In this document: one piece after another, positions 1 through 64,000 of the stretch
Layout: the number at the start of each line of letters is the position of its first letter
Position numbering within the stretch: position 1 is the first letter of the stretch
Assembly (NCBI GenBank): GCA_949841595.1
Contig: CATKZB010000001.1
Coordinates: forward strand, 170,418 to 234,417
Origin: an uncultured Christensenella sp.
GTDB lineage: Bacteria > Bacillota > Clostridia > Christensenellales > UBA1242
Direction: 5' to 3'
DNA: 64,000 bases
Position numbers and translations under genes: made by a program
The notes under the pieces: generated by a model
What the model was told of the DNA's origin: nothing
The model's database searches: none
What the model saw: the letters and a program-made list of their open reading frames with translations, nothing else

Positions 1-1244
1 TTTGTTTTAATGTCATCTTTCATTTCATATGCAAAACGAAGTTTAGATTTTTTATCAGCAAGCGTCAAAACTTCATTGGCCAATTCCAAACATCCATCTC
101 CACCCTTGGCATATGCTTCACAAACAACAACTGGAGCTTTTTCTTTTTTACACAATGAAACCAATTTGTTTAATTCTTCAATATCGTCATCTTCATGTTT
201 ATTTATAGTCACAACGAAAGGCAATTTAAACACTTGCTTCAGATTTTGAATGTGTTTCTTGACATTTTCAAAACCTTTAACAATATCCCCATCACCATGT
301 TCTTTAACAACTTTCAAAACAATTACCAAAACCACAGCATCAGGATTTTTGTCAATCACTCTGCATTTTATATCCAAAAATTTCTCAGCACCCAAATCGC
401 TTCCAAATCCTGCTTCAGTCACACAATAATCAGCATGAGAAAGAGCAAATTTCGTTGCTGTCACACTGTTGCACCCATGAGCAATGTTTGCAAAAGGTCC
501 AAGGTGAACCAAAGTTGCAGTGCCACCACAAGATTGAACAAGGTTTGGTTTAATCGCTTCCTTCAGCAATAGTGTCATAGCATTTTCTGCTTTTAAATCT
601 TTGGCATAAACTGGTTTACCATTTTTATCTAAAGCAACCAAAATATTACCCAAGTTTGTTTTTAAAGTGTCCAAATCTTCACTTAAGCACAAAATTGCCA
701 TAACTTCACTTGCAGCAGTTATATTAAATCCTGTTGTTATTGTTTCCTTTCCAATCTTGTAAGTTATCTCTCTCAAGCTTCTTTCATTGACATCCAAACA
801 TCTTTTAATAAAGATTTTTTGAGTGTCTATATTAAGTGCATTTCCCTGAAAAATATGATTGTCAACAATTGATGCCAACAAATTATTTGCTTGTGCAATT
901 GCATGAAAATCACCTGTAAAATGCAAATTGATGTCATCGCTTGGTTCAATCCTTGACTTACCACCACCTGTTGCACCACCTTTAATTCCAAAAACTGGTC
1001 CCATAGATGGTTCACGAAGTGCAAGCATAGTATGTTTCCCCAACTTGTTTAAAGCATCAGCAAGACCAATTGAAGTTGTGGTTTTGCCAATACCTGTTTT
1101 GTTGGAAGTCATTGCAGTCACAAGGATAAGCTTACCATTTTTGTTTCCTTTGGTATTTTTTACTTTTGCAATATAATCTCCGTAACACTCAACATCTTTT
1201 GAAGATATTTCACTTTTTTTTGCAATATCTTTAATCAACTTCAT
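1..1244 (-). CDS. fhs: Formate--tetrahydrofolate ligase, N-terminal ~414 codons (C-terminus lies left of the window)
   Basis: Own minus-strand translation from ATG at 1244..1242 (GAGGTG SD just upstream): MKLIKDIAKK...VTAMTSNKTGIGKTTTSIGLADAL...REPSMGPVFGIKGGATGGG...GPFANIAHGCNS...TEAGFGSDLGAEKF. Missing from the ORF track because no stop falls inside the window. Confidence 0.9.
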   Translation of the reverse strand, partial: MKLIKDIAKKSEISSKDVECYGDYIAKVKNTKGNKNGKLILVTAMTSNKTGIGKTTTSIGLADALNKLGKHTMLALREPSMGPVFGIKGGATGGGKSRIEPSDDINLHFTGDFHAIAQANNLLASIVDNHIFQGNALNIDTQKIFIKRCLDVNERSLREITYKIGKETITTGFNITAASEVMAILCLSEDLDTLKTNLGNILVALDKNGKPVYAKDLKAENAMTLLLKEAIKPNLVQSCGGTATLVHLGPFANIAHGCNSVTATKFALSHADYCVTEAGFGSDLGAEKFLDIKCRVIDKNPDAVVLVIVLKVVKEHGDGDIVKGFENVKKHIQNLKQVFKLPFVVTINKHEDDDIEELNKLVSLCKKEKAPVVVCEAYAKGGDGCLELANEVLTLADKKSKLRFAYEMKDDIKT

Positions 1245-1299
1245 GCTTCACCTCAACTGTTTAAAATTCGTAAAAGAATTATAACATACAAAAAAAATA

Positions 1300-1331
1300 A
1301 AACAAAGAAAAAACACTTAGTTAACTAAGCA
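1300..1331 (-). terminator. Rho-independent terminator after the Nudix gene
   Basis: Perfect 14-bp palindrome CTTAGTTAACTAAG (1316..1329), followed on the minus strand by a T-rich run (tgttttttctttg). Confidence 0.55.
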
Positions 1332-1365
1332 TTTTATAGTATCATAAGTTTTTAAAATTATAAAT

Positions 1366-1884
1366 TTAAATATATTCCTTCAAAGTTTCACAAACCCAGT
1401 CTTTATATTCTCTTGCATGATCACAAAAATCTTCAGAATAAAACATCTTCACAAACTCATCGTAAGAAAGATATTTCACTTCAGAGACTTCTTCTTTTTG
1501 CAAAGTCATTTCGTCTATTTTATAATTTGTCTTAAGCAAATAAATTTGTGCCAATTCTTTACCTTTCAAATTTACCCATTCTTTCAGAAATATAAAATCT
1601 TCAGGTTTTGCAACAATACCCAATTCTTCTTGTGTTTCTCTAACACAAGTTTCCAAAACACTTTCACCTGCAGAAACATGACCTGCAGATGGCATATCCC
1701 ATTTGTTTGGACTTTTCTTTTTTAAGGCAGATCTTTTTTGAATTAATAAATTCCCCCCCCCGTTAACAATCCATATCCAAACAGCTTTGTGAAAACAATT
1801 TGCCTCTTCACTGTGGCAATAACTTCTGCTCTTCGCTCCTAAAAATTTTCCATTAATGTCAAAAGTATCCAAAAATTCTTCCAT
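1366..1884 (-). CDS. Nudix hydrolase
   Basis: 172-aa ORF with a Nudix box GHVSAGESVLETCVRETQEELGI (GX5EX7REUXEEXGU). SD GGAG lies upstream of the ATG. Contains a G9 tract (1753..1761) encoding GGG. Confidence 0.85.
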   Translation of the reverse strand: MEEFLDTFDINGKFLGAKSRSYCHSEEANCFHKAVWIWIVNGGGNLLIQKRSALKKKSPNKWDMPSAGHVSAGESVLETCVRETQEELGIVAKPEDFIFLKEWVNLKGKELAQIYLLKTNYKIDEMTLQKEEVSEVKYLSYDEFVKMFYSEDFCDHAREYKDWVCETLKEYI

Positions 1885-1947
1885 ATTTAAACTCCAATTT
1901 GATTATATCACAAAAAAATCGCTTCTACAAATAAATTTATTTATTAG

Positions 1948-1976
1948 TTGCATTGTTTGATAATTTGTGATAATAT
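1948..1976 (+). promoter_or_regulatory. Sigma-A-type promoter candidate reading toward tRNA-Ser
   Basis: TTGCAT (1948..1953), 17-nt spacer, extended -10 TGaTAATAT (-10 hexamer 1971..1976). The predicted TSS near 1983 coincides with the start of a pairing-rich segment (CGCCAC...GTGGCG). Confidence 0.45.
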
Positions 1977-2014
1977 TAACTTACGCCACACCATTATTAA
2001 TAAGAATTATTGCT

Positions 2015-2050
2015 TTGATAAAAAAGGAGAAGCAATTGTTAAGTGAGGTT
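2015..2050. repeat. Direct repeat copy 1 (TGATAAAAAAGG-AGAAGCAATTGTTAAGTGAGGTT)
   Basis: Matches 2196..2269 apart from a ~35-nt hairpin-forming insertion in copy 2 and a few substitutions. Confidence 0.7.
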
Positions 2051-2195
2051 CTCACACATTATTAATATTTAAAGCAGTGGCGCGTTATAGATAACCTTGA
2101 TTATATCTCACCTTAGTGGAGATAGCTTGGGAGAAGAACCGACGTAGTAGCTGTTAGAAAAACTTTTGTTTTTTGTGTCAGCGTTAAACTGAGTC

Positions 2196-2269
2196 GGTGA
2201 TAAAAAAGGGCATCCCAAAAATAAAATTATTTTTGGGAAAAAGGAGAAAGCAATTGTTAAGCGAAGTTT
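2196..2269. repeat. Direct repeat copy 2, interrupted by a hairpin (CCCAAAAATAAAATTATTTTTGGG)
   Basis: GTGATAAAAAAGG[gcatcccaaaaataaaattatttttgggaaaaagg]AGAAAGCAATTGTTAAGCGAAGTTT. The insertion is bounded by AAAAAGG on both sides. Confidence 0.7.
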
Positions 2270-2315
2270 TTGACACTAGGAAAAAACAAGCCAATCATGA
2301 AGCTTTCGACAATAT

Positions 2316-2405
2316 GCAGAGATGTCCGAGTGGTTTAAGGTGCAGCCCTGGAAAGGCTGTGTGCAAGAAATTGCACCAAGAGTTCGAATCTCTTTCTCTG
2401 CGCCA
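2316..2405 (+). tRNA. tRNA-Ser (anticodon GGA), encoded CCA
   Basis: Acceptor GCAGAGA/TCTCTGC. Anticodon arm CAGCC-CTGGAAA-GGCTG. Long variable arm GTGCAA-GAAA-TTGCAC. T arm AAGAG-TTCGAATC-CTCTT. Discriminator G followed by CCA. Confidence 0.9.
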
Positions 2406-2431
2406 ATTTTTTTTAATTTAAGGAAAAATAA

Positions 2432-2869
2432 ATGGAAATAAAACACTCAAAAAACTTTAAGACTTACAAAAAAGTTGAATCAAAGCTCATTGAATCTAAC
2501 TATCAAAAATCAAAATCAGAAAATCTCAATCCCTCAATATATAAACGCAAAATAAAAATTGAAGGATTCTATCTTTACGATGATAAAAATGTTGTTGGTG
2601 GTGCTGGTTTTTATGTTGACCACTACAATTGGATTTATGTTGACACTATGTTCGTATCAGAAGACTATCGTGGAAAAGATTATGGTTCAAAGCTTATTCA
2701 ATCAGTTGTTGCATATGCAAAGGAAATAGGATGCACTGGAGTAAAATTAGACACTTGGGATTTCCAAGCCAAACCTTTTTATGAGAAAAATGGTTTCACT
2801 CAATATGGTTTACTTGAAGATTATCCAAAAGGACACACAACATATTTGTTGGCATATAAAACCAAATAA
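2432..2869 (+). CDS. GNAT family N-acetyltransferase
   Basis: 145 aa with ...VDTMFVSEDYRGKDYGSKLIQSVVAYAKEIGCTGVKLDTWDFQAKPFYEKNGF (acetyl-CoA-binding R/Q-x-x-G-x-G/A-like core). SD AGGAAA lies upstream. Confidence 0.75.
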   Translation: MEIKHSKNFKTYKKVESKLIESNYQKSKSENLNPSIYKRKIKIEGFYLYDDKNVVGGAGFYVDHYNWIYVDTMFVSEDYRGKDYGSKLIQSVVAYAKEIGCTGVKLDTWDFQAKPFYEKNGFTQYGLLEDYPKGHTTYLLAYKTK

Positions 2870-2895
2870 AAAAGACCTAAAACAAGGTCTTTTTT

Positions 2896-2898
<3 letters not shown>
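2868..2898. terminator. Bidirectional terminator between GNAT and mnmA
   Basis: AGACC-taaaacaa-GGTCT, flanked by an A-run and a T8 run. Confidence 0.6.
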
Positions 2899-4454
<1,556 letters not shown>

Positions 4455-4487
4455 TAATTTAATTTTAGAATAAACACACACTCAAAG

Positions 4488-5942
4488 TCAAGCAACTTCT
4501 TTCAATTTTTCTGATGCTTTGTTGAAATAAACATAAGAGGGTTTATCATCTGGGACATAATGCAAAACATATTCAAAAATCTCTTTGGCTTCCTGATATT
4601 TTTTCTCGTTGTAAGCACGCACCCCTTCTTCAAACTTGTTTTTTAGTTTTTTAAGCTTTTCACGTTTGTTTTTTTGATAATAATTCAAACTTTCAAAAAG
4701 AGAAATTTGAGATTCTCCGTCCAATGACAAAGCTCCTGTGTAACGATAATCAAAATCAAAATTTTGTGGAAGTTCGTTTAGAGCCTGTTTGGATATCAAC
4801 AATTTTGTGCCAATATAAAGATTGATTTCCACCATTTTTGACGCCAGATTGACAACATCTGAGATGATAGTTGGGCTTTTTCGTTCTTCATCGCCAACAA
4901 TTCCAAAAATAATTTCGCCTGTGTTTATGCTCAATCTTGCATCTATTGCAGGAAGATCTTTTTGGCTTTTGTTTTTAACATCTATTGCTCTCAAAATTGA
5001 ATGAGCACATTCAATTGCATCTTGAGGCTTAGAAAAAACTGCAAGCACACCATCTCCCATATATTTATCAATAAAGCCTCCAAATCTTCTTATAAGTGGT
5101 GCAACGACTTTAAGATAAGAGTTAATATAGTTGAAATTGGCTTCCAAACTTAAAGTACGAGAAATATTTGTGGCACTTTTTAAATCACAAAAAAGAGTTG
5201 TGGCATTCTTTTTAACTTGATTTCCAAGTTCCAATTCTGCAATATTACTTTTCCCTAAAAACTTGAAAAATTGTTTAGGAATAAACTTTTGAGCTTCCAA
5301 ATTTGTTTGTCTGATTTTGTTTTCTTTTTCTTTATAATTATAATTAATCTTGTTTAAAGAATTCTCAATTTCTTTAAATTGCTTGCCTCCACCGACTTTA
5401 AAATCATCAAATTTCATCCTTCCATCACCCAATTTTTCAGTAATTTTTTCCACTTTAGAAAGAGGACGACAAGAGAAAAGAATGATAACAAAAACCAAAA
5501 TCAAATAAATTAAAGTTGCAAGCCCTGCCCAGAGATAATTGTTGTAAGAATTTTCTTGTGTAACAATGTTGAGTGTTGCACGAATTGATTCAGCTGTGAC
5601 TCCTGTCATATTTTTAACAGCCGTAATATAAACCATGAATGCGCCATAGGCCAAAGTGAGTGGAGCTAAAGAAAAGAATATAACATTTGAAAGTCTTTGC
5701 GTTTTCAAAAATCTAAAAAACAATATACTGAAAAAAACATTGTTTAATATTTGAAATACAAGTGCCACCCAAGCAAGAGCAGTGAAACGCAGTTCAAAGC
5801 CATTCCCCGTCGGCACAATGGTTTGCAAAAGATATTTTGTCAAAAATATCCCTGGAATAAATGTGGCGATAGTAAGTCCTATCAAAATTTTTGTTGAAGT
5901 TCTCATACGAATATTTTGAGAAAAAATTTTCTTTGTATGCAA
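4488..5942 (-). CDS. Membrane-bound class III nucleotidyl (adenylate) cyclase with a TPR-like tail
   Basis: N-terminal polytopic membrane region. Catalytic core is TLFCDLKSATN...GGFIDKYMGDGVLAVF...RLSINTGEIIFGIVG...TIISDVVNLASKM. The K...D specificity pair suggests ATP as substrate. The annotated start is TTG; alternative ATG at 5906. Confidence 0.75.
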   Translation of the reverse strand: MHTKKIFSQNIRMRTSTKILIGLTIATFIPGIFLTKYLLQTIVPTGNGFELRFTALAWVALVFQILNNVFFSILFFRFLKTQRLSNVIFFSLAPLTLAYGAFMVYITAVKNMTGVTAESIRATLNIVTQENSYNNYLWAGLATLIYLILVFVIILFSCRPLSKVEKITEKLGDGRMKFDDFKVGGGKQFKEIENSLNKINYNYKEKENKIRQTNLEAQKFIPKQFFKFLGKSNIAELELGNQVKKNATTLFCDLKSATNISRTLSLEANFNYINSYLKVVAPLIRRFGGFIDKYMGDGVLAVFSKPQDAIECAHSILRAIDVKNKSQKDLPAIDARLSINTGEIIFGIVGDEERKSPTIISDVVNLASKMVEINLYIGTKLLISKQALNELPQNFDFDYRYTGALSLDGESQISLFESLNYYQKNKREKLKKLKNKFEEGVRAYNEKKYQEAKEIFEYVLHYVPDDKPSYVYFNKASEKLKEVA

Positions 5943-6049
5943 AATTTGTTTTTAATTGAAAGTCAAACTTTGTCTAATTTTGTAGAAAAATGTCTGTTAA
6001 AGCGTATATTCAAATCATTTTGAAACAAACTAAGCACAAGGAGAAAAAA

Positions 6050-6499
6050 ATGGATCAAAAAGAACAACTCACAAAGTATCTTAATGCAGTATATCAAAAC
6101 ACAAGGACTGCAGTTCAATCAATCGAGGATATAATCTTGAAAGTGCAAGATAACGAACTTATCAACGAGCTTTCAAAAGAGCAAGATGAATATTCTTGCC
6201 TTGCAAAAGAGTGCGAAAACTTTGCAAAAGCAGAAAAAATCGAAGATTTAAAAGACAACAACTGGATAGAAAAAACAAAGCTTTGGACAAGCATCAATCT
6301 CGGAACAATGATGGACAAAAGCACCAGAAATATTGCTGAAATGATGTTACTTGGGACTTTCATGGGCATTGTCACCTGCATTAAGGACAAAGATGACCAC
6401 AAAAATATCTCGCCAGAACTTGATGAAATTCTTGATAAATTATATAATTTTGAAAGAAATAATATTGACAGATTAATTCCTTTTTTAAAAGAAAACTAA
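6050..6499 (+). CDS. Hypothetical helical protein
   Basis: ORF 5990..6499 trimmed to the ATG at 6050, which is preceded by AAGGAG. No motif recognised. Confidence 0.5.
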   Translation: MDQKEQLTKYLNAVYQNTRTAVQSIEDIILKVQDNELINELSKEQDEYSCLAKECENFAKAEKIEDLKDNNWIEKTKLWTSINLGTMMDKSTRNIAEMMLLGTFMGIVTCIKDKDDHKNISPELDEILDKLYNFERNNIDRLIPFLKEN

Positions 6500-6523
6500 A
6501 AACGCTAAACTCCATATAAAATC

Positions 6524-6553
6524 AGAGAGAAAATTATTTCTCTCTATTTTTTT
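6524..6553 (+). terminator. Rho-independent terminator
   Basis: AGAGAGAAA-atta-TTTCTCTCT followed by T7. Confidence 0.7.
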
Positions 6554-7382
6554 ATTTGGCAAAAATTTCTTTAAGTTTTGTTTCATAAAAATATTTTAAA
6601 GACAAATTTATCACCATTTTTTCACTTAAATTTATTATTCTTCCATTTTCAAGTACAAGGCAAAAAATATGAGTTTTTGAAGATTGGATTTTCTCAATCA
6701 ATTGTTTCAAAGTTGTATCTCCATTCACACAACAAAAAACAGGCTTAGCAAAATTTTTTGTTTGTTTATTAAAAATGTTTATCTTTTCATAACGACTAAC
6801 AAATTTCAAATCCAACATGCCAGCAAACAAAAAGATTGCAAACAGAAAAAGACTTGGATTGAAATTAAAATAGGTGCAAACAACAAAAAGCATTAAAAAA
6901 CCAATTGCTAAAACCAAATTAAAAATTACAGTGATTTTCTTTGCCGTCTTTTCTTTAAAAAAGAAAGAGGATAAACAAACAAAAATTCTTCCCCCATCCA
7001 AAGGATAAGCTGGAAGCAAATTAAACAGTGCCAAAAGCAAACTTATTGAGACAAAACTTTCTGTGAAAAAATAGGTTGTGGGAAAAATCCACCAAATTGA
7101 AAAGATAAAAAATGCTGACAGCAAGTTTACACAAGGTCCAGCAAAAGCAATTTTCAATTCGTCCTTATAATCCAAATTTTGTCCATAATAACAAAGTTCT
7201 GCACCATAAGGCGAAAGAGAAAACTTGTTTAATTGATAGCCTAATCTTTTTGCAACTAAAAAATGACCAAGTTCGTGCAACAAAATAGCAAAAAAATAAT
7301 TCATTGCAACAATAGGGCCAAGCACAACAATAAGCCAAAACCAAACAATCAAACCTACAGGATGAATGGAAAATTTTTTCAT
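6552..7382 (-). CDS. M50 site-2 metalloprotease, SpoIVFB-like
   Basis: HELGH zinc motif (LLHELGHFLVAKRLGY) and NLLPAYPLDGGRI second motif in a polytopic membrane protein. Start trimmed to ATG 7382 (MKKFSIHP), which has an AGGGA SD. Confidence 0.75.
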   Translation of the reverse strand: MKKFSIHPVGLIVWFWLIVVLGPIVAMNYFFAILLHELGHFLVAKRLGYQLNKFSLSPYGAELCYYGQNLDYKDELKIAFAGPCVNLLSAFFIFSIWWIFPTTYFFTESFVSISLLLALFNLLPAYPLDGGRIFVCLSSFFFKEKTAKKITVIFNLVLAIGFLMLFVVCTYFNFNPSLFLFAIFLFAGMLDLKFVSRYEKINIFNKQTKNFAKPVFCCVNGDTTLKQLIEKIQSSKTHIFCLVLENGRIINLSEKMVINLSLKYFYETKLKEIFAK

Positions 7383-7576
7383 AAACAAGTCCCTATGCAA
7401 ACAACACAAATCACAATTGCAACCACACAGCAAACAAGTGTTCCAAGCAAAAATTTCAAAGAAAATTTATGCTTTAATTTGGTTTGATTATAATTTTTTC
7501 CATATGATTTTTGCTTGTCCATAAAATATTTATATGTGAAAAAAAGTTTGAATACAACAAAAAAAGCATAGTTTGA

Positions 7577-8248
7577 CTATGCTATTTCATCGTTTCCACT
7601 TATAGTTTCAATCCCTGCTTCATTTTTCAAAAAGTCAGGCAGTTCTTCTTCATCTGGAAGTTTAAATTCATTATAAAGACTGTCACTTTTTTCTTCTTCA
7701 CCAGTTTCAATAACTTTGATTCTTTCAAGAAGTCCTTCATAATCAGGAAGTTCTGCCAAATCTTGCAAATTAAATCTTTTCAAGAAATTGTCAGTTGTTC
7801 CAAAAAGAAGTGGCTTTCCAACTGCATCTTTACGCCCAACAACCTCAATAACATTTTGGTCAATCAAAATCTGAACAGCGTAATCAGCGTTGTTAACTCC
7901 CCTTATCTCTTCTATTTCAAGTTTTGTGATAGGTTGTTTATAGGCAATGATCGCCAATGTTTCAAGGGCTGCTCTTGTCAATGTTTTTTCTCTTATTGGA
8001 TTTAAGACTTCACTGATATAATCTGCATAAGCTGGATTTGAAGCAAGTTGCACTTTGTTTTTATATGTGATTAAGTGAATCCCATTATCACCTTGATATA
8101 TTTCTTGAAGTTCTTTCAAAGCTTTTTCGAGTTCTTTATCTGTGATATTAAGTTTTTCTGTGATAAAAGACTTTTCAATCCCCTCACCTGCCACAAACAG
8201 TATTGAAAAAACAATATCTTTTAAGTTTTTTTTGTTTTCAACATTCAT
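7577..8248 (-). CDS. scpB: Segregation and condensation protein B
   Basis: ...ILFVAGEGI...LAIIAYKQPITKLEIEEIRGV... winged-helix pattern of ScpB. Lies directly after scpA. Start trimmed to ATG 8248. Confidence 0.85.
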   Translation of the reverse strand: MNVENKKNLKDIVFSILFVAGEGIEKSFITEKLNITDKELEKALKELQEIYQGDNGIHLITYKNKVQLASNPAYADYISEVLNPIREKTLTRAALETLAIIAYKQPITKLEIEEIRGVNNADYAVQILIDQNVIEVVGRKDAVGKPLLFGTTDNFLKRFNLQDLAELPDYEGLLERIKVIETGEEEKSDSLYNEFKLPDEEELPDFLKNEAGIETISGNDEIA

Positions 8249-8249
8249 T

Positions 8250-9038
8250 TCACACCTCATTTGCAGTGATAACGATATTTCCAAAAGTTCCACTTTGAAT
8301 AACTTGAACAGTTTGTAATTTCAAAAGTTCCAAAAGTGCCAAAAATGTGTTTATAAGTTCACTTTTTGTCATTTGATCATCAAAAAGTTCTTCAAATTCA
8401 AAGCGTTTACGCTCCTTGGCAAAATTTCTGATGGAAATAATCTTCTCTGCCACAGTAAATCTGTCTTTAACAATTTTTTTAGGTTGTTCATCTTGAACAG
8501 CCTTTTTAAGTTCTTCACGAGTAAGAAGCTTGGCAAAAGCATCAAGCAGTTGATCCAAAACCATATCTTTCATCACGACTTTAACTTTTTCAGTTTCTTT
8601 TCCCGGCATTCTGTAAAGCTTATTGACATCTTCAATGTCTTTAAGCTTCTTGCTAGTTTCCTTGAAAAGCTCATATTCTTTAAGTCTCTTCAAAAGCAAA
8701 GCTTCATCTGACTCTTCATCAAAAGTTTCTTCTTGCTCAACTGGAAGAACGCTTTTTGATTTGATCTCAATCAATGTGGCTGCCACTGTGATAAACTCAC
8801 TCGCCTTGTCCATGTCCACGCTTTTAATGTCTTGCATATATTCAAGATATTGTTCAGTAATTTCTGCCAATTTCACTGTTGCAATGTCAAGTTTTGCATC
8901 CTTAATCAAATGCAACAACAAATCAAGAGGCCCCTCAAAATTGTCAAGTTTGAAACGATAGACATCAGAAGACAAAAGTATATCACTGCTTTCTTCTGTG
9001 ACAACAGTCTGATTGATGTTTTGTTCAACTTCTGTCAT
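8250..9038 (-). CDS. scpA: Segregation and condensation protein A
   Basis: FEGPLDLLLHLIKDAKLDIATVKLAEITEQYLEYM is the ScpA signature. Start trimmed to ATG 9038, which is preceded by AAGGAG. Confidence 0.88.
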   Translation of the reverse strand: MTEVEQNINQTVVTEESSDILLSSDVYRFKLDNFEGPLDLLLHLIKDAKLDIATVKLAEITEQYLEYMQDIKSVDMDKASEFITVAATLIEIKSKSVLPVEQEETFDEESDEALLLKRLKEYELFKETSKKLKDIEDVNKLYRMPGKETEKVKVVMKDMVLDQLLDAFAKLLTREELKKAVQDEQPKKIVKDRFTVAEKIISIRNFAKERKRFEFEELFDDQMTKSELINTFLALLELLKLQTVQVIQSGTFGNIVITANEV

Positions 9039-9161
9039 GGTTTCTCCTTTCTTGAAAGTCTTTCCTATTATACCAGATAAAGTATATAAAAACAAGCAAA
9101 ACACAACAAATAGAAACAAAAAAAGATGTCTCAGTTCAAACATCTTTTTCAATTACAATTC

Positions 9162-9686
9162 TTATTTTGTTTTTTCTTCAGCATTTTTTGTTTTTTGAGT
9201 TTTTATTTTTTGTCTGTTGTTGAAGACCACTCTCTTAGAACGCAAATAATCTTTTATTTCTTTAACAACTTGACTATTATATTTTTGATTGATTTGTTTT
9301 AAAGCTTCCTCATCACCACGAGTCTCTTTTTCTTCTAACAATTTTGATAAACAAAGAGTGTTAATCATAGCTTTTTCGATATTTTTATCAGCCAAAAATT
9401 TTAAGTCTTTAATCTTTTCCAATTTTTTAACTATATCTGGTTGAGAAACCAAATATACTAAAAAACCTTCCATAGTTGCATTCTTAAAATTTGCTGGAAA
9501 TCTGTGGATGATTTTCACTTCATCCGAAAACAACAATGTTTCATTTTTGTCAGTCTTTGCAAGATAATAACCTTCAAATTTTGGGTCATTTTCAACTTTA
9601 ATAATGCTATCATTAACAAATGATCTTTTTCTTTCGTCATCAAAAATTTTATAGATTTTCTTATCTGTGTAATATTCTTTTATCAT
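9162..9686 (-). CDS. Hypothetical protein
   Basis: 174-aa ORF with a GAGGTG SD and an upstream TTATAAT -10 element. No motif recognised. Confidence 0.5.
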   Translation of the reverse strand: MIKEYYTDKKIYKIFDDERKRSFVNDSIIKVENDPKFEGYYLAKTDKNETLLFSDEVKIIHRFPANFKNATMEGFLVYLVSQPDIVKKLEKIKDLKFLADKNIEKAMINTLCLSKLLEEKETRGDEEALKQINQKYNSQVVKEIKDYLRSKRVVFNNRQKIKTQKTKNAEEKTK

Positions 9687-9755
9687 TTTTCACCTCAATA
9701 CGCCACATTATAACATATGAAAAACAAAATATCAATAGTTCTTATAAATTTTTTT

Positions 9756-9790
9756 GAAAAAAAGAGTGAATTTTTCACTCTTTTTGTTTT
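9756..9790. terminator. Bidirectional terminator
   Basis: AGAGTGAA-ttt-TTCACTCT, flanked by an A-run and a T-run. Confidence 0.6.
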
Positions 9791-9799
9791 CTTTTTTTA

Positions 9800-10960
9800 T
9801 TACCATTTTTCAAGTACTTTGTGTGTTGTTTCAAACCAAGAAAGATGTTTAATTTCTTCTTTCACAACAAGAGAAATTTTCTTTACCACATTGCCATTTT
9901 TTGTTACAGTAACCGTACCCACAACATCTCCTTTGTGAGTTGGTGCTTTAACAGAATTTTGAAGTTCTATTGAAGTTTCATATCCTGATTTGTCACCTTT
10001 TTTCACAACAGCTGCAAAACTTTCTTGTGCAAAAATGTCCACATTTTCTGTTTTACCTTTAACAACTGGAATTTGCGAAATTGCAACATCTGAATCTACA
10101 AGTTTTTCACTTTCAAAATTTGAAAAACCATAATTGAAAAGAGTGGCACTTTCATTAAATCTTGTTTTACTATTTTCTGCTCCCACAATAACTGAAATAA
10201 GTCTCATATCTCCACGTTTTGCAGAAGCTCCCAAACAACAACCTGCTTCATTGGTTGAACCAGTTTTTCCACCATCACAACCTTGATAATAACGAATAAG
10301 TCTGTTTGTGTTTACAAGTTCTGTTTCTCTTCCAGATGGATGAACAAGTTTGTCCATCCAAATTGTGCTGTAGTTGTGATATATTTCATGTTTTAAGATT
10401 TCTTTAAGAAGGATTGCAGTGTCCTTTGCTGAAGAATATTGTTCTGGTGCTGGAAGCCCTGTGCAGTTTGAATAATGAGTGTCAACCATGCCAAGTTCTT
10501 TGGCACGTTTGTTCATTCTGTTTGTGAAAGCTTTTTCGTTTCCATTGAAATATTCAGCTAGTGCCACACTCGCGTCATTTGCAGATGCCATGATAACTGA
10601 TTTCAACAAATCTTCAAAAGAATATTCAACATATGGATCTATAAAAACTTGAGAACCACCCATGCTGGAAGCATTTTCTGTGGTTGTTATCATTGTGTCA
10701 AGAGTGACATTCCCTGCTTCCAACTCTTCCAAAGAAAGCAAAATTGTCATCATCTTAACCATGCTGGCAACTGGCAAATGCTTTGTTTCATCTTTGGAAA
10801 ACAAAACTTCTCCACTGTCATATTCCATAAGAATAGCACTTTTGCTGGTGAGATCAACATCATTTGTTGCACTGACAGGAACAGCTACATTTCCAACGCC
10901 AATAACAAGCAGAGCAAATGCCAACAAACATAAAATCGAACTTTTAAAAATCTTGCTCAT
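9800..10960 (-). CDS. D-alanyl-D-alanine carboxypeptidase (S11, DacB/DacF-like)
   Basis: Signal peptide. SxxK motif in LPVASMVKMMT, and KTG motif in DGGKTGST. Start trimmed to ATG 10960, which has a GGAG SD. Confidence 0.85.
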   Translation of the reverse strand: MSKIFKSSILCLLAFALLVIGVGNVAVPVSATNDVDLTSKSAILMEYDSGEVLFSKDETKHLPVASMVKMMTILLSLEELEAGNVTLDTMITTTENASSMGGSQVFIDPYVEYSFEDLLKSVIMASANDASVALAEYFNGNEKAFTNRMNKRAKELGMVDTHYSNCTGLPAPEQYSSAKDTAILLKEILKHEIYHNYSTIWMDKLVHPSGRETELVNTNRLIRYYQGCDGGKTGSTNEAGCCLGASAKRGDMRLISVIVGAENSKTRFNESATLFNYGFSNFESEKLVDSDVAISQIPVVKGKTENVDIFAQESFAAVVKKGDKSGYETSIELQNSVKAPTHKGDVVGTVTVTKNGNVVKKISLVVKEEIKHLSWFETTHKVLEKW

Positions 10961-11020
10961 AAAAAAACTCCTTTTCGCTTTAGTTTTTTGCAAAAAAGAG
11001 TGTTTTATACCTATTGAAAA

Positions 11021-11644
11021 TCAAATAACCAAAATCACTTTTCCATTCAAAATAAAAAGCAAAAGAGTTTCAACCAAATTGATAAGCAGCAAAATCAAAA
11101 TCCCTATAAGCACAAACAAAAATCTGTTGCATTCACAATGTCCAAATTTATGACAATTGTTGTTTATTCTTGAGAAAATAAAGTAAAACATGATCAGCAC
11201 GAACAATGTCAAAAGTTGACAAGGCAAAACAATGATTACGGCAGTAAATATTCCACCTATTCCATAAAAAATGAAAATCAAAGCAAAGTTTAGTCCAAAC
11301 AAATAGCCCCTATACACAAACAATATTTGTGCCAATGGAAGCAAATAAACCGAAAACGAAAGTCCTGTCAAAATCACAATATTGACGCACAGTGAAAGGC
11401 TACGAGAAAAGAAAGCTGATGACGAAGCTACAAAACCAGAATAGAAATCTCCTAAAGAAATTTCCGTCAATTGGCAAAGCTCAAAAGCTCTGTTACTTTT
11501 TATTGCAATAAAAACTCCTGTGCACATTGCAATCAAAACAAATGTCAATGTCAAAATAATTTTTAATTTGTTTGCTTTGATTGCATTTACACAAGAAAAT
11601 CTTAAACCGTTAAAAAACGAATGTGTTTTATAGGATTTTATCAT
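11021..11644 (-). CDS. Polytopic membrane protein, SpoIIM-like (tentative)
   Basis: 207 aa with about 5 TM helices. Segments FVYRGYLFGLNFALIF and VLPCQLLTLFVLIM line up by eye with B. subtilis SpoIIM (LFLKGVVVGFTVGFL, VMPQNLILIPAYII). Confidence 0.4.
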   Translation of the reverse strand: MIKSYKTHSFFNGLRFSCVNAIKANKLKIILTLTFVLIAMCTGVFIAIKSNRAFELCQLTEISLGDFYSGFVASSSAFFSRSLSLCVNIVILTGLSFSVYLLPLAQILFVYRGYLFGLNFALIFIFYGIGGIFTAVIIVLPCQLLTLFVLIMFYFIFSRINNNCHKFGHCECNRFLFVLIGILILLLINLVETLLLFILNGKVILVI

Positions 11645-11668
11645 AAGATATATTTATTAAACAAGCCA

Positions 11669-11696
11669 TAAAAAAAGAACACAAGCCTCGTGTTCT
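11669..11696 (-). terminator. Terminator after miaA
   Basis: GAACAC-aagcctc-GTGTTC, followed on the minus strand by T7. Confidence 0.65.
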
Positions 11697-12604
11697 TATT
11701 TCAAAAATTCTTCAACCAATTTTTTGAGCTGTTTATAAGCAAAATCTTTATCTTCCACATCCACAAAATTCACATTTTCCATGCCACGCAAAAACGTAAG
11801 TTGTCTCTTGGCGTAATTTCTGCTGTGTTGCTTTAGCAATTCAACCATTTTGTGAATATCATATTCACCATTTAGGTAAGAAAGAACTTCCTTATAACCA
11901 ATTGCTTTCATACATTGATTTTCAAAAGTAAGTCCCTTTTTTTTAAGATTTTCAACTTCTTTAATCAAACCCTTTTCAAGCATGATGTCAACTCTTTTAT
12001 TGATGTCTTTATAGAGCATTTCTCTATCCCTATTCAGTGCAATAATCAGAGGCTCAATGTCCACTTCGTTTTTTTGTTTTTCTCCCGAAGAAAGTGCTAT
12101 TTCGACTGCTCTTACAAGTCTAACAGTGTTGAATTTGTCAGTTTTTTCTGCCATTTTGGGGTCTTTTGTTTTCAACATTTCAAAAAGGTAATCATTTCCC
12201 TTTTCTTTTGCCAAATTTTCCAACTCATTTCTTAAATTGTCGTCTTTTGAAATTCCACCAAAATTATAACCCTGTGTAAGCGCCTTAACATAGAGCCCTG
12301 TTCCACCCACAACGATTGGCGTTTTACCTTTAGCATAAATTTCATCTATTTTTTGCTTTGTATATTCAACAAAGTCATAAACAGAAAATTCTTCTTCTGG
12401 CTCTAATATGTCAATCGCATGATGAACGACTCCCTGCATCTCATCTTTTGTCACTTTTGCAGAACCAATGTCAAGTCCCTTATAAATTTGAACTGAATCT
12501 GAAGATATAATCTCTCCACCTATTTCTTTTGCCAATTTAACACTGAAATAAGTTTTCCCAACGGCAGTAGGTCCTAAGATGAAAATAACTTTTTTCTTCA
12601 TCAC
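11696..12604 (-). CDS. miaA: tRNA dimethylallyltransferase
   Basis: P-loop VIFILGPTAVGKT, then ...SSDSVQIYKGLDIGSAK... and ...HHAIDI... Confidence 0.92.
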   Translation of the reverse strand: MMKKKVIFILGPTAVGKTYFSVKLAKEIGGEIISSDSVQIYKGLDIGSAKVTKDEMQGVVHHAIDILEPEEEFSVYDFVEYTKQKIDEIYAKGKTPIVVGGTGLYVKALTQGYNFGGISKDDNLRNELENLAKEKGNDYLFEMLKTKDPKMAEKTDKFNTVRLVRAVEIALSSGEKQKNEVDIEPLIIALNRDREMLYKDINKRVDIMLEKGLIKEVENLKKKGLTFENQCMKAIGYKEVLSYLNGEYDIHKMVELLKQHSRNYAKRQLTFLRGMENVNFVDVEDKDFAYKQLKKLVEEFLK

Positions 12605-14571
12605 AAAGTCCTTTTAAACATTTTTTCAAGTTCTTTTCTTGAAATTCTGACAACAATAGGTCTTCCATGTGGACAAAGTGCCACTCCACCTTTCATCTCA
12701 TCAATAAGATAATAGATCTCTTCTTTTGTGACATCATCGCCAGCACGTATTGCATGTTTGCAAGCTGTTTGACAAAGTTTTTCGTTGATAAGACCACTTG
12801 CTGACTTTTCGTTGTAATTATCACCAGCTAATATCTCTTCAACAAATTTGTCCAGTTTTATACCAGAAAGAACAAATGGAATGCTCTTGATTTCAAAAAC
12901 ATCGTTTCTGTTTGTGATTTCAAAACCTAATTTTTCCAGATTTGAAAGTTTTGTTTCAAACAAATCTCTATCTTTTGCAATCAAGCTAAATGAATATGGC
13001 ACAAGCAAATCTTGCTTTGCAACATTGTTGTTTTCAACTTGTTTTTTAAGTTTGTCATAAAGTTGTCTTTCGTGCATAGCATGTTGATCAATAACATAAA
13101 CACTGTCCTCAAATTCGGTGATGATGTATGTCTTGAAAACGACTCCCAAAATTTTTATCTCTTCAGCTTTGATTTTTAAAAACTTTTCTTCAACAAACTT
13201 TGGCGTAACAAATTCTTGTTTTTCTTCCAAATCTTTTTTTACACTTATTTCAACTTCATGCAAAAGACTTTCACCAGAATGATCAAAAAAGATGTTTCCA
13301 CCAGATTTATTTTTGTTTCTTGCATCTGACTTCACACTTGAAAATTCTGGCATATTGATGATGTCTATGCCTTTTTGTTGGTATTCGCTTGGAGACGCAA
13401 TTTTTTCTTTGACAGTATCGTCATCAACAGAAACTTTGTAACTTGCTCCTTCTGTCTCAGACATTTTATCAAATTTTGATTTTTCAAACGCATCAAAACT
13501 TGTTTGTTGTGGATGTGCGTCGTTTTTTATATCAAATTTGCTCCAATCATCTTCATTTTTGCTTGTAAATTCAAAATTTGCAATAAGATTTGTTGAAATC
13601 AAAGCTCTTTCAACTGCTCTTCTAATTATTCCAAAAACTTTTGAAGAATTTTCAAACTTAACCTCTTTTTTGTTTGGATGAACATTGACATCCACTCTGT
13701 CAAAAGGCACTTCAAGCTTAATCACATAAATTGGAAATCTTCCTTTCATCAAGAGTGGCTCGTATGCACCTTGAACACAAGCCGAAACCATATAGTTTTC
13801 AACATATCTTCCATTAACAAACAAAGTTTGATATGTTCTATTTGGACGTGAAAACTTTGGAGAAACAACATAACCACAAACTTTCAAACCATCTTCTTCA
13901 TAATTCAGTTCAAGCAAATTATCGAAAACTTCTCTGCCATAAACCAAATAAATCACTTCGTTAAGATTTCCCGAAGCGTGGTTATAGATTGTTTTTCCAT
14001 CCACAACATATTCAAAATCCACTTCAGGATGAGCCATCATAAACTTTTCAATCAAATGAGTTATTTCACTCTCTTCTGATTTTGGTTTTTTGAGAAATTT
14101 TGCTCTTGCAGGAGTGTTGTAAAACAAATTTTGAACAACAAGTATTGTTCCATCAAGCCTTGCAACTTCTTTGACTTTTGATATTTCTCCACCATTAGCT
14201 TCAATTTGATATCCTGTGTCACTTTCTTTTGTTTTTGTGCTCAAACTAACCATTGAAACAGATGCAATGCTGGCAAGTGCCTCTCCACGAAATCCCAATG
14301 TGGCAATTTCATCCAAGTCATCAATATCTGAAATTTTGCTTGTTGCATGTGGCATAAAAGCAAGAGGCAGATCTTCTTTTGAAATTCCAACACCGTTGTC
14401 AGAAACAGAAATCTTTTTGATTCCACCTTCCACTATTTCCACTTTAATCTTTGATGCTTTTGCATCAAGACTGTTTTCCACAAGTTCTTTAACAACAGAC
14501 GCAGGCTTTTCAACCACCTCTCCTGCTGCAATACGATTATAAATTCTTGGTGACAAGACATTGATTGCCAT
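12601..14571 (-). CDS. mutL: DNA mismatch repair protein MutL
   Basis: N-terminal GHKL ATPase IAAGEVVEKPASVVKELVENSLDA...DNGVGI. C-terminal ...QHAMHERQLY...CPHGRP motif. Confidence 0.95.
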   Translation of the reverse strand: MAINVLSPRIYNRIAAGEVVEKPASVVKELVENSLDAKASKIKVEIVEGGIKKISVSDNGVGISKEDLPLAFMPHATSKISDIDDLDEIATLGFRGEALASIASVSMVSLSTKTKESDTGYQIEANGGEISKVKEVARLDGTILVVQNLFYNTPARAKFLKKPKSEESEITHLIEKFMMAHPEVDFEYVVDGKTIYNHASGNLNEVIYLVYGREVFDNLLELNYEEDGLKVCGYVVSPKFSRPNRTYQTLFVNGRYVENYMVSACVQGAYEPLLMKGRFPIYVIKLEVPFDRVDVNVHPNKKEVKFENSSKVFGIIRRAVERALISTNLIANFEFTSKNEDDWSKFDIKNDAHPQQTSFDAFEKSKFDKMSETEGASYKVSVDDDTVKEKIASPSEYQQKGIDIINMPEFSSVKSDARNKNKSGGNIFFDHSGESLLHEVEISVKKDLEEKQEFVTPKFVEEKFLKIKAEEIKILGVVFKTYIITEFEDSVYVIDQHAMHERQLYDKLKKQVENNNVAKQDLLVPYSFSLIAKDRDLFETKLSNLEKLGFEITNRNDVFEIKSIPFVLSGIKLDKFVEEILAGDNYNEKSASGLINEKLCQTACKHAIRAGDDVTKEEIYYLIDEMKGGVALCPHGRPIVVRISRKELEKMFKRTL

Positions 14572-14585
14572 TGTTTTTCTCCTTA

Positions 14586-17207
14586 TTATTTTTCTTCTTT
14601 AGCTCTTGAAATCAAATCATTCAAAACTTCAAAACTTTCAATTGGAGACATTCTGTTTATGTCCATGTCTCGCAAAATTGAAAGCAGTTGTTGCCCAAGT
14701 TTGTTGTTTTTTTCTTGTTTAGAGCGTTCTTCATCTTCTCCAAAGATGTTCATATCAAGTTTTTGATTGACCTTTTCAAGATTTAAACTTATCTCTTTTG
14801 CTCTTTCAATAACTTTTTCAGGAACACCAGCAAGTTGAGCAACTTCCACTCCAAAACTTCTGTTTGCATGCCCTCTGATGATTTTTCTTAAAAACACGAT
14901 AGTGTCATTTATTTCTTTGACTGTGACTTTATAGTTTTTCACGCCTTTAATGACACCTTCAAGTTCTGAAAGTTCATGATAATGTGTTGCAAACAATGTT
15001 TTGCAGTTAAGATTTTTTGAGATATATTCCACAACAGCCCAAGCAATTGAAAGACCGTCAAAAGTAGAAGTTCCTCTTCCAATTTCATCAAGCACAACTA
15101 AACTTCTGTCTGTTGCATTTGCCAAAATGTTTGCGACTTCACTCATTTCCACCATGAAAGTGCTTTGTCCAAACGCCAAGTCATCACTTGCCCCCACACG
15201 GGTGAAAATTCTGTCAGTTAAAGCAATTTCTGCACTCTTTGCAGGCACAAAACTGCCAATATGTGCAAGAAAAGTGATGATTGCAACTTGACGCATATAT
15301 GTGCTTTTTCCTGCCATGTTAGGGCCAGTGATTATCATCATTTTATTTTCATCGCAATCCAAAATCGTGTCATTTGTGATGAAACTGCCATCTTTAACAA
15401 ATTTTTCAACAACAGGATGTCTCCCTTCTTTAATGTCGATCTTTTTGACATTTTTGTTTATAACTGGTTTGCAAAAATTGTATTTTACGGCAACTTGTGC
15501 AAACGAAAGCAGTGCATCAATTTCCGAAATCTTTTTTGCACAGTCAGAAAACGCTCCCAGATAGTTTGAAAGGTATTCAATAAGCATTTTATACAGTTTT
15601 TCTTCCAATTTAAGTGCATTTTCAACAGAATTGAAAATTTTATCTTCAATTTTTTGCAAATCTTCCGTTGTGTATCTTTCAGAATTTGCAATTGTCTGTT
15701 TCCTTATGTAACGAAGTGGAACAAGATCTGTTTGTCCTTTGCTGACCTCGATGTAATATCCAAACACACTGTTTGACTGAATTCTCAAATTTTTTATGCC
15801 AGTCTTTTCTCTTTCAAGTTCTTCCAATTTCTGGCATTCTTTCTTGCCTATTTCTTTTGCATGTCTAAGTTCATCCAACTCTTGGTTGAATCCATCACGA
15901 ATATAACCACCGTCTTTCAAAAGTGCAGGTGGATTATCCACAATGGCAGTTTGCAAAAGTTTGACAATTTCACCAAAATCAACAATTTCATCTCTGTTTG
16001 AAACCAACTTCTTTGTCTTAACATTTGACAAAATACTTTTGATGTTTGGAAGTTCTGCCAGCGAATCTTTAAGCAAAATCAAATCTTTCGGCATGATGTT
16101 GCCATATGCAATTTTACCACTTATTCTTTCAATATCTTTGATTTTTGTCAAACTTTCTGAAAGTTTATCACGCATAATCAAATTTTTTGAAAGTTCTTCC
16201 ACACTGTCAAGCCTCTCGTTAATCTCTGTTGAACTTTGAAGTGGTTGATCAAACATTGACCTAAATTTTCTTGCACCCATGCTTGTTTTGGTGTTGTCCA
16301 TAAGCCACAAAAGTGAACCATATTTTTTTCGTTCTCTGATTGATTCCACAAGTTCGAGATTACGTCTTGTGTTCATGTCGATTATCATAAACTGGTTGTT
16401 TTTCACTTTAGTGATTTTATAGATATTTTTAAGTGATCTTTTTTGAGTCTCTTGCAAATATTCCAAAAGTCCACCAATTGCAGGAATGTCTTGTTTGTTG
16501 GTTTTAAGTTCAAACACATTCAAAGCATTTTCGCCAAATTGGTTTGTTATGTTTGCAACTGCCTTTTCATTGCCAAAAGCATATTCCATATATTCTTCAA
16601 ACTTTGGATAAACTCCAAAACGAAGCATTGGAAGAGAATTGTAAAATTCTTTTGCCTTGGCATTTCCAATAACTTCAGAAGGCATCACACGATTCAATAA
16701 ATCTGCAAAATTACTTTCAAGTCCACCATCAATGTGACAAAGATTGAATTCACCAGTTGTAATGTCACAATAAACAACAGAAAGCTTTTCGTTGTCCAAA
16801 AACATGGACATAATAAAGTTGTTTTTTCTTTCTTCAAGCATAGAGTCATCCACAACTGTTCCTGCTGTAACAACTCTCACAACATCTCGTTCAACAACTT
16901 TTACACCCTTCTTTGGTTCTGTCAATTGCTCACAAACGGCAACTTTATAGCCAAGCTCAACCAATTTTGCTATGTAATTTTCTGCAGCATGATAAGGCAC
17001 TCCACACATTGGAGCTTTTTCATCAAGCCCACAACTCTTTCCAGTTAAAGTCAAATCCAAAACATTTGAAATTTCAATTGCATCATCATAAAAAAGTTCA
17101 TAAAAGTCGCCCAAACGATAAAACAAAACGCAATCTTTATATTGCTCTTTTGTCTGTAAATAATGTTTCATCATTGCTGATGGTTCTTTCACATTTGTTT
17201 TGACCAT
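14586..17207 (-). CDS. mutS: DNA mismatch repair protein MutS
   Basis: 873 aa with MMKHYLQTKEQY...FYRLGDFYELF, Walker A TGPNMAGKST, and ...LDEIGRGTSTFDG...THYHEL. Confidence 0.96.
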   Translation of the reverse strand: MVKTNVKEPSAMMKHYLQTKEQYKDCVLFYRLGDFYELFYDDAIEISNVLDLTLTGKSCGLDEKAPMCGVPYHAAENYIAKLVELGYKVAVCEQLTEPKKGVKVVERDVVRVVTAGTVVDDSMLEERKNNFIMSMFLDNEKLSVVYCDITTGEFNLCHIDGGLESNFADLLNRVMPSEVIGNAKAKEFYNSLPMLRFGVYPKFEEYMEYAFGNEKAVANITNQFGENALNVFELKTNKQDIPAIGGLLEYLQETQKRSLKNIYKITKVKNNQFMIIDMNTRRNLELVESIRERKKYGSLLWLMDNTKTSMGARKFRSMFDQPLQSSTEINERLDSVEELSKNLIMRDKLSESLTKIKDIERISGKIAYGNIMPKDLILLKDSLAELPNIKSILSNVKTKKLVSNRDEIVDFGEIVKLLQTAIVDNPPALLKDGGYIRDGFNQELDELRHAKEIGKKECQKLEELEREKTGIKNLRIQSNSVFGYYIEVSKGQTDLVPLRYIRKQTIANSERYTTEDLQKIEDKIFNSVENALKLEEKLYKMLIEYLSNYLGAFSDCAKKISEIDALLSFAQVAVKYNFCKPVINKNVKKIDIKEGRHPVVEKFVKDGSFITNDTILDCDENKMMIITGPNMAGKSTYMRQVAIITFLAHIGSFVPAKSAEIALTDRIFTRVGASDDLAFGQSTFMVEMSEVANILANATDRSLVVLDEIGRGTSTFDGLSIAWAVVEYISKNLNCKTLFATHYHELSELEGVIKGVKNYKVTVKEINDTIVFLRKIIRGHANRSFGVEVAQLAGVPEKVIERAKEISLNLEKVNQKLDMNIFGEDEERSKQEKNNKLGQQLLSILRDMDINRMSPIESFEVLNDLISRAKEEK

Positions 17208-18331
17208 TATTTCTTTCCTTCTTCCTTTTGTATTTTCTTTTCAAGTACCAAAAGTTCGTTAACTCTTTTTTGTTTGATTTTTTGTGGAATTTGTCCTTCC
17301 ATTTTGCTTGCAACAGTTCCTTCCCTTGGAGAATACATAAATGCAAAAATGCTGTCATATTTCACTTCGCTCACCAAGCTCATGGTGTCCAAAAATTCTT
17401 CTTCTGTTTCTGTTGGAAATCCCACAATAAAATCCGAAGTAATTCGGCAATTTGGCATTTTCTCACGAATTTTTTTGATTATGTCAAGATATTTTTCTCT
17501 TGTATAACGTCTGTTCATCAAATGCAAAATTCTGTTGTTTCCACTTTGTGCAGGCAAATGTATATCCTTCAAAATCTTATCTTCACTTGCGATGACATCA
17601 ATAACTTCATCTGTCAAATCTTTGGGATGAGATGTCATAAACCAAAGTTTGAAATCCCCTTCAATTTGACAAATATCTTTCAAAAGTTTTGCAAACGAAA
17701 CACTTGGATTTAGGTCTTTTCCATAAGAATTTACATTTTGTCCCAAAAGAGTGATTTTCTTATATTTGCCTTCAGCAACAATCTCTCTTATCTCTTTTAA
17801 GATGTTCTCTTCTTTTCTGCTTTTTTCTCTTCCTCTCACATAAGGCACAATGCAATAAGTGCAAAAATTATTGCAACCTTGCATGATATTCACCCAAGCA
17901 TTATCTCCACTTGTTCTCTTATAAGGGATTGTTTCATCAATTTCGCCTTCTTCCAAAAGCTCCAACTGACGACCTTTTTTCACTGCATTGACATAAGCTT
18001 CAAAGTTTGGCAAATTAAAAGTTCCAATCACGATATCCACAAAAGGAAAAGTCCTCATAAAATGATTTGCAGTTGTTTCTTTTTGAGTCATACAGCCACA
18101 AACTGCAATAATAAGATTTGGTCTTTGCTTTTTTAACTTTTTCAAAGCCCCAACATTTCCAAAAACTCTATCTTCTGCCCCTTCTCGGATTGCACATGTG
18201 TTGAAAATGATAAGATCAGCCTCTTCCCTTCTGTCAGAAAGGGTATAGCCCATCTTTTCGCAAATAGCTGCAAGTTTTTCTGATTCATGCACATTCATTT
18301 GGCATCCGTAAGTAACTATGTAATATTTCAT
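17207..18331 (-). CDS. miaB: tRNA (i6A37) methylthiotransferase MiaB, apparently lacking the C-terminal TRAM domain
   Basis: YYIVTYGCQMNVHESE (MTTase N-domain) and CNNFCTYCIVPYVRG (radical SAM CxxxCxxC). The ORF stops at ...LEKKIQKEEGKK, 1 nt into the mutS ATG (TAATG). Start trimmed to ATG 18331; the track start is TTG 18346. Confidence 0.85.
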   Translation of the reverse strand: MKYYIVTYGCQMNVHESEKLAAICEKMGYTLSDRREEADLIIFNTCAIREGAEDRVFGNVGALKKLKKQRPNLIIAVCGCMTQKETTANHFMRTFPFVDIVIGTFNLPNFEAYVNAVKKGRQLELLEEGEIDETIPYKRTSGDNAWVNIMQGCNNFCTYCIVPYVRGREKSRKEENILKEIREIVAEGKYKKITLLGQNVNSYGKDLNPSVSFAKLLKDICQIEGDFKLWFMTSHPKDLTDEVIDVIASEDKILKDIHLPAQSGNNRILHLMNRRYTREKYLDIIKKIREKMPNCRITSDFIVGFPTETEEEFLDTMSLVSEVKYDSIFAFMYSPREGTVASKMEGQIPQKIKQKRVNELLVLEKKIQKEEGKK

Positions 18332-18337
18332 AACCCA

Positions 18338-18366
18338 ATTATACAAAAAAATAAAATTTTTAGCAA
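18338..18366 (-). promoter_or_regulatory. Promoter candidate abutting the miaB ATG (leaderless candidate)
   Basis: Minus strand reads TTGCTA-17 nt-TATAAT-tgggtt-ATG. No SD is present. Confidence 0.45.
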
Positions 18367-18374
18367 GTCAAAAA

Positions 18375-20648
18375 ATGAATTTTTACCAAATAATCACACA
18401 TAATAGGGAAATGAAGAAATTTGTCAAAATATGTCTAATTTCATTTGCATTGCTTGTCACTTTCACTTTTGTTTTCAGTGGAACATTTGTGACAATCAAT
18501 TATATCAAATATCAATCAATCCCACTTGATGCAGAAGCATTGAGCAATCCTTCACTTTCAATTGAGATTTACACCAAAGAGAACAAACCTATGAAGGAAG
18601 AAAATCAATTTAATGGCGATTTTTGCAAACTTGAAGACTTAAATTCATATACAAAACAAGCATTTTTGTCAATTGAGGACAAAGAGTTTTACAACCACAA
18701 TGGACTCAACAAAAAGCGTATTGCCAAAGCATTCCTCACAAACTTGAAAACAATGAGTTTGAAAGAAGGCGCATCAACTATAAGCCAACAACTTATCAAA
18801 AACACTCATCTTTCCAACGAAAAAACTTTTGAAAGAAAACTCAAAGAAATGGCACTTACAAGAAAACTTGAAAAAAACTACACAAAAGATGAGATTTTGG
18901 AATGCTATTTAAACGTGATTTTCTTCGGAAACAACTGTTATGGGCTTGAAAATGCTTCAAAATATTATTTCAACAAAAATGCAAAAGACTTAACTTTGTC
19001 TGAAAGTTGCACTTTGGCAGGAATAATCAAATCCCCAGCAAAATATTCCCCAATTTCAAATTATGAAAATTGTTTGAAAAGAAGAAATCTGATTTTAAGC
19101 GAAATGGAAAAAGATGGACATATTTCTGTCGATGAAAAAATAACGGCACAAAATCAGCCAATAAAGCTTGATATAACACCAAGAAGTGTCAACAAAATAA
19201 ACACTTACTCTCAAGCCAGCATTGATGAAGCGTCAAAGATTTTAGGACTTCCGGCTAAGCAATTGGCAATTGGTGGTTACAAAATTCACACCTATTGCAA
19301 TGAAGAAAAACAAGAAAATTTAAAACAGGCTCTTGAAAAAAATCAACTTGAAGACATTGACAGTGCAGGAATCGTCATTGATGCCGACACGTATGGAGTT
19401 TCAGCTTATTATGGAAACAGCAGTTATAAACTTATGGACATAAAACGTCAACCTGCTTCTTGCTTAAAACCAATCATGGTCTATGCTCCTGCATTAAATG
19501 AAGATGTGATTTCCCCTGCAACACAAATTTTGGACGAACCTATCAAAATAGGAAATTACGAACCCAGCAATGTAAACAAAAAATTTGTGGGCTATGTTTC
19601 GGCTACTGAAGCAGTCAAAAATTCAATGAACATACCAGCAATCAAAGTTCTAAGTTACATTGGCATTGACACTGGCAAACAATATGCTGAAAAAATGGGA
19701 ATATCTTTTGATGAAAAAGATGACAGTTATTCTCTTGCTTTGGGAGGAATGACCTATGGCGTCAATTTAAAAGATTTGACAAGTGCCTACACAACTTTTG
19801 CAAACAAAGGTGAATATGACAAAACAACTTTCATTCAATACATAACTGACAAAAACAATAAACTCGTCTACATTCACCGTCCACAACCTAGAATGGTGCT
19901 AAGAGAAGACAGCTCTTATCTTATGACAAACATTCTTCAAGAAGCTGCAAAAACAGGGACTGCACGAAAATTATCAGATATTTCAAACACAGAAATTGCT
20001 TCAAAAACCGGAACAGTCGGCAAAAAAGATGGAAACACAGACGCATATAACATCACCTACACCCCTGAAGAAGTTGTTGGCGTTTGGTATGGAGATTTAA
20101 CAAATCAACCTGCACCTATCACAAGTGGAAATCAACCAACAGAAGTTGTGAAAAGTTATATCTCATCTCAAGAATATGAAACAAAATCTTTTGACATACC
20201 TTCTTCTGTCACAACAGTAAAAATAGATGCTCTTGAAAAGGAAGAAAATCACAGACTTGTGCTTGCCAGTCCATATGCACCAGAAAGATATACAGAAACT
20301 TTCCTTTTCTCAAGATTTAACACTCCAACAGAAGTTTCACAAAACTTTGTTGAAAAACCACAAATTTCAGCCGAATGTAAAACAGAAAACAACCAAATTG
20401 TGATTTCTCTTCGCCCACAAAGACATCTGGAATATCAAATTTACAAAGATAACATCCCTTATCAAACAATAAAAGACAAACAAGAATATTTGACCATTCG
20501 TTTGCCTTTCAATGAAAAAGAAACCAACATCAAAATAACAGCAAACTATGCAAACTTAGCAAATTCGGATTTTGAAACTGAAAAAAACTTTACTTTGTCA
20601 AACACAAAAACAACAAACCAATCAAACAGTGACAAATGGTATATCTAA
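18375..20648 (+). CDS. Class A penicillin-binding protein (glycosyltransferase plus transpeptidase)
   Basis: GT51 motifs AFLSIEDKEFYNHNGLN and GASTISQQL. Transpeptidase motifs SCLK (SxxK) and KTGT. The likely true start is ATG 18411 (MKKFVKICLISF signal anchor). Confidence 0.88.
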   Translation: MNFYQIITHNREMKKFVKICLISFALLVTFTFVFSGTFVTINYIKYQSIPLDAEALSNPSLSIEIYTKENKPMKEENQFNGDFCKLEDLNSYTKQAFLSIEDKEFYNHNGLNKKRIAKAFLTNLKTMSLKEGASTISQQLIKNTHLSNEKTFERKLKEMALTRKLEKNYTKDEILECYLNVIFFGNNCYGLENASKYYFNKNAKDLTLSESCTLAGIIKSPAKYSPISNYENCLKRRNLILSEMEKDGHISVDEKITAQNQPIKLDITPRSVNKINTYSQASIDEASKILGLPAKQLAIGGYKIHTYCNEEKQENLKQALEKNQLEDIDSAGIVIDADTYGVSAYYGNSSYKLMDIKRQPASCLKPIMVYAPALNEDVISPATQILDEPIKIGNYEPSNVNKKFVGYVSATEAVKNSMNIPAIKVLSYIGIDTGKQYAEKMGISFDEKDDSYSLALGGMTYGVNLKDLTSAYTTFANKGEYDKTTFIQYITDKNNKLVYIHRPQPRMVLREDSSYLMTNILQEAAKTGTARKLSDISNTEIASKTGTVGKKDGNTDAYNITYTPEEVVGVWYGDLTNQPAPITSGNQPTEVVKSYISSQEYETKSFDIPSSVTTVKIDALEKEENHRLVLASPYAPERYTETFLFSRFNTPTEVSQNFVEKPQISAECKTENNQIVISLRPQRHLEYQIYKDNIPYQTIKDKQEYLTIRLPFNEKETNIKITANYANLANSDFETEKNFTLSNTKTTNQSNSDKWYI

Positions 20649-20680
20649 AAAAAACATGCTTAAAACAGCATGTTTTTATT
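20647..20680. terminator. Bidirectional terminator
   Basis: AACATGCT-taaaac-AGCATGTT, flanked by an A-run and a T-run. Confidence 0.65.
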
Positions 20681-21074
20681 TAAAAAATTCATCTTCAAGC
20701 AAAAGCCAACCAGCACCATTGCTCCTTGGAACTTCAACAGGAGAAATTTTTTTGACATTCTTAAGCCAAATAAGCGTGCAATATCTTTTATTTCTTGTTG
20801 TTTCCCAGTCTTCAAACTTATCTATGCCAATTTGCTTACCAAAATCTTTTCTGATTTGATCTGCCATTTCTGGCGTTAGTTGATAATATTGCACTTTATC
20901 AACTTCTGCTTTCGCAGTTACTTGTTTCCCCGTTTGTTTAAGATATATCTCATCCCCTATTGACACTTTATTGAAAGGAACAATTTTGTTCATTGAAAAT
21001 CTGCTTTCAATTGTCTTCTCTCCAGACAAAATCATATCAAAAAAAGGTTGTTTTAAAATTGCCACATGTTTCAT
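20676..21074 (-). CDS. ASCH domain protein
   Basis: 132 aa. MKHVAILKQPFFDMILSGEKTIESR... resembles the ASCH/PUA-like N-terminal pattern. Confidence 0.55.
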   Translation of the reverse strand: MKHVAILKQPFFDMILSGEKTIESRFSMNKIVPFNKVSIGDEIYLKQTGKQVTAKAEVDKVQYYQLTPEMADQIRKDFGKQIGIDKFEDWETTRNKRYCTLIWLKNVKKISPVEVPRSNGAGWLLLEDEFFK

Positions 21075-21080
21075 GAAATG

Positions 21081-21109
21081 AATATAACATAAAAATAAAA
21101 ATTAATCAA
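21081..21109 (-). promoter_or_regulatory. Promoter candidate abutting the ASCH ATG (leaderless candidate)
   Basis: Minus strand reads TTGATT-17 nt-TGtTATATT-catttc-ATG. No SD is present. Confidence 0.45.
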
Positions 21110-21172
21110 ATTTTCACAATAATAATTATTATTTCATATATTAATTTGACAAAAATTATAAGGAGAAATGAT

Positions 21173-21415
21173 ATGAATAAAAACATTTTAAAAGCAGATT
21201 CAAAAAATGGCGTTGGAAGAATTTTGTTTTACATCTTTGAAATTTGTGCACTGATTGTTGGAATAATAATGTTTATCATGGCAATCTATAATGCTTGCAA
21301 AACAGAATCTTTCATGGTTTTCTTAAACGCTTTTGCATCTGTAATTTTCACTGTTTTGGCACTTTACGGAATTGGAAAAATAATTGATTTACTTTGTTAT
21401 AGAAATGAAAAATAA
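21173..21415 (+). CDS. Small membrane protein (80 aa, 2 TM)
   Basis: ATG 21173 is preceded by AAGGAG. Two hydrophobic helices are present. Confidence 0.5.
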   Translation: MNKNILKADSKNGVGRILFYIFEICALIVGIIMFIMAIYNACKTESFMVFLNAFASVIFTVLALYGIGKIIDLLCYRNEK

Positions 21416-21451
21416 AATTATAAAATAATAACCAAACAACAAAAAACACAC

Positions 21452-21688
21452 TTATTTAAGTGTGTTTTTATTTTCTTTTTTATTCTTTTTTGAAACCCAA
21501 AACAATATACAGATTGCAAGTGGAACTGATGAAACTGCCACAATAGGAAGCGCTGTAAAAATCAACAATCCTCTGAGTGCAAAAACATCAACTCCAGCCC
21601 ACACCATTACTGGAATATGAAGAAATCCTATAATCAAAATTGCTATAGATATAATTGTGAATATGATTAATATAATTTTCTTTTTCAT
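21452..21688 (-). CDS. Small membrane protein (78 aa, 2 TM)
   Basis: Starts 6 nt after the recA stop. Strongly hydrophobic, with a basic C-terminus. A hairpin ACACACTT/AAGTGTGT lies at its 3' end. Confidence 0.45.
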   Translation of the reverse strand: MKKKIILIIFTIISIAILIIGFLHIPVMVWAGVDVFALRGLLIFTALPIVAVSSVPLAICILFWVSKKNKKENKNTLK

Positions 21689-21696
21689 ATTCAAAG

Positions 21697-22731
21697 TTAT
21701 TCTTCAACATCTTCTGAAGAAAGAATTTCATTGCCCGAAAGTTTTTCTCTTATTGTGGTTTCAAGTTCTGTCAAAATTTCAGGATTTTTTTCCAAATAGA
21801 GTTTTGTATTTTCTTTTCCTTGTCCGATTTTTTCGTCATTATAAGAGAACCAAGCACCAGATTTTTTAATTAATCCCAATGTAAGAGCCATATCCAAAAT
21901 GCAACCAGATTGAGAGATTCCTTGTCCATACATAATATCAAATTCTGCAGTTTTGAAAGGTGGAGCAAGTTTGTTTTTAACAACTTTAACTTTTGTTCTG
22001 TTTCCTATCAAATTTGATCCATCTTTGATAGTGTCGGCTTTTCTTACATCAAGTCTTATGCTGGCATAAAACTTCAATGCCTTTCCACCTGTTGTTGTTT
22101 CAGGATTTCCAAACATAACGCCGATCTTTTCACGTAATTGATTGATGAAAATCACAGCTGTGTTGCTCTTGCTGGAAACTGAAGTCATTTTTCTTAAAGC
22201 TTGGCTCATCATTCTTGCTTGAAGTCCAACATGGTTATCTCCCATTTCTCCATCAATTTCTGCTTTTGGTGTAAGTGCAGCAACAGAATCCACAACAATA
22301 ATATCAAACACACCTGAACGAATAAGAGTGTCACAAATGTTGAGTGCTTGTTCTCCATTATCTGGTTGAGAAACATAAAGTGCCTTTGTATCTACACCAA
22401 GTTTTTCTGCATAAACAGGGTCAAGAGCATGTTCTGCATCGATAAAAGCAGCTCTGCCACCCATTTTTTGTGCTTCAGCCACCATGTGAAGCGAAACAGT
22501 TGTCTTACCAGAAGATTCTGGTCCATAAATTTCAATAATTCTTCCTCTTGGGATTCCTCCAATTCCAAGAGCCATATCAAGCGTCAAACATCCTGTTGGA
22601 ATAACATCCACTTTTTGATAAGGGCTGTCACCCAATTTCATAATTGCACCCTTTCCAAAATCTTTTTCAATTTTCAAGAGTGCTTGCTCAAGAGCTTCTT
22701 CTCTTGGATCTTTCTTTTCTTTTTCAGCCAT
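21697..22731 (-). CDS. recA: Recombinase RecA
   Basis: Walker [10 protein letters not shown], then ...[11 protein letters not shown]... and ...VVDSVAAL... Confidence 0.97.
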
Positions 22732-22805
22732 AAATTTCTCCTATATGTTTATATTATATCAAAATTTGTTGTGGTTTCAAAATGAAATCAAAACAAATCG
22801 ACAAA

Positions 22806-23843
22806 TCAATTTTTTAAATTAGTTTTTTGTTTAAGGTAAATATAAAGTCTGTATAATATGTAATCGCAAAATTCAACTAAACTTTCTTGTTTATCCTTCC
22901 CCAAACGAACAAACCCATATTGATAAAATTTTTCTTTATCCCCTAATGTCACATAACTTCTCTTGTCATTATTTTCAGAGTATTCTTCTTCAAAACTTGC
23001 AGTGACAACAATGTCGCTTTTAGAAGATTTTAAAAGATTTTTCGCCATATCAAACAAAACTTTATGATTAACAGCCTGTTGCTCATCTATTAAATCATCA
23101 CAAACTCCAAAATCTTTTATTTGATCGGTATTTAAAAACAACAAAGATTGTGTTAAGAGAGGTTTTAATTCATTTTCGTTTGCAAACATTCCAATCAAAT
23201 GTCCATTTAAACAATGCTCTGCAACAGAAATTGACAAATCATTATCTTTGAGCAAAATCGCACATCTTTTTGCCAAAGATTCATCCTTATCTGAATATAA
23301 ACAATCTCCAAATTCAAACTCCAATCTTTCTTGTTCCAAAAATTTGGAAAAATAAACTTTATGTAAATCTCTGGTTTCAGAAATAATTTTGTATTCCAAA
23401 TCGAAGCCATTTTTCAATATATCAAACTTTTCTTTTATCTTTTTTCTGCTAATCCAATATAAAGAACATACAAAAACTTCATTTTTAGGCAAAAATTCTT
23501 CCAAAAAGTCTTCAAAAGCAAGTTCTATAGGGACAAAAATCATATTCTTCAAGCCACTATTTCGTTCCAGTTTAACAGCTTGTTCCTTCACCAAAGTAAA
23601 ACTGTCGCCGTCTGATTTAATATCTTCCAAAAGTGCATCGATCTTGTTATTTTCGCAAAGCACCACAGTGAAACCCTCACGATCCTTTTCATCTTTACAT
23701 TTCTTTTCAAATTCTTGAAAATCAGAAAAGTAATTAAACGAAAAATCGAAAAGCCCTCTTGATAAGAGAAACTTTTCCATTTTCTGAATTTTATCAATAA
23801 ATAATCCATTTTCTGTGTAAAATAAAACTTTATTTTGCTTCAT
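22806..23843 (-). CDS. Highly divergent CinA-like protein
   Basis: Occupies the conserved pgsA-cinA-recA position. The C-terminal half aligns by eye with CinA_C/PncC (LSISVAEHCLNGHLIG vs L-T-I-A-x-AES-x-TGG-L). The N-terminal half shows only traces of the MoCF-like domain. Confidence 0.5.
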   Translation of the reverse strand: MKQNKVLFYTENGLFIDKIQKMEKFLLSRGLFDFSFNYFSDFQEFEKKCKDEKDREGFTVVLCENNKIDALLEDIKSDGDSFTLVKEQAVKLERNSGLKNMIFVPIELAFEDFLEEFLPKNEVFVCSLYWISRKKIKEKFDILKNGFDLEYKIISETRDLHKVYFSKFLEQERLEFEFGDCLYSDKDESLAKRCAILLKDNDLSISVAEHCLNGHLIGMFANENELKPLLTQSLLFLNTDQIKDFGVCDDLIDEQQAVNHKVLFDMAKNLLKSSKSDIVVTASFEEEYSENNDKRSYVTLGDKEKFYQYGFVRLGKDKQESLVEFCDYILYRLYIYLKQKTNLKN

Positions 23844-24459
23844 CTTTAAACACCTGTCTGTTGTTTGTTATATATTTGATGCCTGACACAATTGTCATAA
23901 TCACTGTGATTGCCAAAAGCACATACCCCACAAGACTTAACACTGTGTTGGCAGTCCCTGCAATTGCATAATAAAACTCTTCAACAATAAATGCATAAAT
24001 GAAATAGAAAATAAGTGTTATAAACTGAAAAACAGCTTTAACTTTTCCATATATATCAGCTGCAAGCACAACATTCTTTGTGGCAGCAATTTGACGAAAT
24101 GCACTGATAAGAAGTTCTCTTGCCAAAATTATTATTCCAGCCACAATCCCCACATAAGTTGGGAAGATTATTGGTTCAACAACTGACCCACCATTTGGCA
24201 CAATAGGACAGGCAATCACAAGCAAAATCCCTGACATAACAAGCACTTTATCTGCAATTGTATCTAAAAATTTCCCTAAGTTTGTTACAAGATTTCTGCT
24301 CCTTGCAATTTTGCCATCTAAGAAATCCGTGAAACATGCAGTTGCAAACACCAAAGTGGCAACAAGTTTTCCATAAGGGATGAAATCAGCCATGTAGAAA
24401 AACACAAACAAAGGAATCAAACATATTCTGCAAACTGAAATTTTATTTGGTAAATTCAT
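23830..24459 (-). CDS. pgsA: CDP-diacylglycerol--glycerol-3-phosphate 3-phosphatidyltransferase
   Basis: CDP-alcohol phosphotransferase motif DFLDGKIARSRNLVTNLGKFLDTIADK. Confidence 0.9.
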   Translation of the reverse strand: MNLPNKISVCRICLIPLFVFFYMADFIPYGKLVATLVFATACFTDFLDGKIARSRNLVTNLGKFLDTIADKVLVMSGILLVIACPIVPNGGSVVEPIIFPTYVGIVAGIIILARELLISAFRQIAATKNVVLAADIYGKVKAVFQFITLIFYFIYAFIVEEFYYAIAGTANTVLSLVGYVLLAITVIMTIVSGIKYITNNRQVFKDEAK

Positions 24460-25774
24460 AATACTCTCCTATATAATTTTCTCCGTCAAACCCAATGAAT
24501 TTGACATTGACAATTTTGCCCACATCTATATTTTTATTATCTTCAATTGTGACTCCAAAGTCAACTGTTGGAGATAAAAATTCAGTGTGTCCAACATAAT
24601 TTCCTGTTTCTTCATCGAAGTAGTCAATCAAAACTTTAAAGATTTTTCCCAACTTTTCTTTTGCCTTGGTTTCAGCAATCTTTCTTTGAAGTTTTTGTAT
24701 TTTTTTGAGTCTTATCTTTTTTGTACGTTCGCTCACCTGCTTATCCATGAAATAACTTGGGGTGTTTTCTTCTCTATAATAAGGGAAGAAACCAGCATAA
24801 TCAAATTTTTCACTTTCCACAAAATCACAAAGTTTTTTGAAATCTTTTCTTGTTTCACTTGGATAACCAACAATAAATGTTGTTCTCATAGCTATTTCTG
24901 GATAATTTTTATGAATTTTTTCGATAAGTTCTCTTGTCTTTTCTTCATCAAGATGTCTTCTCATACTCTTTAAAATTCGGCCATCAATGTGTTGAAGAGG
25001 TATATCAAGATATTTGCACATTTTTGGTTCTTTTGCAATTAATTCCAAAAGCTTGTCATCTGTTTTTTCTGGGTATGCATAGTGCAAACGTATATATTCA
25101 ATTCCATCAATTTTAGCAAGTTTTTTGCATAGATCTATCAAACAATTTTTGCCATATAGATCTTCACCATACCTTGTGACATCTTGTGCGACCAAGACCA
25201 ATTCTTTTATTTTGTTTTTAGCAAGATATTTTGCCTCTTCCAAAATTTTTTCCATTTCATAACTCTGATATCTGCCCTTAATTCTTGGAATTGTGCAATA
25301 AGAACAAACATTACTGCAACCTTCTGCAATTTTTAAATAAGCATAAGAGCCACGACATGTAAAAATTCTTCCTTTAACGTCTCCACGCTTAGATGTCTTA
25401 ACTCCATAAAGTTTTTCAATAATTTCACAAATATTTTCATTGTCACTTACAGACAAAACAGCATCAACTTCAGGGATTTCTTTCAAAACCTCATTTTTGT
25501 ATCTTTGTGCCAAACATCCACTTACAATCACTTTTTCAAGTTTTCTGTTATTTTTCAAAAGACACATTTCAAAAATATTGTCAATTGCTTCTTTTCTTGC
25601 TGGAGAAATAAATGCACAGGTGTTGACAATAACAATTTGAGCATCATTTGCATCTTCAACAACTTCAAAACCGTAGTTACTGAGCTTAAACAGCATTTTT
25701 TCAAGGTCAACTCTGTTTTTGTCACAACCAAGTGAAATTGCAGAAACCTTTTTGTTTTTCAATTTTTCGTCCAT
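24443..25774 (-). CDS. rimO: Ribosomal protein S12 methylthiotransferase RimO
   Basis: ISLGCDKNRVD N-domain, CSNVCSYCTIPRIKG radical SAM motif, and a C-terminal TRAM-like beta domain (GKIFKVLIDYFDEETGNYVGHTEF...). Confidence 0.88.
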   Translation of the reverse strand: MDEKLKNKKVSAISLGCDKNRVDLEKMLFKLSNYGFEVVEDANDAQIVIVNTCAFISPARKEAIDNIFEMCLLKNNRKLEKVIVSGCLAQRYKNEVLKEIPEVDAVLSVSDNENICEIIEKLYGVKTSKRGDVKGRIFTCRGSYAYLKIAEGCSNVCSYCTIPRIKGRYQSYEMEKILEEAKYLAKNKIKELVLVAQDVTRYGEDLYGKNCLIDLCKKLAKIDGIEYIRLHYAYPEKTDDKLLELIAKEPKMCKYLDIPLQHIDGRILKSMRRHLDEEKTRELIEKIHKNYPEIAMRTTFIVGYPSETRKDFKKLCDFVESEKFDYAGFFPYYREENTPSYFMDKQVSERTKKIRLKKIQKLQRKIAETKAKEKLGKIFKVLIDYFDEETGNYVGHTEFLSPTVDFGVTIEDNKNIDVGKIVNVKFIGFDGENYIGEYYEFTK

Positions 25775-25800
25775 GTCTTTCCCTTCATTCGTTTTCTTTT

Positions 25801-28596
25801 TTAGTCATATTGATCACCAAACAACTCTCTAAATTCTTCTTCAGTGGTATAAACAGTTCTTCCTTTGACTCCATCTGCACTTGAAATATATCCAGCAGCT
25901 TCCATTTGATCAATGATCCTTGCAGCTCTTGGATAACCAATTGCAAATCTACGTCTGATCATTGTTGCAGAGGCTTGCTTGCATTCTATTGAAGCTTTCA
26001 ATGCTTGTGGCAACAATGGATCCATTTCATTGTTATAGCCTGCCCCTCCACCATTGTTGTTACCACGATTTGGATTGTTTATTTGGTCTTCAATATCTTT
26101 ATCAAAAATAGGTTTGTTGTTGTCACGAGTGTAATCAACAATATTGTTGATTTCGTTTGTGGAAATAAAGCAACCTTGAACACGCATAGGATCTTTCGCA
26201 CCATTTGGGAAATAAAGCATGTCACCCTTACCCAAAAGTTTTTCTGCACCCACTCTATCCAAAATTGTCATAGAATCAACTGCACTTGTAACGGCAAATG
26301 AAATTCTTGAAGGGAAATTTGATTTGATAAGACCTGTGATGACATCAACTGAAGGTCTTTGAGTAGCCAATATCAAATGAATTCCAGCAGCACGTGCTTT
26401 TTGGGCAAGACGACAAACTTTTTCTTCAACTTCTTTCTTTCCTGTCATCATAAGGTCAGCAAGTTCATCCACAATAATCACAATAAAAGGCATTTTTTGC
26501 ACTTTTCCGGACAAAACATCTGGTGTTTGATTATATTCATCAATATTTTTCACTCTTGCATAACCCAAAGTTTCAAAACGCTTTTCCATTTCAGTAACTG
26601 CCCAAGCAAGAGTGTTGATTGCTTTTTGAGTGTCACACACAATCTGTGGCATAATCAAATGAGGCAAAGCTTCATAAGAAGAAAACTCAACACGTTTTGG
26701 GTCAATTAAAACAATTCTGACATCTTCTGGTGAAGCTTTATACATAATGCTTAAAATGATTGAGTTTAAGCACACACTCTTTCCTGAACCTGTTGAGCCT
26801 GCCACCAAAAGATGAGTAAGTTTTTGCATGTTGCAGCAAATTGTGTTTCCAGAAATGTCTTTTCCAAGTGCAAAAGTCAGTGGAGAAGAACCATTGACAA
26901 ATTCTTTTGAATTTAAGACATCTTTCAAACTTATTGTGGCGATAGATGTGTTTGGAACTTCAATTCCCACCACACTCTTTCCAGGAACAGGAGCTTCTAT
27001 ACGAATAGAGCCTTCTGCTGCAAGTGACAGAGCAATGTCATCTACCCTGTTTTTGATTTTACTCACTGAAATTCCCTGTGGCATTTCAAGTTCATATCTT
27101 GTGACAGCAGGTCCGACAACAACTCCCTGAACTTTGGCAGGAACGCCAAAAGTTTCAAGTGTGTTTTCCAAAAGCACTCTCTTTGTTGCAACATCTTCAC
27201 TTAAAGTTGAAAGGTCAACACTTTTTGTTGTGATGTAATCAATTGGAGGTTTTTCATATTCATAAGGCTCTCTAACTTCCGGTTGTTCTGGTTCAATCTG
27301 CATTTGTTCACGAGAAGCCATACCATTACGCATTGAAAGTCTTTCAAAATCACGATTGAAACTGTTTCTTGCATCCAAATCTTCTTGATTTGTCACTCTG
27401 TCATTTCGGTCAAAACTTGTTCTTTCAAAAGAACGTCTTTCAAAACTTCCACTGTTATTTCTTTCAGGAAGTCTGTTTAACAAGTTTTCTTCGGCAGACT
27501 CTTCCACAACATCTTCAAACATCTCTGGATTTTCATTCTTTTCTTCTTGTATCGCATTTCTCAAAATGTCATCAGCTTGTTCAACAAGCTCTTCACTTTT
27601 GACTTCTGGCAATGTTCTCTTAAAATATGCAGATGTGTCTGGCTTGAATTCGTCTTCATAATAAACTTGAGATGGATTTATGTCGTCTTCTTTAAGAGCT
27701 TGAATATTTGAATTTATCTCTTGCTTTTCAGGGACTTGTTCTTTTCTGACATCTTTGAAATATTCGTCTATGTCAATTTGTGGCGGCGTCAAAATAAGTT
27801 CTTTCAAACTTTTTGGTTTCTCTGATTCTTTCTTTTGTTGGGTTGGTTTAACAGGATTTGTTCCCCCATATTCATATGCGTTGTTTCTTTTTTTGTCCAA
27901 TCCCAAAATCTGTCTTGCAGTAAGAGGTTTGTTTTCCACCTTTTGCTCTTCTTTAAGATTTCCATTCAACACAACATTGACTTCTTCTGCAGGTTCTTTA
28001 ACAACAACTTCTTCTTTTACAATATTGTTTGATGCTTTTGCTTTTTTATCTTTAATTTGAACAGAAACTGGTTCTGTTGTTTCTTTGTTTTTCTTCATGA
28101 AATTTAGACTGTCAATCAAAAGAGCAACACAAATCACAAGTGCAAGTGCAAAGATGATATAAGCACCGTATATGTTTGCCATATACAAAAAGATTGTTGT
28201 GAAAATTCCTATGAAAAAGCCTCCTGCTGTCCATTTGTCATGATAGTTTTTTGCCATATAATCCCAAAACGACAATCCACCTTTATTTCCGACAATCGCC
28301 AATTGCAAAATGCAAAGAGCAAAAAACACCGACAAAATCAAACATATGCAATATTTTTTCGACATCACATATCTTCTGTTGTTTAAGAGTGCAAGCCCCA
28401 CAACAAACAAAACAATGCAGAGAGGAAAACCAAACACTCCCAAAACACCCAATAAAAAGGTTTGAATTGGAGCAACAATTCCTGTCAAAAACAAGAAAAT
28501 AACCGAAGCAACGCCAATCAGAGAAAATCCCACTATTTTTTTGACATTTGGATTTTTATCTTTTTTCTTCTTTGAATTAAGTTTGTAAATCGCCAT
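25801..28596 (-). CDS. ftsK: DNA translocase FtsK/SpoIIIE
   Basis: N-terminal TM helices, a long low-complexity linker, a motor domain with LLVAGSTGSGKSV and ...IVDELADLMM, and a C-terminal gamma winged helix. Start trimmed to ATG 28596, which has a GGGGGA SD. Confidence 0.93.
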   Translation of the reverse strand: MAIYKLNSKKKKDKNPNVKKIVGFSLIGVASVIFLFLTGIVAPIQTFLLGVLGVFGFPLCIVLFVVGLALLNNRRYVMSKKYCICLILSVFFALCILQLAIVGNKGGLSFWDYMAKNYHDKWTAGGFFIGIFTTIFLYMANIYGAYIIFALALVICVALLIDSLNFMKKNKETTEPVSVQIKDKKAKASNNIVKEEVVVKEPAEEVNVVLNGNLKEEQKVENKPLTARQILGLDKKRNNAYEYGGTNPVKPTQQKKESEKPKSLKELILTPPQIDIDEYFKDVRKEQVPEKQEINSNIQALKEDDINPSQVYYEDEFKPDTSAYFKRTLPEVKSEELVEQADDILRNAIQEEKNENPEMFEDVVEESAEENLLNRLPERNNSGSFERRSFERTSFDRNDRVTNQEDLDARNSFNRDFERLSMRNGMASREQMQIEPEQPEVREPYEYEKPPIDYITTKSVDLSTLSEDVATKRVLLENTLETFGVPAKVQGVVVGPAVTRYELEMPQGISVSKIKNRVDDIALSLAAEGSIRIEAPVPGKSVVGIEVPNTSIATISLKDVLNSKEFVNGSSPLTFALGKDISGNTICCNMQKLTHLLVAGSTGSGKSVCLNSIILSIMYKASPEDVRIVLIDPKRVEFSSYEALPHLIMPQIVCDTQKAINTLAWAVTEMEKRFETLGYARVKNIDEYNQTPDVLSGKVQKMPFIVIIVDELADLMMTGKKEVEEKVCRLAQKARAAGIHLILATQRPSVDVITGLIKSNFPSRISFAVTSAVDSMTILDRVGAEKLLGKGDMLYFPNGAKDPMRVQGCFISTNEINNIVDYTRDNNKPIFDKDIEDQINNPNRGNNNGGGAGYNNEMDPLLPQALKASIECKQASATMIRRRFAIGYPRAARIIDQMEAAGYISSADGVKGRTVYTTEEEFRELFGDQYD

Positions 28597-28756
28597 TACA
28601 TCCCCCAAGAATAAGGTCAAAGGGCAACAAGAAAATATTTGCCCAATATATCTGTTTATATTGTATCACTAATCTTCCCTGTTTCCCAAACAGATTTAAC
28701 AAAAAACAAACATAATTTTGTCGTTTAATATTTTTAAATATTAATATAATTTTGTG

Positions 28757-29482
28757 TTATTGCAAATTTTCTGACACTGTGCAAAGTTCAAAGCCCTGTT
28801 GCTTTAGCGTTTTAATAATTCTATCCAAAGCATTTTTAGTTGCCTCTGTCGGATGCATCAAAACAAAATCTCCACCCTTGCAATTTTTGATGGCACGTGA
28901 ATAAATTACTTCACTGTCCTTATCTCTCCAATCTATAGTATCTCTTCCTTCTGTCCACATAATTGTCTTATAGCCAAGTTCGTTTGCCATTTCCACTGTC
29001 TTTTTGTTGTAAGAGCCACTTGGTGGTGCAAACAAATTCATGTCTATGCCCAAAATTTGTTTGACTAATTTGTGTGTGTTGACAATTTCTTCATAATTCT
29101 TGTCAGCTGTTAGTTTTCCTTGCTCTTTGTGATAATACCCATGATTTCCAATCTCATGGCCAGCTTTATAAATTTTTTCAAGCATGTCACTTTCTTTAAC
29201 AGCCCAAGTTCCACCCACAAAAAAGGTGGTTTTGACATCATTTTCTTCCAAAATCTGAAGCATGTCGTCCAAAAATTCAGTTCCCCAGTAAACATTTATC
29301 ATAAGAGAAACTTTTTTTGAATTTTCATTCCCACTGTAATACACACCATACACCATTTTTGAAGATGTCACAAAATTTATGCCATACATCGCCACACAAG
29401 ACACTGCAATAAGCATAATCGCAATAATTAAATTTGTTAAAACCCTGCGACCATTAATGGTCCATATATATGTCTTTTTCAT
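28757..29482 (-). CDS. Polysaccharide deacetylase (NodB homology), PdaB-like
   Basis: N-terminal TM anchor, then SLMINVYWGTEFLDDMLQIL...TFFVGGTWA...GHEIGNHGYYH, resembling B. subtilis PdaB. Start trimmed to ATG 29482. Confidence 0.75.
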   Translation of the reverse strand: MKKTYIWTINGRRVLTNLIIAIMLIAVSCVAMYGINFVTSSKMVYGVYYSGNENSKKVSLMINVYWGTEFLDDMLQILEENDVKTTFFVGGTWAVKESDMLEKIYKAGHEIGNHGYYHKEQGKLTADKNYEEIVNTHKLVKQILGIDMNLFAPPSGSYNKKTVEMANELGYKTIMWTEGRDTIDWRDKDSEVIYSRAIKNCKGGDFVLMHPTEATKNALDRIIKTLKQQGFELCTVSENLQ

Positions 29483-29553
29483 AGTATAAACTATGCTGGA
29501 CAAGCAGAAAAATTACTTCAAAAAGAAAAAATCATGTTCAATTTACATGATTT

Positions 29554-30360
29554 TTATTCTTCTTCACTTTCACCTGCCAAAAATTCATAATAATCATAGA
29601 TTAAATTATTTAAATCATTGACAAGATGTCTTATATTTTTAAATTTTTTTGAAGTGTAATTAAGTCCAATGACAAGTCCATTAATCACCATCAAATCTCT
29701 TTTTTCACAAGCTTGGAAAATTGAATTGACAATAAATTCAACATCATCCAAATTGTCTGTTCTCTTCTTCTCAAATTTCAAAATTGCCAAAATTTGGTTT
29801 CCAACTTTTACAACTTCATCCAAAAGTTCATTCAAGTGAGGAAATTGTTCTTCTTCCACCCTTTGCTCTTCTTCTTTTTGAAGAAGCCTTTCCGATTCAA
29901 TTTGTCTTTTTATATCATCAGCTGTGATGTTTGTGTCAAGTCCAAAGATTTTGCAAATTGTGTCTCTGTAAGGTTTGATTATCTTTTCCAAAAAGTTTTG
30001 TGTTGGAGTAAGTTTTTTGTCTTGAAAATATGTTTCCAAAAATTGATTTGCATTCAATTTTTCATTGATAATATCATTGAAAATTGTCACAGAAAGTGCA
30101 AGTTTTTTCTTGTCATCAGAAGGAATTGCCACCTTAATACTTCCCGTTTTTCTGTCTACAGAAAAAGCTTTGGCAAATTCTGTTTCTTCATCAAAATTTT
30201 CTAAACATTCACTCAAAAGATCAAGAATATCTTCACTTTGAGTCATCACGGAAAGAAACTTGTCCAATTTTTTGTTTATATCAAGAAATTTGCCTGTCAA
30301 AATATCATTGCAAGCAAGCACAAATTTTTCAACATCCAAAATATTCTTAACATCTACCAT
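29554..30360 (-). CDS. Hypothetical helical protein
   Basis: 268-aa ORF with an AGGAG SD. No motif recognised. Confidence 0.5.
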   Translation of the reverse strand: MVDVKNILDVEKFVLACNDILTGKFLDINKKLDKFLSVMTQSEDILDLLSECLENFDEETEFAKAFSVDRKTGSIKVAIPSDDKKKLALSVTIFNDIINEKLNANQFLETYFQDKKLTPTQNFLEKIIKPYRDTICKIFGLDTNITADDIKRQIESERLLQKEEEQRVEEEQFPHLNELLDEVVKVGNQILAILKFEKKRTDNLDDVEFIVNSIFQACEKRDLMVINGLVIGLNYTSKKFKNIRHLVNDLNNLIYDYYEFLAGESEEE

Positions 30361-30497
30361 TCTCCAATCTCCTACTTTAGTTCATTTTAGCATATATTTG
30401 AAAAAAAACAAATTAATTTACAAACAAGTTGAAAAAAATTGATTTTTTGCTATTTTAATGTTATTATCATATGTAATCAATGAAGTTTGGAGAAAAA

Positions 30498-31031
30498 ATG
30501 GAATACGATGCTGTCACAAATAAATTGATAATCATGTTTGTCATGGAAAAAATGGAAATGCCATTGACAGAAAACTCTATCATTGAAATTTGTTCCGTTA
30601 AAAATAATTGGGTCAATTATATGGATTGTCTTGACCTTCTCTATCAACTGTCAGAAGCCAAACTTGTCTACAAAACCGAGTGCAAAGAAGGAGAGATGAG
30701 ATATAACCTCACTTTTGAAGGCAGAGAGTGTTTGTCATATTTCTACACCCGAGTTCCTTCTGATATGCAAACAGAAATCACAGAATTCAGCAAAGCAAAC
30801 AGACTTTCCATCAAACAAAGCCAAGAATATTATGCAAATTACACAGATGCTGATGACGGATCTTACCTTGTAACAATGAGAATTTACGAAAGTTTGATAA
30901 CTTCACCTCTTTTTGAAATTCAAATCAAGGCACCAACCCGTCAAGCTGCTGAAGAAGCTTGCAAAAAATGGCGACAATCAGCTCCAAACATATATGAATA
31001 TATTTTTGAAAATCTTGTAAACACAGACTAA
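30498..31031 (+). CDS. DUF4364-like (PadR-like winged-helix) protein
   Basis: NKLIIMFVMEKMEMPLTENSIIEICSVKNNWVNYMDCLDLLYQLSEAKLV fits my recollection of the DUF4364 N-terminal pattern. The ATG at 30498 is preceded by GGAG. Confidence 0.5.
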   Translation: MEYDAVTNKLIIMFVMEKMEMPLTENSIIEICSVKNNWVNYMDCLDLLYQLSEAKLVYKTECKEGEMRYNLTFEGRECLSYFYTRVPSDMQTEITEFSKANRLSIKQSQEYYANYTDADDGSYLVTMRIYESLITSPLFEIQIKAPTRQAAEEACKKWRQSAPNIYEYIFENLVNTD

Positions 31032-31060
31032 ACTCACACAAACATGAGTTTAGTTTTTTT
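31028..31060 (+). terminator. Rho-independent terminator
   Basis: CTAAACTCA-cacaaaca-TGAGTTTAG followed by T7. Confidence 0.7.
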
Positions 31061-31103
31061 ATTAAATTCAAAACTTATAGCTATTTAATTTTAAAAAATC
31101 CTC

Positions 31104-31132
31104 TTTACTTTTAACTTTATGTTTGATATAAT
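31104..31132 (+). promoter_or_regulatory. Promoter candidate abutting the ABC ATPase ATG (leaderless candidate)
   Basis: TTTACT-17 nt-TGaTATAAT-gactcc-ATG(31139). No SD is present. Confidence 0.5.
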
Positions 31133-31138
31133 GACTCC

Positions 31139-32068
31139 ATGGAAAAGAAAATAATTTTAGAAGTCAACAATCTTTCCGTTTTGATAAAAGAACGCTTTCT
31201 TGTGAAAAATGTAAGTTTTTCAGTTGAAGAAGGCTCTTGTGTTGGAATTATTGGTGAAGATGAGTCTGGAAAAACAAGTCTTATTAAAGCTGTTAGTGCA
31301 GCACTTCCAATAAGCGATGGACAAGTTTATTATTGTGGTAAGGATGTTAAAGCAAAAGGTCTTGAAGCAGTCCGAGACATTGGACTTTGTCTTGACCCAC
31401 CAGTTTTTTTCAAATATCAAACTGTCATGGACAATATGCAATATCTTTCTATGCTCAGTGAAAAAAATGACAAAGAAAATATAATAAAAGTGTTAAACAA
31501 ATTTAATATTGCTCACAAAATGAAGAAAAAAGTTTTGTTTCTATCTTATTATGAAAAAAAACTTATGGCTCTCGCCCTGGCTTTTTTAACTGAACCAAAA
31601 CTTTTGATTTTGGACGAACCTTTCAAAAGCCTACCACCTGAAAGAGTGACTGAGATAAGAACTTTTATCGAAGAAATAAAAGCTAAAGGCACAACAATTA
31701 TTATTTCTTCAAGAAATTATGAAAGTGTTGAGGACCTTTGTGACAAATTCATCTTTATGGAAAACAAAAGCATCAAAGAAACTCTAACAAAAAAAGAATG
31801 TAACAAATATAGCAATTCAAACACCTATGCATTTATTAAGGTTAAATATCCACACTATTGTGGAGAACTGGTCATCAATAATTTCGGTTTAAAAGTGAAA
31901 GTGCTCAACAAAAGAATTTTGTTTGAAGCTGATGAAGACACTGTTGCTGACATTGTTAAGTTTTTAACTAGAAACAGAATTGCAATCTATAAAGCAGGCT
32001 ATTTAAGCAGAAAAACTGAAAAGATTTTTGCCAGTCTTGCCCCTTATTTCAAGGAGGAAGAGCAGTGA
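31139..32068 (+). CDS. ABC transporter ATP-binding protein (ABC-2/CcmA-like) with degenerate signature and H-loop
   Basis: Walker A GEDESGKTS and Walker B LLILDEP are present. The signature position reads LSYYEKK (vs LSGGxxQ) and the H-loop position reads SSRN (vs SSH). Confidence 0.75.
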   Translation: MEKKIILEVNNLSVLIKERFLVKNVSFSVEEGSCVGIIGEDESGKTSLIKAVSAALPISDGQVYYCGKDVKAKGLEAVRDIGLCLDPPVFFKYQTVMDNMQYLSMLSEKNDKENIIKVLNKFNIAHKMKKKVLFLSYYEKKLMALALAFLTEPKLLILDEPFKSLPPERVTEIRTFIEEIKAKGTTIIISSRNYESVEDLCDKFIFMENKSIKETLTKKECNKYSNSNTYAFIKVKYPHYCGELVINNFGLKVKVLNKRILFEADEDTVADIVKFLTRNRIAIYKAGYLSRKTEKIFASLAPYFKEEEQ

Positions 32069-33750
32069 GAAAAATTTTCCAGATAGCAAATTATGACTTT
32101 AAGCGTCTTGCACTCAACCCAATTGCTTTGATTGTTATGGCAGTGGTGTTGGGAGTTTGTTTAATTTTAGGTTTTGCCTACAAAATTGAACCAGCATTCC
32201 TTTACACTGCAACCATCTCTGGAGAAACAACTCAAGAAATTTATCAAAATTTCATGTCAAACAACTCAAATTTAGATTCTAAAATGAAATTGGACGGAAT
32301 TTTGGCTGAAGCAAAATATTATCTTGCAGTTCAAGATAGTGCTGAATGTCCAGAATTTGAGCAACTTGAAGATGTAAACAAACAATTTCAAAATATCTAT
32401 TTTGAAATTGAAAAATTTCACTCAACAGGGAGTTGCACCTACACAACAAACAACAATATCAACGCAATTAAAACAGCAGCATATGACTTGAACAATTTTC
32501 TAACAAATTACGATAAACTTGATGAATTTCAAAGCAGATTAATTTTCAAAACAAATCAGTTTGAAATATTAACAGAAATATCTAACTATTTCAATGCCCA
32601 AGTCAATTCAAATGCAAGCGTCACAAGAATTTTACAAGAATTATATAAAAATTTAAATAAAATAAACTCTTTAAAAGAAATTGTCAATGACGTTTTTACA
32701 TGGACAATTGACGATGAAATAATCTCAGAATTTCAGGAAAAATACATAAACAAAGCTCAAGCAAAACTCAACAAAATCACAGTTGAAATTCAACAAGTTG
32801 CAAAAAACAACACACAAGATCAAGACAAAATTGAATACATAACAAGTTTAATAACAAACTACAAGCTTATGTGTGAATCAGCAAAATATTCAATCAAATT
32901 TGAATTGCAACTTTTGCTTGAAACTTATCCAGTGACAACAAAGGATCTCTACAATTACACAGTCATTCCTGTTGAAGACACAAAACTTGAACTTGTTAAA
33001 ATGAATTTTTATCTTGACAAAGAAGATTTAAATTACACTCAATATCAAGCACCTTTAAATTTCAATAAGGCATCCTACAAGGTAACCACCTTTGATCATG
33101 CATATTTCATTATTAGCATTGTCGGCTTTTTGATAATCTTGTTTGGGATTTTCTGTGCATACAAACTGTTTGGTATTGACAGAAAAAATGGAAAAATCGA
33201 CTTGATTTTGTCTCAAAATGTCACCTTCAACCAAGTGTTTGCTGGAAAATTTTTGGCAATAGTCTATTCAACATCCTTCTTCTTGGCAATTTTTGCTGTT
33301 GCCAGCACAATTTTTGGTGCAATCTTCTATGCAATTCTGCCAAACAGCATCTTGGCAATTTTCAACTTGACAACAGCATACACAATTCATCCAATGCTTT
33401 TCCTGTTAATCAAAATTGCAGGCATTGAAATGCAAGTTATGTTCTATTCAGTTATAACCTTATTTTTGATGAATGTTTCCAGAAAATTTAATTTGTGGTT
33501 TGGAATTTCGCTTGGCTTGTTTGTCATTGCAACCATTTGCAATATTTTCCTAAACAATGCTTTATGGTATTGCTTATTCCCATTCATCCATGCAGATGTC
33601 ACCTCCTTCCTTGATGGTGGAACAATGCAAGCCGGCTTCTTAAAAACAGCACTTTACACTTCAGGAAGTTTCTTTATTTCAATTGTTTATTATCTTGTCG
33701 TTGTAGCACTTCTTTACAACTTGACAAAACAATTATTCAAGAAGAATTAA
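32065..33750 (+). CDS. ABC-2-type permease with a ~300-aa extracytoplasmic domain
   Basis: Overlaps the ATPase stop by 4 nt. One N-terminal TM, a large soluble region, then about 6 C-terminal TM helices. Confidence 0.6.
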   Translation: MRKIFQIANYDFKRLALNPIALIVMAVVLGVCLILGFAYKIEPAFLYTATISGETTQEIYQNFMSNNSNLDSKMKLDGILAEAKYYLAVQDSAECPEFEQLEDVNKQFQNIYFEIEKFHSTGSCTYTTNNNINAIKTAAYDLNNFLTNYDKLDEFQSRLIFKTNQFEILTEISNYFNAQVNSNASVTRILQELYKNLNKINSLKEIVNDVFTWTIDDEIISEFQEKYINKAQAKLNKITVEIQQVAKNNTQDQDKIEYITSLITNYKLMCESAKYSIKFELQLLLETYPVTTKDLYNYTVIPVEDTKLELVKMNFYLDKEDLNYTQYQAPLNFNKASYKVTTFDHAYFIISIVGFLIILFGIFCAYKLFGIDRKNGKIDLILSQNVTFNQVFAGKFLAIVYSTSFFLAIFAVASTIFGAIFYAILPNSILAIFNLTTAYTIHPMLFLLIKIAGIEMQVMFYSVITLFLMNVSRKFNLWFGISLGLFVIATICNIFLNNALWYCLFPFIHADVTSFLDGGTMQAGFLKTALYTSGSFFISIVYYLVVVALLYNLTKQLFKKN

Positions 33751-33764
33751 TATTGATTAAAAAG

Positions 33765-33797
33765 CTTTTAAATAAAAAAATTATTTAAAAGTTTTTT
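33765..33797 (+). terminator. Rho-independent terminator
   Basis: CTTTTAAATA-aaaaaat-TATTTAAAAG followed by T6. Confidence 0.6.
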
Positions 33798-33883
33798 ATT
33801 ATTTTCTTTATTTTTATTTTGAAATTTATAATATCTTTTGTTAGAATAAATTATATTTAAGATGTCAAGGAGAAAAATTTTAA

Positions 33884-34720
33884 ATGAACTACAAAATCGT
33901 TACTGAAGCTTCCGTTGATATGCCACAAACATTTGCAAAAGAAAATGATATATCAATTTTGCCTATTGAAGTGAATTTTAATGGAGAACTTTATCCTGAA
34001 GGCTTGCCTAATGATGAATTTTATGAAAAACTTAAAACTACGGGCATAATTCCAAAGACCAGCCAACCAAATCAATATAAATTTGAAACTGCTTACGGCC
34101 CATATGTAAACAAACCCGATTGGTTTGTTTTGACAATCGTAATCTCTTCAGATTTAGCTGGCACAATTGCACAAGCAAAAAATGCTGTTGAAAATTTAAA
34201 CATGAAAAATGTTTATATTTGTGACTCCCGTGTGACAACCTTTGCAGAAGGCGCTCTTATCATTGAAATTGTCAAGTATATAAAAGCTCATCCAAATGCA
34301 CAACCACAAGAAGTTATTGACGAACTTGAAAGACTGAAAAACAAAGTGAAGCTTCTTGCTGTTGTTGGTGACTTGAAATATCTTAAACAAGGTGGAAGGC
34401 TTTCAACTGCTGGATATATTGCAGCAACGGCTTTAAAAATCAGACCTATCATCAGTCTTGAAAATGGAAAAGTCAACAATGTTGCAAAGAAAGTTGGTGA
34501 AAAAGCCAATGAATTTATGGTTGAATATGCAAACAAAAGAGACAAAAATTATCCAATTTATTTTGGTCATTCTGCAAATCCAAAACTTATTGAAAATTTT
34601 ATAAACAAATATGCAACTCAACTTGGAGTCGACCCTAACAACACTGCTATTCATGAAATTGGTTGTGTTGTAGGCACACATGCCGGTCCAAATTGTTATG
34701 GTCTTGTTTATTTCGAATAA
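33884..34720 (+). CDS. DegV family fatty-acid-binding protein
   Basis: 278 aa with ...IVTEASVDMP..., ...TSQPN... and ...SSDLAGT..., the pattern typical of DegV. Confidence 0.8.
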   Translation: MNYKIVTEASVDMPQTFAKENDISILPIEVNFNGELYPEGLPNDEFYEKLKTTGIIPKTSQPNQYKFETAYGPYVNKPDWFVLTIVISSDLAGTIAQAKNAVENLNMKNVYICDSRVTTFAEGALIIEIVKYIKAHPNAQPQEVIDELERLKNKVKLLAVVGDLKYLKQGGRLSTAGYIAATALKIRPIISLENGKVNNVAKKVGEKANEFMVEYANKRDKNYPIYFGHSANPKLIENFINKYATQLGVDPNNTAIHEIGCVVGTHAGPNCYGLVYFE

Positions 34721-34752
34721 AAAAACACCAACAACTATGTTGGTGTTTTTAT
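34719..34752. terminator. Bidirectional terminator (DegV / minE)
   Basis: ACACCAACA-acta-TGTTGGTGT, flanked by an A-run and a T-run. Confidence 0.7.
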
Positions 34753-34753
34753 T

Positions 34754-34969
34754 TTAAAACAATCTGCTCCCAAAAGGTTTTATTCTACTTGCTGGAATTT
34801 CAACATTAAAAACAAAAGTGTCTCCTTCTCGTTTATATCTAACAACCAAATCATCAGAAAGCAAAAAGAAATTTCGTGCAATTGGCGTTATTTCTTCTTT
34901 TAAAATTTCAGCAACTTGTTCCAAATTTGTAAACTTATCTTTTATTATCAATTCATTTATTCTGTTCAC
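34754..34969 (-). CDS. minE: MinE-like topological specificity factor lacking the N-terminal membrane-targeting helix
   Basis: GTG start with AAGGAG 5 nt upstream, 9 nt after the minD stop. NRINELIIKDK resembles the (K)ERLxLILxxDR contact helix. DLVVRYKREGDTFVFNVEIP resembles the C-terminal beta-region. Confidence 0.6.
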   Translation of the reverse strand: MNRINELIIKDKFTNLEQVAEILKEEITPIARNFFLLSDDLVVRYKREGDTFVFNVEIPASRIKPFGSRLF

Positions 34970-34978
34970 AATCGCTCC

Positions 34979-35770
34979 TTAAATATATTTTTTGATATTT
35001 CGTTTGAAATAGCCCATGAGCCCACGATATTTGTAAGTGCAATCATAAATCTTTTTACATCCGTTATGTATGTTTTCTGATAACAGTGTAAAAGCTCTTG
35101 CACTTTCTCCATCGGTCATAATTCTTCCATCCGACGACATCTTCGACACCGTGTCATCTTCTGGAATTACGCCCAAAAGAGGTATATTCATAGCTTTAAC
35201 TATACTTTCGATATTCATCATTTCGCCAGAAAGAAGAAGATCTCCCCTCATTCTGTTGATAACAAGACCTTTACTTTCAATGTTATATTCACTTAAGAGT
35301 CCAACGACCTTATCTGCATCTCTGATGCTTGAAAGGTGTGGCGTGACAACAATCAAAGCTTCATTTGCAGGAAAAACTGCTCGATGAAAGCCCAACTCAA
35401 CTCCTGCAGGGCAATCAATCAAGATATAATCAAAAGAATGATCGATGATGTCGATGATGTTTTTTATATGTTCGCCTGTGATTCTGCTGGATGAATAAGT
35501 GTGAGATGAAGGCAAAAGATAAAGGGAAGGATAATTTGGATCTTGAATAAGAGCTTGTCTCACCCGACACTTCCCTGACACAACATCAGTTACATCAAAA
35601 ATGACCTGTCTTTCCAATCCCATGATAACATCAAGGTTGTTTAAACCAATATCAACATCCATCAAAACCACACGAAAGCCCAACCTTGAAAGATAGACTC
35701 CCAAATTTGCACAGACGGTTGTTTTTCCAACACCACCTTTGCCACTTGTTACAACAATTTTTCTTGCCAT
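34979..35770 (-). CDS. minD: Septum site-determining ATPase MinD
   Basis: Deviant Walker A SGKGGVGKTT, and a C-terminal amphipathic helix GLMGYFKRNIKK. Start trimmed to ATG 35770, which has an AGGAG SD. Confidence 0.9.
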   Translation of the reverse strand: MARKIVVTSGKGGVGKTTVCANLGVYLSRLGFRVVLMDVDIGLNNLDVIMGLERQVIFDVTDVVSGKCRVRQALIQDPNYPSLYLLPSSHTYSSSRITGEHIKNIIDIIDHSFDYILIDCPAGVELGFHRAVFPANEALIVVTPHLSSIRDADKVVGLLSEYNIESKGLVINRMRGDLLLSGEMMNIESIVKAMNIPLLGVIPEDDTVSKMSSDGRIMTDGESARAFTLLSENIHNGCKKIYDCTYKYRGLMGYFKRNIKKYI

Positions 35771-35861
35771 AAACATTCTCCTGCAATTATTATAAAATGG
35801 CAAAGAAACATTCTCAAAACAACAAAGATAGCATAATTTACGAAAAATGTCTGATATTGTA

Positions 35862-35887
35862 AAAACAAAAAAAGACCAAATGGTCTT
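35862..35887 (-). terminator. Terminator after the serine hydrolase gene
   Basis: AGACC-aaat-GGTCT, followed on the minus strand by TTTTTTTGTTTTT. Confidence 0.55.
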
Positions 35888-36429
35888 TAAATATATTTCA
35901 ACAATTCAGGAAAAGTTGTATATCCTGCTGCTTTGTTAAAATGTCCTGCCTCACCTATGCAAATTTGTTTTCCTTCAACTAAGTCAGCAAACTCTTTTAA
36001 TTTTTCAAACTTAACATATGGATCAGTTTTTGAATAATAGCAATATGTTTCTGTGGCATGAGACTTAAATTCCGAAAGTCTTGTTGTATACATAGTGCAA
36101 TTTACTTCATCAAAATCTTCATCAAGATTTAAATATTGATTAAATCCTGCAACAAACACAACTCTTTTCACTTTCAAATCATTTTTAATCAAATATTTTG
36201 CCAAAAACACACAAGAAATTGAATGGCAGAAAAACACACTGTCTTCATTAATAAATCTTTTGACTGAATTTAGAACCATCTCCCAATTATAATAATTCTG
36301 TTTGCCACAACCAATCGGGAAATCTAAATTGAAGACCTCTTTATTCCCCCCCCGTAAGGTTTTTTCCAGCCAAGGGAACCAATTTTCTTGGCTTGAACCG
36401 AAACTGCCATGAATGATGAAATAATTCAT
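35887..36429 (-). CDS. YdeN/RBBP9-type serine hydrolase (alpha/beta fold)
   Basis: IIHGSFGSSQENWFPWL, nucleophile region FFCHSISC, SKTDPYV, and GHFN. Contains a G8 tract (36346..36353). Confidence 0.7.
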   Translation of the reverse strand: MNYFIIHGSFGSSQENWFPWLEKTLRGGNKEVFNLDFPIGCGKQNYYNWEMVLNSVKRFINEDSVFFCHSISCVFLAKYLIKNDLKVKRVVFVAGFNQYLNLDEDFDEVNCTMYTTRLSEFKSHATETYCYYSKTDPYVKFEKLKEFADLVEGKQICIGEAGHFNKAAGYTTFPELLKYI

Positions 36430-36438
36430 ATTATTCTC

Positions 36439-37440
36439 CTATAATTTTTTCAAAATACTATCCAAAAGTTGTTGATCAGACAAAAGTTTTCCAGCACCCA
36501 AAATGGTCACATTTTCCAAATCTTCACTGATTTCAACAGGATAATTCAGATTTTTTCTTAAATATTCTTCCAACCCTTGCATTTTTGCACAACCACCAAC
36601 AATCAAAATTTTGTTGTTGATGATGTCAGCCACAACTTCTGGTGGAAGAGTGTTTATTGTGGTGTCAATTGCTCTGACAATTTCACTATAAAATGGCTCA
36701 ATAGCTTTTCTTAAATCGGCAGACAAGATAACCACTGACTTTGGAGACTTGGTTCGTGCATCCACCCCAGTAACTTCCATATTAAGGGTGTCGTTTGAAT
36801 ACAAGCTTCCCACTTCGTTTTTAAGAGTTTCTGCTGTAGGCAGTCCTATAACCAGTTCTTGTGTATAAGCCAAAAAGTTGACAATTGAAGCATCAATACT
36901 TTTTCCACCAACACCTAAGGTTGCACCTTTAAGGATGTTTGACATGTTTATAACAGCGATTTCTGTGCCAGTTCCACCTATGTCAACAATCATGTTAACT
37001 TTTGAACTATCAATATTTCTTCCTTCACCCACACAAGAGCAAAGCACTGAAGGAACAAGCTCAACATATCCCAAATTTGCACCTTCGCAAACACTTAATA
37101 TGTTCTCTTTTTCCCTTGCAGAAAGTCCACAAGGTACAATAAAAATTGCATTGTCCTCATGTTGTTTATATCCAACTTTGGTTAAAAAGTGCTTTAAGAG
37201 AATCACAGAATATTCATAATTTGAATGTTCTCCACTTGCCATAGGCGTGAAAATTTCCACATTATCTTTGGTTTTTCCAACCAATTTCTTTGCATCAATT
37301 CCCATAGCAATAACTTTATAGCCATCATCTGTTGGCTCTGCAGCAATCAAAGTTGGTTCTTTGAGTGCCAACCCCTCATCTTTGACATAAATGCAAGTGT
37401 AAGCTCCACCCATTTCAATCGCAAACTTAATTTTTTTCAT
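36439..37440 (-). CDS. mreB: Divergent MreB-family actin-like protein
   Basis: By-eye alignment to B. subtilis MreB along the whole length: IEMGGAYTCIYVKDEGLALKEPTLIA, MIVDIGGTGTEIAV, ILIVGGCAKMQGLEEYL. The phosphate-1 motif DLGTANT is changed to EMGGAYT. Confidence 0.75.
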   Translation of the reverse strand: MKKIKFAIEMGGAYTCIYVKDEGLALKEPTLIAAEPTDDGYKVIAMGIDAKKLVGKTKDNVEIFTPMASGEHSNYEYSVILLKHFLTKVGYKQHEDNAIFIVPCGLSAREKENILSVCEGANLGYVELVPSVLCSCVGEGRNIDSSKVNMIVDIGGTGTEIAVINMSNILKGATLGVGGKSIDASIVNFLAYTQELVIGLPTAETLKNEVGSLYSNDTLNMEVTGVDARTKSPKSVVILSADLRKAIEPFYSEIVRAIDTTINTLPPEVVADIINNKILIVGGCAKMQGLEEYLRKNLNYPVEISEDLENVTILGAGKLLSDQQLLDSILKKL

Positions 37441-37452
37441 AAGCATCCCCTT

Positions 37453-38673
37453 TTAAAGAGTTATTGTAATACTTTTTAAAGCAGAACATTCTCCACTTTG
37501 AATTTCTTTATAGTTAAATGTCACTTCTTTGCCTTGTTTCAACTGATAAATATTATCCAAAAGAGTTATTTTGTCTAATATTTCTATTAGACCATCATCA
37601 TAGCTCACAGACACAATAACACTGCCAGCTTTGATAATTTGATCATCATAAGAAAAATCATCAAACAAAAACAAACCCGACATCTCTGAAGTGGAGAAAT
37701 AAGTTATATTTTCGTTATAAGGATGCCACGCATTATTAAAATAGAATTTATCTTGATTGGTTGTGCTTGTTTCTGAACAATCCAAATAATAACTAAGCTC
37801 TATTTGGTCAAAACCAATCAGGTTTTCTTTAATTGGATTTGTGTAATATTTGTCAGCATAATAATTGTTTACCACATCATCAATAAAGTCTTTTGCACCT
37901 TCAGCATTCATAACAAAATAATAACCATATTCAAGTTCTTCTGTTATAGTCAATTCATAAGAAAATCCGAGCAAATTCGCTTGTCTATCAAACACTGCAC
38001 CACCATTGTAAGCAGTTGCATCCATGTCAAGATCAACAACAAAACCATCTTCATGAACAAAATCTATCGCCTTTGTTCCGTCAACTGTTTTTGAAACTCC
38101 CAGTGCATAATCAGCGCCATAAATAGTGCCAATCCAAATCTTTTTGTCAGAAACAGGATTAGAAACCGAAATAACTCGCTCATCTTCCCTTGAAGCAAGA
38201 AAATTTTCATTGACATTTACAAAAGGAATCTTGATTTCTTCCCCTTCTTTTGCAACACTTTCGCACTTTAAAATCGCAAGATTATAATCCTTCTCAGCAA
38301 AAAGCAACTTTCCTGAATAAATCCTTCCTGAAGTTGTAAGAATCTTGATGACAGTGTCTTCTTTACAATCCCTAAATTCACTGTAAGGTGCAACAACGAA
38401 ACCATCTTGCCTTATATTGACACCAACAACACTTTTTTCTTCTTCATCAAAATTTTCGTTCTGAATTTTAAAATTTATTTCGACAGTGGCTTCAGCATAC
38501 ATATCTCCAACTGCCACATCTGAAGAAAATGGCCAAAAGCTCAATTTTAATGAAATGTTATATGGAGAGATGAAATAAAAATAAACCACTGTAAAAAGAT
38601 AGCACAAAATAACTGCTATCACAGTAAACAGTATTATCCAAATGATTTTAGAATTATTTTTTTTCTCTTCCAT
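37453..38673 (-). CDS. Membrane-anchored trypsin-fold (HtrA/S1C-like) protein, probably non-catalytic
   Basis: N-terminal TM helix. GFVVAPYSEF...GRIYSGKLLFAEKDYNLAILK...DATAYNGGAVFDRQANLLGFS aligns by eye with HtrA segments (IVTNNHVV, DLAVLKI, GNSGGAL). His, Asp and Ser are replaced by Ser, Asn and Asn. Confidence 0.55.
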   Translation of the reverse strand: MEEKKNNSKIIWIILFTVIAVILCYLFTVVYFYFISPYNISLKLSFWPFSSDVAVGDMYAEATVEINFKIQNENFDEEEKSVVGVNIRQDGFVVAPYSEFRDCKEDTVIKILTTSGRIYSGKLLFAEKDYNLAILKCESVAKEGEEIKIPFVNVNENFLASREDERVISVSNPVSDKKIWIGTIYGADYALGVSKTVDGTKAIDFVHEDGFVVDLDMDATAYNGGAVFDRQANLLGFSYELTITEELEYGYYFVMNAEGAKDFIDDVVNNYYADKYYTNPIKENLIGFDQIELSYYLDCSETSTTNQDKFYFNNAWHPYNENITYFSTSEMSGLFLFDDFSYDDQIIKAGSVIVSVSYDDGLIEILDKITLLDNIYQLKQGKEVTFNYKEIQSGECSALKSITITL

Positions 38674-38684
38674 AAAAGTCCTTT

Positions 38685-40166
38685 TTAGATGATTTGCAAA
38701 CTCTTTTTAAAAGTTTTCTTGAAATCATCTGAAAGTTTCATGCTTTGGATAATTTCAAAAGATGGGTCAGAGTTGACAATTGTCTTCATAATTATAGAAT
38801 CCCCCAAAATGTCACAAACAATGTCATTAATTACATTTTTTCTTGAAGCATTCAAATTAACAGCCAAACTAACCAAAACACCAAGTTTTCTGATTGCATC
38901 GACATCTTCATCAGACAACAATTCTTTATATTTCATAATTTCTGCCAAATTGAAATTGTCGAGATTTTGACATGTGCATGCCAAAGCTGCAATAAGCAAT
39001 TCTTTTTGAGATGCTCCAGCAATGTTGGAATTTAAAATTGCATAATAACTATGTTTTTGATGATTGTCAAAATTGATAAACTTTCCACAATCAAACATAT
39101 AAGAAGCAATTTTAAGTGACTTAACATACATTCTTGGCAATTTGTGAACAACTTTAAGTTGCTTGAAAAGCAAAATTGCCATGTCATAAACCTGACTGTT
39201 GATTGCAAGCCCCTCTTTTTTAAATTCATAATAATTGTCAAGGCTGTTTTGCAACAAATCAGAATATTTTTCATTGGCAGTGCCCACAAGGTTTGAAAGC
39301 ACAACGCCTTCCAAAACATTTGCAACAGAAACATTTATAGTTGAAATTTTCAAAGCATCATAAATGGCACTTACGATTGCAAGTCCACCATTTAAACTTT
39401 CAGCTCCGTCAGAGCCTAATCCTTTGATTTTTTTGATTTTTTGAGAATCTAAGTCCTTAGCAAATTCAGCAACTTTTCCAACTGAAGAATCTGACAATTC
39501 ATAATTATTGTCAATGTCAAGTGGATATCTTGTCAATTTTTTTGCAACCCGGGCTATGTCGATAAATGAAGGTCCACATCCAATAACCATATCTTCATCA
39601 TATGACTTAACTAATGAAGCTTTTTTAAGTTCTTTCTTAACAGTTGCAACCATATCTATTGTGCTCATTCCAGAATTTGACAAATTGCTGTAACCATAAG
39701 GAATTGTATTATATTCAACAACATTTCTTCTGTTAAACTTCAAAATGTAAGTTGCATAAGAGCCTATGTTTACAATGTAACCCTTTGAAGCGTCAATTTC
39801 AGCCATACAAGACAAATAAACATTGCGAACAACATCTTCGTCAGTTGCAATAAGAAAATTCATGCCTGTGTTTGTGTAAATTTCATCCAAAAATCCACGA
39901 TAATTTCTTGCTTTCACAATAAGACTTGAGCAAACTGCAATCATTTTGCCCACTTTGAAAGTTTCAATCGTATAACGATAAATATTTAAAATTTTAAGCA
40001 AATCATTTTTAGACTTAGGGCTCAACAAACAATCTTTTGTTATGTCGTTTGTAAGATCATAGTCATTTTCAACTTCTTCCAAAATTCTATATCTGCCATT
40101 TCTGCTTTGAACAATCATCAACTTTACCTTTTTCTCATCAAGTTGGATGTATGCAATATTTTCCAT
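38685..40166 (-). CDS. Ppx/GppA-family protein with degenerate nucleotide-binding motifs
   Basis: Colinear by eye with E. coli PPX: AYIQLDEKKVKLMI vs AAVDLGSNSFHMVI; YIVNIGSYATYIL vs LVIDIGGGSTELV; C-terminal NHQKHSYY vs HKHSAY. Confidence 0.6.
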   Translation of the reverse strand: MENIAYIQLDEKKVKLMIVQSRNGRYRILEEVENDYDLTNDITKDCLLSPKSKNDLLKILNIYRYTIETFKVGKMIAVCSSLIVKARNYRGFLDEIYTNTGMNFLIATDEDVVRNVYLSCMAEIDASKGYIVNIGSYATYILKFNRRNVVEYNTIPYGYSNLSNSGMSTIDMVATVKKELKKASLVKSYDEDMVIGCGPSFIDIARVAKKLTRYPLDIDNNYELSDSSVGKVAEFAKDLDSQKIKKIKGLGSDGAESLNGGLAIVSAIYDALKISTINVSVANVLEGVVLSNLVGTANEKYSDLLQNSLDNYYEFKKEGLAINSQVYDMAILLFKQLKVVHKLPRMYVKSLKIASYMFDCGKFINFDNHQKHSYYAILNSNIAGASQKELLIAALACTCQNLDNFNLAEIMKYKELLSDEDVDAIRKLGVLVSLAVNLNASRKNVINDIVCDILGDSIIMKTIVNSDPSFEIIQSMKLSDDFKKTFKKSLQII

Positions 40167-40225
40167 TTTCTTCTCCTTAATGCAAATATTCTAAAAACAA
40201 AAAGATGCTTTTGTGAAAAAAGCTC

Positions 40226-40396
40226 TTATTTATCAAGATCAATAGCTTCCACTGGACAACTTGCTTGACAAGCTCCACAGCGTATACATTTTTTTCTGTC
40301 AATAACTGCCTTTCCGTCAGTACCAAAAGAAATAGCTCCAACTGGACAAATTGCCACGCATGTTCCACAACTTATACATTTGTTTTTGTCAACCAT
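40226..40396 (-). CDS. 2x[4Fe-4S] ferredoxin (56 aa)
   Basis: Own translation: MVDKNKCISCGTCVAICPVGAISFGTDGKAVIDRKKCIRCGACQASCPVEAIDLDK, with two CxxCxxCxxxCP motifs and an AAGGAG SD. Below the 60-aa ORF-track cutoff. The track ORF 40177..40368 is its off-frame shadow. Confidence 0.9.
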   Translation of the reverse strand: MVDKNKCISCGTCVAICPVGAISFGTDGKAVIDRKKCIRCGACQASCPVEAIDLDK

Positions 40397-40451
40397 CTTT
40401 TTCTCCTTATTTTATGTACTAAATAATAACATAAAAATAAGATTTTGTAAA

Positions 40452-40814
40452 CTATTTTTTGAATACTTTTATAAATTCCACAACTGCCAAACAACACAAG
40501 AATCCACCAAAAATCATTTTTAAAATTTTGGAAGGCAAAAATGACATCAAAACTGCTCCCAAAACTGAGAAAATAACTCCAAAAAAAATTATCCAAAAAA
40601 GGTTTTTTGTCACAATATATCCATTGCGATAATGGATGTAAATTGAAAATATTGCCATAACCAAAAAACTTAATAAATTAAGTCCTTGAGAAAGTTTTTG
40701 ATCAAAGCCCAAAAATATAGTCAAAATAGGGATAAGAAGCGTTCCACCTCCCATGCCTAAACCACCGAAAATTCCTGACAAAAAGCCAGCTAGCATATAA
40801 AAAAAATAAATCAT
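40452..40814 (-). CDS. Half-size TauE/SafE (TSUP) family membrane protein
   Basis: 120 aa with about 4 TM helices. LAGFLSGIFGGLGMGGGTLLIPIL is the family N-terminal motif. Start trimmed to ATG 40814, which has a GGGAG SD. Confidence 0.7.
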   Translation of the reverse strand: MIYFFYMLAGFLSGIFGGLGMGGGTLLIPILTIFLGFDQKLSQGLNLLSFLVMAIFSIYIHYRNGYIVTKNLFWIIFFGVIFSVLGAVLMSFLPSKILKMIFGGFLCCLAVVEFIKVFKK

Positions 40815-40884
40815 TGTTTTCTCCCGAAAATTTATTATTATTTTCTTCAAAAAACAAAAAATTATCTAAGAAAAAAATTTATTT

Positions 40885-41118
40885 TTAATATGCTTCATTC
40901 ATCAAAATTTTTAATAAAAATTCTATTAACAAAATTGAATGTTTTTTGACAATTTCCATATAAAAAATTTCCAAATCAAGAAACATATTTCGTTGATCTT
41001 TGCTTAAATTTTGAACAAATTGTTGTTCAAGATTTTCAAATTCTTGTGGCTGTTCAACTTTTTCTTTTGACTCACTTTCTTCAAAAATTTTGTAAAACAT
41101 TTCTGCAACAGTTTTCAC
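40885..41118 (-). CDS. Hypothetical 77-aa helical protein
   Basis: GTG start with AAGGAG 8 nt upstream. No motif recognised. Confidence 0.45.
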   Translation of the reverse strand: MKTVAEMFYKIFEESESKEKVEQPQEFENLEQQFVQNLSKDQRNMFLDLEIFYMEIVKKHSILLIEFLLKILMNEAY

Positions 41119-41161
41119 TTTTTAGTCTCCTTTTTTTCTTTTGTTTTATCGTTAAAAATAA

Positions 41162-41178
41162 AATTTTTTCGACTTAAT
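41162..41178. repeat. 17-bp perfect direct repeat, copy 1 (AATTTTTTCGACTTAAT)
   Basis: Identical to 41262..41278, exactly 100 bp away. Contains a near-0A box (TTCGACT). Confidence 0.85.
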
Positions 41179-41235
41179 TCATCAACACTTCGACAATTTT
41201 CGTCATTTTTTCTCAACAATCTTCAAACATCGTCT

Positions 41236-41263
41236 ATTCTACATAAAAATTTTATCAAGTCAA
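41236..41263 (-). promoter_or_regulatory. Sigma-A-type promoter candidate for the 77-aa gene / TauE-half operon
   Basis: Minus strand reads TTGACT (41263..41258)-16 nt-TAGAAT (41241..41236). It is flanked by TGNCGAA-like heptamers. Confidence 0.45.
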
Positions 41264-41278
41264 TTTTTTCGACTTAAT
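41262..41278. repeat. 17-bp perfect direct repeat, copy 2
   Basis: Identical to 41162..41178. Confidence 0.85.
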
Positions 41279-41335
41279 GTTACATGCATAAAACATTTTT
41301 CGACAAAAAAGGATACAAAACACTGTTTCTTATCT

Positions 41336-41740
41336 TTAAAACAGCAATCTTATGCCACCTGCCAGCATGACAAAAACAAAAATTATTCTGACAATTTTTT
41401 CGGGCAAAAATTTGAGTGCAAATGAGCCTACAATTCCACCCAAAAGCACACCTGTTCCCACAGTTAAAAAAGGAATTGTTTCAAGGTTTCCACTCAAAAG
41501 ATAAATGACTGCACTTATGAAGGAAATTGGAAGAATAACCACGATTGCTGTCGCATGAGAATATTTGTTGGGTAAATGTAGAACCTTTTCTAGTAAAGGA
41601 ACGCAAATCATTCCCCCTCCTCCACCAAAAAAACCATTGATAAATCCAATCAATGCACCACACAGTGCCAAAATAAATTTCTTCTTTGCAGGCAACTTGT
41701 TTTCTTTCTCTTTTTTCTTGGTTGTTTTCTTTGTTTTCAT
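41336..41740 (-). CDS. Half-size TauE/SafE (TSUP) family membrane protein
   Basis: 134 aa with a basic N-terminus, then GALIGFINGFFGGGGGMICVPLL and about 4 TM helices. Confidence 0.7.
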   Translation of the reverse strand: MKTKKTTKKKEKENKLPAKKKFILALCGALIGFINGFFGGGGGMICVPLLEKVLHLPNKYSHATAIVVILPISFISAVIYLLSGNLETIPFLTVGTGVLLGGIVGSFALKFLPEKIVRIIFVFVMLAGGIRLLF

Positions 41741-41772
41741 AATAATATTGTCTTTAAAATTTGAGAAATTAT

Positions 41773-41801
41773 TTGATTATTTATATTAAATGTATTATAA
41801 T
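41773..41801 (+). promoter_or_regulatory. Sigma-A-type promoter candidate for the 1281-aa gene
   Basis: TTGATT-17 nt-TATAAT. The ATG lies 33 nt downstream of the -10 element, with an AAAGGGA SD. Confidence 0.5.
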
Positions 41802-41834
41802 AAGAAAGTTAAATTTATATAAAGGGATTCAGAT

Positions 41835-44800
41835 ATGAAAAAACTTAAAAAATTCAAAAGCAAAATATTGATGTTTATCTTTGCACTTGTGTTGCCTTTG
41901 TCTGCAACTTCAGTAGTTTATACAGTAAGTGAAGTTAAGAATGCAAATGCAGATAATGCTGCATCAAATTATTATTCTGGGTATATGAAAGAAGTTTCAC
42001 TTTCAAACAACAACTTCAATTCTGGTTCTTCAACCTATTCAATCAGCACATCTCTTTCTGGTTGGACTGGCCTTATGAAAGACAGAAAGACCACTGCTGG
42101 AATAATCAACACTGGAAACACCTTTCAAAACTACATGACAGGCACTTATCGCCTTTCAAACAACCCTCTTGCCAAAGCAAACGACAAGAATATTTTGATG
42201 ATAAATTCTAAGACTGCAGATTCAAATGATTATTCAACTGCAAGACAAGGATATAAATCAAATATAGTGAATTTGGAAGCAAATTCATTCTATTCTTTTC
42301 AAGTCTCTTTCAAGAGCGACACAAATTACAATTCTTACACAACTTATGTTCAACACGGAACAGTTGATGAAGATTTAAATTTGACAAAATCAGCTTTTGA
42401 AGAAAAGAAAGATGGAAAAATCAAAAGTTTTGGAGACCATATTTCATTCACATACAAAAGCAAAACTTATTATCTCCACAAAGAACTGATTGATGGTGCA
42501 AACACAACACAAAATCTCACAGATGTATCTTTCTTCTATGAAGATGATGAATATGTTGGTTTGATGTATAATGACTCTCCTGTTTATGTTGCCAAATCAG
42601 ATGTTGAAAAAGTGGAAGTCAATGAAGAAACACAATACAATATAGCTTCTGGCAAAAAAACATACACTTGCAACATTGAGTATGACACAGCAAATTCTAG
42701 ATATAATGTGAAAGCTGGAACAGCTTATTACACAACAAAAACAGAATATTCTTCACTAAACGACTATGTTTTTGGCTCAATTTATTTGTCAGGTCTTAAA
42801 GACAGTGAAGGAAATGCAGTAAAAGCAGATTATGTTCAAGTGACATCAAAAGAATGGGTAACTTTCTATTTCTTTGTTGCAACAGGAAACCAAGCCCAAA
42901 GTGTGACATTGGATCTTTGGCTTGGAACAAACCAAACTGGCCATGACAGCAGTGGCGTTGTGTTCTTTGACGATTGCCATGTTTATCAATACAGCGAAAA
43001 CACTTTCTGGAAAACATACAAATCTTATTTCGGAAAAAATTATACTCAAGAAATAACAACTTCAAGTGGCACAACAACTCAAGTTTTTGATTGCACAAAC
43101 TTGGTTGATCTTAGAAATGCAACAAATATTGAATACCCAACCCACAACTTTGACTTTGAAGAAGGAATCTTCAATAATGATGGTTCTGCTCTTAAAAACT
43201 GGACAAAGAGTGGAAATGGAAATGCTCAAATTTTTGACTCAAGAAATCCTCAAGCTTTTAAAAGCGCAACAGGTGGATATGATTTTGTAGGCTCAAATCT
43301 CTCATGTGAAGTAAACATCAATGGAGAAGCAATATCAATCACCCCAAACAACTATGTCTTAGGTTTATGGTCAAAAAATGGATATGTTAAAGTAAAATCA
43401 AATGCTGTTAGCATAGATGCAAATCAAGTATGCAAAATCAAAGCAACCTACAAAATTTCTGAAATAACCAGTGGAAATGTATATATGTTTGTAGAAGAAA
43501 ATGACAACATTCTGACTTCTTACAACCTTACAAAAGATCAATATACACTTGCAGAAGAAGCTTCAAGCACTGCAGTAACAACAAATGGATCAAGCAGTTT
43601 CTCAAACAGCTATGGAACAATAGAATTCTATGTTAAAGGTGGAAATCTCTATAATTCTTCCGTTAACATCTCACTTGGACTTGGCAAAAGCAATGAAACT
43701 GCAACTGGTTGTGTTGTGTTTGACGATATTACTATAGAAAAAACAGCATCATCAGATTTTGATAATGCATCAAACAAACTTGAACTTGACACATACACAT
43801 CATCCCTTTCAATTGCAAATGGAAACTTTAACAAAGTAACTTCAGAACAAGACAGCACCTATCCTCTTGCCCCTCAAAACTGGAAGATTGAAAAAGGAAC
43901 TGGCTTCACCTTTGGTGGCGTTGTCAACACAGAAGCCAAAGAATATGCAAAATATGTTGAAAAATACAATCAACTAAAAGCTGATAATGTGGATGATTTG
44001 AAAAACAACTATTATTGGGCAAGCTATGCAAATCCAAAAAACAGCTACAACTCTACTTCCGAACCTGACAATGTTATGATGCTTGCAAACATAACAAGTG
44101 CTTGGCAAAAATTGACTTCTGACAATTTCACACTTTCTGCAAACAGCACAAACAAGCTTACATTTAAATATAAAACTTACAACTCAAACAATGGAATTAT
44201 TGCGACCTTGTATAACAAAGATGGCGTAAAACTTTTTGAATCACAAAAACTAAATTCAAATGGACAGTGGAATGATTATGAAATTTATCTCAAATCATTC
44301 TCTGGAGCAAGTGAAGTTTATTTAACAATAGATTACGGCACTGAAACAGACAAAGCTGAAGGTTTTGCTTATTTCGACAATTTTGATATAGAATCAATTG
44401 ATGGAAGCGTCTTTGAAAACAAATCTAGCACTTCTGAAGGAAATGGAGACGCCTTTGCTGTTGTAGATATGTCAGATTTCTATCTAAAATTGCCTACAAA
44501 CAACATCACTAATGACTTAACAACTTCTAATACTCCTGCATTTACTGGAGCTTACGGCAGTGGAAACTCAAGCATTGGTGGTATTATCAAAAGTGAAGGT
44601 CTTGGAGAAATCTTTAAGTTGGATGAAGAAAACAAAAACGTTTTCTACATCACAAATCATGGTGTTGGCTCTTACACACTCCAATCAAATTTCAACTTGG
44701 ATTTGGAAGCAAACAAATACTATGAATTGTCATTCAAACTTAAAACAAATTTCAACTACACAAATGCTGATGTGAGTTTGGATAAAGATAAAACATACAA

Positions 44801-45680
44801 TTATGGTGCAACCTTTGGTTTGACAGGTTTTGATTTTATGAAACAACTTGTAGCAAACGAAGAAACTTATCAGACTTACACAATGTATTTCAACCCTAGT
44901 GAAGCTGCTTCTGCAAAACTCTATTTAGCACTTGTAAGTGACAGCATTGAAACTACAGGTTCTATGGCAATCTATGACATTGCATTTGCTGAAGTTGAAG
45001 AATCAGTTTACACAAGTGCTGTTGAAGCTTGTGCTGCAACAGATTATGACATCAACAAAGACAAAATCATGATTTCAAAAGCTGAAGGCAAAACTGATGA
45101 CGACAACGACGACGATAACAATGGTGACAACACAGACACCACCCCAAGCACAAATGGAGATCTCAATTGGTCAATTTTGATTGCATCAATAATCACTGGC
45201 GCTGCAATTGTAATAGCATTAATTGGCTGGGCAATGAGCAAAGTTAAAATCAAAAAAATAGAAAGAAAGAGAAAAGAATCTTATGACAGAAAAGAAAGCT
45301 TGCATGTTGATGCCATAAAGATCAAAGCAAGAAAACAAAGAGATTCTGACATCGAAGCTGTAAAAACTGACATTGAAAAGTTCCAAAAAGAACTTGACAA
45401 AATGGAAAAAGAACACAAACAAAAAGTGCTTACTCTCAGAGAAAAAGATAAAGGCACAGTTTCAAAAGAAACAGACAGAGAATTTAAGCAATTTGCAAAG
45501 AAGAGAACTGTTATTGCAGAAAAGATTGACTCTTTAAACAAACAAATTGAAGAAATAAATTCACCTGAATATCTTTTGAATCTTGAAAGAAAAATTTTCG
45601 CTCAAGATGAAATGAAACAAAAAGAACTTTCAAAGGTTTCAAAAAAATCTAAAGATGAAAAAGATTCTTCTAAAAAATAA
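41835..45680 (+). CDS. Giant type-I membrane surface protein with CBM_4_9-like jelly-roll repeats and a basic coiled-coil cytoplasmic tail
   Basis: Signal peptide (MKKLKKFKSKILMFIFALVLPLSA). At least four modules open with NxNF(N/E)xG...W and close with hydrophobic-FDD/FDN motifs (VVFFDDCHVYQY, CVVFDDITIEK, FAYFDNFDIESI, MAIYDIAFAEV). These are followed by a D/N-rich linker, the TM WSILIASIITGAAIVIALIGWAM, and a ~150-aa K/E-rich tail. Confidence 0.8.
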   Translation: MKKLKKFKSKILMFIFALVLPLSATSVVYTVSEVKNANADNAASNYYSGYMKEVSLSNNNFNSGSSTYSISTSLSGWTGLMKDRKTTAGIINTGNTFQNYMTGTYRLSNNPLAKANDKNILMINSKTADSNDYSTARQGYKSNIVNLEANSFYSFQVSFKSDTNYNSYTTYVQHGTVDEDLNLTKSAFEEKKDGKIKSFGDHISFTYKSKTYYLHKELIDGANTTQNLTDVSFFYEDDEYVGLMYNDSPVYVAKSDVEKVEVNEETQYNIASGKKTYTCNIEYDTANSRYNVKAGTAYYTTKTEYSSLNDYVFGSIYLSGLKDSEGNAVKADYVQVTSKEWVTFYFFVATGNQAQSVTLDLWLGTNQTGHDSSGVVFFDDCHVYQYSENTFWKTYKSYFGKNYTQEITTSSGTTTQVFDCTNLVDLRNATNIEYPTHNFDFEEGIFNNDGSALKNWTKSGNGNAQIFDSRNPQAFKSATGGYDFVGSNLSCEVNINGEAISITPNNYVLGLWSKNGYVKVKSNAVSIDANQVCKIKATYKISEITSGNVYMFVEENDNILTSYNLTKDQYTLAEEASSTAVTTNGSSSFSNSYGTIEFYVKGGNLYNSSVNISLGLGKSNETATGCVVFDDITIEKTASSDFDNASNKLELDTYTSSLSIANGNFNKVTSEQDSTYPLAPQNWKIEKGTGFTFGGVVNTEAKEYAKYVEKYNQLKADNVDDLKNNYYWASYANPKNSYNSTSEPDNVMMLANITSAWQKLTSDNFTLSANSTNKLTFKYKTYNSNNGIIATLYNKDGVKLFESQKLNSNGQWNDYEIYLKSFSGASEVYLTIDYGTETDKAEGFAYFDNFDIESIDGSVFENKSSTSEGNGDAFAVVDMSDFYLKLPTNNITNDLTTSNTPAFTGAYGSGNSSIGGIIKSEGLGEIFKLDEENKNVFYITNHGVGSYTLQSNFNLDLEANKYYELSFKLKTNFNYTNADVSLDKDKTYNYGATFGLTGFDFMKQLVANEETYQTYTMYFNPSEAASAKLYLALVSDSIETTGSMAIYDIAFAEVEESVYTSAVEACAATDYDINKDKIMISKAEGKTDDDNDDDNNGDNTDTTPSTNGDLNWSILIASIITGAAIVIALIGWAMSKVKIKKIERKRKESYDRKESLHVDAIKIKARKQRDSDIEAVKTDIEKFQKELDKMEKEHKQKVLTLREKDKGTVSKETDREFKQFAKKRTVIAEKIDSLNKQIEEINSPEYLLNLERKIFAQDEMKQKELSKVSKKSKDEKDSSKK

Positions 45681-45683
45681 AAT

Positions 45684-45718
45684 GAAAAGAGATGTTTGAA
45701 AAAACATCTCTTTTTTAT
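45684..45718. terminator. Bidirectional terminator shared by convergent genes
   Basis: AAGAGATGTTT-gaaa-AAACATCTCTT, flanked by A-runs and T-runs. Confidence 0.75.
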
Positions 45719-45735
45719 TAAAAAAAAGAAGATGA

Positions 45736-46254
45736 TTAAAAATCATCTTCGTCATCATCGTCCATATCATCATCTTCTTCGTCGTCATCAAAATCTAAAT
45801 CATCGTCATCTTCTTCATCAAAATCAGTTTCAATATCTTCATCATCAAGTTCATCCAACCCATCGTCATCAAGTCTGTCATCAAAGCCGATTCCCGAATC
45901 AAGATCATCATCGTCCAAAACTTCATCGTCAATATCAGAAGTCACTGTCACCATGTCTCCCGTTTCTTCATCATCGTAAATCACTTCTTCTTCGTCACGA
46001 TTTACATATTCTTCCCAATCGGAAGAAATTTCACCATCTTCTGTTTGGTGTTCTTTCAAACAAGTAGAACACATGATCTCATCTGGTTGAATATAATTAG
46101 TCTTGCAAATTGGGCAAAGTTCCAAATCTAAGTCACTTACATAATCTTCTTTCTTCGCAGAAAGTTCTGCTTTGCACACACTGCAAAGTTTATCTTTCTT
46201 TTCAATATAATTAAGTTCACATCTAGGGCATCTAACATAAACAGGTTTTTTCAT
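45736..46254 (-). CDS. Double zinc-ribbon protein with an extremely acidic C-terminal tail
   Basis: CPRC...CSVC and CPIC...CSTC pairs in the first ~70 aa. By my count 57 of the last 94 residues are D or E. The His-rich plus-strand ORF 45696..46067 is its antisense shadow. Confidence 0.7.
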   Translation of the reverse strand: MKKPVYVRCPRCELNYIEKKDKLCSVCKAELSAKKEDYVSDLDLELCPICKTNYIQPDEIMCSTCLKEHQTEDGEISSDWEEYVNRDEEEVIYDDEETGDMVTVTSDIDDEVLDDDDLDSGIGFDDRLDDDGLDELDDEDIETDFDEEDDDDLDFDDDEEDDDMDDDDEDDF

Positions 46255-46278
46255 AATAACTCCTTTTTGCTGTTATGT

Positions 46279-46307
46279 ATTCTACATACATTTATATTTA
46301 ATGTCAA
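46279..46307 (-). promoter_or_regulatory. Sigma-A-type promoter candidate for the acidic zinc-ribbon gene
   Basis: Minus strand reads aaatttagTTGACA-17 nt-TAGAAT. It shares the AAATTTAGTTGAC upstream context with the greA promoter. Confidence 0.55.
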
Positions 46308-46316
46308 CTAAATTTA

Positions 46317-46964
46317 TCAATCTTTTTTAGCTTTTTTCGCCAGCATATCTTCTGCTTGTGAAAGCCTTAAATACATTGGTGACAACTCTTCAAGTGTAAC
46401 GAATGCATTTTTCTTTTCTTTTTCAAGGGCAAAATTCAAAACATCTTCGCAAGAAATTTGGATTTCAACGACATCTTCTGCCTTTAAATCATCTTTCAAT
46501 GCAAATTTTGGCACTTTAATTGCTGAAAATTCTGCTTTATCTATCATTCTCTCTTCTTGTAATTTTATTCCATTTTTATCAAAATTTGCCACAAAAAACA
46601 AATCGGACAATGCATTGATCACGCAAAGAAAATCTCCATCAATTTTGTTATGTTTAGTCAGTGTATATGCCATAAGTTCCAAAGATGACAACGCAACAAA
46701 TTTCAAATTGTCATTGACACACCCCAATGCCTTTGCAATTGCTGTGCCTATTCTTAGTCCCGTGAATGAACCTGGTCCAACCACAACAGCAACTGTTTCA
46801 ACATCCAAAATATTTGTTTTTGCTTCTTGGCATATTTCATCTATCGTTTTTAAGACGTTTTCAGAGTGTTTGCTCTTCGCGTCAATATCTTTCAAAACTA
46901 TTTGTCCTTTTGGCGTTTTAAGTGCCAAATTTGCCGTCATAAAGGCTGTGTTAATTGCAAGCAT
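46317..46964 (-). CDS. tsaB: tRNA t6A37 biosynthesis protein TsaB
   Basis: VVVGPGSFTGLRIGTAIAKAL motif. Start trimmed to ATG 46964, which has a GAGGAG SD. Overlaps the tsaE 3' end. Confidence 0.85.
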   Translation of the reverse strand: MLAINTAFMTANLALKTPKGQIVLKDIDAKSKHSENVLKTIDEICQEAKTNILDVETVAVVVGPGSFTGLRIGTAIAKALGCVNDNLKFVALSSLELMAYTLTKHNKIDGDFLCVINALSDLFFVANFDKNGIKLQEERMIDKAEFSAIKVPKFALKDDLKAEDVVEIQISCEDVLNFALEKEKKNAFVTLEELSPMYLRLSQAEDMLAKKAKKD

Positions 46965-47394
46965 CACTGCACTCCTCAATTATTATTGTTCTCTCGTTAT
47001 CAGATTTCTTTTGAATATCAATCACAAAATCAACTTTTTTAATCAATCCTTCAACATTTTCAGACCATTCAACAAAACAAACTCCATCCAATGAGCGTTT
47101 GTCAAAATATTCTTCAAACCCAACATTCATAGCTTCTTCTGCAGAAGAAAGCCTGTACATGTCAAAATGATAAATTGGAAATTTTGCTTTATATGTGTTG
47201 AGCAGTGTAAATGTCGGACTTGTCACCAAATCTTCACACCCCAAAGCTTTCACGACACTTTTAACAAAAGTTGTTTTTCCACTTCCCAAATCACCGTTCA
47301 AAAGCACCACCATCGGTGGCTGGATCACTTTTGCAAAGGCAAATGCAAGTTCTTCAGTTTGTTTTAAATTATTTACTTCCATTTTTAACTTCAT
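46951..47394 (-). CDS. tsaE: tRNA t6A37 biosynthesis ATPase TsaE
   Basis: LNGDLGSGKTTFVKSVVKALG Walker A, then ...SPTFTLLNTY... and ...YHFDMYRL... Start is uncertain (47394, 47382 or TTG 47418). Confidence 0.85.
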   Translation of the reverse strand: MKLKMEVNNLKQTEELAFAFAKVIQPPMVVLLNGDLGSGKTTFVKSVVKALGCEDLVTSPTFTLLNTYKAKFPIYHFDMYRLSSAEEAMNVGFEEYFDKRSLDGVCFVEWSENVEGLIKKVDFVIDIQKKSDNERTIIIEECSDACN

Positions 47395-47935
47395 TAGTTT
47401 TTTTCTTCCTTTCAACAAAATATTTCAACAACAATCCCAAGGCACAGATCACAGCCGAAACAAAAACTCCTCCAAGCACATCTGTGAGATAGTGTTTCCC
47501 CAAATACATACGAGACAGGCAAACTAATCCAACATATAAAACACATGACAAAACGATATAAACACGAGACGATTTTTTCTTAAACATTCCAAACAAAAAA
47601 TATGCCAAAAATATTGCCAAAGCCGTTGCACAGGCTGCATGCCCACTTGGAAAACTAAATCCATGAACAACATCACCTATGTTTGCAATGTTTTCTGATA
47701 AATTAAATGGTCTTATTCTTTGGCAAGTTGCTTTAAGCGTGCTTACTGCCAAATAAACAAATCCATAAGAAAACAAATACCAAAAACAAAGTTTTCTTTT
47801 AAACAAAAGCAAAACCAAAGAAAAAACAACAACTCCTACCACACTTGCAAGTGCAGATATGACTTGAAAAGATACATCAAAAAATGTACTTCTTCCTGCT
47901 TGCAAAAATTCGATTAGTTTGATTTCAAAATCCAT
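47369..47935 (-). CDS. PAP2 family phosphatase (BcrC/undecaprenyl-diphosphatase-like)
   Basis: The three PAP2 motifs are present: KATCQRIRP, PSGH, and SRMYLGKHYLTD. Confidence 0.8.
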   Translation of the reverse strand: MDFEIKLIEFLQAGRSTFFDVSFQVISALASVVGVVVFSLVLLLFKRKLCFWYLFSYGFVYLAVSTLKATCQRIRPFNLSENIANIGDVVHGFSFPSGHAACATALAIFLAYFLFGMFKKKSSRVYIVLSCVLYVGLVCLSRMYLGKHYLTDVLGGVFVSAVICALGLLLKYFVERKKKTNEVKNGSK

Positions 47936-47941
47936 AAATGT

Positions 47942-47970
47942 ATTTTATCAAATTTTGACAAAAAATACAA
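47942..47970 (-). promoter_or_regulatory. Promoter candidate abutting the PAP2 ATG (leaderless candidate)
   Basis: Minus strand reads TTGTAT-17 nt-TGaTAAAAT-acattt-ATG. No SD is present. Confidence 0.4.
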
Positions 47971-48026
47971 ATAAATCTCACAATATCAAAAATCTTTAAA
48001 AATAAACAATAAAAAAGAAAATGCTT

Positions 48027-48614
48027 TCACATTTTCTTAACACTTACGCTCATTCCATTTTCAAAATCGTATATAACTGTCTCTAGGTCTTTATCATTCT
48101 GCAAAACTTCAAGAAATTTTCTTAAATTATTGACCAACGACCTATGCTTATGCTCAATCTTTTGTTGAGAACGCACCAAACCATAAAACAAGATATCATC
48201 TGCCACAAGCACACCACCTTCATTCAACATATTTTTCAAATAAGGTAGATATCTGACATATTGCCCTTTTGGACCATCCAAAAAGATGAAATCAAACTTT
48301 TTATTTTGATTTTCAATCAGAAAGTCTGAAGCATCTGCATTGACAACCTCAAATCTTCCCTCAAATCCCAATTCTTTCAAATTTTTGACAGCACACTCAG
48401 CATTTTCTTTGTTTTTTTCAATTGTTGTCACAAAACTGCCTGAAAAAGATGCCAACATAACAGAAGCCGAATAACCAATATACGTCCCAATTTCCAAAAT
48501 TTGTTTAGGCTTATGTTTTTCAATCAAAGAACTTAAAAGTTTTATGCTCTCACTTCTCACAATAGGATTATATTCATGATCTTCAAAACCAAAAAACTCT
48601 TCTTTGCTTTTCAT
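48027..48614 (-). CDS. Class I SAM-dependent O-methyltransferase (YrrM/TrmR-like)
   Basis: ILEIGTYIGYSASVM (motif I), ...DFIFLDGPKGQY..., ...VLVADDILFYG... Confidence 0.7.
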   Translation of the reverse strand: MKSKEEFFGFEDHEYNPIVRSESIKLLSSLIEKHKPKQILEIGTYIGYSASVMLASFSGSFVTTIEKNKENAECAVKNLKELGFEGRFEVVNADASDFLIENQNKKFDFIFLDGPKGQYVRYLPYLKNMLNEGGVLVADDILFYGLVRSQQKIEHKHRSLVNNLRKFLEVLQNDKDLETVIYDFENGMSVSVKKM

Positions 48615-48618
48615 ATCC

Positions 48619-50274
48619 CTAATCCAACAAACAAATCGTCAAAATCATAGGTCTACGTTTTGTACGTTTGTAAATAAAGTTTGAAACGTTTTTTCTTATT
48701 GTGTTTTTAATGATTGTTGGATCACAACCTCTTAAGTCTTGTTCTTTCAAAGATGCAACAATCATATTCTTTGTGTCTTGAACAAAAGATTCTGCTTCAT
48801 CTTGATAAACCACACCTCTTGTGATTATAAATGGATCACCAACAACATCTCCAGAAACATTGTTTATTGTCATAACAACAACACAAATTCCATCTTCAGA
48901 AAGTTGTTTTCTTTCTCTCAAAACATTGCTGTCCATATCGCCGATTCCATAACCGTCAATTAGTCTTTGTCCTGCTGTGACAATCCCCACTCTCTTTATT
49001 GAATTTGGAGTCATTTCAATTTGAGCACCAATCGTTGGAAGCAAAATATTTCTTTCTTCCATACCAAGATTCATTGCAAGTTGTTTATGCATTTTCAGAT
49101 GTCTATATTCACCATGAATAGGCATGAAAAATTTTGGTTTAACAAGCGAATGAATGGTCTTTATTTCTTCTTGGCAAGCATGTCCTGAAGCATGCACTTC
49201 AGAAAGTTCGTCATAAATTACATCTGCTCCTTTTTGGAAAAGGGAATTGATAACATTATAAACACTTTTTTCATTTCCAGGAATTGGAGATGAAGAGAAG
49301 ACAATCAAATCGTTTGGACCAATCTTAATTTGCTTGAAATCACCAGTTGCCATTCTTGGTAAAGCACTTCCTGGTTCTCCTTGACTTCCTGTTGTCACGA
49401 TGAGAAGTTCTTTGTCAGCATATTTGTCTATTTTATCGATATCAATCAAAATCTCTCTGTTAAAAGAAATTTCTCCAATCTTCATTCCAACATCTGTGAT
49501 ATTCACCATGCTTCGACCAGTGAAAGCCACTTTTCTTCCATATTTTTCTGCCAAATTTAAAATTTGTTGAAGTCTGTGAATGTTTGAAGCAAATGTCGCA
49601 ACAAAAATTCTGTTTTCAGTGTGATTTTTAAATATCTCTTCCAATGCCCTTCCAACACTCTTCTCACTCATAGAATATCCCGGACGGCAAACATTGGTGC
49701 TTTCACACATCAAAAGATTAACTCCTTTTTTGCCCAGTTCGCCAAATCTTTGAAGATCTGTCATCACTCCGTCAATAGGCTCAAAATCTATCTTAAAATC
49801 CCCTGTGTGTACAACATTTCCAGCTGGCGTTGTTATGCACAATGCAAGAGCTCCTGCAATGGAGTGAGAGACCTTTATAAATTCCACAGAAAAAGCACCA
49901 ATTTTTAAAACATTTTTAGGCTTAACTGTGATCGCTTTATAATTAACTCTTGGATGCTCTTTCATTTTGTTTTCAATCAAAGCAAGAGTCAATCTTGAAC
50001 CATAGATTGGAGCTTTAATTTGTTCCAACACAAAAGGAAGTCCACCAATATGATCTTCATGTCCATGGGTAAGGATAATCGCCTTAACTTTATCTTTATT
50101 ATTGATTAAATAAGTGAAATCTGGTATAACCACGTCAATACCCGGCAGATCTTCTCCCGGAAAAGTGAGCCCTGCATCAACAACAATGATTTCATCATTA
50201 TATTCAAATGCAGTCATATTTTTTCCGATTTCACCCACTCCACCAAGAAAGGTGATTTTAAGTTTGTTATTCAT
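48619..50274 (-). CDS. rnj: Ribonuclease J
   Basis: KITFLGGVGEIGKNM...VVDAG...THGHEDHIGG metallo-beta-lactamase/beta-CASP pattern. Start trimmed to ATG 50274, which has an AAGGAG SD. Confidence 0.92.
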   Translation of the reverse strand: MNNKLKITFLGGVGEIGKNMTAFEYNDEIIVVDAGLTFPGEDLPGIDVVIPDFTYLINNKDKVKAIILTHGHEDHIGGLPFVLEQIKAPIYGSRLTLALIENKMKEHPRVNYKAITVKPKNVLKIGAFSVEFIKVSHSIAGALALCITTPAGNVVHTGDFKIDFEPIDGVMTDLQRFGELGKKGVNLLMCESTNVCRPGYSMSEKSVGRALEEIFKNHTENRIFVATFASNIHRLQQILNLAEKYGRKVAFTGRSMVNITDVGMKIGEISFNREILIDIDKIDKYADKELLIVTTGSQGEPGSALPRMATGDFKQIKIGPNDLIVFSSSPIPGNEKSVYNVINSLFQKGADVIYDELSEVHASGHACQEEIKTIHSLVKPKFFMPIHGEYRHLKMHKQLAMNLGMEERNILLPTIGAQIEMTPNSIKRVGIVTAGQRLIDGYGIGDMDSNVLRERKQLSEDGICVVVMTINNVSGDVVGDPFIITRGVVYQDEAESFVQDTKNMIVASLKEQDLRGCDPTIIKNTIRKNVSNFIYKRTKRRPMILTICLLD

Positions 50275-50370
50275 ATTTTTCTCCTTAATAATTATTATCA
50301 TAAAACAAAAACATAACACACACTTTATGTGGCGTTTATCACAACAAAAAAGTTGTAATTCGCAGAAAAA

Positions 50371-51294
50371 TTAAAGAATATATGCTGTTTTGTTTATATT
50401 GTCAACTTCTTCAAGTTTTTTTGGTGTCAAGATTTTGTTTGCATTGATATAGAATCTCATTCCTTGACTTGTGAAAAATGCTGTCATATCAAAAACACAG
50501 AGAAGTGCTGTCACAAGTGGCACAAGCACTGTCATTGTGTAGACACCAAAGATTAAAACCAAAACCCAGAAAATAGCAAAGAAAGTCAAAATGCTTGCAA
50601 AGAAAGACCAAAAATGACGTTTTGTTGATTTCATGCCCTTTCTGTTTGCTGCAAAAACATTGCAACCAAAAACAATAAGAGCTGGTGTCCAACCAAGCAT
50701 CAACATTTGATACAGTGCAAACAAAAGCACCAACACGATGCATTCAACAAGTGGCAAAAGATATTTTATGAAATATACATTTTCAATAAGCCCTATTCCA
50801 TAAACAGTCACAAGTGCAAAAGCAGAGAACAAACAGTTGTAGATTGTTCTGCACAAAGCATAAAGCAATGATTTTCTCAAACTTCTCACCAAAGCACTAA
50901 AAAATCCCAATTTGTTTTTGCTTGCCATGTAAGAATATAACATTTCATTTAAAACATATTTTCCAAGATTGACAAAAAATGGCAAAAACACAAAAAGGAC
51001 AATCAAGCCATAAATGGCAAGCCCTAAATTTGCATTAAAAATCTCAACACAAGTGCTGTAAGAGGTGTGGATTAAATTATGCAAGTTTAGTCCTAAAGAG
51101 CCTTGAAAAACCCCTGCAAAAGCATTTTGCAAATTAGCTTGTTGAAAATTTGAGATAACCAAATCTTTAAATTCAAAAAACACAGGCAAAAACAAAGCAA
51201 AACAAAGCCCCCAAATGCAAATATAATATAGGAAAAATTTGAGGACTTTTGACCAGTTTGAGCCAAAAAGCTTTAAAGAATTTAAAAATACCAT
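50371..51294 (-). CDS. Polytopic membrane protein of unknown function
   Basis: 307 aa with about 7 hydrophobic helices and an AAGGA SD. Confidence 0.5.
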   Translation of the reverse strand: MVFLNSLKLFGSNWSKVLKFFLYYICIWGLCFALFLPVFFEFKDLVISNFQQANLQNAFAGVFQGSLGLNLHNLIHTSYSTCVEIFNANLGLAIYGLIVLFVFLPFFVNLGKYVLNEMLYSYMASKNKLGFFSALVRSLRKSLLYALCRTIYNCLFSAFALVTVYGIGLIENVYFIKYLLPLVECIVLVLLFALYQMLMLGWTPALIVFGCNVFAANRKGMKSTKRHFWSFFASILTFFAIFWVLVLIFGVYTMTVLVPLVTALLCVFDMTAFFTSQGMRFYINANKILTPKKLEEVDNINKTAYIL

Positions 51295-51400
51295 ATAATC
51301 ATCCTTTTTTCAAAGTCAAAACAAAATTGTTACACAAGGATATTATAACAAAAAGACAACAAAATGCAAAGAAAAATAATACAAAATTTAAATCTTCAAA

Positions 51401-51871
51401 TTAAACTTGAATATCAACAATTTTGTAAGAGGTTGTTCCACCAGGTGTTTGAACAGAGATAACTTCCCCTTTTGAATGCCCAATAAGAGCCTTTCCAACA
51501 GGAGAAACATTGCTTATAAGTCCATTTCTTGGATCACTTTCAGAAGAACCAGTTATTGTATACACAACTTCTTCGTCAAATTCTTCATCATAAAGAACAA
51601 CTTTGCAACCAACGCTCACTTTATCAGCATTTATCTTCTTTTTATCAATAACTTCTGCGTTGAGCAAAATTCCTTCCATTTCAGCGATTTCAGCTTCGAT
51701 TTGAGCTTGTTCGTCTTTGGCTGCGTCATATTCAGAATTTTCTGAAAGATCCCCAAATTCTCTTGCTATTCCAATACGTTTTACAACGTCAGGTCTTTTA
51801 ACTGTTTTATAAAAATTCAATTTCTCTTCAAGTTGAGTTTTTCCCTCAGGTGTCAAATAGTGTTTTTCCAT
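51401..51871 (-). CDS. greA: Transcription elongation factor GreA
   Basis: LTPEGKTQLEEKL...AREFGDLSENSEYDAAK... coiled-coil tip, plus a C-terminal FKBP-like domain. Confidence 0.93.
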   Translation of the reverse strand: MEKHYLTPEGKTQLEEKLNFYKTVKRPDVVKRIGIAREFGDLSENSEYDAAKDEQAQIEAEIAEMEGILLNAEVIDKKKINADKVSVGCKVVLYDEEFDEEVVYTITGSSESDPRNGLISNVSPVGKALIGHSKGEVISVQTPGGTTSYKIVDIQV

Positions 51872-51978
51872 AACTTATCTCCTTTATACGCAATAATCTA
51901 GTTTTCATCATAAAATTAAAAAAATCGACCTTTGTGGTCTATTTCGGTGAAATTGAACCTTTGACTTTAAACGGCTTA

Positions 51979-52007
51979 ATTATACTTAAATTTGCACTTA
52001 AAGTCAA
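51979..52007 (-). promoter_or_regulatory. Sigma-A-type promoter candidate for greA
   Basis: Minus strand reads aaatttagTTGACT-17 nt-TATAAT, giving a leader of roughly 100 nt. Confidence 0.6.
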
Positions 52008-52158
52008 CTAAATTTCAACTTTTCTTGTGTAATATATTCACCACAAGCATAAAATATTCATATTTTTTCGTTAAAAATTAAAAATAAATTAAAAAAATGG
52101 TGTTTTTTCTGAATTTTTCCAAACAATAATTCAAGAAATTAACAAAAAGGAGAACTAT

Positions 52159-52572
52159 ATGATAACTTTTATTGCTTTTATATTAACAATTTTGGGATGT
52201 ATAGACTGGCTTCTTGTAGGGCTTTTGCAATATGATTTTATTGCAGGGCTTTTTGGGTTTCAAGCCAGCATATTTTCAAGAATAATTTATATTCTTTTTG
52301 GCGTTGCTTCAGTGTATTTGGTTTTGAGAGTAATCATAAACAAAGGCACTTTCAAAGTGTATGAAAAAAAGAAAAAAAAGGAAAAACAACAAAACTCAGC
52401 CCCTGCATATGCAAATGTGGAAGCAGGCAAGGAGCACATCTCTGATAAAGAAGAAAAACAAGAAGATTTTTCAGATATTAAAGAATATAGAGATCAATAT
52501 CGTGACATTGATGAAGAAGGCTATTATTCTTCTCATGACAATCTTTTTGATGAGCATTTCAGAGACAGATAA
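52159..52572 (+). CDS. DUF378 membrane protein with a charged C-terminal extension
   Basis: ILGCIDWLLVGLLQYDFIAGLFG is the DUF378 core, followed by a ~70-aa K/E/D-rich tail. Confidence 0.7.
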   Translation: MITFIAFILTILGCIDWLLVGLLQYDFIAGLFGFQASIFSRIIYILFGVASVYLVLRVIINKGTFKVYEKKKKKEKQQNSAPAYANVEAGKEHISDKEEKQEDFSDIKEYRDQYRDIDEEGYYSSHDNLFDEHFRDR

Positions 52573-52627
52573 AACAAATAATTGACTTTTTTTGCCAAAT
52601 AAATGTATTATTAATTAAGGAGAAATT

Positions 52628-54130
52628 ATGGTAACACTCGTAATATTGGACGGTTTTGGCGAAAACAAGCAAAAATTTGGAAATGCAATAAAAAGTCAAG
52701 GCACGCCTTATCTTGATAAACTAAAAAAAATGTATCCCCACACCCTTATAAATGCCAGTGGAGAAGCTGTTGGTCTTCCAGCTGGAATTATGGGAAACAG
52801 TGAAGTTGGTCATTTGACAATTGGCAGTGGAAGAATCATTTTGCAAGATTTACAACTTATAAACAGCGAAATTGAAAATCAAAAATTTTATGAAAATCCA
52901 GCTCTTATCAAAGCTTTGACACATGCAGAAAAAAACAAAAGCAATCTTCATTTGATGGGACTTTTATCAAATGGTGGAGTTCATTCCAGCATTGAACATC
53001 TGTTTGCAATCTTGGAATTTGCAAAAAACTTTGATATACCAAATATCTACATTCATGCAATCTTGGATGGAAGAGACACTGGTGTGCGTGACGGAATCAA
53101 ATTTATCGATCAAACTGAAGAGAAAATAAGTGGCACAAATGCCAAAATCGGAACTGTCATTGGAAGAATTTATGCAATGGACAGAGAAAAACGATATGAC
53201 CGTATTGAAAAAGCCTATAATATGCTCTTTTGTGGCAAAGGGACAAAATATCAAACTGCAGTTGAAGCTGTCAAATCCAATTACGAAAACGGAATATATG
53301 ACGAATATATGGAGTCTTGCATCATCGACAAAAATGCAACAATAAAAGATAACGACAGCGTTCTTTTCTTCAACTATCGCTCTGACCGTGCAAGAGAAAT
53401 CACATTTGCAATCACAGATGAAAACTTCAAACAATTTAAAACAAAAAAAGTTAACAATTTGTTGTTCACAGCAATGACACAATATGCTGATGAATTGAAA
53501 GACTTAAACACTCTTTATCCCCCAACAAGGATTGAAGATAACTTGGCTTGTGTTTTGTCAGAAAACAACAAAACACAATTTCATATTTCAGAAACAACAA
53601 AATTTGCACATGTCACATTCTTCTTTAATGGAGGAATTGAAAAACCTTACAAAGGAGAGGATCGAAAGCTTATTGACAGCATAAATGTTAAAGATTTTTC
53701 GGACTATCCAAAAATGAGAGCAATCGAAATCACTCAAGATGTTTTAGAAGCAATCGCATCAACAAAATATGATTTTATTTTGGTCAACTATTCCAACCCA
53801 GATATGCTTGGTCACACAGGAAATTTCAACAGCACAAAAGAAGCCATCGAATGTGTTGATAAACAAGCTTATGCTGTGGCTTTGGCGACACTTATGGCTG
53901 GTGGAGAATGCATCATCACTGCTGACCACGGAAATGCAGAAGAAATGATTGACAAAGACGGCAACAAACTCACAAAACATACCACAAATCCAGTTCCTTT
54001 GATTTTGGTAAGCGAGAAAAACAAGAAAGTGCGCTTAAAAAAAGGAAAATCTCTGACGGCAATTGCACCAACAGTGCTCAAACTGCTTGACATAGAAATT
54101 CCTCAAACTTTTGACAAACCTCTTTTTTAA
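52628..54130 (+). CDS. gpmI: 2,3-bisphosphoglycerate-independent phosphoglycerate mutase
   Basis: LVILDGFG..., ...GNSEVGHLTIGSGR..., ...SNGGVHS..., ...LDGRDT..., ...ADHGNAE... Confidence 0.95.
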   Translation: MVTLVILDGFGENKQKFGNAIKSQGTPYLDKLKKMYPHTLINASGEAVGLPAGIMGNSEVGHLTIGSGRIILQDLQLINSEIENQKFYENPALIKALTHAEKNKSNLHLMGLLSNGGVHSSIEHLFAILEFAKNFDIPNIYIHAILDGRDTGVRDGIKFIDQTEEKISGTNAKIGTVIGRIYAMDREKRYDRIEKAYNMLFCGKGTKYQTAVEAVKSNYENGIYDEYMESCIIDKNATIKDNDSVLFFNYRSDRAREITFAITDENFKQFKTKKVNNLLFTAMTQYADELKDLNTLYPPTRIEDNLACVLSENNKTQFHISETTKFAHVTFFFNGGIEKPYKGEDRKLIDSINVKDFSDYPKMRAIEITQDVLEAIASTKYDFILVNYSNPDMLGHTGNFNSTKEAIECVDKQAYAVALATLMAGGECIITADHGNAEEMIDKDGNKLTKHTTNPVPLILVSEKNKKVRLKKGKSLTAIAPTVLKLLDIEIPQTFDKPLF

Positions 54131-54156
54131 ATTTGTTAAAAATTTTTAAATATCAC

Positions 54157-54187
54157 TTGACAAACTCCCCCCCCCGCAATTTATACT
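54157..54187 (+). promoter_or_regulatory. Promoter candidate with a C9 tract in the -35/-10 spacer
   Basis: TTGACA (54157..54162), then a 19-nt spacer aactCCCCCCCCCgcaatt, then TATACT (54182..54187). An AAGGAGG SD and ATG 54219 follow. Confidence 0.5.
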
Positions 54188-54218
54188 TTATTTAAGAATA
54201 AAAAAAGGAGGCTTACAA

Positions 54219-54443
54219 ATGAAAACAGCAGCAAAAGTGTTTATCATATTGAGTATGGTTTTCGGTTTTTGGGTTATTCTTCCATTGATTTTCGGTGGAA
54301 TAGCATTGGGAAAACTTAAAACTGCAACAACAAAATCAGAACTCACCACTTCAGCAGTGCTTGTATTGTTGTTCTGCAGCTTACTTGGTGGAATCTTCAT
54401 GCTTTGCATTTCAGAAGAAGAACTTGCAGCAAACAAGCAATAA
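54219..54443 (+). CDS. Small 2-TM membrane protein (74 aa)
   Basis: Strong AAGGAGG SD. Two hydrophobic helices are separated by KLKTATTKSE. Confidence 0.6.
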   Translation: MKTAAKVFIILSMVFGFWVILPLIFGGIALGKLKTATTKSELTTSAVLVLLFCSLLGGIFMLCISEEELAANKQ

Positions 54444-54472
54444 GAAAAAGAACCAAATTGGTTCTTTTTTTA
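54444..54472. terminator. Bidirectional terminator
   Basis: GAACCAAATTGGTTC palindrome, flanked by an A-run and a T8 run. Confidence 0.6.
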
Positions 54473-55156
54473 ATTGTTGATAACTTCACCCTCTTGCAAA
54501 TCAGAAGTTGTTTTCATGCCAGATATGTTTGATAAAAGCCCAATTCTTTGGCAAGAAACTTCATATGCTGTTTTGGTTTCAGTTTCATTTTCGCTCACAG
54601 CTTTGATATATTCTCTTGACTGAATCCTTCCAATTATTTCCACTTTGCAGCCTATTGTCTGATTTGCCATAAATCTTGCATTTCTTCCCCACATAATGCA
54701 AGGGATGTAATCTGATTTATGATAATTAGTCCTGTTAACAGCAAGCAAAACATCACAAATTTCTCTGTTAAATGGTGTTTTGCGATAAATTGGTTCTTTG
54801 CAGATAAATCCAGTAAGTTTAACCTCGTTAATAAATTCATCATTTTGACATAATTCAATCTCTTTGGCAAACAAGTGCAAAACTAATTTGCTCTTTTCTT
54901 GCATGAGTTTGTTATAGCTTCGATATTCGCCTGTAACTTTGAGAAAATCACCTGCATGGAGCTCTTTTCCCATAAGAGTTCGTTCAGAAACAGTCACTGG
55001 GATTGTGTCTTTGATTTTTGAAAGCCTGTCAACTTCCACTTTAAACTCATAAAAGTTTTCTCCTTCAACCTGATGAGAGAGTTCTGGTGCACCAATAATT
55101 TTACCTGAAATTTGTGCATAATTTGTGTTTTCTTCCTTTAAATTTGTGTAATTCAT
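54470..55156 (-). CDS. SSB-family protein with two tandem OB folds and no acidic tip
   Basis: The second half, NEVKLTGFICKEPIYRKTPFNREICDVLLAVNRT...DYIPCIMWGRNA, matches the SSB pattern N-x-V-x-L-x-G-R-x-x-x-P-E...LAVNR...D-F-I-x-C-x-x-W-x-x-x-A. The first half, YAQISGKIIGAPELSH...ENFYEFKVEVDRLS..DTIPVTVSE, is a second OB-like copy. Confidence 0.5.
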   Translation of the reverse strand: MNYTNLKEENTNYAQISGKIIGAPELSHQVEGENFYEFKVEVDRLSKIKDTIPVTVSERTLMGKELHAGDFLKVTGEYRSYNKLMQEKSKLVLHLFAKEIELCQNDEFINEVKLTGFICKEPIYRKTPFNREICDVLLAVNRTNYHKSDYIPCIMWGRNARFMANQTIGCKVEIIGRIQSREYIKAVSENETETKTAYEVSCQRIGLLSNISGMKTTSDLQEGEVINN

Positions 55157-55164
55157 ATTTCCTC

Positions 55165-55929
55165 CTAATTTTTGTGTTGAACGCCATTTCTGTCTATTGT
55201 ATAGTCACTTTCATAAACCAAATCTGAAATTGCAGTAACTTTGTAACCTGCCACTTTAAGTCTGTTTAAAGTCAGTCTTAAAGCATCCAAAATATGATCA
55301 GAATTGTTGTGCATCAAAATTATTGAACCATTTTTAACTCTCGACATCACCCTGTTTGTTATCTCAGAAGCAGAAAGCCCTTTCCAGTCAAGACTGTCCA
55401 CGTCCCATTGAATTGTTTTCAAGTTCAAACTTTCAGCAGTCTCAAGAAGTGCGTTGTTGTAAGAACCAAATGGTGCTCTAAACAATTTGACATCTTTGTT
55501 TGTCACAGCCTTGATTTTTGAAATAGATGTTTCAAGTTCGCTTTTCATTGTTGAAGCTGAAAGTTTAACCATGTCAGGATGAGTGTTTGAATGAGTGCCA
55601 ATCTCAAATCCAGCATCATCAATCGCTTTGGTCATTTCGGTGTAGTCATCCACCCAAAAGCCAACAAGAAAGAATGTCGCCCCCACATCATATTCCTTCA
55701 AGATGTCCAAAATACCCTGTGTTTTGTCAGCACCCCAAGCAGCATCAAAAGAGATGGCCACTTGTTTTTCCTCTGTTTCAACATTGTAAATTGGAACTTT
55801 TCTGGTCGAATATCCAAAATAGACTTGTGCAGAAGTCGAACCATTAACAGAAATTGACAACAACACAGCCACAAGCACAACAGCAACAAAAATTTTGATT
55901 GTTCTTGATTTGATAACGCAGAAATGCAT
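55165..55929 (-). CDS. Polysaccharide deacetylase (NodB homology), PdaB/YlxY-like
   Basis: Signal anchor, then ISFDAAWGADKTQGILDIL...ATFFLVGFWV...GFEIGTHSNTHPDM. Start trimmed to ATG 55929, which has a GAGG SD. Confidence 0.8.
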   Translation of the reverse strand: MHFCVIKSRTIKIFVAVVLVAVLLSISVNGSTSAQVYFGYSTRKVPIYNVETEEKQVAISFDAAWGADKTQGILDILKEYDVGATFFLVGFWVDDYTEMTKAIDDAGFEIGTHSNTHPDMVKLSASTMKSELETSISKIKAVTNKDVKLFRAPFGSYNNALLETAESLNLKTIQWDVDSLDWKGLSASEITNRVMSRVKNGSIILMHNNSDHILDALRLTLNRLKVAGYKVTAISDLVYESDYTIDRNGVQHKN

Positions 55930-56095
55930 ACAAACCTCGCTTTTTATTTTAAAGTTTATTTGCATTTTCAACAATGACAATTTTGACTGAAATAATCTAT
56001 TATTGTTTTAAGTTGTCGAAAATACATGAATTTGAAATTGCTTTCTAAAATAATGTACTTTTGATAACAAAAAAATAGAACATCAATTTGGACAA

Positions 56096-56129
56096 TAAAA
56101 AAGAATGCAAATTCAATGCATTCTCTTTT
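56096..56129 (-). terminator. Terminator after the GLUG-repeat gene
   Basis: AGAATGCA-aattcaa-TGCATTCT, with a T-run on the minus strand. Confidence 0.7.
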
Positions 56130-59100
56130 TTAGCACCAATAGAAAACTTTTAATGTCCATCTGCTATTTACCTGTAGCCATATATCTTTATCTAAGTTGT
56201 TTATGTTTGCTCCATAATAATTATTATCAGAATTGCTCGAAGCTCGATAATAGCAATTTTCAGATGTTACATAATCACTATCACCACATGCCAAATCATG
56301 TGTAAAATCGGGATTAGCTGTTATCTGACATTCAGCATAACATTGGCTAAATTCGGTAGATGACAAAACTTCTCCTACAATACCTGCAACTTCACTTAAA
56401 TCTTCACAAATCATGTTTGTTTTTGAAGACACAGCAAAGAATTTACAGTCTTTTGCAAGTCCCACTATACCACCAAAACGTGATCTATATTTTTGACTGT
56501 TTTTAATAGACTTACCTTGCAATTCAACAACATTTTCTGCATAATCAAAACTTCCGTTGTCTTCATCATTATAAATATTATGATAAGTTATTTTATTCGT
56601 TTGCAATGTGCAATTGAAGGTGTGAACATAAGAGAATTTAGTATTTTCTGCCTCTGCAACAACTGCCCCCACATTTCCAAATCCAGTGAACTTACAGTCT
56701 TTTATTGTCAAGTTTTTGATAGTTGCGCCGTTGGTATAACCAAACAAACCAATGTCAGAGATTTTGTCTCCATCATTGTCTCCACCAATAAATTTAAGAT
56801 TTGAAATCATATGGTGATTTCCGTCATAAACACCTTTGAATGGGTGAGCTTCGCTTCCGATTGGATTGAAGATTTTGCCAAACATATTAATATCTGCAGT
56901 TTGCCTAATTAAACAACTTTCAAAAGTTTCGCCACCATTAACCATTTGACTTAACTTTATCAAATCATCAGCATTGTTAATTTCATAAACACCATTCACA
57001 GCAGTTAAATTTCCAGAAACGTTTGTATAATCTTTTAAATATTTAGCAGTTATTGTTACATCTGAAAGTGAGCCATTATTAGCAAATTTGTATTCTTTGT
57101 TTAATGTCAGCAACTTATCGCCATCACTACCACACACGTAAAGACCTATGTATCTATATCCCTCTGGTACATTTTCTGATTCTTTTACAGTTACTGTAGC
57201 AAAATAGTATGGTTTATCGTAATTTTTATAATCACACTCAAATGTTGGCTTATATCCACCAACACTCGACTCCAAGTTTACTGAATAATTACTTACACTA
57301 AAGAAATAATATAGATCAATTGTGTTATTCCAATCTGAAATATTATTTCCTTTAATTTCTGATACATATTCGGTCAATAGATCTCCCGACCAAACTATAG
57401 ATTCAATATTTTGTCCATTTTGTTTTCTCCAATCATTAAGATAGCCTTTAAAGTCTGCACTTAAATCAGTAAATTCAAAATATCCTTGATTTGCTTTTCT
57501 TTCAACTTTAATATCTCTATTATCAACTGTAAATTTAATAGCAGTTGGAGTTACAGTTCCACCTAAATGGTTTTCATCAGATTTAAAGTCATATTTGCTA
57601 TCAAATTTATCAACATATGTATAGATATTGACAGTATATTCAATAGCTTCTCTTGAAATCTGCACAGTAAATTCATTGACATCTATTAATCTAAATTCTA
57701 ACAATTTATCAAAAGGATCAACTTGTTTATCGTCTCCTATTGAAATAATCCATCTAAAATCAGGATTTGTTGAATCTCCAAAATTTACACACTCAGGTTG
57801 TAATCCAACCTTTAACTCAGAATCACCATCCGACAAAGTCACATTTTCTTCATTGGATTTTAAATTTGTAATTTTAAAACTATATTTATATCCCAATTCA
57901 AATTTGTTTTCAAAGTCGACAGTTTTGTGCATATCATTTGTAACTAGAAAATCAGTCCATGAATCAAAACCACTCCCAGTACCATCCCAAAAAGAAACGT
58001 GTATTTTATAATTTACTTTCTTAAACAAGAAAACCAATTGACCAGCTTCACCATCTTGATATTCATATGAAAAAGTATCATAAAAATAAACTCCTAAAGG
58101 TTCTTCTCTAGGTTTAAAACCATGACGAAGTTTAGCTTCCGTTGCACTATCTTCATATGCAATACCTGCAAATTGATAACCAAATTTTGGCGTAACTTTA
58201 TATTTAATATTATCTTTATAATATATTTCATCGATTGAACAATCATTTATTTCCACTGTTCCAAAATCAGAACTAGAACCGTCAATCAACTTCGTTTTAA
58301 TATCTAAAGAAATTGATTTGTTTTCTAATGTAAACCTTACTACAAATCCATTAACTTGTTTTGTGAAACTAAGATACAAACTATCAGCTTGTGGCACGAC
58401 ACCACCAAAAGATTGAAAGCTAGTGTTATATGATTTACTAATTTCTGCAGAAATATATTTAAGCTTTTCTGTGTTGTAAGTTAGATTTAACAGCTGTTTG
58501 TATCTCAGTTCAATTCTATAGTTAACTCCTCTTAAAAAGTAAATATTTTTAGAGTCAAGGTTTTCAAATTTAGATTTCCATTCTATCTTACCTTTATTAT
58601 CACAAAATCTAACAGATGTCTTTATATTAAATTTTTCTTTTTCTTCTTCAGATAATGTTATGGTTCTATTTGGAAGTTTAACTTGGATAGTATTTATATC
58701 AGCGTCTGAAACGGCAGAACTAGGGACTAACAAACTATTGCCACCTTCTGTCTGTGAAATTTCTTTTGAAACTGCCGAGCTATTATCAAAATAAAAATTT
58801 ACGATTGGAGACATAAACCATGTCTTTTCAGTGCCTTTATGGGTTTCTGGATATGTGTCACCATCTTCGTCAGTATATTCACTTTCATACATCTTATGAG
58901 TGCCAATTTCATTTGACCATGTCAAAACTCCTCTATAAGAAGAATTGTTATTGTAGTTCCATCGCCCCAAATACCAATTGTTATAGTTGTTTAAAAAACT
59001 ATACTCAATTAAATCACCTCTCCATGTTTTATAGCCAAAATGTTGAAAAGAAACCGATACAGATTTTGAATCGTGATTTAAACATTTGTCAATTGGTTTG

Positions 59101-60578
59101 TTATAATCTGTGAAATAATTATTTTTCAAAACATTATTAACAAGGTCACTTGAATCTGTTGTTATTCTGCCAATTATTCTTCCATAAAGGGAATTTGTTT
59201 CTCCTTGCATTTTTCCAGCATTAATGCAATTTGCAACAAGATAGTGAGAATAGTATTCTGTCCAAGAACCTATACCTAAAACTCCCATATGCCATTCAGA
59301 GCCACCAATTTTACCTACAATGCCACCAACATTATTTCCTTGCACATTGATTGTGGCATAATTTAAACATCTGAATATAAGACTATGGTTTGTAACTGAT
59401 CCAACAATTCCTCCGACATTTTCAATTGATGCATTTGAATTTGTTATATTTCCGTAATTTACACAATCATTGATAATTAAAGGGTTGCTATCATTAGTTG
59501 CAGCTGTGCCTATTATTCCTCCTATTGAAGATGTACTATTTAAATTTTTATATTGGACTATTTCAATATCCCCAAAATTAGAACATCCAGTGATAGTTTT
59601 GGTTTTATAATCCATTGCATTTGAAACTAACCCAGCCACATAAAAATGGTTAACTCTCGATATTTTTATATCTGAATAATTATGTGAATTCGAAATGTTT
59701 AAACTGTTTCTTGAAAGACCAATCAACCCACCAAAATAAGCAGTGTCCCAAATTTCAAATCTTACATCGCTTCCAGTGCTATAAAACCTAAATTCATCAC
59801 CATAATACGCGCATGAATATACTGTACAGTCAGATGCAATTCCTAAAATTCCACCAGCATATATGTAATCTAAATTCCAATTGTCCCAAGCTGCTGCACG
59901 AATAATCACATAAGAATAGCAATAACGCATTGTTGTAGACTTTGCATTCCCCACAAAACTTCCAATATGCAATTCATCTGTTCCGTTACCTTCATTAGAA
60001 TATTTAAAAAACTCATAACATCCATCTATTATAAGTGAGTCAATCAAAGCATTTTCTGTTTTTCCAAACAAACCATATGCATTATTATAACGATTTTGGG
60101 AAAGATCTGTTGCTGTTTTATGCATGAAAATCCCAGAAATAGTATGGCTATTTCCATAAAAGCTGCCAGTAAAAGAAAAATCATTTCGCCCTGAGCGACT
60201 TCCTATTGGAGTCCAATAATGAGAAGATAAATCTATATCTCTTTGCAAATAAACACTAGCATTAGAATAATATGCATCTCCAATCTTGCTTCCGTTATTA
60301 ACACACCTTGCAAATTCTGACAATTCTTCAGCAGTCACAATATCGACTCTCATATACGATCCAGAAACACTAATTTGATTTCCCACTTCCAAATTGGCAC
60401 CATAATCACTCCAGTCTCCACTTGGAGTGGCTTTGACTTCTGTTTCTTGTTGATCTTGATCTGAACCTTGATTTTGAAAAATATCTGATGAATTGTCAAC
60501 AAAAAACGCTGTGCCACAAACAAACGAAAGTGACAAGAAAAAAGCCATGATAATTGAAAAAATTATCTTTTTCTTCAT
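56130..60578 (-). CDS. Giant secreted GLUG-motif beta-helix protein (~1482 aa)
   Basis: Signal peptide MKKKIIFSIIMAFFLSLSFVCGTA. Many GLUG-type repeats (IGGIIGTA, VGGIVGSV, VGGIVGKI, FGGLIGLS, AGGILGIA, FGGIVGLA, VAGIVGEV) lie in N- and C-terminal modules, each preceded by ...PIG...F.G.f.GN.H.ISG/N... The central ~700 aa match no family. Start trimmed to ATG 60578. Confidence 0.8.
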   Translation of the reverse strand: MKKKIIFSIIMAFFLSLSFVCGTAFFVDNSSDIFQNQGSDQDQQETEVKATPSGDWSDYGANLEVGNQISVSGSYMRVDIVTAEELSEFARCVNNGSKIGDAYYSNASVYLQRDIDLSSHYWTPIGSRSGRNDFSFTGSFYGNSHTISGIFMHKTATDLSQNRYNNAYGLFGKTENALIDSLIIDGCYEFFKYSNEGNGTDELHIGSFVGNAKSTTMRYCYSYVIIRAAAWDNWNLDYIYAGGILGIASDCTVYSCAYYGDEFRFYSTGSDVRFEIWDTAYFGGLIGLSRNSLNISNSHNYSDIKISRVNHFYVAGLVSNAMDYKTKTITGCSNFGDIEIVQYKNLNSTSSIGGIIGTAATNDSNPLIINDCVNYGNITNSNASIENVGGIVGSVTNHSLIFRCLNYATINVQGNNVGGIVGKIGGSEWHMGVLGIGSWTEYYSHYLVANCINAGKMQGETNSLYGRIIGRITTDSSDLVNNVLKNNYFTDYNKPIDKCLNHDSKSVSVSFQHFGYKTWRGDLIEYSFLNNYNNWYLGRWNYNNNSSYRGVLTWSNEIGTHKMYESEYTDEDGDTYPETHKGTEKTWFMSPIVNFYFDNSSAVSKEISQTEGGNSLLVPSSAVSDADINTIQVKLPNRTITLSEEEKEKFNIKTSVRFCDNKGKIEWKSKFENLDSKNIYFLRGVNYRIELRYKQLLNLTYNTEKLKYISAEISKSYNTSFQSFGGVVPQADSLYLSFTKQVNGFVVRFTLENKSISLDIKTKLIDGSSSDFGTVEINDCSIDEIYYKDNIKYKVTPKFGYQFAGIAYEDSATEAKLRHGFKPREEPLGVYFYDTFSYEYQDGEAGQLVFLFKKVNYKIHVSFWDGTGSGFDSWTDFLVTNDMHKTVDFENKFELGYKYSFKITNLKSNEENVTLSDGDSELKVGLQPECVNFGDSTNPDFRWIISIGDDKQVDPFDKLLEFRLIDVNEFTVQISREAIEYTVNIYTYVDKFDSKYDFKSDENHLGGTVTPTAIKFTVDNRDIKVERKANQGYFEFTDLSADFKGYLNDWRKQNGQNIESIVWSGDLLTEYVSEIKGNNISDWNNTIDLYYFFSVSNYSVNLESSVGGYKPTFECDYKNYDKPYYFATVTVKESENVPEGYRYIGLYVCGSDGDKLLTLNKEYKFANNGSLSDVTITAKYLKDYTNVSGNLTAVNGVYEINNADDLIKLSQMVNGGETFESCLIRQTADINMFGKIFNPIGSEAHPFKGVYDGNHHMISNLKFIGGDNDGDKISDIGLFGYTNGATIKNLTIKDCKFTGFGNVGAVVAEAENTKFSYVHTFNCTLQTNKITYHNIYNDEDNGSFDYAENVVELQGKSIKNSQKYRSRFGGIVGLAKDCKFFAVSSKTNMICEDLSEVAGIVGEVLSSTEFSQCYAECQITANPDFTHDLACGDSDYVTSENCYYRASSNSDNNYYGANINNLDKDIWLQVNSRWTLKVFYWC

Positions 60579-60584
60579 GTTTTT

Positions 60585-60612
60585 ATTATATACAAATTTA
60601 GACAAAAATCAA
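60585..60612 (-). promoter_or_regulatory. Promoter candidate abutting the GLUG-gene ATG (leaderless candidate)
   Basis: Minus strand reads TTGATT-16 nt-TATAAT-aaaaac-ATG. No SD is present. Confidence 0.4.
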
Positions 60613-60703
60613 AATAATTTGGCATTTTTTTCGAATTACTGTAAAAATTGATAATTGATAGTAAATTAAAGGCAAAAATTTGGATTAACTTTACCAAAAA
60701 ACA

Positions 60704-60731
60704 CAAAAAAATATCTCTTAAAAAGAGATAT
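60704..60731 (-). terminator. Terminator after parC
   Basis: ATATCTCTT-aaa-AAGAGATAT, with T7 on the minus strand. Confidence 0.7.
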
Positions 60732-60737
60732 TTTATT

Positions 60738-63458
60738 TTAGTCTTCAAAAGCATAAATTCCCAAGAATTTTTTCTTAACAACTTCTTCTCCAACACTTAA
60801 TCTGTCGCTTGAAACTTTAAGTTTTTTCTTTTCCAAAATTGCAAATTTAAGACCGTGGTCAACAACAACTTTGTCCCCTGTTCCTGCATAAGAAACAAAC
60901 TTGCCAGAATTTTCAAAATTGATAAACTTAACACCTTTTCTGTTTCTTGCACAAATTGGAATCTGCATTGAACTCAGTCGTTTTGCAAAACCATTGTTGG
61001 TCACAATCAAATAGTCATCACTGACATTCTGTCCTGCAAACACAACTGCATCTTTTTCTTCAATATTGATGCCTTTCACTCCACCAGAAATTCTGCCTTG
61101 AACTGCAACTTCACTTTTTTCAAAATTGACACAATTTCCTGATTTGCTCAACATAACAAAAGTTTTTCCCTTGATTTCATGCTCCACATTGATAACCTTG
61201 TCATCATCAGAAAGTTTCATAACTTGATAATAACTTTTTGAAACTACCAAATCTTTTTCAGTGCTTCTCTTGACCATACCATTTTGTGTGAAGAAAACAA
61301 TTTCTCCATCTCCTTCCACTTTCAAAACTGCAACTGGAGTTTCCATAATATCAGCTGTTTTATCGATTTGTTTAAGTGAAATTCCTTTATCTCTCCACTT
61401 ACATTCAGGCAGTTTGTCCACCACTGATTTCAAACAATTTCCCTTGTCAGTGAAAATCAACACAGTGTCAGTTGGTTTGACATGAACCAAAGTTGTGTGA
61501 ATGTCAAACAAGGTCGAACCATCTGAAATGGTCTTTTGAGATTTTGAATAATTCTTCAAACTAACTTTTTTCAAAGTTTTTCCAGCTGAAAGAGCAATCA
61601 AATAATCTTTTGTATCTTCCACTTCTTCAATCTTTGCCAAAACAATTTCTTCGCCTTTTGCTTCTATCGAGCGTCTTGGCGTGTTAAACTTTTTCTTAAT
61701 TTCCAAAATTTCTTTCTTGACTACTTCAAGTTGAAGCTTTTTAGAACCCAAAATTGCTTCCAGTTCTTTAATCCTAGCTTTCAAACCTGCCAATTCTTCG
61801 GTCAGTTTTGTTACTTCCAAATTCACAAGTCTTGCAAGTCTCATATCCAAGATTGCCTGTGCCTGTTTTTCTGACAAGTTGAATTTTGCACGTAATTTTT
61901 GTCTTGCTTCTGAAACATTGGAAGAAGTTTTGATGATTTTGATAACTGCATCTATGTTTTTGATGGCAATCAGCAAGCCTTCAACAATATGTGCCCGATC
62001 TTTCGCCACATTTAAATCAAATTTTGTTCTTCTGACCACAACATCTCTTTGGAATGCCGTATAATAAGAAATGATTTCCATCAAATTTAAAAGTTTTGGC
62101 TTTCCCCCAGCAATTGCAACCATATTGATTGCATAAGATGTTTGCAAATTTGTTGATTGAAACAAATAGCCCAAAATCTTCTTTGCATTTGCTTCTTTTT
62201 TAAGACGAATGACAGCTCTCATTCCATTCCTGTCACTCTCATCTCTGATTTCACTAATCACAGAAAGTTTATCTTTATTCTTCTCTTTAAGTTCAGCAAT
62301 TTTTTGCAAAAGTTGAGCTTTGTTAACCTGATAAGGAAGTTCTGTGATAACCAAACTTTGCTTATCGCCATTTTGTTCAATCCCCACCTTTGCACGGATG
62401 ATAATCTTTCCTTTTCCTGTTTCATATGCACTTTTAATGCCGTCACCCAAAATAAGTTCTCCACCCGTTGGAAAATCAGGACCTTTTATGATTTTCATCA
62501 TGCTTTCAAGCTTGATATTTGGATTTTCAATATAAGCAACCACACCGTCAATAACTTCTCCCAAGTTATGTGGTGGAATGTTTGTTGCCACACCAACTGC
62601 AATTCCCGAAGCACCATTCACAAGCAAGTTTGGAAATCTTCCCGGCAAAACATCTGGCTCTTTCAAAGTGTCATCAAAGTTAAGTCCCCAACGAACAGTA
62701 TCTTTTTCCAAATCTCGCAAAATTTCCATTGCAAGAGGAGTCATTCTAGCTTCAGTGTAACGCATTGCTGCAGCACTGTCACCGTCAATCGAACCAAAAT
62801 TTCCATGACCGTCAACTAACGGTGCTCTCAGCACAAAGTCTTGAGACATACGCACCATGGCATCGTAAACAGAACTATCGCCATGAGGGTGATATTTACC
62901 CATACAATCACCAACGATACGTGCCGATTTTCTGTAAGGTTTGTCTGGTGTAAGTCCAAGTTCCAACATCGAATACAAAATTCTTCTTTGAACAGGTTTA
63001 AGTCCATCTTCCACTCTTGGCAAAGCTCTGTCCATAACAACATGTTCTGTGTATGGAATCATGGAATCATGCAAGACCTCTTCAAGTGGCTTAAACAAAA
63101 TTCCACTGCCATCAAAAGTCCCACCACCATTTCCATTTGAACCATTTCCAGAATTATCTTGTTCTTCTGACACTTCTTCCAGAATATCCTCGGCTTTAAC
63201 TTCAGTTTTTAACGAACTTTCAACACTTTTTCTTGGTTCTGCATTTTTGGAAGCATTTTTAACAGAACTAATCTCATTTTTTGTTGCCATGCTCCAAATG
63301 TCAAGTTGTCCTTCCACTGCAGACTCCACAACCTTCTTTTCTTCTTCCTTTTGTGGAACAAGAAGTTCGTCATAACACATCTGTCCTTCAATAGGTTCGA
63401 TAATATTAGGTTTAAATTCATCGTTGTTTTTCTTGTTGTTATTCACATTAACCCCCAA
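60738..63458 (-). CDS. parC: Type IIA topoisomerase subunit A, ParC-like (no GyrA box seen), with a ~115-aa low-complexity N-terminal extension
   Basis: [20 protein letters not shown]..., ...[18 protein letters not shown]..., and active-site region [10 protein letters not shown]. The C-terminal beta-pinwheel has no QxRGGKG motif. Confidence 0.85.
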
Positions 63459-63479
63459 ATATGTCTAAACAAATTAATC

Positions 63480-64000
63480 TTAATTTTCTATGTTTTTATA
63501 ATCTCTCATAAATGTATCTTCACGGTCAAAGTTTGCATGCTCGCTGATGTATGCCTTTCTTTCTTCAATGTCATCTCCCATAAGAGTCGTTATCATCTTT
63601 TCAGCTTGAGCTGCATCTTCAATCGTCACTTGAACAAGAGTTCTGTTTGCTGGATCCATAGTTGTTTCCCAAAGTTGTTCAGGATTCATCTCTCCAAGAC
63701 CTTTATATCTTTGAATCATATATCCTTTTCCTGCTGCAGCCACGGCTTCAGAAAGTTCAGCATCTGAATAAACATATTTTTCATAATCTTTCTTATAAAC
63801 TTTGTAGAGTGGTGGAAGTCCAATGAAAACATGTCCATCATTGATAAGTGGTTTCATATAGCGATAAAAGAAAGTCAAAAGAATTGCACGGATATGAGCA
63901 CCATCTTGGTCGGCATCCGACAAAATGATAACTTTGTTATATCTAAGTGACGACAAATCAAAATCTTCGCCAAATCCTGTGTCAAGAGCAGAAATAATCG
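63480..64000 (-). CDS. parE: Type IIA topoisomerase subunit B (ParE/GyrB), C-terminal part; N-terminus lies right of the window
   Basis: Toprim/tail motifs ILSDADQDGAHIRAILLTFFYRYM, LPPLYK and RYKGLGEMNPEQLWETTMDP. The reading frame stays open to the window edge. Confidence 0.85.
   Translation of the reverse strand, partial: IISALDTGFGEDFDLSSLRYNKVIILSDADQDGAHIRAILLTFFYRYMKPLINDGHVFIGLPPLYKVYKKDYEKYVYSDAELSEAVAAAGKGYMIQRYKGLGEMNPEQLWETTMDPANRTLVQVTIEDAAQAEKMITTLMGDDIEERKAYISEHANFDREDTFMRDYKNIEN

Follow-up and report, generated by a model that had tools for sequence, protein, structure and literature searches.

A G9 tract in the Nudix hydrolase gene of an uncultured Christensenella sp. as a candidate slipped-strand ON/OFF switch

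What is a run of nine consecutive guanines doing inside the reading frame of a Nudix hydrolase gene in a low-GC gut bacterium? Contingency loci built on poly-G/C tracts are known from Campylobacter jejuni, and phase variation through homopolymeric tracts is also found in Helicobacter pylori, Neisseria and Haemophilus; for a few pathogens it is textbook knowledge. Among the uncultured Clostridia, dominant members of gut communities, it has to our knowledge received little study. The run considered here lies in a 64,000-nucleotide stretch of the genome of an uncultured Christensenella sp. (referred to below as the window), where an initial annotation had flagged it as a candidate slipped-strand ON/OFF switch. 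We think it probable (at roughly 0.8) that replication slippage at this hypermutable poly-G run reversibly toggles the Nudix reading frame.

The homopolymer is present exactly where it had been reported: nine cytosines occupy positions 1753–1761 of the plus strand and read as G9 on the coding (minus) strand of a 172 amino acid Nudix hydrolase ORF (1366–1884, minus strand), the sole long ORF at the tract, whose product falls in a YfcD/IDI-like subgroup. The ATG start codon (1882–1884) is preceded, 7 nt upstream, by a GGAG ribosome-binding site (1892–1895, minus strand). The tract makes up codons 42–44, the coding strand reading AAC GGG GGG GGG AAT (N41-G42-G43-G44-N45; protein context WIVNGGGNLLIQ), and the Nudix box seen in the translation (GHVSAGESVLETCVRETQEELGI, residues 68–90, about 1615–1683 on the minus strand) lies 3′ of it, so the tract does indeed precede the box. 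When tract length is varied in silico, G9 gives the full 172 amino acid protein, G8 a 46 amino acid product that ends at a stop two codons past the tract and G10 a product of 73 amino acids; more broadly, G6, G9 and G12 yield the full protein and G7, G8, G10 and G11 yield products of 46–73 amino acids. Both the 46 and the 73 amino acid products end before the Nudix box and lack it altogether, in keeping with the earlier claim that a slip of one nucleotide in either direction would abolish the enzyme. The tract is therefore sited where a change in length alters the product, as is expected of a contingency locus.

The protein itself matches the Pfam NUDIX family (PF00293) with E=3e-18 and 66.6 bits (cut-off 21.1), and it carries a canonical Nudix box (GX5EX7REUXEEXGU, here G68-x5-E74-x7-R82-E83-x2-E86-E87-x-G89-I90), most residues of which are invariant in 30 orthologues. 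Its closest solved structures by sequence are E. coli YfcD (2fkb, E=1e-9; 7e-14 by profile) and the type-1 IPP isomerases. A structural model (AlphaFold, AF2; pLDDT 96.3) leads to the same branch when searched with Foldseek, matching 2fkb with a TM score of 0.78–0.83 and IDI with one of about 0.7–0.8, with DR0079 also matched, and an N-terminal extension with conserved His residues is common to the protein and the E. coli YfcD/IDI branch. Scores against the corresponding equivalog models all fall well below the respective cut-offs (YfcD, NF011922: 56.5 bits versus 152; type-1 IPP isomerase, NF002995: 56.8 versus 127 and TIGR02150: 48.5 versus 105.8). The invariant Ala67 of the window protein aligns with the residue preceding G-H69 of IDI, which we take to be the catalytic Cys67 of the isomerase; an alanine at this position, together with the canonical Nudix box, points to a hydrolase and not an isomerase. 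Judged on its sequence, the protein is a YfcD/IDI-like Nudix hydrolase, related to the YfcD and IDI equivalogs without being a member of either. In the AF2 model, the three GGG codons form a hairpin turn (residues 41–45) between strands 31–40 and 46–51, a predicted permissive site for a tract at which extra or fewer glycines should be tolerated. As a cytoplasmic enzyme of the house-cleaning type, the protein offers no obvious reason for phase variation.

How unusual is such a run? The window has a GC content of 33%, with plus-strand frequencies of 0.192 for C and 0.138 for G, so the 0.16–0.17 first estimated for each base holds as their mean and fails for either base taken individually. The expectation built on that estimate, of about 0.01 runs of nine per 64 kb, is close to what is computed: 0.011–0.019 runs of nine or more are expected and two are observed. 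For G/C runs of eight or more, three are observed against 0.10 expected under an iid model, 0.075 under a first-order and 0.06 under a second-order Markov model (Poisson P about 1e-4 for three in 64 kb). As had been pointed out, all three are C on the plus strand (the Nudix tract, a C8 at 36346–36353 and a C9 at 54167–54175); the longest G run on that strand is four. Plus-strand C runs number 241 of length three, 52 of length four and 13 of length five, none of length six or seven, then one of eight and two of nine, in other words a gap at six and seven followed by a second mode. A similar shape emerges from 203 kb pooled from eight related species, where G/C runs of length five to eleven number 43, 1, 1, 4, 12, 3 and 1, respectively, against 8.4 runs of six and 0.36 runs of eight or more expected from a geometric fit. 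Run lengths in these relatives are thus bimodal with a mode of nine, lengths 6–7 being depleted about six-fold and lengths 8–10 in about 50-fold excess. The pooled counts of one G11 and one G7 both come from a single G11-TTT-G7 pair in one relative (L009); a contig end lies about 20 nt away, and we set the pair aside as a possible sequencing artefact. Among relatives of lower GC without the Nudix tract, 120 kb of sequence contained no G/C run longer than five.

G/C homopolymers of 7–8 or more are in the length range known to slip, and the Nudix homopolymer is both longer than chance would give and within that range. Tandem-repeat searching of the window revealed no di-, tetra- or penta-nucleotide repeats of the contingency type, leaving homopolymeric G/C as the only such signal. 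Rfam searches of the whole window and of positions 1860–2440 returned tRNA-Ser alone, so no RNA element accounts for the tract. A G-quadruplex was also considered and rejected, an intramolecular fold being impossible from a single G9 run.

Conspecific assemblies were found via exact copies of neighbouring proteins and are 98.2–100% identical to the window at the nucleotide level. Among those that are 99.5–100% identical, both G8 and G9 alleles of the Nudix tract occur: G9 in the window, in GCA_948504575.1 (L082/L107) and in SRR32965978 (L106), and G8 in GCA_948647925.1 (L081/L108) and SRR34312787 (L109). In both of the G8 assemblies, gene callers annotated a 109 amino acid C-terminal fragment. 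The comparison between the window and GCA_948647925.1 is the closest, with zero mismatches over 6,869 + 7,008 + 7,503 bp and a single gap, at the Nudix tract, although this sole difference could reflect a consensus call in a mixed or noisy pile-up and not two strains. Across the conspecific assemblies, G/C tracts differed in 10 of 17 comparisons. A/T runs of eight, which serve as an internal control, differed in none of 35, and A/T runs of seven showed two differing sites only, each common to one sub-lineage. General homopolymer miscalling therefore fails to explain the G/C-tract pattern. The length polymorphism that had been predicted is therefore found among near-identical genomes, at a level far above the background indel rate. 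The OFF alleles, moreover, are otherwise intact: in the two conspecific G8 loci (L081, L109) and in three further species discussed below (L006, L008, L009), the frame downstream is fully open. Some contigs start at or near tracts (L083 at C9, L101 at G10 and L084 about 10 nt after C9), which fits length heterogeneity or a loss of coverage and proves neither.

Beyond this species, at least five others carry the tract at the codons of this same hairpin turn; their Nudix proteins are 53–85% identical to that of the window, and some of the genes are ON and some OFF. G9 alleles are in frame, and the gene ON, in L098 (85% amino acid identity), L001 (65%) and L099–L102 (53%). Out-of-frame alleles are seen in L006 (68%; G9, in frame at G10 or G7), L008 (67%; G8, OFF) and L009 (64%; G8, in frame at G9), and all three keep an unbroken reading frame over the remainder of the Nudix gene once the shift is allowed for, which argues that these genes are switched off and not decaying. 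At the tract site, L003 has GGGGGAGAG, likely an interrupted, phase-locked ON descendant of the tract found in its relative L099, to judge by the sequence. At this site, most of 120 Nudix homologues show a turn that is AT-rich, N-[DS]-[KN]-G-E, and about a dozen have G-G-G. Many orthologues of similar identity do without a tract, so it is not essential to the gene family, and a metagenome scan for Nudix relatives yielded three loci, all lacking the tract, in genomes of 25–29% GC. GGG accounts for 9.4% of the window's glycine codons, and no further Gly-Gly-Gly site there is composed of GGG throughout; with GGG so rare, chance or drift alone does not easily explain how an uninterrupted tract persists at these codons in proteins as little as 53% identical. 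A neighbour-joining tree splits the G-G-G orthologues into about six groups, and for a protein of 170 amino acids such a tree is too weak to separate repeated gain from repeated loss.

The two other long tracts of the window behave in a similar fashion. The first (36346–36353, minus strand) is a G8 run in a 180 amino acid ORF (35887–36429, minus strand) assigned by Pfam to the Ser_hydrolase family (PF06821). It covers codons 26–28, a CGG GGG GGA region encoding R-G-G, and is in frame, so that this gene is ON at G8. Of 10 conspecific loci, four have G8, as the window does (L085, L087, L088 and L094), and six have G9 (L086 and L089–L093). Tract state does not track SNP distance: G9 occurs in contigs that are 99.8–99.9% identical to the window and G8 in contigs that are 98.4–98.6% identical, which points to recurrent mutation. 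The loop is R-G-G or G-G-G in many orthologues (57–72% identity), a G10 tract occurs in L110/L111, a more common species, and four proteins (P0121, P0155, P0156 and P0166) have an out-of-frame N-terminus that rejoins the serine hydrolase family exactly at the tract.

The remaining tract, a C9 run (54167–54175, plus strand), is intergenic and sits in the spacer of a promoter, between a perfect TTGACA −35 hexamer (54157–54162, plus strand) and a TATACT −10 hexamer (54182–54187, plus strand). Both hexamers were read from the sequence by eye; at C9 they are 19 nt apart, and our promoter scan, which admits spacers of 16–18 nt only, therefore missed the promoter at 54157–54187. The window and L095 both carry C9 here, L096 carries C10 and L097 carries C6, the last with zero mismatches to the window otherwise. 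The spacer is accordingly 19 nt at C9, 20 nt at C10 and 16 nt at C6 (and, by calculation, 17 nt at C7), and from the sequence a change in length would be expected to tune or abolish transcription. Downstream lies a 74 amino acid ORF (54219–54443, plus strand) with an AGGAGG ribosome-binding site (54206–54211, plus strand), encoding a predicted two-helix membrane protein that has no match in Pfam or NCBIfam. The protein belongs to a family of small proteins that is widespread in Clostridia. Upstream of one homologue (P0242), from an organism of 45% GC, the tract is absent and the arrangement is TTGACA-N18-TAGTAT without a run. The layout of the window promoter recurs in L001 (6760–6767), as TTGACA-AAT-C8-GCCATGT-TATAAT, where it precedes a 100 amino acid ORF and then a 589 amino acid leucine-rich-repeat protein.

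A census of G/C runs, recommended in the initial annotation and carried out across the window and the 203 kb from related species, gives a bimodal distribution, with tracts placed either in the first half of an ORF or in a promoter spacer. In ten distinct tract genes, the tract always lies at 0.12–0.50 of ORF length (tracts repaired in silico). Every intragenic tract has its G on the sense strand and encodes GG or GGG; in promoters, the runs are of C and closely follow a TTGACA −35 box. The genes concerned are mostly cytoplasmic hydrolases. The enzymes comprise the Nudix and serine hydrolases, an HD phosphohydrolase, a YdjC-family protein, an AP_endonuc_2-type TIM barrel and an IMPase-like protein, and further tract genes encode a TetR regulator, a GT4 glycosyltransferase and a 223 amino acid protein. 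Tracts in the HD, YdjC and TIM-barrel genes are at equal offsets in the L003 and L099 species, and their lengths vary across L099, L100 and L101 such that the annotated genes are split or restored. The essential-looking genes of the window (among them gyrA, ftsK, mreB, minD, mnmA, a PBP gene, mutS and mutL) have no tract. A replication-strand rule, suggested by the window tracts all being G on the presumed leading strand, was discarded: in L098, two tracts within 1 kb of each other lie on opposite strands, and each is G on the sense strand of the gene that bears it, leaving sense-strand G as the consistent rule for intragenic tracts. Leaving aside the Nudix tracts through which loci were ascertained, together with the L009 run, about 13 tracts remain in 203 kb; density estimates of this kind draw on 64 kb and on loci that were picked for bearing a tract gene.

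Taken together, the length polymorphism, the orthologues and the run census support the reading of the Nudix tract as a slipped-strand ON/OFF switch. As the DNA is replicated, mispairing of slipped strands would add one G to the tract or remove one; at G9 the gene would be read through (ON), and at G8 or G10 it would be truncated (OFF). The rest of the gene being intact, a second slip could restore expression, which would make the locus a reversible and heritable ON/OFF switch, that is, a contingency locus. The Nudix tract would then belong to a set of poly-G/C switches spread across the lineage, those in promoters acting by changing the spacing between the −35 and −10 elements. We infer slippage as the cause of the length variation and, from the differences between assemblies, both reversibility and variation within populations. 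Switching may bring a selective benefit, and an adaptive role is our conjecture. Intact MutS and MutL normally lower slippage rates. The window encodes both, MutS with all five domains (14586–17207, minus strand) and MutL (12601–14571, minus strand), each intact, so the high variability of the tracts arises in a repair-proficient background.

Could the variation have a more trivial origin? If poly-G lengths were miscalled, whether through homopolymer error, two-colour poly-G artefacts or polishing, the apparent ON/OFF differences would not be biological at all. That contigs break exactly at tracts (L083 and L101, with L084 close by), that the G11-TTT-G7 pair of L009 near a contig end may be a product of the sequencing chemistry and that the window and GCA_948647925.1 differ at the Nudix tract alone would all suit such an explanation. 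We consider it extremely unlikely nonetheless, given that A/T runs of eight are identical in 35 of 35 comparisons, that the promoter tract shows differences of 3 nt (C6 versus C9) and of +1 in contigs otherwise 99.6–100% identical, that tracts are internal to long contigs and that independent assemblies, made in different projects and from different species, carry in-frame tracts at the same positions. A different suggestion is that the tract acts at the RNA level, with transcriptional slippage or ribosomal frameshifting setting protein output and DNA length mattering little. Long homopolymers can cause RNA polymerase to slip, the intragenic tracts are all sense-strand G, and the downstream frame is intact in genomes with out-of-frame alleles, all of which recoding would accommodate. 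Promoter tracts, however, cannot act in this way; sense-strand G is equally explained by glycine loops being tolerated where proline runs are not (CCC is 3% of proline codons); no stimulatory structure or slippery heptamer was seen; and frequent variation in DNA length suffices to explain the pattern. We judge RNA-level recoding most unlikely.

A non-adaptive hotspot deserves more attention, although we give it no better than an outside chance. Under this explanation, glycine-rich loops drift to poly-G through a mutational bias of the lineage, and the OFF alleles are simple loss of function in dispensable genes. The targets are indeed non-essential-looking cytoplasmic enzymes, many orthologues manage without a tract, the six or so separate GGG-loop clades in the neighbour-joining tree fit a repeated mutational origin, and three of the five tract-bearing species among the matches listed are OFF (L006, L008 and L009, as against L001 and the window). 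Mutational bias and drift sit less easily with an uninterrupted tract that persists at these codons down to 53% amino acid identity despite 9% GGG usage, or with HD, YdjC and TIM-barrel tracts that are likewise conserved from the L003 species to that of L099. Nor would they readily deplete runs of 6–7 about six-fold whilst leaving runs of 8–10 in about 50-fold excess, or restrict tracts to promoter spacers and the first halves of ORFs, and the OFF alleles show no secondary damage. Replication slippage that switches the Nudix gene ON and OFF remains the reading we prefer.

The case is a concrete one, drawn from public assemblies, of a cytoplasmic Nudix hydrolase that appears to be toggled by a G8/G9 tract, and it has a practical side. 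Annotation of metagenome-assembled genomes calls tract genes truncated or split (a 109 amino acid Nudix protein, a 174 amino acid hydrolase, split HD and YdjC genes), which calls for tract-aware annotation, and ‘pseudogenes’ in these Clostridia lineages may be OFF states. If the whole set of tracts is adaptive, gut commensals would stochastically diversify their repertoire of intracellular enzymes. More tentatively still, and with the odds somewhat against it, the tracts may make up a dense poly-G phasome, conserved across species in a low-GC clade of gut Clostridia and switching, in place of surface antigens, mostly cytoplasmic hydrolases that serve house-cleaning or act on nucleotides or sugar phosphates. 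Such a phasome would have roughly one tract per 10–20 kb, on the order of 100 tracts per genome, despite intact MutS and MutL, with each tract held at the same codon across genera. If true, it would suggest that these bacteria hedge their bets stochastically over the state of their metabolism or nucleotide pools, perhaps in connection with phage or toxin pressure; we know of no description, for gut commensals, of such a bet-hedging logic of phase variation over intracellular metabolism.

How does this compare with known systems? Within a limited open-access full-text corpus, neither poly-G phase variation in this clade nor a Nudix gene subject to phase variation turned up; the mechanism is classic, and the lineage, the target genes and the conservation of tracts across species appear to be unreported. 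The likeness to C. jejuni is considerable: G/C homopolymers of 8–11 with a mode of nine and bimodal run lengths in a low-GC genome, tracts that lie early in ORFs or within promoters, changes of ±1 that toggle the frame, and ON and OFF alleles among near-identical genomes. The comparison with Campylobacter made in the initial annotation thus stands for tract type and modal length and breaks down over mismatch repair, since C. jejuni is not known to have MutS1/MutL-type repair whereas the host here, an uncultured mouse-gut member of the Clostridia, has intact MutS and MutL. Further differences are that the targets are mainly cytoplasmic hydrolases and a TetR regulator, in contrast to the surface-structure genes of C. 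jejuni, and that tracts are kept at orthologous codons across species, up to about 47% protein divergence. Tract density in C. jejuni is roughly 1 per 55 kb; the local density here, about 1 per 14–21 kb, looks higher than this.

High tract variability in a repair-proficient background is a feature of Neisseria and Haemophilus, and in this respect the variability described here resembles that of Neisseria or Haemophilus rather than that of Campylobacter. Homopolymer switches in promoter spacers are likewise familiar, from the poly-G/C tracts of Neisseria porA and opc and the poly-A tract of Mycoplasma hyorhinis vlp. The intergenic tract of the window and its counterpart at 6760–6767 in L001 share the design of these switches, each lying between a consensus TTGACA and a good −10 element with spacing of 16–20 nt, and differ from them in the genes downstream: a 74 amino acid membrane protein in the window and, in L001, a 100 amino acid ORF followed by a leucine-rich-repeat protein.

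Length variation in poly-G tracts is not confined to the window. In a related species, a 10-kb gene cluster (L099, positions 1-12000; GCA_949516635.1) that was compared with the L100 and L101 loci encodes three to four Nudix proteins, two HD proteins, a dCMP deaminase, YdjC, a HAD hydrolase, Peptidase_S51 proteins and GNATs, and contains four poly-G tracts. Three of the four are out of frame in L099: those in the TIM-barrel gene (G10), an HD gene (G9) and the YdjC gene (G10). The HD tract is G8 and in frame in both L100 and L101, and the YdjC tract is G9 and in frame in L101. In L100, the YdjC gene is annotated as intact and has no G run of six or more at the tract site.

Tracts also occur in promoters. 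In the window, the C run ahead of the gene for the 74-aa membrane protein is C6, C9 or C10 across strains, whilst in L001, a related-species locus, a promoter with a C run lies upstream of a 100-aa ORF, which is followed by a leucine-rich-repeat protein of 589 aa. The two promoters (window 54157-54187; L001 6740-6790, reverse strand) share a common layout: a consensus TTGACA, 3-4 nt, C8-C9 and a good -10 box.

A/T runs provide an internal control. The intergenic T7 at window position 33780 is T8 in six conspecific contigs (L085, L086, L088, L090, L091 and L094), which represent a sub-lineage ~98.5% identical to the window; this change, at one of only two sites where an A/T run was found to differ in length, tracks the SNP lineage, whereas G/C tract lengths do not. 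One candidate tract, the G11-TTT-G7 at 15626-15646 of the related-species locus L009, lies ~20 nt from a contig end, and two-colour Illumina chemistry may have produced it as a poly-G read-tail artefact; it was discounted as a tract, yet kept in the pooled run-length counts. Several short-read contigs have a poly-G tract exactly at, or ~10 nt from, their start or end (conspecific L083, 2-10, and L084, start; L101, 1-10), suggesting that assemblers break at these tracts through mixed lengths or coverage loss.

The stretch that separates the Nudix gene from tRNA-Ser (2316-2405) has no Rfam match and contains two copies of an imperfect ~30-nt direct repeat (AAAAAGGAGAAGCAATTGTTAAGYGARGTT; 2021-2050 and 2239-2269). 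Each copy looks like a ribosome-binding site and TTG start (translation M-L-S-E-V), and the first would give a putative ORF of nine codons. Elsewhere in the window, two very large ORFs (41835-45680, plus strand, 1281 aa; 56130-60605, minus strand, 1491 aa) have no Pfam match at E ≤ 1e-5. An imperfect ATC/GAT triplet array of ~26 copies (45742-45825), within ORF 45736..46254(-), would encode an acidic, Asp-rich stretch; since its period is 3, it is not a frame-shifting repeat.

The window also carries two intact, adjoining mismatch-repair genes at 12601-17207: mutS, whose 873-aa product has five domains, and mutL, which encodes 656 aa. The poly-G variability is thus seen in an organism apparently proficient in mismatch repair.

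Follow-up and report, generated by a model that had tools for sequence, protein, structure and literature searches.

The question raised by this locus is what a protein built like an HtrA protease does directly upstream of mreB when all three residues of the catalytic triad appear to have been replaced. Pseudoproteases are common in eukaryotes; to our knowledge, few bacterial pseudoproteases are understood, and MamO is the main HtrA example. The gene studied here lies in a 64-kb stretch of DNA (the whole stretch that was analysed, hereafter the window), and all coordinates are positions within it (Table 1). A protein identical over all 406 aa was found in the NCBI MAG GCA_948504575.1, and the MAG GCA_944377765.1 also has the gene. 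We consider it very probable that the gene encodes an HtrA-derived pseudoprotease that has been kept under selection, and reasonably likely, in the fuller description, that the product is a type-II membrane-anchored, extracytoplasmic HtrA (S1C) pseudoprotease with a divergent PDZ domain.

Table 1. Features of the pseudoprotease gene and its neighbourhood (positions within the 64-kb window; residues refer to the pseudoprotease)
Feature	Position	Strand	Size or remark	Basis
Ppx/GppA-family phosphohydrolase homologue, upstream gene	38685..40166	(-)	493 aa	Pfam Ppx-GppA + domain III
HtrA-family pseudoprotease gene, membrane-anchored	37453..38673	(-)	406 aa + stop	ORF list, Pfam Trypsin_2, Foldseek
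Cytoplasmic tail, residues 1-10	38644..38673	(-)	MEEKKNNSKI	Lys-rich, precedes hydrophobic helix
Single TM helix, residues 11-35	38569..38643	(-)	aromatic-rich, unusually conserved	sequence + AlphaFold helix
Juxtamembrane segment, residues 36-62	38488..38568	(-)	SPYNISLK..WPF..D..MY	column identity 0.61
Chymotrypsin-fold S1C/HtrA-like domain incl. C-terminal helix, residues 63-272	37858..38487	(-)		Trypsin_2, HtrA1 profile match, Foldseek, hhalign
Ser98 at catalytic His position	38380..38382	(-)		profile-sequence + profile-profile alignments
Asn131 at catalytic Asp position	38281..38283	(-)		profile-sequence + profile-profile alignments
Asn223 at catalytic Ser position	38005..38007	(-)	AYNGGAV for GNSGGxL	profile-sequence + profile-profile alignments
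Divergent PDZ-type domain, residues 284-406	37456..37824	(-)		Foldseek, hhalign, domain-only model, weak profile matches
Insertion in PDZ, residues 290-330	37684..37806	(-)	~40 aa: helix, FYFNNAW hairpin, helix	model secondary structure
MreB, downstream gene	36439..37446	(-)		Pfam MreB_Mbl, 242 bits
Terminator-like hairpin	35871..35888	(-)	first one past the Ppx, pseudoprotease, MreB, Ser-hydrolase run	consensus scan, pattern match only
MinD	34979-35803	(-)	conserved downstream partner by synteny	Pfam CbiA/ParA/MipZ
MinE-sized ORF	34754-34969	(-)	equivalent small ORF in L040 with weak MinE match	synteny

Alignment by eye had likened the ectodomain to S1C (HtrA/DegP) proteases, and this likeness holds far above chance in Pfam, PDB-profile, Foldseek and hhalign comparisons alike. 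Pfam Trypsin_2 matches residues 84-236 of the window protein with 27.6 bits, which is exactly at the cut-off, and matches 33 of the 33 aligned family members (best E 8e-9). The family profile finds M. tuberculosis HtrA1 in the PDB (7w21, E=1.2e-6, profile positions 63-269), a match for which the profile and not the single sequence was needed; phmmer of the single sequence against the PDB returned noise only (plastocyanin, E=0.22). The top 50 Foldseek matches of the full AlphaFold model are all HtrA, DegP, DegQ, DegS or Deg1 chains (best E=3.1e-15), and hhalign of the dead family (i.e., the window protein and its relatives without the triad) against 13 active-triad relatives gave a probability of 99.9 and an E value of 5e-36. 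That is, the chymotrypsin-like two-barrel protease domain of HtrA (MEROPS S1C) is present. No NCBIfam model matched significantly (a pilin-like one reached E=0.015 on the TM helix and the MamO model E=0.14), and recurrent Pfam matches to LSM and BioY (E of at least 0.003) were judged spurious, as they coincide with the TM helix or with a strand of the beta-barrel.

What this domain lacks is the catalytic His-Asp-Ser triad. Two independent alignments, the family profile against the PDB and hhalign against the active relatives, give S98, N131 and N223 at the three positions, which is the replacement of His by Ser, Asp by Asn and Ser by Asn that had been read from the letters. The motif strings on which that reading was based are found at residues 92-100 (FVVAPYSEF), 130-137 (YNLAILKC) and 221-227 (AYNGGAV), and the oxyanion-hole/nucleophile motif GNSGG is AYNGG in the window protein. 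Among 55 close family members, the full triad occurs in none (0/55) and the replacing residues vary, with S (30), N (13), D (9), H (2) and Q (1) at the His position and N (44) and D (11) at the Asp position. The Ser position takes 11 different residues in all (T13, E13, S8, N5, A4 and others among close members), and the oxyanion-hole Gly position, two residues before it, is S, A, T, N, E or D across the family. Still conserved in the dead family are the blocks GVNVRxDG, NLAILKC and GGAVFDxxGxLLG and the I-G-F-D loop of the PDZ domain. Because the HtrA fold is conserved without the catalytic triad, conventional serine protease activity of the window protein is, as judged from these alignments, very unlikely. 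In the wider dead clade, H, D and S stand at all three positions in about 1 of 78 members, without GNSGG; the dead-clade representative P0048 has the three residues but in an SQLSDGA context, and several other members retain His, or His and Asp, so that residual or alternative activity could conceivably persist in some of them. It is also important to note that the family reaches the Trypsin_2 threshold and will thus attract the label 'trypsin-like peptidase', although its members are almost certainly not peptidases.

The C-terminal region, which the original prediction held not to look like a PDZ domain, turns out to be one of divergent type. Foldseek alignments of the full model cover 362-378 columns of protease+PDZ chains; hhalign homology runs to residue 393, onto the PDZ_2-positive C-terminus of the active relative P0116 (29.9 bits, cut-off 27); and the C-terminal 129 residues, modelled on their own (pLDDT 95.4), match mostly the PDZ domains of Prc, HtrA, DegP, DegQ and DegS, albeit with weak E values (0.013-0.7). 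Matches of the family profile to 2l97 and 9pno in this region are likewise weak, and Pfam PDZ models directly matched none of the 33 dead-family members. The domain holds the I-G-F-D loop, in which G287 and D289 are invariant, and its insertion is also present in the long active relatives P0084, P0087, P0090, P0091, P0096 and P0097. In other words, the protein carries, in divergent form, the C-terminal PDZ domain of which HtrA proteases (MEROPS S1C) have at least one.

At the other end of the protein, the single N-terminal TM helix that had been predicted is present: residues 11-35 (IWIILFTVIAVILCYLFTVVYFYFI) form the sole N-terminal hydrophobic helix, after a Lys-rich tail, and the helix of the AlphaFold model (overall pLDDT 88.4) spans residues 6-35. 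By the positive-inside rule, the topology would be N-in, C-out. Column identity in the dead family is 0.61 for this N-terminal anchor vs. 0.39 for the rest of the protein, and 0.61 for the TM helix and juxtamembrane segment vs. 0.33 for the C-barrel and PDZ; in the active sisters, the anchor reaches 0.22 and the remainder 0.34. Positions conserved in the dead clade only cluster at residues 25-49 (Y25 and F32 in the TM helix; P37, I40, K43, W47 and F49 in the juxtamembrane segment), and the juxtamembrane segment is not alignable to active relatives, with hhalign beginning at residue 55. Judged by these column identities, the dead clade shows a visible shift of selective constraint, away from the active site and onto the membrane anchor.

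Loss of catalytic residues could simply reflect decay, and the reading frames and substitution patterns speak to this directly. Complete, uninterrupted ORFs of ~390-420 codons were found in 26 of 29 loci, all of them free of internal stops; the remaining loci comprise two that run off a contig end and one (L028) with a frameshift. The dN/dS ratio of the pseudoprotease gene is 0.07-0.19 in 8/8 informative pairs, and within this range in each domain, vs. 0.004-0.09 for neighbouring genes, and by these ratios the gene is under purifying selection. Lost catalytic residues, purifying selection and a conserved fold are hence found together, as in a pseudoenzyme retained by selection. The ectodomain is 34-48% identical across loci vs. 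73-93% for neighbouring genes, and such rapid evolution is unusual for a precise scaffold.

The genomic setting bears on the origin of this gene. Members of the dead family occur only in uncultured Clostridia of the gut (Christensenellales, family UBA1242, according to a single named match). In loci taken from 29 GTDB species genomes and metagenome contigs, the order Ppx/GppA, pseudoprotease, MreB is found in every dead-clade locus long enough for both flanks, and MinD-MinE follow. In the window, 11 nt separate the Ppx/GppA gene from the pseudoprotease gene and 6 nt separate the latter from mreB, whose ribosome-binding site (AAGGGG) comes directly after the pseudoprotease stop codon, and a consensus scan revealed no terminator-like site between the three genes. 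Two half-size TauE genes, separate from the pseudoprotease gene, lie two genes upstream of it. Elsewhere in the window is a gene for a class A PBP (18375-20648). Of the original statement that the gene lies between two actin-fold genes, the downstream half is correct (MreB), whereas the upstream gene encodes a Ppx/GppA enzyme (E=1e-16 against GppA, PDB 6pc1), which has the ASKHA fold but is not cytoskeletal.

The nearest relatives of the dead family are 13 active sisters from related uncultured Clostridia (P0079, P0081, P0084, P0086-P0088, P0090, P0091, P0095-P0097, P0116 and P0121), in which H, D, S and G-x-S-G-G are invariant. Their genes lie directly upstream of mreB in 4/4 loci fetched, with Ppx/GppA upstream in 3/4, and one of these loci has the entire order TsaE...TauE-TauE-Fdx-Ppx-HtrA-MreB-MinD-MinE; members of the dead clade group together in a rough NJ tree, with the active mreB-linked group as their sister. 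With active relatives in this same place ahead of mreB, the dead form is, on gene order and homology, the positional orthologue of the active HtrA of related Clostridia. The pattern indicates a conserved linkage of HtrA with mreB (and Ppx/GppA), not described before, among uncultured Christensenellales-like bacteria of the gut; a literature search on HtrA-MreB linkage returned nothing relevant. Since active orthologues share the operon, the link with MreB could be mere conserved gene order. The setting is unusually clean, with one slot upstream of mreB in which HtrA is intact in some lineages and dead in the sister clade, and it offers a natural active-vs-dead pair for asking which functions HtrA proteins have besides cleavage.

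These results bear on the proposed binding or scaffold role in two ways. Genomic position alone, on which the original prediction had drawn, is no argument for a non-proteolytic role because intact-triad relatives occupy the same slot; such a role is nonetheless reasonable because the triad and the oxyanion Gly are lost while the gene is under purifying selection. Under the model that we favor, catalytic constraint would have been lost in the clade of the window and the three triad positions would then have drifted, with purifying selection probably keeping the fold, the reading frame and the operon position in the meantime. The protein, presumably co-expressed and probably translationally coupled with MreB, would act without cleaving, as a non-catalytic chaperone/adaptor at the outer face of the membrane. 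Exported envelope proteins might be held or presented, by their unfolded or C-terminal peptide segments, in its substrate cleft and PDZ groove, and the conserved TM and juxtamembrane segment may offer a membrane partner a new surface to contact. We put forward this specific chaperone or scaffold mechanism tentatively, as a possibility that we would not rate as probable; peptide binding and the partner are inferred, as is any link to cell-wall growth. In mycobacteria, HtrA-LppZ controls a cell-wall amidase (PMC6538288), and pneumococcal HtrA, called a 'chaperone/protease', is reported to localise to septa and equators (PMC3188284). If the link to cell-wall growth were true, an envelope quality-control or scaffold element would be added to the MreB system, in organisms without mreC/mreD at the locus.

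A more far-reaching alternative, which we consider unlikely, is that the dead HtrA is an extracytoplasmic structural part of MreB-directed wall synthesis that replaces MreC/MreD and contacts membrane partners via its conserved TM helix. Neither mreC nor mreD follows mreB in about 35 loci (at the mreB locus), and coupling between the pseudoprotease gene and mreB is tight. With its short cytoplasmic tail, single TM helix and beta-barrel ectodomain, the protein resembles MreC in topology, and conservation is highest, and specific to the dead clade, in the TM and juxtamembrane segments. However, homology to MreC was rejected, with no Pfam MreC match at E<=1 and none among the top 50 fold matches, all of them HtrA, and the linkage with mreB predates the loss of catalysis, because active-triad orthologues share the position. 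In its boldest form, proposed because mreC and mreD are missing from the mreB locus, the mreB-operon HtrA of small-genome gut Clostridia would have become a non-catalytic subunit of cell elongation, docking on membrane partners by its TM/juxtamembrane segment, holding wall-synthesis or wall-hydrolysis enzymes by its dead cleft and PDZ, and in effect assuming the role of MreC/MreD; we regard this version, too, as improbable.

HtrAs oligomerise via the protease domain, and the core blocks of that domain are retained in the dead family. A dead subunit might bind or co-assemble with an active HtrA encoded elsewhere and steer its activity or its substrate choice, much as MamO, without need of its own triad, promotes MamE-dependent proteolysis (PMC4794232). 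However, the dead gene is no extra copy but occupies the place in which the active HtrA stood ancestrally, and no second HtrA-like gene was found within the 64-kb window; hence, we doubt that the protein is such a regulatory partner.

Far less probable is an active peptidase with non-canonical residues, for instance with a relocated nucleophile. In its favor are the conserved blocks that form the cleft, an invariant K136 with a nearly invariant C137, and a few members that retain His, or His-Asp-Ser. Yet the protease domain has no Ser, His, Asp or Cys that is conserved and at the same time specific to the dead clade, and neither the nucleophile position, with its many residues, nor the oxyanion Gly has been kept. 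K136/C137 was rejected as an alternative catalytic pair, as the same K-C is found in the active sisters (LAIIKCE); by homology, the two residues would sit on a strand of the core, at a distance from the cleft. Finally, a functionless relic, that is, a decaying copy carried in a conserved operon, is hardly credible: the gene does diverge much faster than its neighbours and the L028 copy is frameshifted, but the intact ORFs, the confident models (pLDDT 88 and 95) and, above all, the dN/dS ratios, on which a decaying pseudogene was rejected, largely refute it.

We return to the retained, non-catalytic HtrA as the preferred reading, which can be set against known systems. Among the S1C proteases HtrA, DegP and DegS, the nearest by sequence is M. 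tuberculosis HtrA1 (Rv1223; PDB 7w21, 6ieo), and by fold E. coli DegP (3mh6, 8f0a), DegS (4rqy) and plant Deg1 (3qo6) come closest. In common with HtrAs, the pseudoprotease is extracytoplasmic and anchored at its N-terminus, and it has a chymotrypsin-fold domain in which the same blocks are conserved, the C-terminal helix and one PDZ-type domain. Unlike them, it has Ser/Asn/Asn for His/Asp/Ser and AYNGG for GNSGG, its PDZ bears the ~40-aa insertion, and its TM and juxtamembrane segments are the most conserved region. The active mreB-linked HtrA-like proteases are homologous to the dead family over both protease and PDZ, as the hhalign comparison above indicates, but their anchors are poorly conserved and some resemble lipoprotein signal peptides (FTGC, LGSC). 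The likeness to MreC consists of a bitopic protein with a short cytoplasmic tail, a beta-rich ectodomain and a gene that adjoins mreB, whereas the MreC domain (PF04085) is absent, the gene is upstream and not downstream of mreB, and descent from HtrA is clear.

A parallel in kind is MamO, a pseudoprotease of the HtrA family that has non-catalytic roles in magnetotactic bacteria (PMC4794232). Both descend from trypsin-2/HtrA, both have a degenerate triad and neither has Gly at the oxyanion position; the TauE-family genes near the pseudoprotease gene are a further likeness. In MamO, however, the protease-like domain is fused to a TauE domain and has a surface di-His metal site, both of which the window protein lacks; MamO-like metal binding in the window family was rejected, as no His is conserved, and at the sequence level the window protein does not match the MamO model significantly. 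In a further difference, the window pseudoprotease arose in the ancestral slot of the locus and not from a redundant duplicate.

The pseudoprotease begins with a Lys-rich tail of 10 residues followed by a single hydrophobic helix (residues 11-35; 6-35 in the AlphaFold model), which bears out the one N-terminal membrane helix of the original prediction, and the three motif strings quoted there are all present (FVVAPYSEF at residues 92-100, YNLAILKC at 130-137 and AYNGGAV at 221-227). The likeness to HtrA (S1C) proteases, originally judged by eye, is beyond chance: the Pfam Trypsin_2 model matches residues 84-236 (27.6 bits, exactly the gathering cut-off; E=5.5e-6) and all 33 aligned homologues (33/33), the family profile matches M. 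tuberculosis HtrA1 (7w21 and related entries; E=1.2e-6, profile positions 63-269) and, next, T. maritima HtrA, human HTRA1 and DegS, and the AlphaFold model built from the family alignment (pLDDT 88.4, pTM 0.86) found only HtrA, DegP, DegQ, DegS, Deg1, MucD or PepD chains among its best 50 Foldseek matches in the PDB (50/50; best E 3.1e-15; 362-378 aligned columns). These full-length alignments run on through the PDZ domain of the protease-plus-PDZ chains, and the earlier view that the C-terminal region does not resemble a PDZ domain has to be given up: hhalign homology reaches residue 393, onto the PDZ_2 region of an active relative (P0116; 29.9 bits against a Pfam cut-off of 27), and the last 129 residues modelled alone (pLDDT 95.4) match mostly PDZ domains of Prc, HtrA, DegP, DegQ, DegS and PepD, each with an E of only 0.013-0.7. 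The family profile weakly matches the PDZ domain of pneumococcal HtrA (2l97, 9pno; E about 0.1-0.2), and the Pfam PDZ models do not directly detect the domain in the dead family, i.e., the close homologues of the pseudoprotease. An insertion of ~40 aa (residues ~290-330), common to several active relatives, follows an I-G-F-D loop, in which neither Gly nor Asp varies within the dead family.

Two independent alignments, of the family profile with the HtrA1 sequence and with a profile of 13 active relatives (hhalign probability 99.9, E=5e-36), agree in placing Ser98 at the catalytic His (GYIV-TNNH / GFVV-APYS), Asn131 at the Asp (D-LAVLK / N-LAILK) and Asn223 at the Ser (GNSGGPL / AYNGGAV), exactly the three replacements originally proposed. 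Across 55 non-identical dead-family members, the loss of the complete triad holds throughout (0/55 retain it), but the individual replacements vary (table), and the oxyanion-hole Gly opening GNSGG has given way to S, A, T, N, E or D. Among a broader set of representatives at 50% identity, one dead-clade member (P0048) has H, D and S at the three positions, but in the context SQLSDGA, and a few others keep His, or His and Asp. Such members (P0048, P0035, L016/P0052 and L031/P0056), with His, His and Asp or even His-Asp-Ser in degenerate motif contexts, may be intermediate stages of inactivation. This patchwork is the picture expected of drift once catalytic constraint is lifted.

A word-indexed search returned only 34 homologues, all of about 400 aa, a single one of them named (Candidatus Caccovivens sp.), whereas an exhaustive search gave 44 representatives at E<1e-30. 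Caccovivens is GTDB genus UBA11517 of the order Christensenellales, family UBA1242 (PMC8035907). In a scan of one genome for each GTDB species, 29 had the gene, every one a MAG of uncultured gut Clostridia, and an identical protein occurs in NCBI MAG GCA_948504575.1. In one homologous locus (L028) the gene is split by a frameshift, which could be a true pseudogene or an assembly error. The relatives ranking next in the exhaustive search, at E 1e-18 to 1e-7, are HtrA-like proteins that carry an anchor, measure 360-460 aa and keep the TN[YH]HV, D[LVI]A[IV] and GNSGG motifs intact; the alignment of 13 of them shows no variation at His, Asp, Ser or the glycines beside these. All four fetched loci of these active relatives (4/4) have the gene directly upstream of mreB, three (3/4) have Ppx/GppA before it, and one (P0087) has the entire gene order of the window. 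Since their MreB proteins share merely 33-55% identity with that of the window, the HtrA-mreB linkage must be old, and in a rough neighbour-joining tree computed without support values the dead family forms one clade, sister to the active mreB-linked group. From the shared slot, the old linkage and the sister clades, we conclude that the dead HtrA is the positional orthologue of an active HtrA and not a degenerate extra copy.

Every locus that could be judged has the order (TauE, TauE, small ferredoxin), Ppx/GppA homologue, pseudoprotease, MreB, (MinD, MinE-sized ORF). In the window, gaps of 11 and 6 nt flank the pseudoprotease gene, the mreB Shine-Dalgarno sequence sits right after its stop codon, and no terminator-like site lies in the cluster ahead of 35888-35871; the gene is coupled to mreB in an operon. 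The second ATG is probably the true mreB start, given its better spacing to AAGGGG and its use in public gene calls. Within the loci themselves (about 35, including the window and L001-L040), no mreC or mreD lies 3' of mreB and no minC before or adjoining minD-minE. Genes in the window for a class A PBP, a PBP5-type carboxypeptidase and polysaccharide deacetylases show that the organism builds a cell wall.

Features of the pseudoprotease, its cluster and related loci (window coordinates unless stated)
Feature	Position	Strand	Details
Pseudoprotease ORF	37453-38673	-	406 aa
Catalytic His position	residue 98		n=55: S30, N13, D9, H2, Q1
Catalytic Asp position	residue 131		n=55: N44, D11
Catalytic Ser position	residue 223		n=55: 11 different residues; T13, E13, S8, N5, A4 and others
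Ppx/GppA homologue	38685-40166	-	73-86% identity within clade; 101 bits vs 307, far under NCBIfam cut-offs for exopolyphosphatase and GppA; constantly paired with HtrA-like gene and mreB
Two half-size TauE-family genes (134, 132 aa), small 4Fe-4S ferredoxin-like ORF	40177-41740	-	precede Ppx-pseudoprotease-MreB in nearly every related locus showing the upstream side
Probable mreB start, second ATG (37440)	37440-37446	-	333 aa
Ser_hydrolase (PF06821) gene	35887-36429	-	between mreB and minD; only in window and L007
Terminator-like hairpin	35871-35888		after Ser_hydrolase gene
1281-aa ORF	41835-45680	+	no Pfam match; N-terminal signal-like segment, C-terminal TM helix, Lys/Glu-rich tail; syntenic at just 42-64% identity
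Very large ORF	56130-60605	-	1491 aa; no Pfam match
484-aa protein	4488-5942	-	weak adenylate/guanylate cyclase catalytic domain, E=7e-9; N-terminal half otherwise without assignment
Split pseudoprotease gene, locus L028	5006-6201		frameshift near 5473-5482
Pseudoprotease gene, locus L006 vs L007	10001-11220		dS 0.78; flanking Ppx, MreB, MinD dS 0.14-0.44

Across the dead clade, identity to the window is 34-48% for the pseudoprotease vs. 73-93% for the neighbouring genes, and dN/dS is 0.07-0.19 in 8/8 informative pairs (<0.31 in each domain) vs. 0.004-0.09 for the neighbours; the gene is functional, yet less constrained than its neighbours. Conservation in the dead family peaks in the membrane helix and juxtamembrane segment (residues 11-62; column identity 0.61 vs. 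about 0.33 over C-barrel and PDZ); in the active sisters, by contrast, the anchor is the least conserved (0.22 vs. 0.34), and some of their anchors resemble lipoprotein signal peptides. Positions conserved in the dead clade only are clustered there (Y25, F32, P37, I40, K43, W47 and F49), with N86 adjoining the former His loop. Separately, the pseudoprotease dS exceeds that of the flanking genes between two loci (L006 and L007), a hint that this surface-exposed gene has undergone recombination or exchange of alleles.

The protein has an HtrA fold with a PDZ-type domain, is tethered to the membrane on its extracytoplasmic side, lacks triad and oxyanion Gly and is under purifying selection, and we are highly confident that it is an HtrA-derived pseudoprotease under selection. 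HtrA proteins are known for chaperone and holdase functions that persist despite mutation of the catalytic Ser. This, together with the retained cleft-forming blocks (GVNVRxDG, NLAILKC and GGAVFDxxGxLLG) and PDZ loop, makes a chaperone or adaptor role the most likely: the protein would work without cleavage, binding exported envelope proteins by their unfolded or C-terminal segments, and its newly constrained membrane and juxtamembrane segment may contact a membrane partner. Any specific chaperone or scaffold mechanism is tentative. Precedents for a link of HtrAs to wall growth are the mycobacterial HtrA-LppZ, which counteracts the cell-wall enzyme Ami3 (PMC6538288), and the septal and equatorial localisation of pneumococcal HtrA (PMC3188284). 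An elongasome subunit replacing MreC/MreD, or a protein that regulates an active HtrA paralogue, would be a less likely reading that the present data do not separate from the chaperone or adaptor role. Non-canonical catalysis is disfavoured by the triad census, with its 11 residues at the Ser position, and by the survey of conserved positions, and a functionless relic by the low dN/dS in every informative pair.

Bacterial HtrA-family pseudoproteases are already known (MamO of magnetotactic bacteria) and Trypsin_2 proteins with a dead triad are not uncommon; hence, the basic finding is of a known kind. MamO is a protease-TauE fusion, whereas here two separate half-size TauE-family genes lie near the pseudoprotease, and this echo is probably coincidental. 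A MamO-like di-His metal site was considered and excluded because no His is conserved in the dead family. Further, MamO is thought to have arisen as a degenerate extra copy (PMC4794232), as opposed to the positional orthologue of an active HtrA described here. Our literature search found nothing relevant on an HtrA-MreB connection. What is new relative to these systems is a lineage-wide dead family named by no source consulted here, the conserved HtrA-mreB(-Ppx/GppA) linkage, a pair of positional orthologues of which one is active and one dead, and a constraint that has moved to the membrane anchor.

Follow-up and report, generated by a model that had tools for sequence, protein, structure and literature searches.

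A compact group of heptamers resembling Spo0A binding sites (0A boxes), all in one orientation, lies in front of a gene for a small protein of 77 amino acids in the DNA analysed here, a stretch of 64,000 nucleotides which is called the window throughout. The clustering of the boxes exceeds chance, and their likeness to Spo0A sites is real and not a product of chance. The group could be a putative operator array of the Spo0A type, which would probably repress a promoter situated on a recent insertion between two half-genes; from the sequence comparisons available, a probability of about 0.4 may be given to this reading. The features on which the argument is built are the following:

41336..41740, minus strand: TauE/TSUP half-gene 1, 134 aa, matching the C-terminal half of the Pfam model
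40815..41335, minus strand: species-specific insertion of 521 bp, from the stop of half-gene 1 to the ATG of half-gene 2
41322..41345, minus strand: weak terminator-like hairpin (GCUGUUUU...AAACAGU), overlapping the stop of half-gene 1 and followed by a T-rich run at 41320..41306
41299..41305, minus strand: box 1, TGTCGAA (TTTTTTGTCGAAAAATG), at about -77..-71 with respect to the inferred transcription start
41262..41278: upstream copy of a 17-bp repeat, minus-strand letters ATTAAGTCGAAAAAATT
41236..41263, minus strand: sigma-70-type promoter-like site TTGACT-16-TAGAAT, 10 of 12 consensus matches
41229..41235, minus strand: degenerate box AGACGAT, directly 3' of the -10 element and over the inferred start
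41168..41205, minus strand: array TGACGAA-aat-TGTCGAA-gtgt-TGATGAA-tta-AGTCGAA, with box starts at 41205, 41195, 41184 and 41174, at about +25..+62 in the leader
41162..41178: downstream copy of the 17-bp repeat, holding the last box of the array
41148..41154, minus strand: degenerate box TAACGAT
40885..41118, minus strand: gene for the 77-aa protein, GTG start at 41118, ribosome-binding site AAGGAG 8 nt upstream
40452..40814, minus strand: TauE/TSUP half-gene 2, 120 aa, ATG at 40814, matching the N-terminal half of the Pfam model

A preliminary description of this DNA had pointed out five heptamers, a 17-bp repeat with a spacing of 100 bp and a TTGACT-16-TAGAAT promoter between the repeat copies, and all of these were located by direct reading of the sequence. 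On the minus strand TGTCGAA is found at 41305..41299 and 41195..41189, TGACGAA at 41205..41199, and AGTCGAA at 41274..41268 and 41174..41168; the repeat (AATTTTTTCGACTTAAT on the plus strand) is perfect and occupies 41162-41178 and 41262-41278, exactly 100 bp apart, and the promoter extends from 41263 to 41236. Three of the five boxes match TGNCGAA at 7/7 positions and two at 6/7, and the bases G2, C4 and G5 are intact in all five. The upstream copy of the repeat holds box 2 (AGTCGAA, 41274..41268), and its final two T residues are the first two bases of the -35 element.

Five copies of WGWCGAA stand on one strand within 150 bp, whereas the maximum in 300 first-order Markov simulations was three; with the strict form TGNCGAA the same local test gave three copies versus a maximum of two in 300 such simulations. 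This bears out the earlier judgement that the cluster was unlikely by chance. The 217-bp spacer in front of the 77-aa gene holds five of the window's eight intergenic matches. When the local 641 bp were simulated, an exact direct repeat of at least 17 bp was produced in 2 of 300 runs. The CpG dinucleotides of the spacer are concentrated in the same motif: all seven lie in RWCGAW on the minus strand, including those of the degenerate boxes AGACGAT (41235..41229) and TAACGAT (41154..41148), and the ratio of observed to expected CpG is 2.6 in the spacer versus 0.45 in the window. A degenerate tandem duplication of 100 bp was considered and ruled out as the origin of the pattern, because the alignment of the two 100-bp units, once the 17-mer is set aside, is not superior to that of shuffled sequences (67 of 500 shuffles scored as well or better).

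It had also been held that isolated copies elsewhere are without meaning, and the counts agree with this. WGWCGAA occurs 32 times in the window (17.6 expected) and TGNCGAA 35 times (18 expected), an excess of about twofold, and 28 of the 35 copies of TGNCGAA are on the minus strand, presumably because this is the main coding strand; isolated boxes consequently carry little weight. The perfect form TGTCGAA is common, with eight copies in the window, and single boxes therefore mean little. In the genome of C. difficile 630, 102 copies of TGTCGAA were counted (PMC3485338).

A further box, TGATGAA (6/7 matches, 41184..41178, minus strand), joins three of the previously noted boxes into a head-to-tail array, whose box starts follow each other at distances of 10, 11 and 10 bp. 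This is the sole chain of four phased boxes in the window; of 200 simulated windows, 12 contained a chain of at least three. Two pairs with a 3-bp spacer, a tandem geometry of the dimer type, are contained in it, TGACGAA-aat-TGTCGAA and TGATGAA-tta-AGTCGAA, the second of which depends on TGATGAA. Over its 28 box positions the array agrees with TGNCGAA at 26, compared with 18 for the CtsR repeat RGTCAAA. Neither a second box cluster nor a second phased array of this kind was found in the 64-kb window and about 176 kb of fetched loci, of which about half are contigs of strains of the same species; hence the sequence scanned gives no sign of a regulon. In the window there is just one further chain of three phased boxes with 6/7 matches to TGNCGAA, namely TGAAGAA, TGTCAAA and TGTCTAA at the start of a PBP1-type gene (18412-18438, plus strand); it is probably due to chance, since the CG core is absent from all three boxes.

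The boxes sit at a recognisable promoter, from which transcription would start near 41229, with a leader of about 110 nt; relative to this position the boxes would be placed at about -74, -43, +1 and +25..+62. Box 2 lies upstream of the -35 element at a distance of 4 bp, and three of the five boxes first noted lie downstream of the -10 element, the same layout as had been described before. The -35 region is itself an 80% copy of a 20-nt reference copy which contains the downstream 17-mer. The hairpin at 41322..41345 has a calculated stability of -15.9 kcal/mol (z = -1.5) and was not reported by a terminator scan; the evidence for it is weak.

All of these elements (boxes, promoter, 77-aa gene, and the hairpin except for its 5' arm) are contained in 521 bp between the TauE/TSUP half-genes. 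The TauE/TSUP transporter is encoded by two half-size genes, the one matching the C-terminal part first, in every related locus examined. The related loci share both half-genes together with their neighbours: upstream, a protein of about 1,300 aa without any domain, and downstream, genes for ferredoxin, Ppx/GppA, a protease-like protein and MreB. The gap between the half-genes measures 12 bp (loci L013/L014), 17 bp (L010, Candidatus Caccovivens sp.), 64 bp (L023), 170 bp (L024) and 197 bp (L011/L012) in the relatives, and its sequence is unrelated to that of the window; homology of the insert to the 197-bp gap of L011 was likewise not found. Since these gaps are shorter and of unrelated sequence, the region 41335..40815 is regarded as a species-specific insertion. 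The 521-bp version and the same arrangement were present in 8/8 further contigs of the same species, from metagenomes and the assembled genome GCA_948647925.1. As a terminator is absent between the 77-aa gene and half-gene 2, the two are probably transcribed together.

The junction is hypervariable: its length ranges between 12 and 521 bp, and its sequence differs from species to species without any relationship (window, L010, L011, L013/14, L023, L024). On comparison of these loci it is evidently a place where filler DNA builds up. In L024 (3391-3560) it includes three tandem copies of a unit of about 36 bp (GCTGTTTGAAAATTTTGCAGRGCRA...), and in L011 (about 4472-4490) it holds a near-perfect palindrome of 19 bp, TTATGACAAATTGTCATAA. 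A mobile element was rejected as the source of the insertion: a second copy of the insert was not found in the window, phage and plasmid matches were lacking for protein as well as DNA, and a 23-nt direct repeat with copies 522 bp apart is 78% identical, AT-rich and situated off the insertion boundaries. An inverted repeat of 19 nt (40870-40888 and 41152-41170; 95% complementary, AT-only) brackets the 77-aa reading frame, and may be due to chance, since an equally good one was obtained in 25 of 300 simulations.

Close relatives of the 77-aa protein were not found outside its species. Nine full-length remote homologues with 27-41% identity were recovered by an exhaustive profile-free search, and with their alignment AlphaFold2 predicted three helices (pLDDT 88.7). 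No match was obtained in Pfam, NCBIfam, a profile search of PDB or fold searches of PDB and BFVD. The protein is a solo member of an uncharacterised family of small three-helix proteins, the gene contexts of which are:

L015/16: family gene divergent beside an XRE gene
L017-19/L022: family gene divergent beside an XRE gene, adjoining prfA-tsaD
L020: family gene divergent beside an XRE gene
L026: family gene divergent beside an XRE gene, adjoining prfA-tsaD
L025: family gene solo
Window: family gene solo

In four of these six contexts, counting the window, the family gene is divergent from a gene for an XRE-type helix-turn-helix protein of 67-87 aa. Palindromic operators at the paired loci overlap a strong, near-consensus promoter (TTGACA/TATAAT), and for this reason tight repression looks like the rule in the family. 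The window offers neither an XRE homologue nor, in the spacer, an XRE remnant; thus the usual control of the family is missing here, and the region of direct repeats stands in its place. An XRE-controlled module, an XRE remnant in the spacer and an XRE partner elsewhere in the window were all considered and dismissed, a divergent XRE gene being absent and the spacer repeats being direct instead of inverted. The insertion and this background of XRE control in the family had escaped the preliminary description.

The XRE/three-helix modules (L017 4690-5228, L026 2291-2834, L015 816-1335, L020 114-635) encode three-helix proteins of 73-78 aa, and their palindromic operators, which are lineage-specific, lie over a consensus promoter; examples are the GTAACA-N-TGTTAC repeats of L017 and L026 and the sequence TTTCCCTATATAGGGAAA of L015. 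Such a module adjoins prfA-tsaD in two UBA1242-like genomes. The solo gene of L025 has a perfect 12-bp palindrome, GTTTTCGAAAAC, between the -10 element and the ribosome-binding site (2960-2995), and an element TTCGAATTAAG in the loop of an upstream terminator-like hairpin resembles the core of the 17-mer of the window. A scan of a genome collection with the family alignment yielded as its sole locus the already known one of Caccovivens.

The source organism is an uncultured gut bacterium, and its closest named relative is Candidatus Caccovivens (Clostridia, family UBA1242), which corresponds to GTDB genus UBA11517 in family UBA1242, order Christensenellales (PMC8035907). Genomes of this family are mostly smaller than 1 Mb, and the occurrence of sporulation genes in it was called "quite unexpected", spo0A not being named in that report (PMC12306168). 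In the 64-kb window spo0A was not found with a B. subtilis query sequence, nor was any clear sporulation gene. Two polysaccharide deacetylases (55165-55980 and 28757-29503) have the sporulation-type PdaB/YlxY models as their best matches, with scores below the curated cut-offs, and a single perfect TGTCGAA is situated in the intergenic DNA upstream of the former (56014-56020, plus strand).

Among strains, an alignment of 251 bp contained two variable sites, both inside the features described above: the first box of the array reads TAACGAA (G2A) in 4/8 strain contigs, and the upstream 17-mer reads AATAAG in 4/8, which reduces the repeat to 16/17 in those contigs. Strain diversity amounts to 2/217 in the spacer and 5/521 in the insert, similar to neighbouring coding DNA; these values speak neither for nor against constraint, and do not indicate decay. 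An orthologous promoter in another species was not encountered among the related loci examined, so that, with an insertion confined to one species, the boxes have no phylogenetic footprint.

The core of the 0A box is TGTCGAA, in which G2, C4 and G5 are contacted by Spo0A in a base-specific manner; replacing any one of these bases weakens the binding of C. difficile Spo0A about tenfold (PMC3485338). Pairs of boxes in head-to-tail arrangement with a 3-bp spacer are protected by Spo0A, and in phage phi29 four consecutive boxes are present at the origins, and boxes also at early promoters (PMC2731898). The proposal of the preliminary description that Spo0A acts on this region is consistent with the contact bases kept in 5/5 boxes, with the A/T-rich flanks, as known from described 0A boxes, with the 3-bp head-to-tail pairs, with the layout at the promoter and with a host from a family of Clostridia for which sporulation genes are reported (PMC12306168). 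Against it weigh the missing spo0A and clear sporulation genes in the 64-kb window, the lack of an orthologous region in other species by which conservation could be judged, the G2A change of one exact box in half of the eight strain contigs, and the lack of another cluster in the window and the fetched loci.

In abrB of B. subtilis, 0A boxes are found downstream of the transcription start. The promoters repressed by Spo0A (abrB; early promoters and origins of phages phi29 and Nf) resemble the region described here in the TGTCGAA/TGNCGAA core, the A/T-rich flanks, the 3-bp head-to-tail spacing with runs of up to four boxes (PMC3485338, PMC2731898), and the location of boxes over or downstream of a sigma-A promoter. 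They differ from it in that here the target gene, situated in a species-specific insertion, codes for a 77-aa protein which is uncharacterised, an orthologous promoter was not seen elsewhere, and one box is polymorphic at a contact base.

Promoters of the spoIIG, spoIIE and spoIIA type have upstream 0A sites. Boxes centred near -43, by the -35 element, and near -74 are a likeness to these promoters, which are activated by Spo0A; however, they have a poor -35 element or abnormal spacing and depend on Spo0A, whereas the promoter here is close to the consensus in both hexamers (TTGACT and TAGAAT) and in its 16-bp spacer, and has most of its boxes downstream. Since the promoter is near-consensus, the upstream boxes need no activating role. 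With the divergent switch modules of XRE (Cro/CI-like) type there is the likeness that the 77-aa family is paired in this way in 4/6 contexts, but the copy in the window is without an XRE partner and has direct repeats, not palindromes.

Taken as a Spo0A-type operator array, the region could work as follows. The promoter would have arrived with, or evolved on, the 521-bp species-specific insertion, and the cluster would be its operator region; it would drive the captured small-protein gene and, by read-through, probably TauE half-gene 2, ferredoxin and Ppx/GppA. The boxes would most likely be bound by a protein of the response-regulator type recognising head-to-tail GWCGAA repeats, and among such proteins Spo0A~P is the best candidate. 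The phased array of four boxes (about +25..+62) could then accommodate two dimers, which would block transcription, in analogy to promoters where Spo0A is bound downstream of the start, and the boxes at about -43 and -74 together with the degenerate box over the start may add cooperative occupancy. The net effect would be that the promoter is repressed when cells enter stationary phase or begin to sporulate. An extended version, according to which the insertion, in an uncultured symbiont of family UBA1242, put part of a conserved operon (TauE half-gene 2, ferredoxin and Ppx/GppA, perhaps also the genes for the protease, MreB and MinD which follow) under a Spo0A-type array and at the same time captured a small protein which is normally repressed by an XRE protein, is unlikely.

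The repeats might also be without function, as filler in a tolerant TauE junction, produced by local duplication or slippage, with a fortuitous 0A likeness of a motif of only 7 bp. The junction of the relatives varies in length (12, 17, 64, 170, 197 and, in the window, 521 bp) with unrelated sequences, that of L024 has tandem repeats of its own, and the -35 region appears as a partial copy of the downstream repeat; both strain polymorphisms fall inside the claimed features, and a second cluster was not seen in the sequence examined. On the other hand, no single longer unit has been copied to give the five to seven boxes, the 100-bp units being not significantly alike outside the 17-mer; all seven CpGs of the spacer are in one oriented motif in a CpG-poor genome; a phasing of 10, 11 and 10 bp over four boxes is not expected from slippage; and the position of the array is precisely that between a promoter and a ribosome-binding site, both of good quality. 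On balance an origin of the pattern as mere filler seems doubtful, though by no means negligible.

CtsR operators are heptad repeats of the form RGTCAAA-NAN-RGTCAAA, and their targets are clp and heat-shock genes. Such a repressor, another response regulator, or a regulator from the source of the insertion could conceivably bind the direct repeats in place of Spo0A. A phasing of 10-11 bp in direct repeats is typical of many response regulators and of CtsR; the geometry of 7+3 in head-to-tail orientation and the 6/7 agreement of AGTCGAA with AGTCAAA are likenesses to the CtsR operator; spo0A was not found in the window with the query mentioned; and the leader of the solo gene in L025 has a different TCGAA-containing element, the palindrome given above. 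However, the fit to CtsR (18/28) is inferior to that of the 0A box (26/28), clp and heat-shock targets are not present here, and there is no regulator gene in or beside the insertion. The operators of CodY, LexA/Cheo, cre, Rex and CtsR, compared by eye as consensus motifs, all fit the boxes less well than the 0A box, and a binder other than Spo0A is held to be improbable.

An element acting at the level of RNA, in which the GUCGAA/GACGAA repeats (four boxes of one orientation within the inferred 110-nt leader) would be recognised by an RNA-binding protein or adopt a regulatory fold, is very improbable, as the leader folds no better than shuffled sequences (z = -0.7), the region has no Rfam match, and two boxes, being located upstream of the promoter, would be absent from its transcript. 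A riboswitch or other RNA leader was rejected on the first two of these grounds.

If Spo0A binds to the array, a new gene would have been recently recruited to a sporulation or transition-state regulon in a reduced genome, which would be a clean natural case of a regulon enlarged through an insertion, in a genome that is minimal and spore-former-like; the event would moreover be datable, since sister species are without the insertion. The situation would be analogous to that of phi29, which silences itself via 0A boxes, and a first functional handle on the uncharacterised small-protein family would be provided. If Spo0A does not bind, the case should be taken as a caution that a convincing cluster of a 7-bp motif can be filler in a hypervariable junction. 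Either way, this is a putative cluster of binding sites of a well-known kind and does not imply a new mechanism.

Several other genes of the window may be mentioned. Two very large proteins, of 1,281 aa (41835-45680, plus strand) and 1,491 aa (56130-60605, minus strand), are devoid of Pfam domains; the former is kept in size and position in all related loci, and both may be surface or host-interaction proteins of a lineage with reduced genomes. The gene gyrA and the end of gyrB are located at the right edge (60738-63956, minus strand) and the GC skew is negative throughout, from which it follows that the window is probably on one replichore, a few kb from the origin. A protein of 484 aa (4488-5942, minus strand) contains an adenylate/guanylate cyclase catalytic domain, which is unusual for so reduced a genome.

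Follow-up and report, generated by a model that had tools for sequence, protein, structure and literature searches.

What would a lineage of gut Clostridia with very small genomes gain from a 3.8-kb gene for a single large surface protein? The locus that raises this question lies in a 64,000-nucleotide (64-kb) stretch of DNA from an uncultured Christensenella sp., hereafter the window, and its product is predicted to have four jelly-roll modules outside the cell, one transmembrane (TM) helix and a helical tail within it. Candidatus Caccovivens has been placed in the family UBA1242 of the order Christensenellales (PMC8035907). Genomes of UBA1242 are mostly <1 Mb, without most biosynthesis and standard transporters, and it has been suggested that these bacteria are obligate symbionts or parasites that contact other cells through unspecified membrane proteins (PMC12306168); the partner-dependent lifestyle is a published inference from MAGs. 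In one chicken study, UBA1242-type Clostridia were negatively associated with body weight (PMC13155120). These uncultured bacteria occur widely in the guts of humans and animals (PMC12306168). The surface protein may offer a handle on their cell contact and metabolite supply. The literature on Caccovivens and UBA1242 makes no mention of it.

A gene with its own transcription unit

The open reading frame given in a preliminary description of this DNA is real and present in the ORF list, and the gene is a monocistronic unit with a promoter-like site and a terminator hairpin of its own. The features are these:

41773..41801, + strand: candidate sigma-70-like promoter TTGATT-17-TATAAT (10/12 matches in a consensus scan)
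41822-41826, + strand: ribosome-binding site AAGGG, 8 nt upstream of the ATG, read directly from the sequence
41835..45680, + strand: coding sequence of the 1281-aa surface protein, ATG start
45685..45714, no strand: hairpin AAAAGAGATGTTT-GAAA-AAACATCTCTTTT with A and T runs on its flanks (terminator scan and direct reading)
45736..46254, - strand: convergent neighbour of 172 aa, with two CxxC...CxxC zinc ribbons and an acidic tail of ~90 aa

The promoter is a candidate as a consensus match only, and the hairpin is likely to be a bidirectional terminator common to the surface protein gene and the convergent gene. No paralogue of the surface protein gene was found in the window. A 100% identical protein (P0001) is present in NCBI assembly GCA_948647925.1.

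Architecture and topology

The order previously proposed, of signal peptide, repeated modules, acidic linker, one TM helix and an internal K/E-rich tail, is upheld:

41835..41951, + strand: Sec-type signal peptide, aa 1-39, with K-rich n-region, hydrophobic core (aa 9-32) and A37-N-A39 cleavage-type motif
41955..43031, + strand: module 1, aa 41-399, a CBM-like β-jelly roll opening with NNNFNSGSS...GW and closing with VVFFDD
42345..42734, + strand: β-rich insertion within module 1, aa 171-300 (~130 aa), variable, with β strands in the AlphaFold2 (AF2) model
43125..43769, + strand: module 2, aa 431-645, opening with HNFDFEEG...NW and closing with VVFDD (AF2, hhalign)
43776..44432, + strand: module 3, aa 648-866, opening with NGNFNKV...NW and closing with FAYFDN (AF2, hhalign)
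44442..45032, + strand: module 4, aa 870-1066, closing with IYDIAF (AF2 pLDDT >90)
45033..45158, + strand: acidic stalk rich in D, N and T, aa 1067-1108, disordered, leading from module 4 to the membrane (pLDDT <50)
45162..45242, + strand: single TM helix, aa 1110-1136 (hydropathy up to 2.49; helical in AF2)
45243..45677, + strand: predicted cytoplasmic tail, aa 1137-1281, with basic juxtamembrane KVKIKKIERKRK, Y1150-D-R and three helices

Which way does it face? By hydropathy there are two hydrophobic segments only, aa 9-32 and aa 1110-1137. In an alignment of 10 close homologues A37 and A39 are each at least 90% conserved, and we infer cleavage of the signal peptide at A37-N-A39. The protein thus has the marks of a type I single-pass protein, namely an A-x-A signal, a TM helix near the C-terminus, KVKIKKIERKRK after it and an acidic stalk before it, and the type I topology suggested earlier is supported by that acidic stalk outside and basic juxtamembrane cluster inside. 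The N-out/C-in orientation and the cleavage are predictions, and what they point to is a surface protein with type I membrane topology, its tail placed in the cytoplasm by the positive-inside rule. The TM helix is the most conserved segment (0.69), and a C-terminal TM is found in 249 of 253 family sequences. The stalk is the least conserved segment; aa 1061-1108 hold 11 D, 6 N, 6 T and 0 R in 48 aa, and the acidic linker includes DDDNDDDNNGDN at aa 1088-1099.

The reported lack of LPXTG, SLH and choline-binding anchors is borne out by regular expression and Pfam. Over the whole protein the LPXTG expression matched only LPLSA, inside the signal peptide, and Pfam gave no match in the protein to SLH, choline-binding, LysM, CWB2 or other wall-binding or S-layer signatures. 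With no LPXTG and no Pfam anchor domain, anchoring by sortase, SLH or choline is rejected; in sortase substrates, moreover, a short charged stop follows the C-terminal hydrophobic helix, where here there are ~145 aa instead.

Jelly rolls by fold, not by family

How many modules are there, and of what kind? The motifs by which they were recognised all occur at real positions, the openings NNNFNSGSS, HNFDFEEG and NGNFNKV at aa 58-66, 437-444 and 662-668, and the closings VVFFDD, VVFDD, FAYFDN and IYDIAF at aa 375-380, 627-631, 844-849 and 1046-1051. ‘Four or more’ homologous repeats had been proposed; the repeats are homologous, but they number exactly four, plus one non-homologous insertion. 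All four are mutually homologous (hhalign probability 97.7-99.5%, E 1e-12 to 4e-22), with module 1 matching modules 2, 3 and 4 at E 9e-17, 4e-22 and 2e-12. BLASTP self-comparison found no repeats, profile-profile comparison with hhalign being required, which argues that the duplications are ancient. Module 1 is the ectodomain module with the highest conservation (0.60-0.63; AF2 per-block pLDDT mostly 85-96). Its insertion is unrelated to the modules (hhalign probability <=0.4% against every one), is 25-51% identical in full-length homologues at 37-65% overall identity, and is missing from a distant branch of ~1100-aa proteins (coverage 0.00 in P0096-P0120 except P0098). Module 3 carries an inserted helix at aa 701-716.

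The two AF2 models are confident (pLDDT 87.2 and 86.9; pTM 0.69 for the 1111-residue model, made from 59 alignment rows), and in Foldseek searches they have the β-jelly roll of the galactose-binding-domain-like superfamily. Module 4 matches CBM4-2 (2y64/1k42) over ~170 residues at E 6e-7 to 1.5e-6 and TM 0.62-0.63; other matches are 2xon (TM 0.62), 5l73 (0.59), CBM4 1gu3 (0.54) and CBM22 4xup (0.48), the best structural matches including CBM4-2, CBM61, CBM22, CBM11, MAM and a porphyran-binding CBM. The whole ectodomain matches a CBM22 tandem, SGBP-B, a CBM-bearing GH101 and a CBM70 hyaluronan module, and also phage tail and host-recognition proteins with CenC-type CBMs.

At the level of sequence the picture differs. 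For the whole protein Pfam gave 0 families at E <=1 and no catalytic domain, and enzyme function is rejected; taken module by module, no CBM family appeared at E <=10. No match to CBM_4_9 (PF02018) or CBM22 exceeded the gathering score, and CBM_4_9 was touched by one of 39 relatives, at E 0.0061. The faint echoes are limited to MAM (sub-threshold on module 3, E 0.012), DUF642, HpiC1-like and CBM_4_9, all of which we take to be jelly-roll or CBM-like folds. HtaA (0.029) and, on the tail, Sec10_N (0.004) are sub-threshold Pfam noise, the NCBIfam search gave noise only, and PDB sequences, searched both with the protein alone and with a profile of 72 sequences, yielded nothing beyond TM-segment and coiled-coil noise (E >=0.025). 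So of the ‘CBM-like’ label the four jelly rolls of CBM4/CBM22-like fold stand, and CBM_4_9/CBM22 sequence membership does not: on the models, the modules belong to the CBM4/CBM22/CBM61/MAM jelly-roll superfamily by fold and not by family membership. The residues conserved family-wide, N/F/W at module openings, D at closings, and Gly and hydrophobic positions, look more like structural positions than a binding cleft.

A conserved tail of three predicted helices

A basic coiled coil was the initial view of the tail, which is 144-146 aa long depending on the choice of TM end. It is K/E-rich and on the cytoplasmic side, but only moderately basic, with charge concentrated in the juxtamembrane KVKIKKIERKRK: 44 K+R and 31 D+E over 146 aa (net +13), or 34 K, 9 R, 19 E and 12 D over 144 aa. 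Instead of a single heptad coiled coil, AF2 gives three long helices, at aa 1152-1205, 1211-1241 and 1244-1280 (pLDDT 89-97). Of 253 sequences, 218 carry the near-invariant YDR motif in their tail, and the median tail length is 148 aa. Tail identity is 49-75% in full-length homologues at 37-65% overall identity, and its conservation (0.60) is among the best of any segment; since it equals the best ectodomain module in this respect, the tail is clearly functional.

A new family at one locus

The homologue search gave 131 homologues, with 100% identity to P0001 and 37-89% to ~95 full-length proteins. A wider family has 1378 representatives and, at E <=1e-30, at least 685 clusters at 50% identity; of the best 150 representatives almost all are close to full length, the profile covers positions 1-1099 in them, and homology runs end to end across the family, YDR-bearing tail included. 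Its members, all annotated ‘hypothetical’, occur in uncultured gut Clostridia, including UBA1242. Proteins with this predicted set of four jelly rolls, TM helix and YDR helical tail are a new family, here defined, without a Pfam model in the copy searched. The surface protein could stand as the founding member of this family, which with its hundreds of 50%-identity clusters is a large one.

In each of 48 species-level genomes, in a related-locus search built on a 10-sequence alignment, the gene is at one locus. It and the zinc-ribbon gene sit in a block of >15 collinear genes, MreB and MinD/ParA-type genes adjoin it, gene order is conserved across the family, and the upstream order is partly kept even at 25% identity, in the distant branch. 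The surface protein itself is 51/37/32% identical between genomes, against 63-90% for most housekeeping neighbours (44-73% in the most distant genome), a fast evolution that suggests a surface protein.

What does the protein do?

The reading we favour, though we hold its chances of being right or wrong to be evenly balanced, is a non-catalytic adhesin or receptor for a glycan or cell surface, with a conserved cytoplasmic docking domain. The four-module ectodomain, on a flexible acidic stalk above the single TM helix, would bind a glycan or surface polymer on a partner, be it another microbe, host mucus or dietary particles, and the protein would act as an adhesin or receptor of the cell. The tail, a cytoplasmic domain of ~130 aa in three predicted helices, would dock to a cytoplasmic partner or oligomerise the protein, fixing its position or reporting occupancy. 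Because this is a single-locus core gene, in very small genomes, of a lineage proposed to be partner-dependent, attachment is the most plausible selective reason for its 3.8 kb. Glycan binding by the modules is not guaranteed, as jelly rolls of this fold in MAM, reelin repeats and Cry protoxins also serve in contacts between proteins or in plain packing. The protein could be taken up as a candidate for attachment, as bait for a partner or ligand, and as a surface antigen for sorting or enriching cells.

Could it rather be structural? The modules would then hold to one another or to wall polymers of the same cell in a membrane-anchored, S-layer-like coat, tied by the tail to morphogenetic machinery. 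Synteny this strict, in single copy and across deep divergence, is more what one expects of a housekeeping envelope component than of a typical variable adhesin; this is a core gene at a single locus, in conserved order beside MreB and MinD/ParA-type genes; the organism makes peptidoglycan, since a class A PBP is encoded in the window; TM helix and tail are highly conserved; and the pTM of the long model hints at a defined inter-module arrangement, not beads on a string. However, the wall-binding and S-layer signatures sought in Pfam are missing, Foldseek fold searches gave no lattice-forming homologue, the ectodomain evolves much faster than its neighbours, and proximity to mreB is part of the long collinear block, the surface gene being its own transcription unit. 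We consider a coat rather unlikely; were it only that, it would still be the first described envelope component specific to the lineage.

The adhesin or receptor reading has a bolder form, which we consider unlikely: in UBA1242 and its relatives, a genome-reduced clostridial lineage that would depend obligately on partners, this would be the main receptor for docking to the partner cell, its three-helix domain, in that case a module new to science, coupling attachment to an intracellular system, whether cytoskeleton, division apparatus or a regulator. If true, Gram-positive bacteria would have a counterpart of the outside-in linkage of integrins or cytadhesins, made from CBM-like domains.

Does the tail signal? 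In a transmembrane sensor, ligand binding outside would act through the TM helix on the helical tail, which would release or recruit a cytoplasmic regulator, perhaps the zinc-ribbon protein, as an inverted analogue of RsgI/σI. The cytoplasmic domain is conserved and predicted to be folded, with invariant residues, and in 33 of 42 informative genomes the convergent gene, with its terminator in common, is found no more than 2.5 kb downstream. Charges are complementary too, the net +13 of the tail facing 56 D/E in 92 aa of the neighbour, whose acidic tail in an alignment of four orthologues always ends in DDF; electrostatic pairing of the two had been floated on that ground. It finds no specific support. 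The positive charge of the tail is mostly an ordinary juxtamembrane stop-transfer cluster; adjacency belongs to the collinear block; and, while the zinc-ribbon gene lies downstream in those 33 genomes, it is absent beside the distant family members, which retain the tail with a different convergent gene (the zinc-ribbon gene could sit elsewhere in their genomes). The zinc-ribbon protein has sub-threshold DZR/DZR_2 matches in Pfam and 486 homologue matches, the 120 best of which all reach 66% identity or more. Its zinc-ribbon domain is conserved far better than the tail of the surface protein, and such different rates do not suggest co-evolution. Signalling domains of any kind, RsgI_N, HAMP, kinase and anti-sigma included, were missing from the Pfam and NCBIfam results; no response-regulator gene lies within +/-10 kb, and no sigma-factor family was among the genes called within +/-10 kb, nor within +/-6 kb in three other genomes. 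A sensor is accordingly improbable, and the zinc-ribbon adjacency is context, a link to the surface protein being unsupported.

Least probable of all is a role in nutrient capture, in which the protein, without catalysis, would keep polysaccharide at the surface for degradation and uptake, much as the SGBPs of Bacteroides or the CBMs of cellulosomal scaffoldins do. Foldseek did match the models to SGBP-B (7kwb) as well as to CBMs from xylanases, agarases and arabinanases, but the neighbourhood has no glycoside hydrolase or sugar transporter genes and UBA1242 genomes are reported to be without standard sugar transporters and upper glycolysis (PMC12306168).

Comparison with known systems

The RsgI anti-σI factors of Clostridium thermocellum, to which the topology had been likened, are also single-pass, with an external CBM-type module and a conserved cytoplasmic domain. 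However, every testable defining feature failed: the N-terminus here is a signal peptide, with no RsgI_N anti-σI domain in Pfam or NCBIfam; the orientation, N-out and C-in after signal-peptide cleavage, is the opposite; no σI gene is nearby; and there are four modules to RsgI's one. RsgI membership is rejected for want of that domain and of a nearby sigma-factor gene.

With CBM4/CBM_4_9/CBM22 (Rhodothermus marinus Xyn10A CBM4-2, 1K42/2Y64; the Paenibacillus Xyn10C tandem, 4XUP) the modules share the β-jelly-roll fold, a similar N-G-x-F-x...W opening, an acidic closing strand and tandem occurrence. They differ in having ~11% sequence identity and no Pfam match, and in being four copies on a membrane anchor, appended to no enzyme, with ligand binding predicted at most. 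The top whole-chain Foldseek matches (E 1e-12 to 1e-15), Cry1 protoxin C-terminal domains and reelin repeats, are likewise consecutive CBM-like jelly rolls in a chain, but with a global TM of ~0.1 it is the repeated domains that are alike, not their arrangement, and the biology is unrelated. Bacteroides SGBP-B (7KWB) and the phage tail and host-recognition proteins with CenC-type CBMs resemble it as non-catalytic, multi-domain, surface-exposed glycan recognition proteins. Unlike it, SGBPs are lipid-anchored outer-membrane proteins encoded in PULs, the phage proteins are virion parts, and a TM helix followed by a cytoplasmic domain is seen in neither group.

In its way of working the protein may come closest to the Mycoplasma cytadhesins P1 and P140-P110, which have a large ectodomain, a TM helix at the C-terminal end and a cytoplasmic tail that probably connects with structures inside the cell. 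Their owners are genome-reduced, host- or partner-dependent and Bacillota-related, and the plan of ectodomain, TM helix and tail is the same, though to our knowledge the folds are unrelated and there is no sequence similarity, and the present lineage, without a known attachment organelle, has peptidoglycan (PBP).

Gene, topology and modules

The gene for the 1281-aa surface protein looks, on its sequence features, like an independent transcription unit, since a promoter-like site (consensus scan) and a ribosome-binding site (direct sequence reading) precede the reading frame (ORF list) and a hairpin (terminator scan) follows it. All the motifs that the preliminary description quoted for the protein were found, on direct checking, at real positions.

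Elements of the surface protein gene
41773-41801, + strand: promoter-like site, TTGATT-17-TATAAT
8 nt upstream of the ATG, + strand: ribosome-binding site, AAGGG
41835..45680, + strand: surface protein ORF, 1281 aa
45685-45714, between this gene and the convergent one: perfect 13-bp hairpin with A and T runs on its flanks

Hydropathy gives two hydrophobic segments and no others, aa 9-32, with seven lysines before it and A37-N-A39 after it (both alanines at least 90% conserved among close homologues), and aa 1110-1137, which has an acidic D/N/T stalk on its N-terminal side and KVKIKKIERKRK on its C-terminal side. By the positive-inside rule the predicted topology is type I, with ~1070 aa outside and ~145 aa inside.

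Is the ectodomain repetitive? A BLASTP self-comparison found no repeats. The 72-sequence family alignment was cut into module sub-alignments and these were compared pairwise with hhalign, whereupon all pairs matched (probability 97.7-99.5%, E 2e-12 to 4e-22). As every pair does so, the profiles argue for exactly four anciently duplicated modules; of the ‘four or more’ originally proposed, four are borne out and the surplus is not.

Modules of the surface protein
M1: aa 41-170 plus 301-399
M2: aa 431-645
M3: aa 648-866
M4: aa 870-1066

The β-rich stretch aa 171-300 is an insertion within M1, has no kinship with the modules (hhalign probability at most 0.4%) and is absent in nearly all members of a distant branch of the family, proteins of ~1100 aa with ~25% identity.

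A known fold outside the described families

Pfam returned nothing at E <= 1 for the whole protein and, module by module, MAM and HtaA alone, both sub-threshold. Matches of 39 relatives to Pfam were likewise scattered and sub-threshold, and included MAM, DUF642, HpiC1-like and CBM_4_9, which we take to be jelly-roll or CBM-like folds; NCBIfam and PDB sequence searches with the protein were empty or noise. The structural comparisons were made with two AlphaFold2 models, in the first of which pLDDT falls below 50 in the N-terminus and acidic stalk only.

AlphaFold2 models (alignment of 59 rows for each)
Model 1: aa 30-1140, mean pLDDT 87.2, pTM 0.69
Model 2: aa 880-1281, mean pLDDT 86.9, pTM 0.53

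Against the PDB the whole ectodomain gave 166 Foldseek matches at E <= 1e-3, and the top ones are proteins built of several CBM-like jelly rolls, among them Cry1 protoxins, reelin repeats, GH101 enzymes, a CBM22 tandem, SGBP-B, Vip3 and the CBM70 hyaluronan module; their global TM score is only ~0.1, so the likeness is one of domains and not of their arrangement. Comparison of a single module is clearer: M4 of model 2 matches CBM4-2 (2y64_A; E 6e-7, TM 0.63), CBM61 (TM 0.62) and MAM domains (TM 0.59), with further matches to a porphyran-binding CBM, CBM22 and CBM11. A viral structure library led Foldseek to phage tail and host-recognition proteins with CenC-type CBMs. The Foldseek matches, taken with the lack of any sequence-model match, place the modules as CBM-like at the level of fold yet outside the described families, and it is at the first of these levels that their earlier naming as CBM-like jelly rolls holds.

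The cytoplasmic tail

In model 2 the TM helix (aa 1110-1136) is followed by a short disordered basic stretch and then by long helices at aa 1152-1205, 1211-1241 and 1244-1280 (pLDDT 89-97), the breaks between them being DKGTVSKETD and SPEY. A basic coiled coil had been envisaged here. Its helical nature stands, but a single continuous coil fits less well with three predicted helices with breaks and an only moderate heptad score; the model speaks rather for a folded helical domain, whose helices would pack on one another. The net charge of +13 comes mostly from an ordinary juxtamembrane cluster. As far as the alignments tell, it is conservation that is the tail's striking feature.

Segment conservation (entropy-based score)
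TM helix: 0.69
Tail: 0.60
M1: 0.60-0.63
M2-M4: 0.52-0.56
M1 insertion: 0.49
Acidic stalk: 0.43

In the 72-sequence alignment Y1150 is invariant, and conservation reaches at least 90% at D1151, R1152, H1194, K1195, F1217, K1218 and E1251. This conservation, a C-terminal TM in 249 of 253 family sequences and YDR within the tail of 218 of them (median tail length 148 aa) mark the tail, on comparative grounds, as a functional domain.

The convergent neighbour

Downstream lies a gene whose product, with its extremely acidic tail, had been put forward, as a speculation, as a conceivable electrostatic partner for the basic one.

Convergent genes
Window, 45736..46254, - strand: zinc-ribbon protein, 172 aa, two CxxC...CxxC ribbons, acidic tail of ~90 aa
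Distant-branch locus L050, 5890..7014, - strand: conserved protein, seen as an ORF
Distant-branch locus L053, 9595..10692, - strand: conserved protein, gene call
Distant-branch locus L055, 9283..10404, - strand: conserved protein, gene call

Of the 42 loci with enough flank, 33 have a zinc-ribbon homologue on the opposite strand no more than 2.5 kb downstream. However, this adjacency is part of a general collinearity; the N-terminal domain of the zinc-ribbon protein is much more conserved than the surface protein (73-87% identical across genome loci); and the distant branch, which keeps the TM, YDR and helical tail, has another gene downstream, whose conserved products of 365-374 aa (no Pfam match recorded for the L053 and L055 copies) replace the zinc-ribbon protein. 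For these three reasons a tail-to-tail partnership finds no specific support, though it stays conceivable, as the zinc-ribbon gene could be elsewhere in those genomes. The acidic tail has 56 D/E, its terminus is DDF in all four orthologues compared, and with this final Phe it resembles the C-terminal tips of SSB and T7 gp2.5; by that analogy it may mimic DNA or bind a hub. The protein has 486 homologues, unnamed among those listed. The L050 contig is labelled Spirochaetales, but upstream of the gene its relatives have an order (ParA, MreB, Ppx, ferredoxin, TauE) like that of the clostridial loci, so that mis-binning may explain the label.

Neighbourhood, rate of divergence and lineage

Gene order is collinear in three genomes whose surface proteins are 51, 37 and 32% identical to that of the window: ParA/MinD, MreB, a trypsin-like protein, Ppx/GppA, ferredoxin and two TauE halves come before, and the zinc-ribbon protein, TsaB, TsaE, PAP2, a methyltransferase and RNase J after. 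For MreB, Ppx, TauE, TsaB, TsaE and RNase J identity is 63-90% in the two nearer genomes and 44-73% in the third, the most divergent one; the methyltransferase and a 307-aa protein without a name lie in between, and among the compared neighbours the membrane-anchored trypsin-like protein alone evolves as fast. Divergence faster than that of most neighbours is typical of exposed surface proteins.

The trypsin-like protein (37453..38673, - strand; 406 aa, borderline Trypsin_2 score), encoded between mreB and ppx, is 40, 35 and 28% identical across the genomes, unlike the housekeeping neighbours. The TauE/SafE anion-exporter gene exists as two half-size genes, 40452..40850 and 41336..41740 (both - strand), their products of 132 and 134 aa covering Pfam profile positions 2-109 and 118-237, with a 77-aa ORF (40885..41118) between. 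The split is kept in the homologous loci L002, L003 and L004, and L055, a distant relative, has a single 239-aa TauE; the pattern suggests a stable transporter in two pieces and not a pseudogene. The window encodes one more very large protein (56130..60605, - strand, adjoining gyrA; 1491 aa, S/N/G/D/Y-rich, signal or TM segment at aa 11-37, no Pfam match), which may likewise be a lineage-specific surface protein.

An identical surface protein occurs in GCA_948647925.1, and no paralogue was found within the 64-kb window. A word-indexed search gave 131 relatives, all unnamed or ‘hypothetical’, with sources including Candidatus Caccovivens and Clostridia or Clostridiales MAGs. When 1.84 billion representatives were searched with a profile, 1378 proteins matched at E <= 1e-3, of which 685 reach E <= 1e-30; the top 150 are 632-1383 aa and nearly all match near end-to-end. 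In a scan of GTDB species, each represented by one genome, 48 MAGs carried the gene, always at a single locus, and their named sources include rabbit and deer. Ca. Caccovivens is placed in GTDB family UBA1242, order Christensenellales (PMC8035907). [quoted passage not shown] The names of the homologues and the synteny suggest that the window, too, comes from this lineage. The window also encodes a class A penicillin-binding protein, i.e., transglycosylase plus transpeptidase (18375..20648, + strand), and an FtsK/SpoIIIE translocase (25801..28620, - strand). The organism evidently makes peptidoglycan although its genome is reduced, which bears on the reach required of the surface protein.

Possible modes of action

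What is seen or strongly predicted is a non-catalytic protein that is secreted and anchored in the membrane, carries four modules of CBM fold on a flexible stalk and has a conserved helical domain in the cytoplasm. The modules would bind a glycan or surface polymer belonging to a partner cell, to the mucus of the host or to particles, and the tail would dock or cluster the protein inside the cell; to this composite we give about an even chance. A minority prospect is that the protein forms a self-binding coat of the envelope, linked to the morphogenetic machinery; the core-gene behaviour of the gene and the pTM of model 1 (0.69) agree with this, but the protein evolves fast and carries no signature of wall binding. 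A genuine transmembrane sensor of the RsgI kind is improbable, no signalling domain having been found in the protein and no regulator gene within ±10 kb. Least probable is an SGBP-like nutrient-capture protein, in a lineage without sugar transporters and with no glycoside hydrolases nearby.

Comparison with known systems

The family, for which neither Pfam nor NCBIfam has a model, is solid, sizeable and uncharacterised; its ecological context is suggestive, its mechanism so far unsurprising. The jelly-roll fold is well known and so are non-catalytic surface proteins with multiple CBMs, but the libraries searched hold no description of the full architecture, and to our knowledge four modules with a C-terminal TM helix and a conserved YDR/three-helix cytoplasmic domain have not been described in combination. 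The protein belongs neither to the Mycoplasma cytadhesins nor to RsgI; as regards its possible working mode, RsgI is a loose analogy and the Mycoplasma cytadhesins are the nearest.
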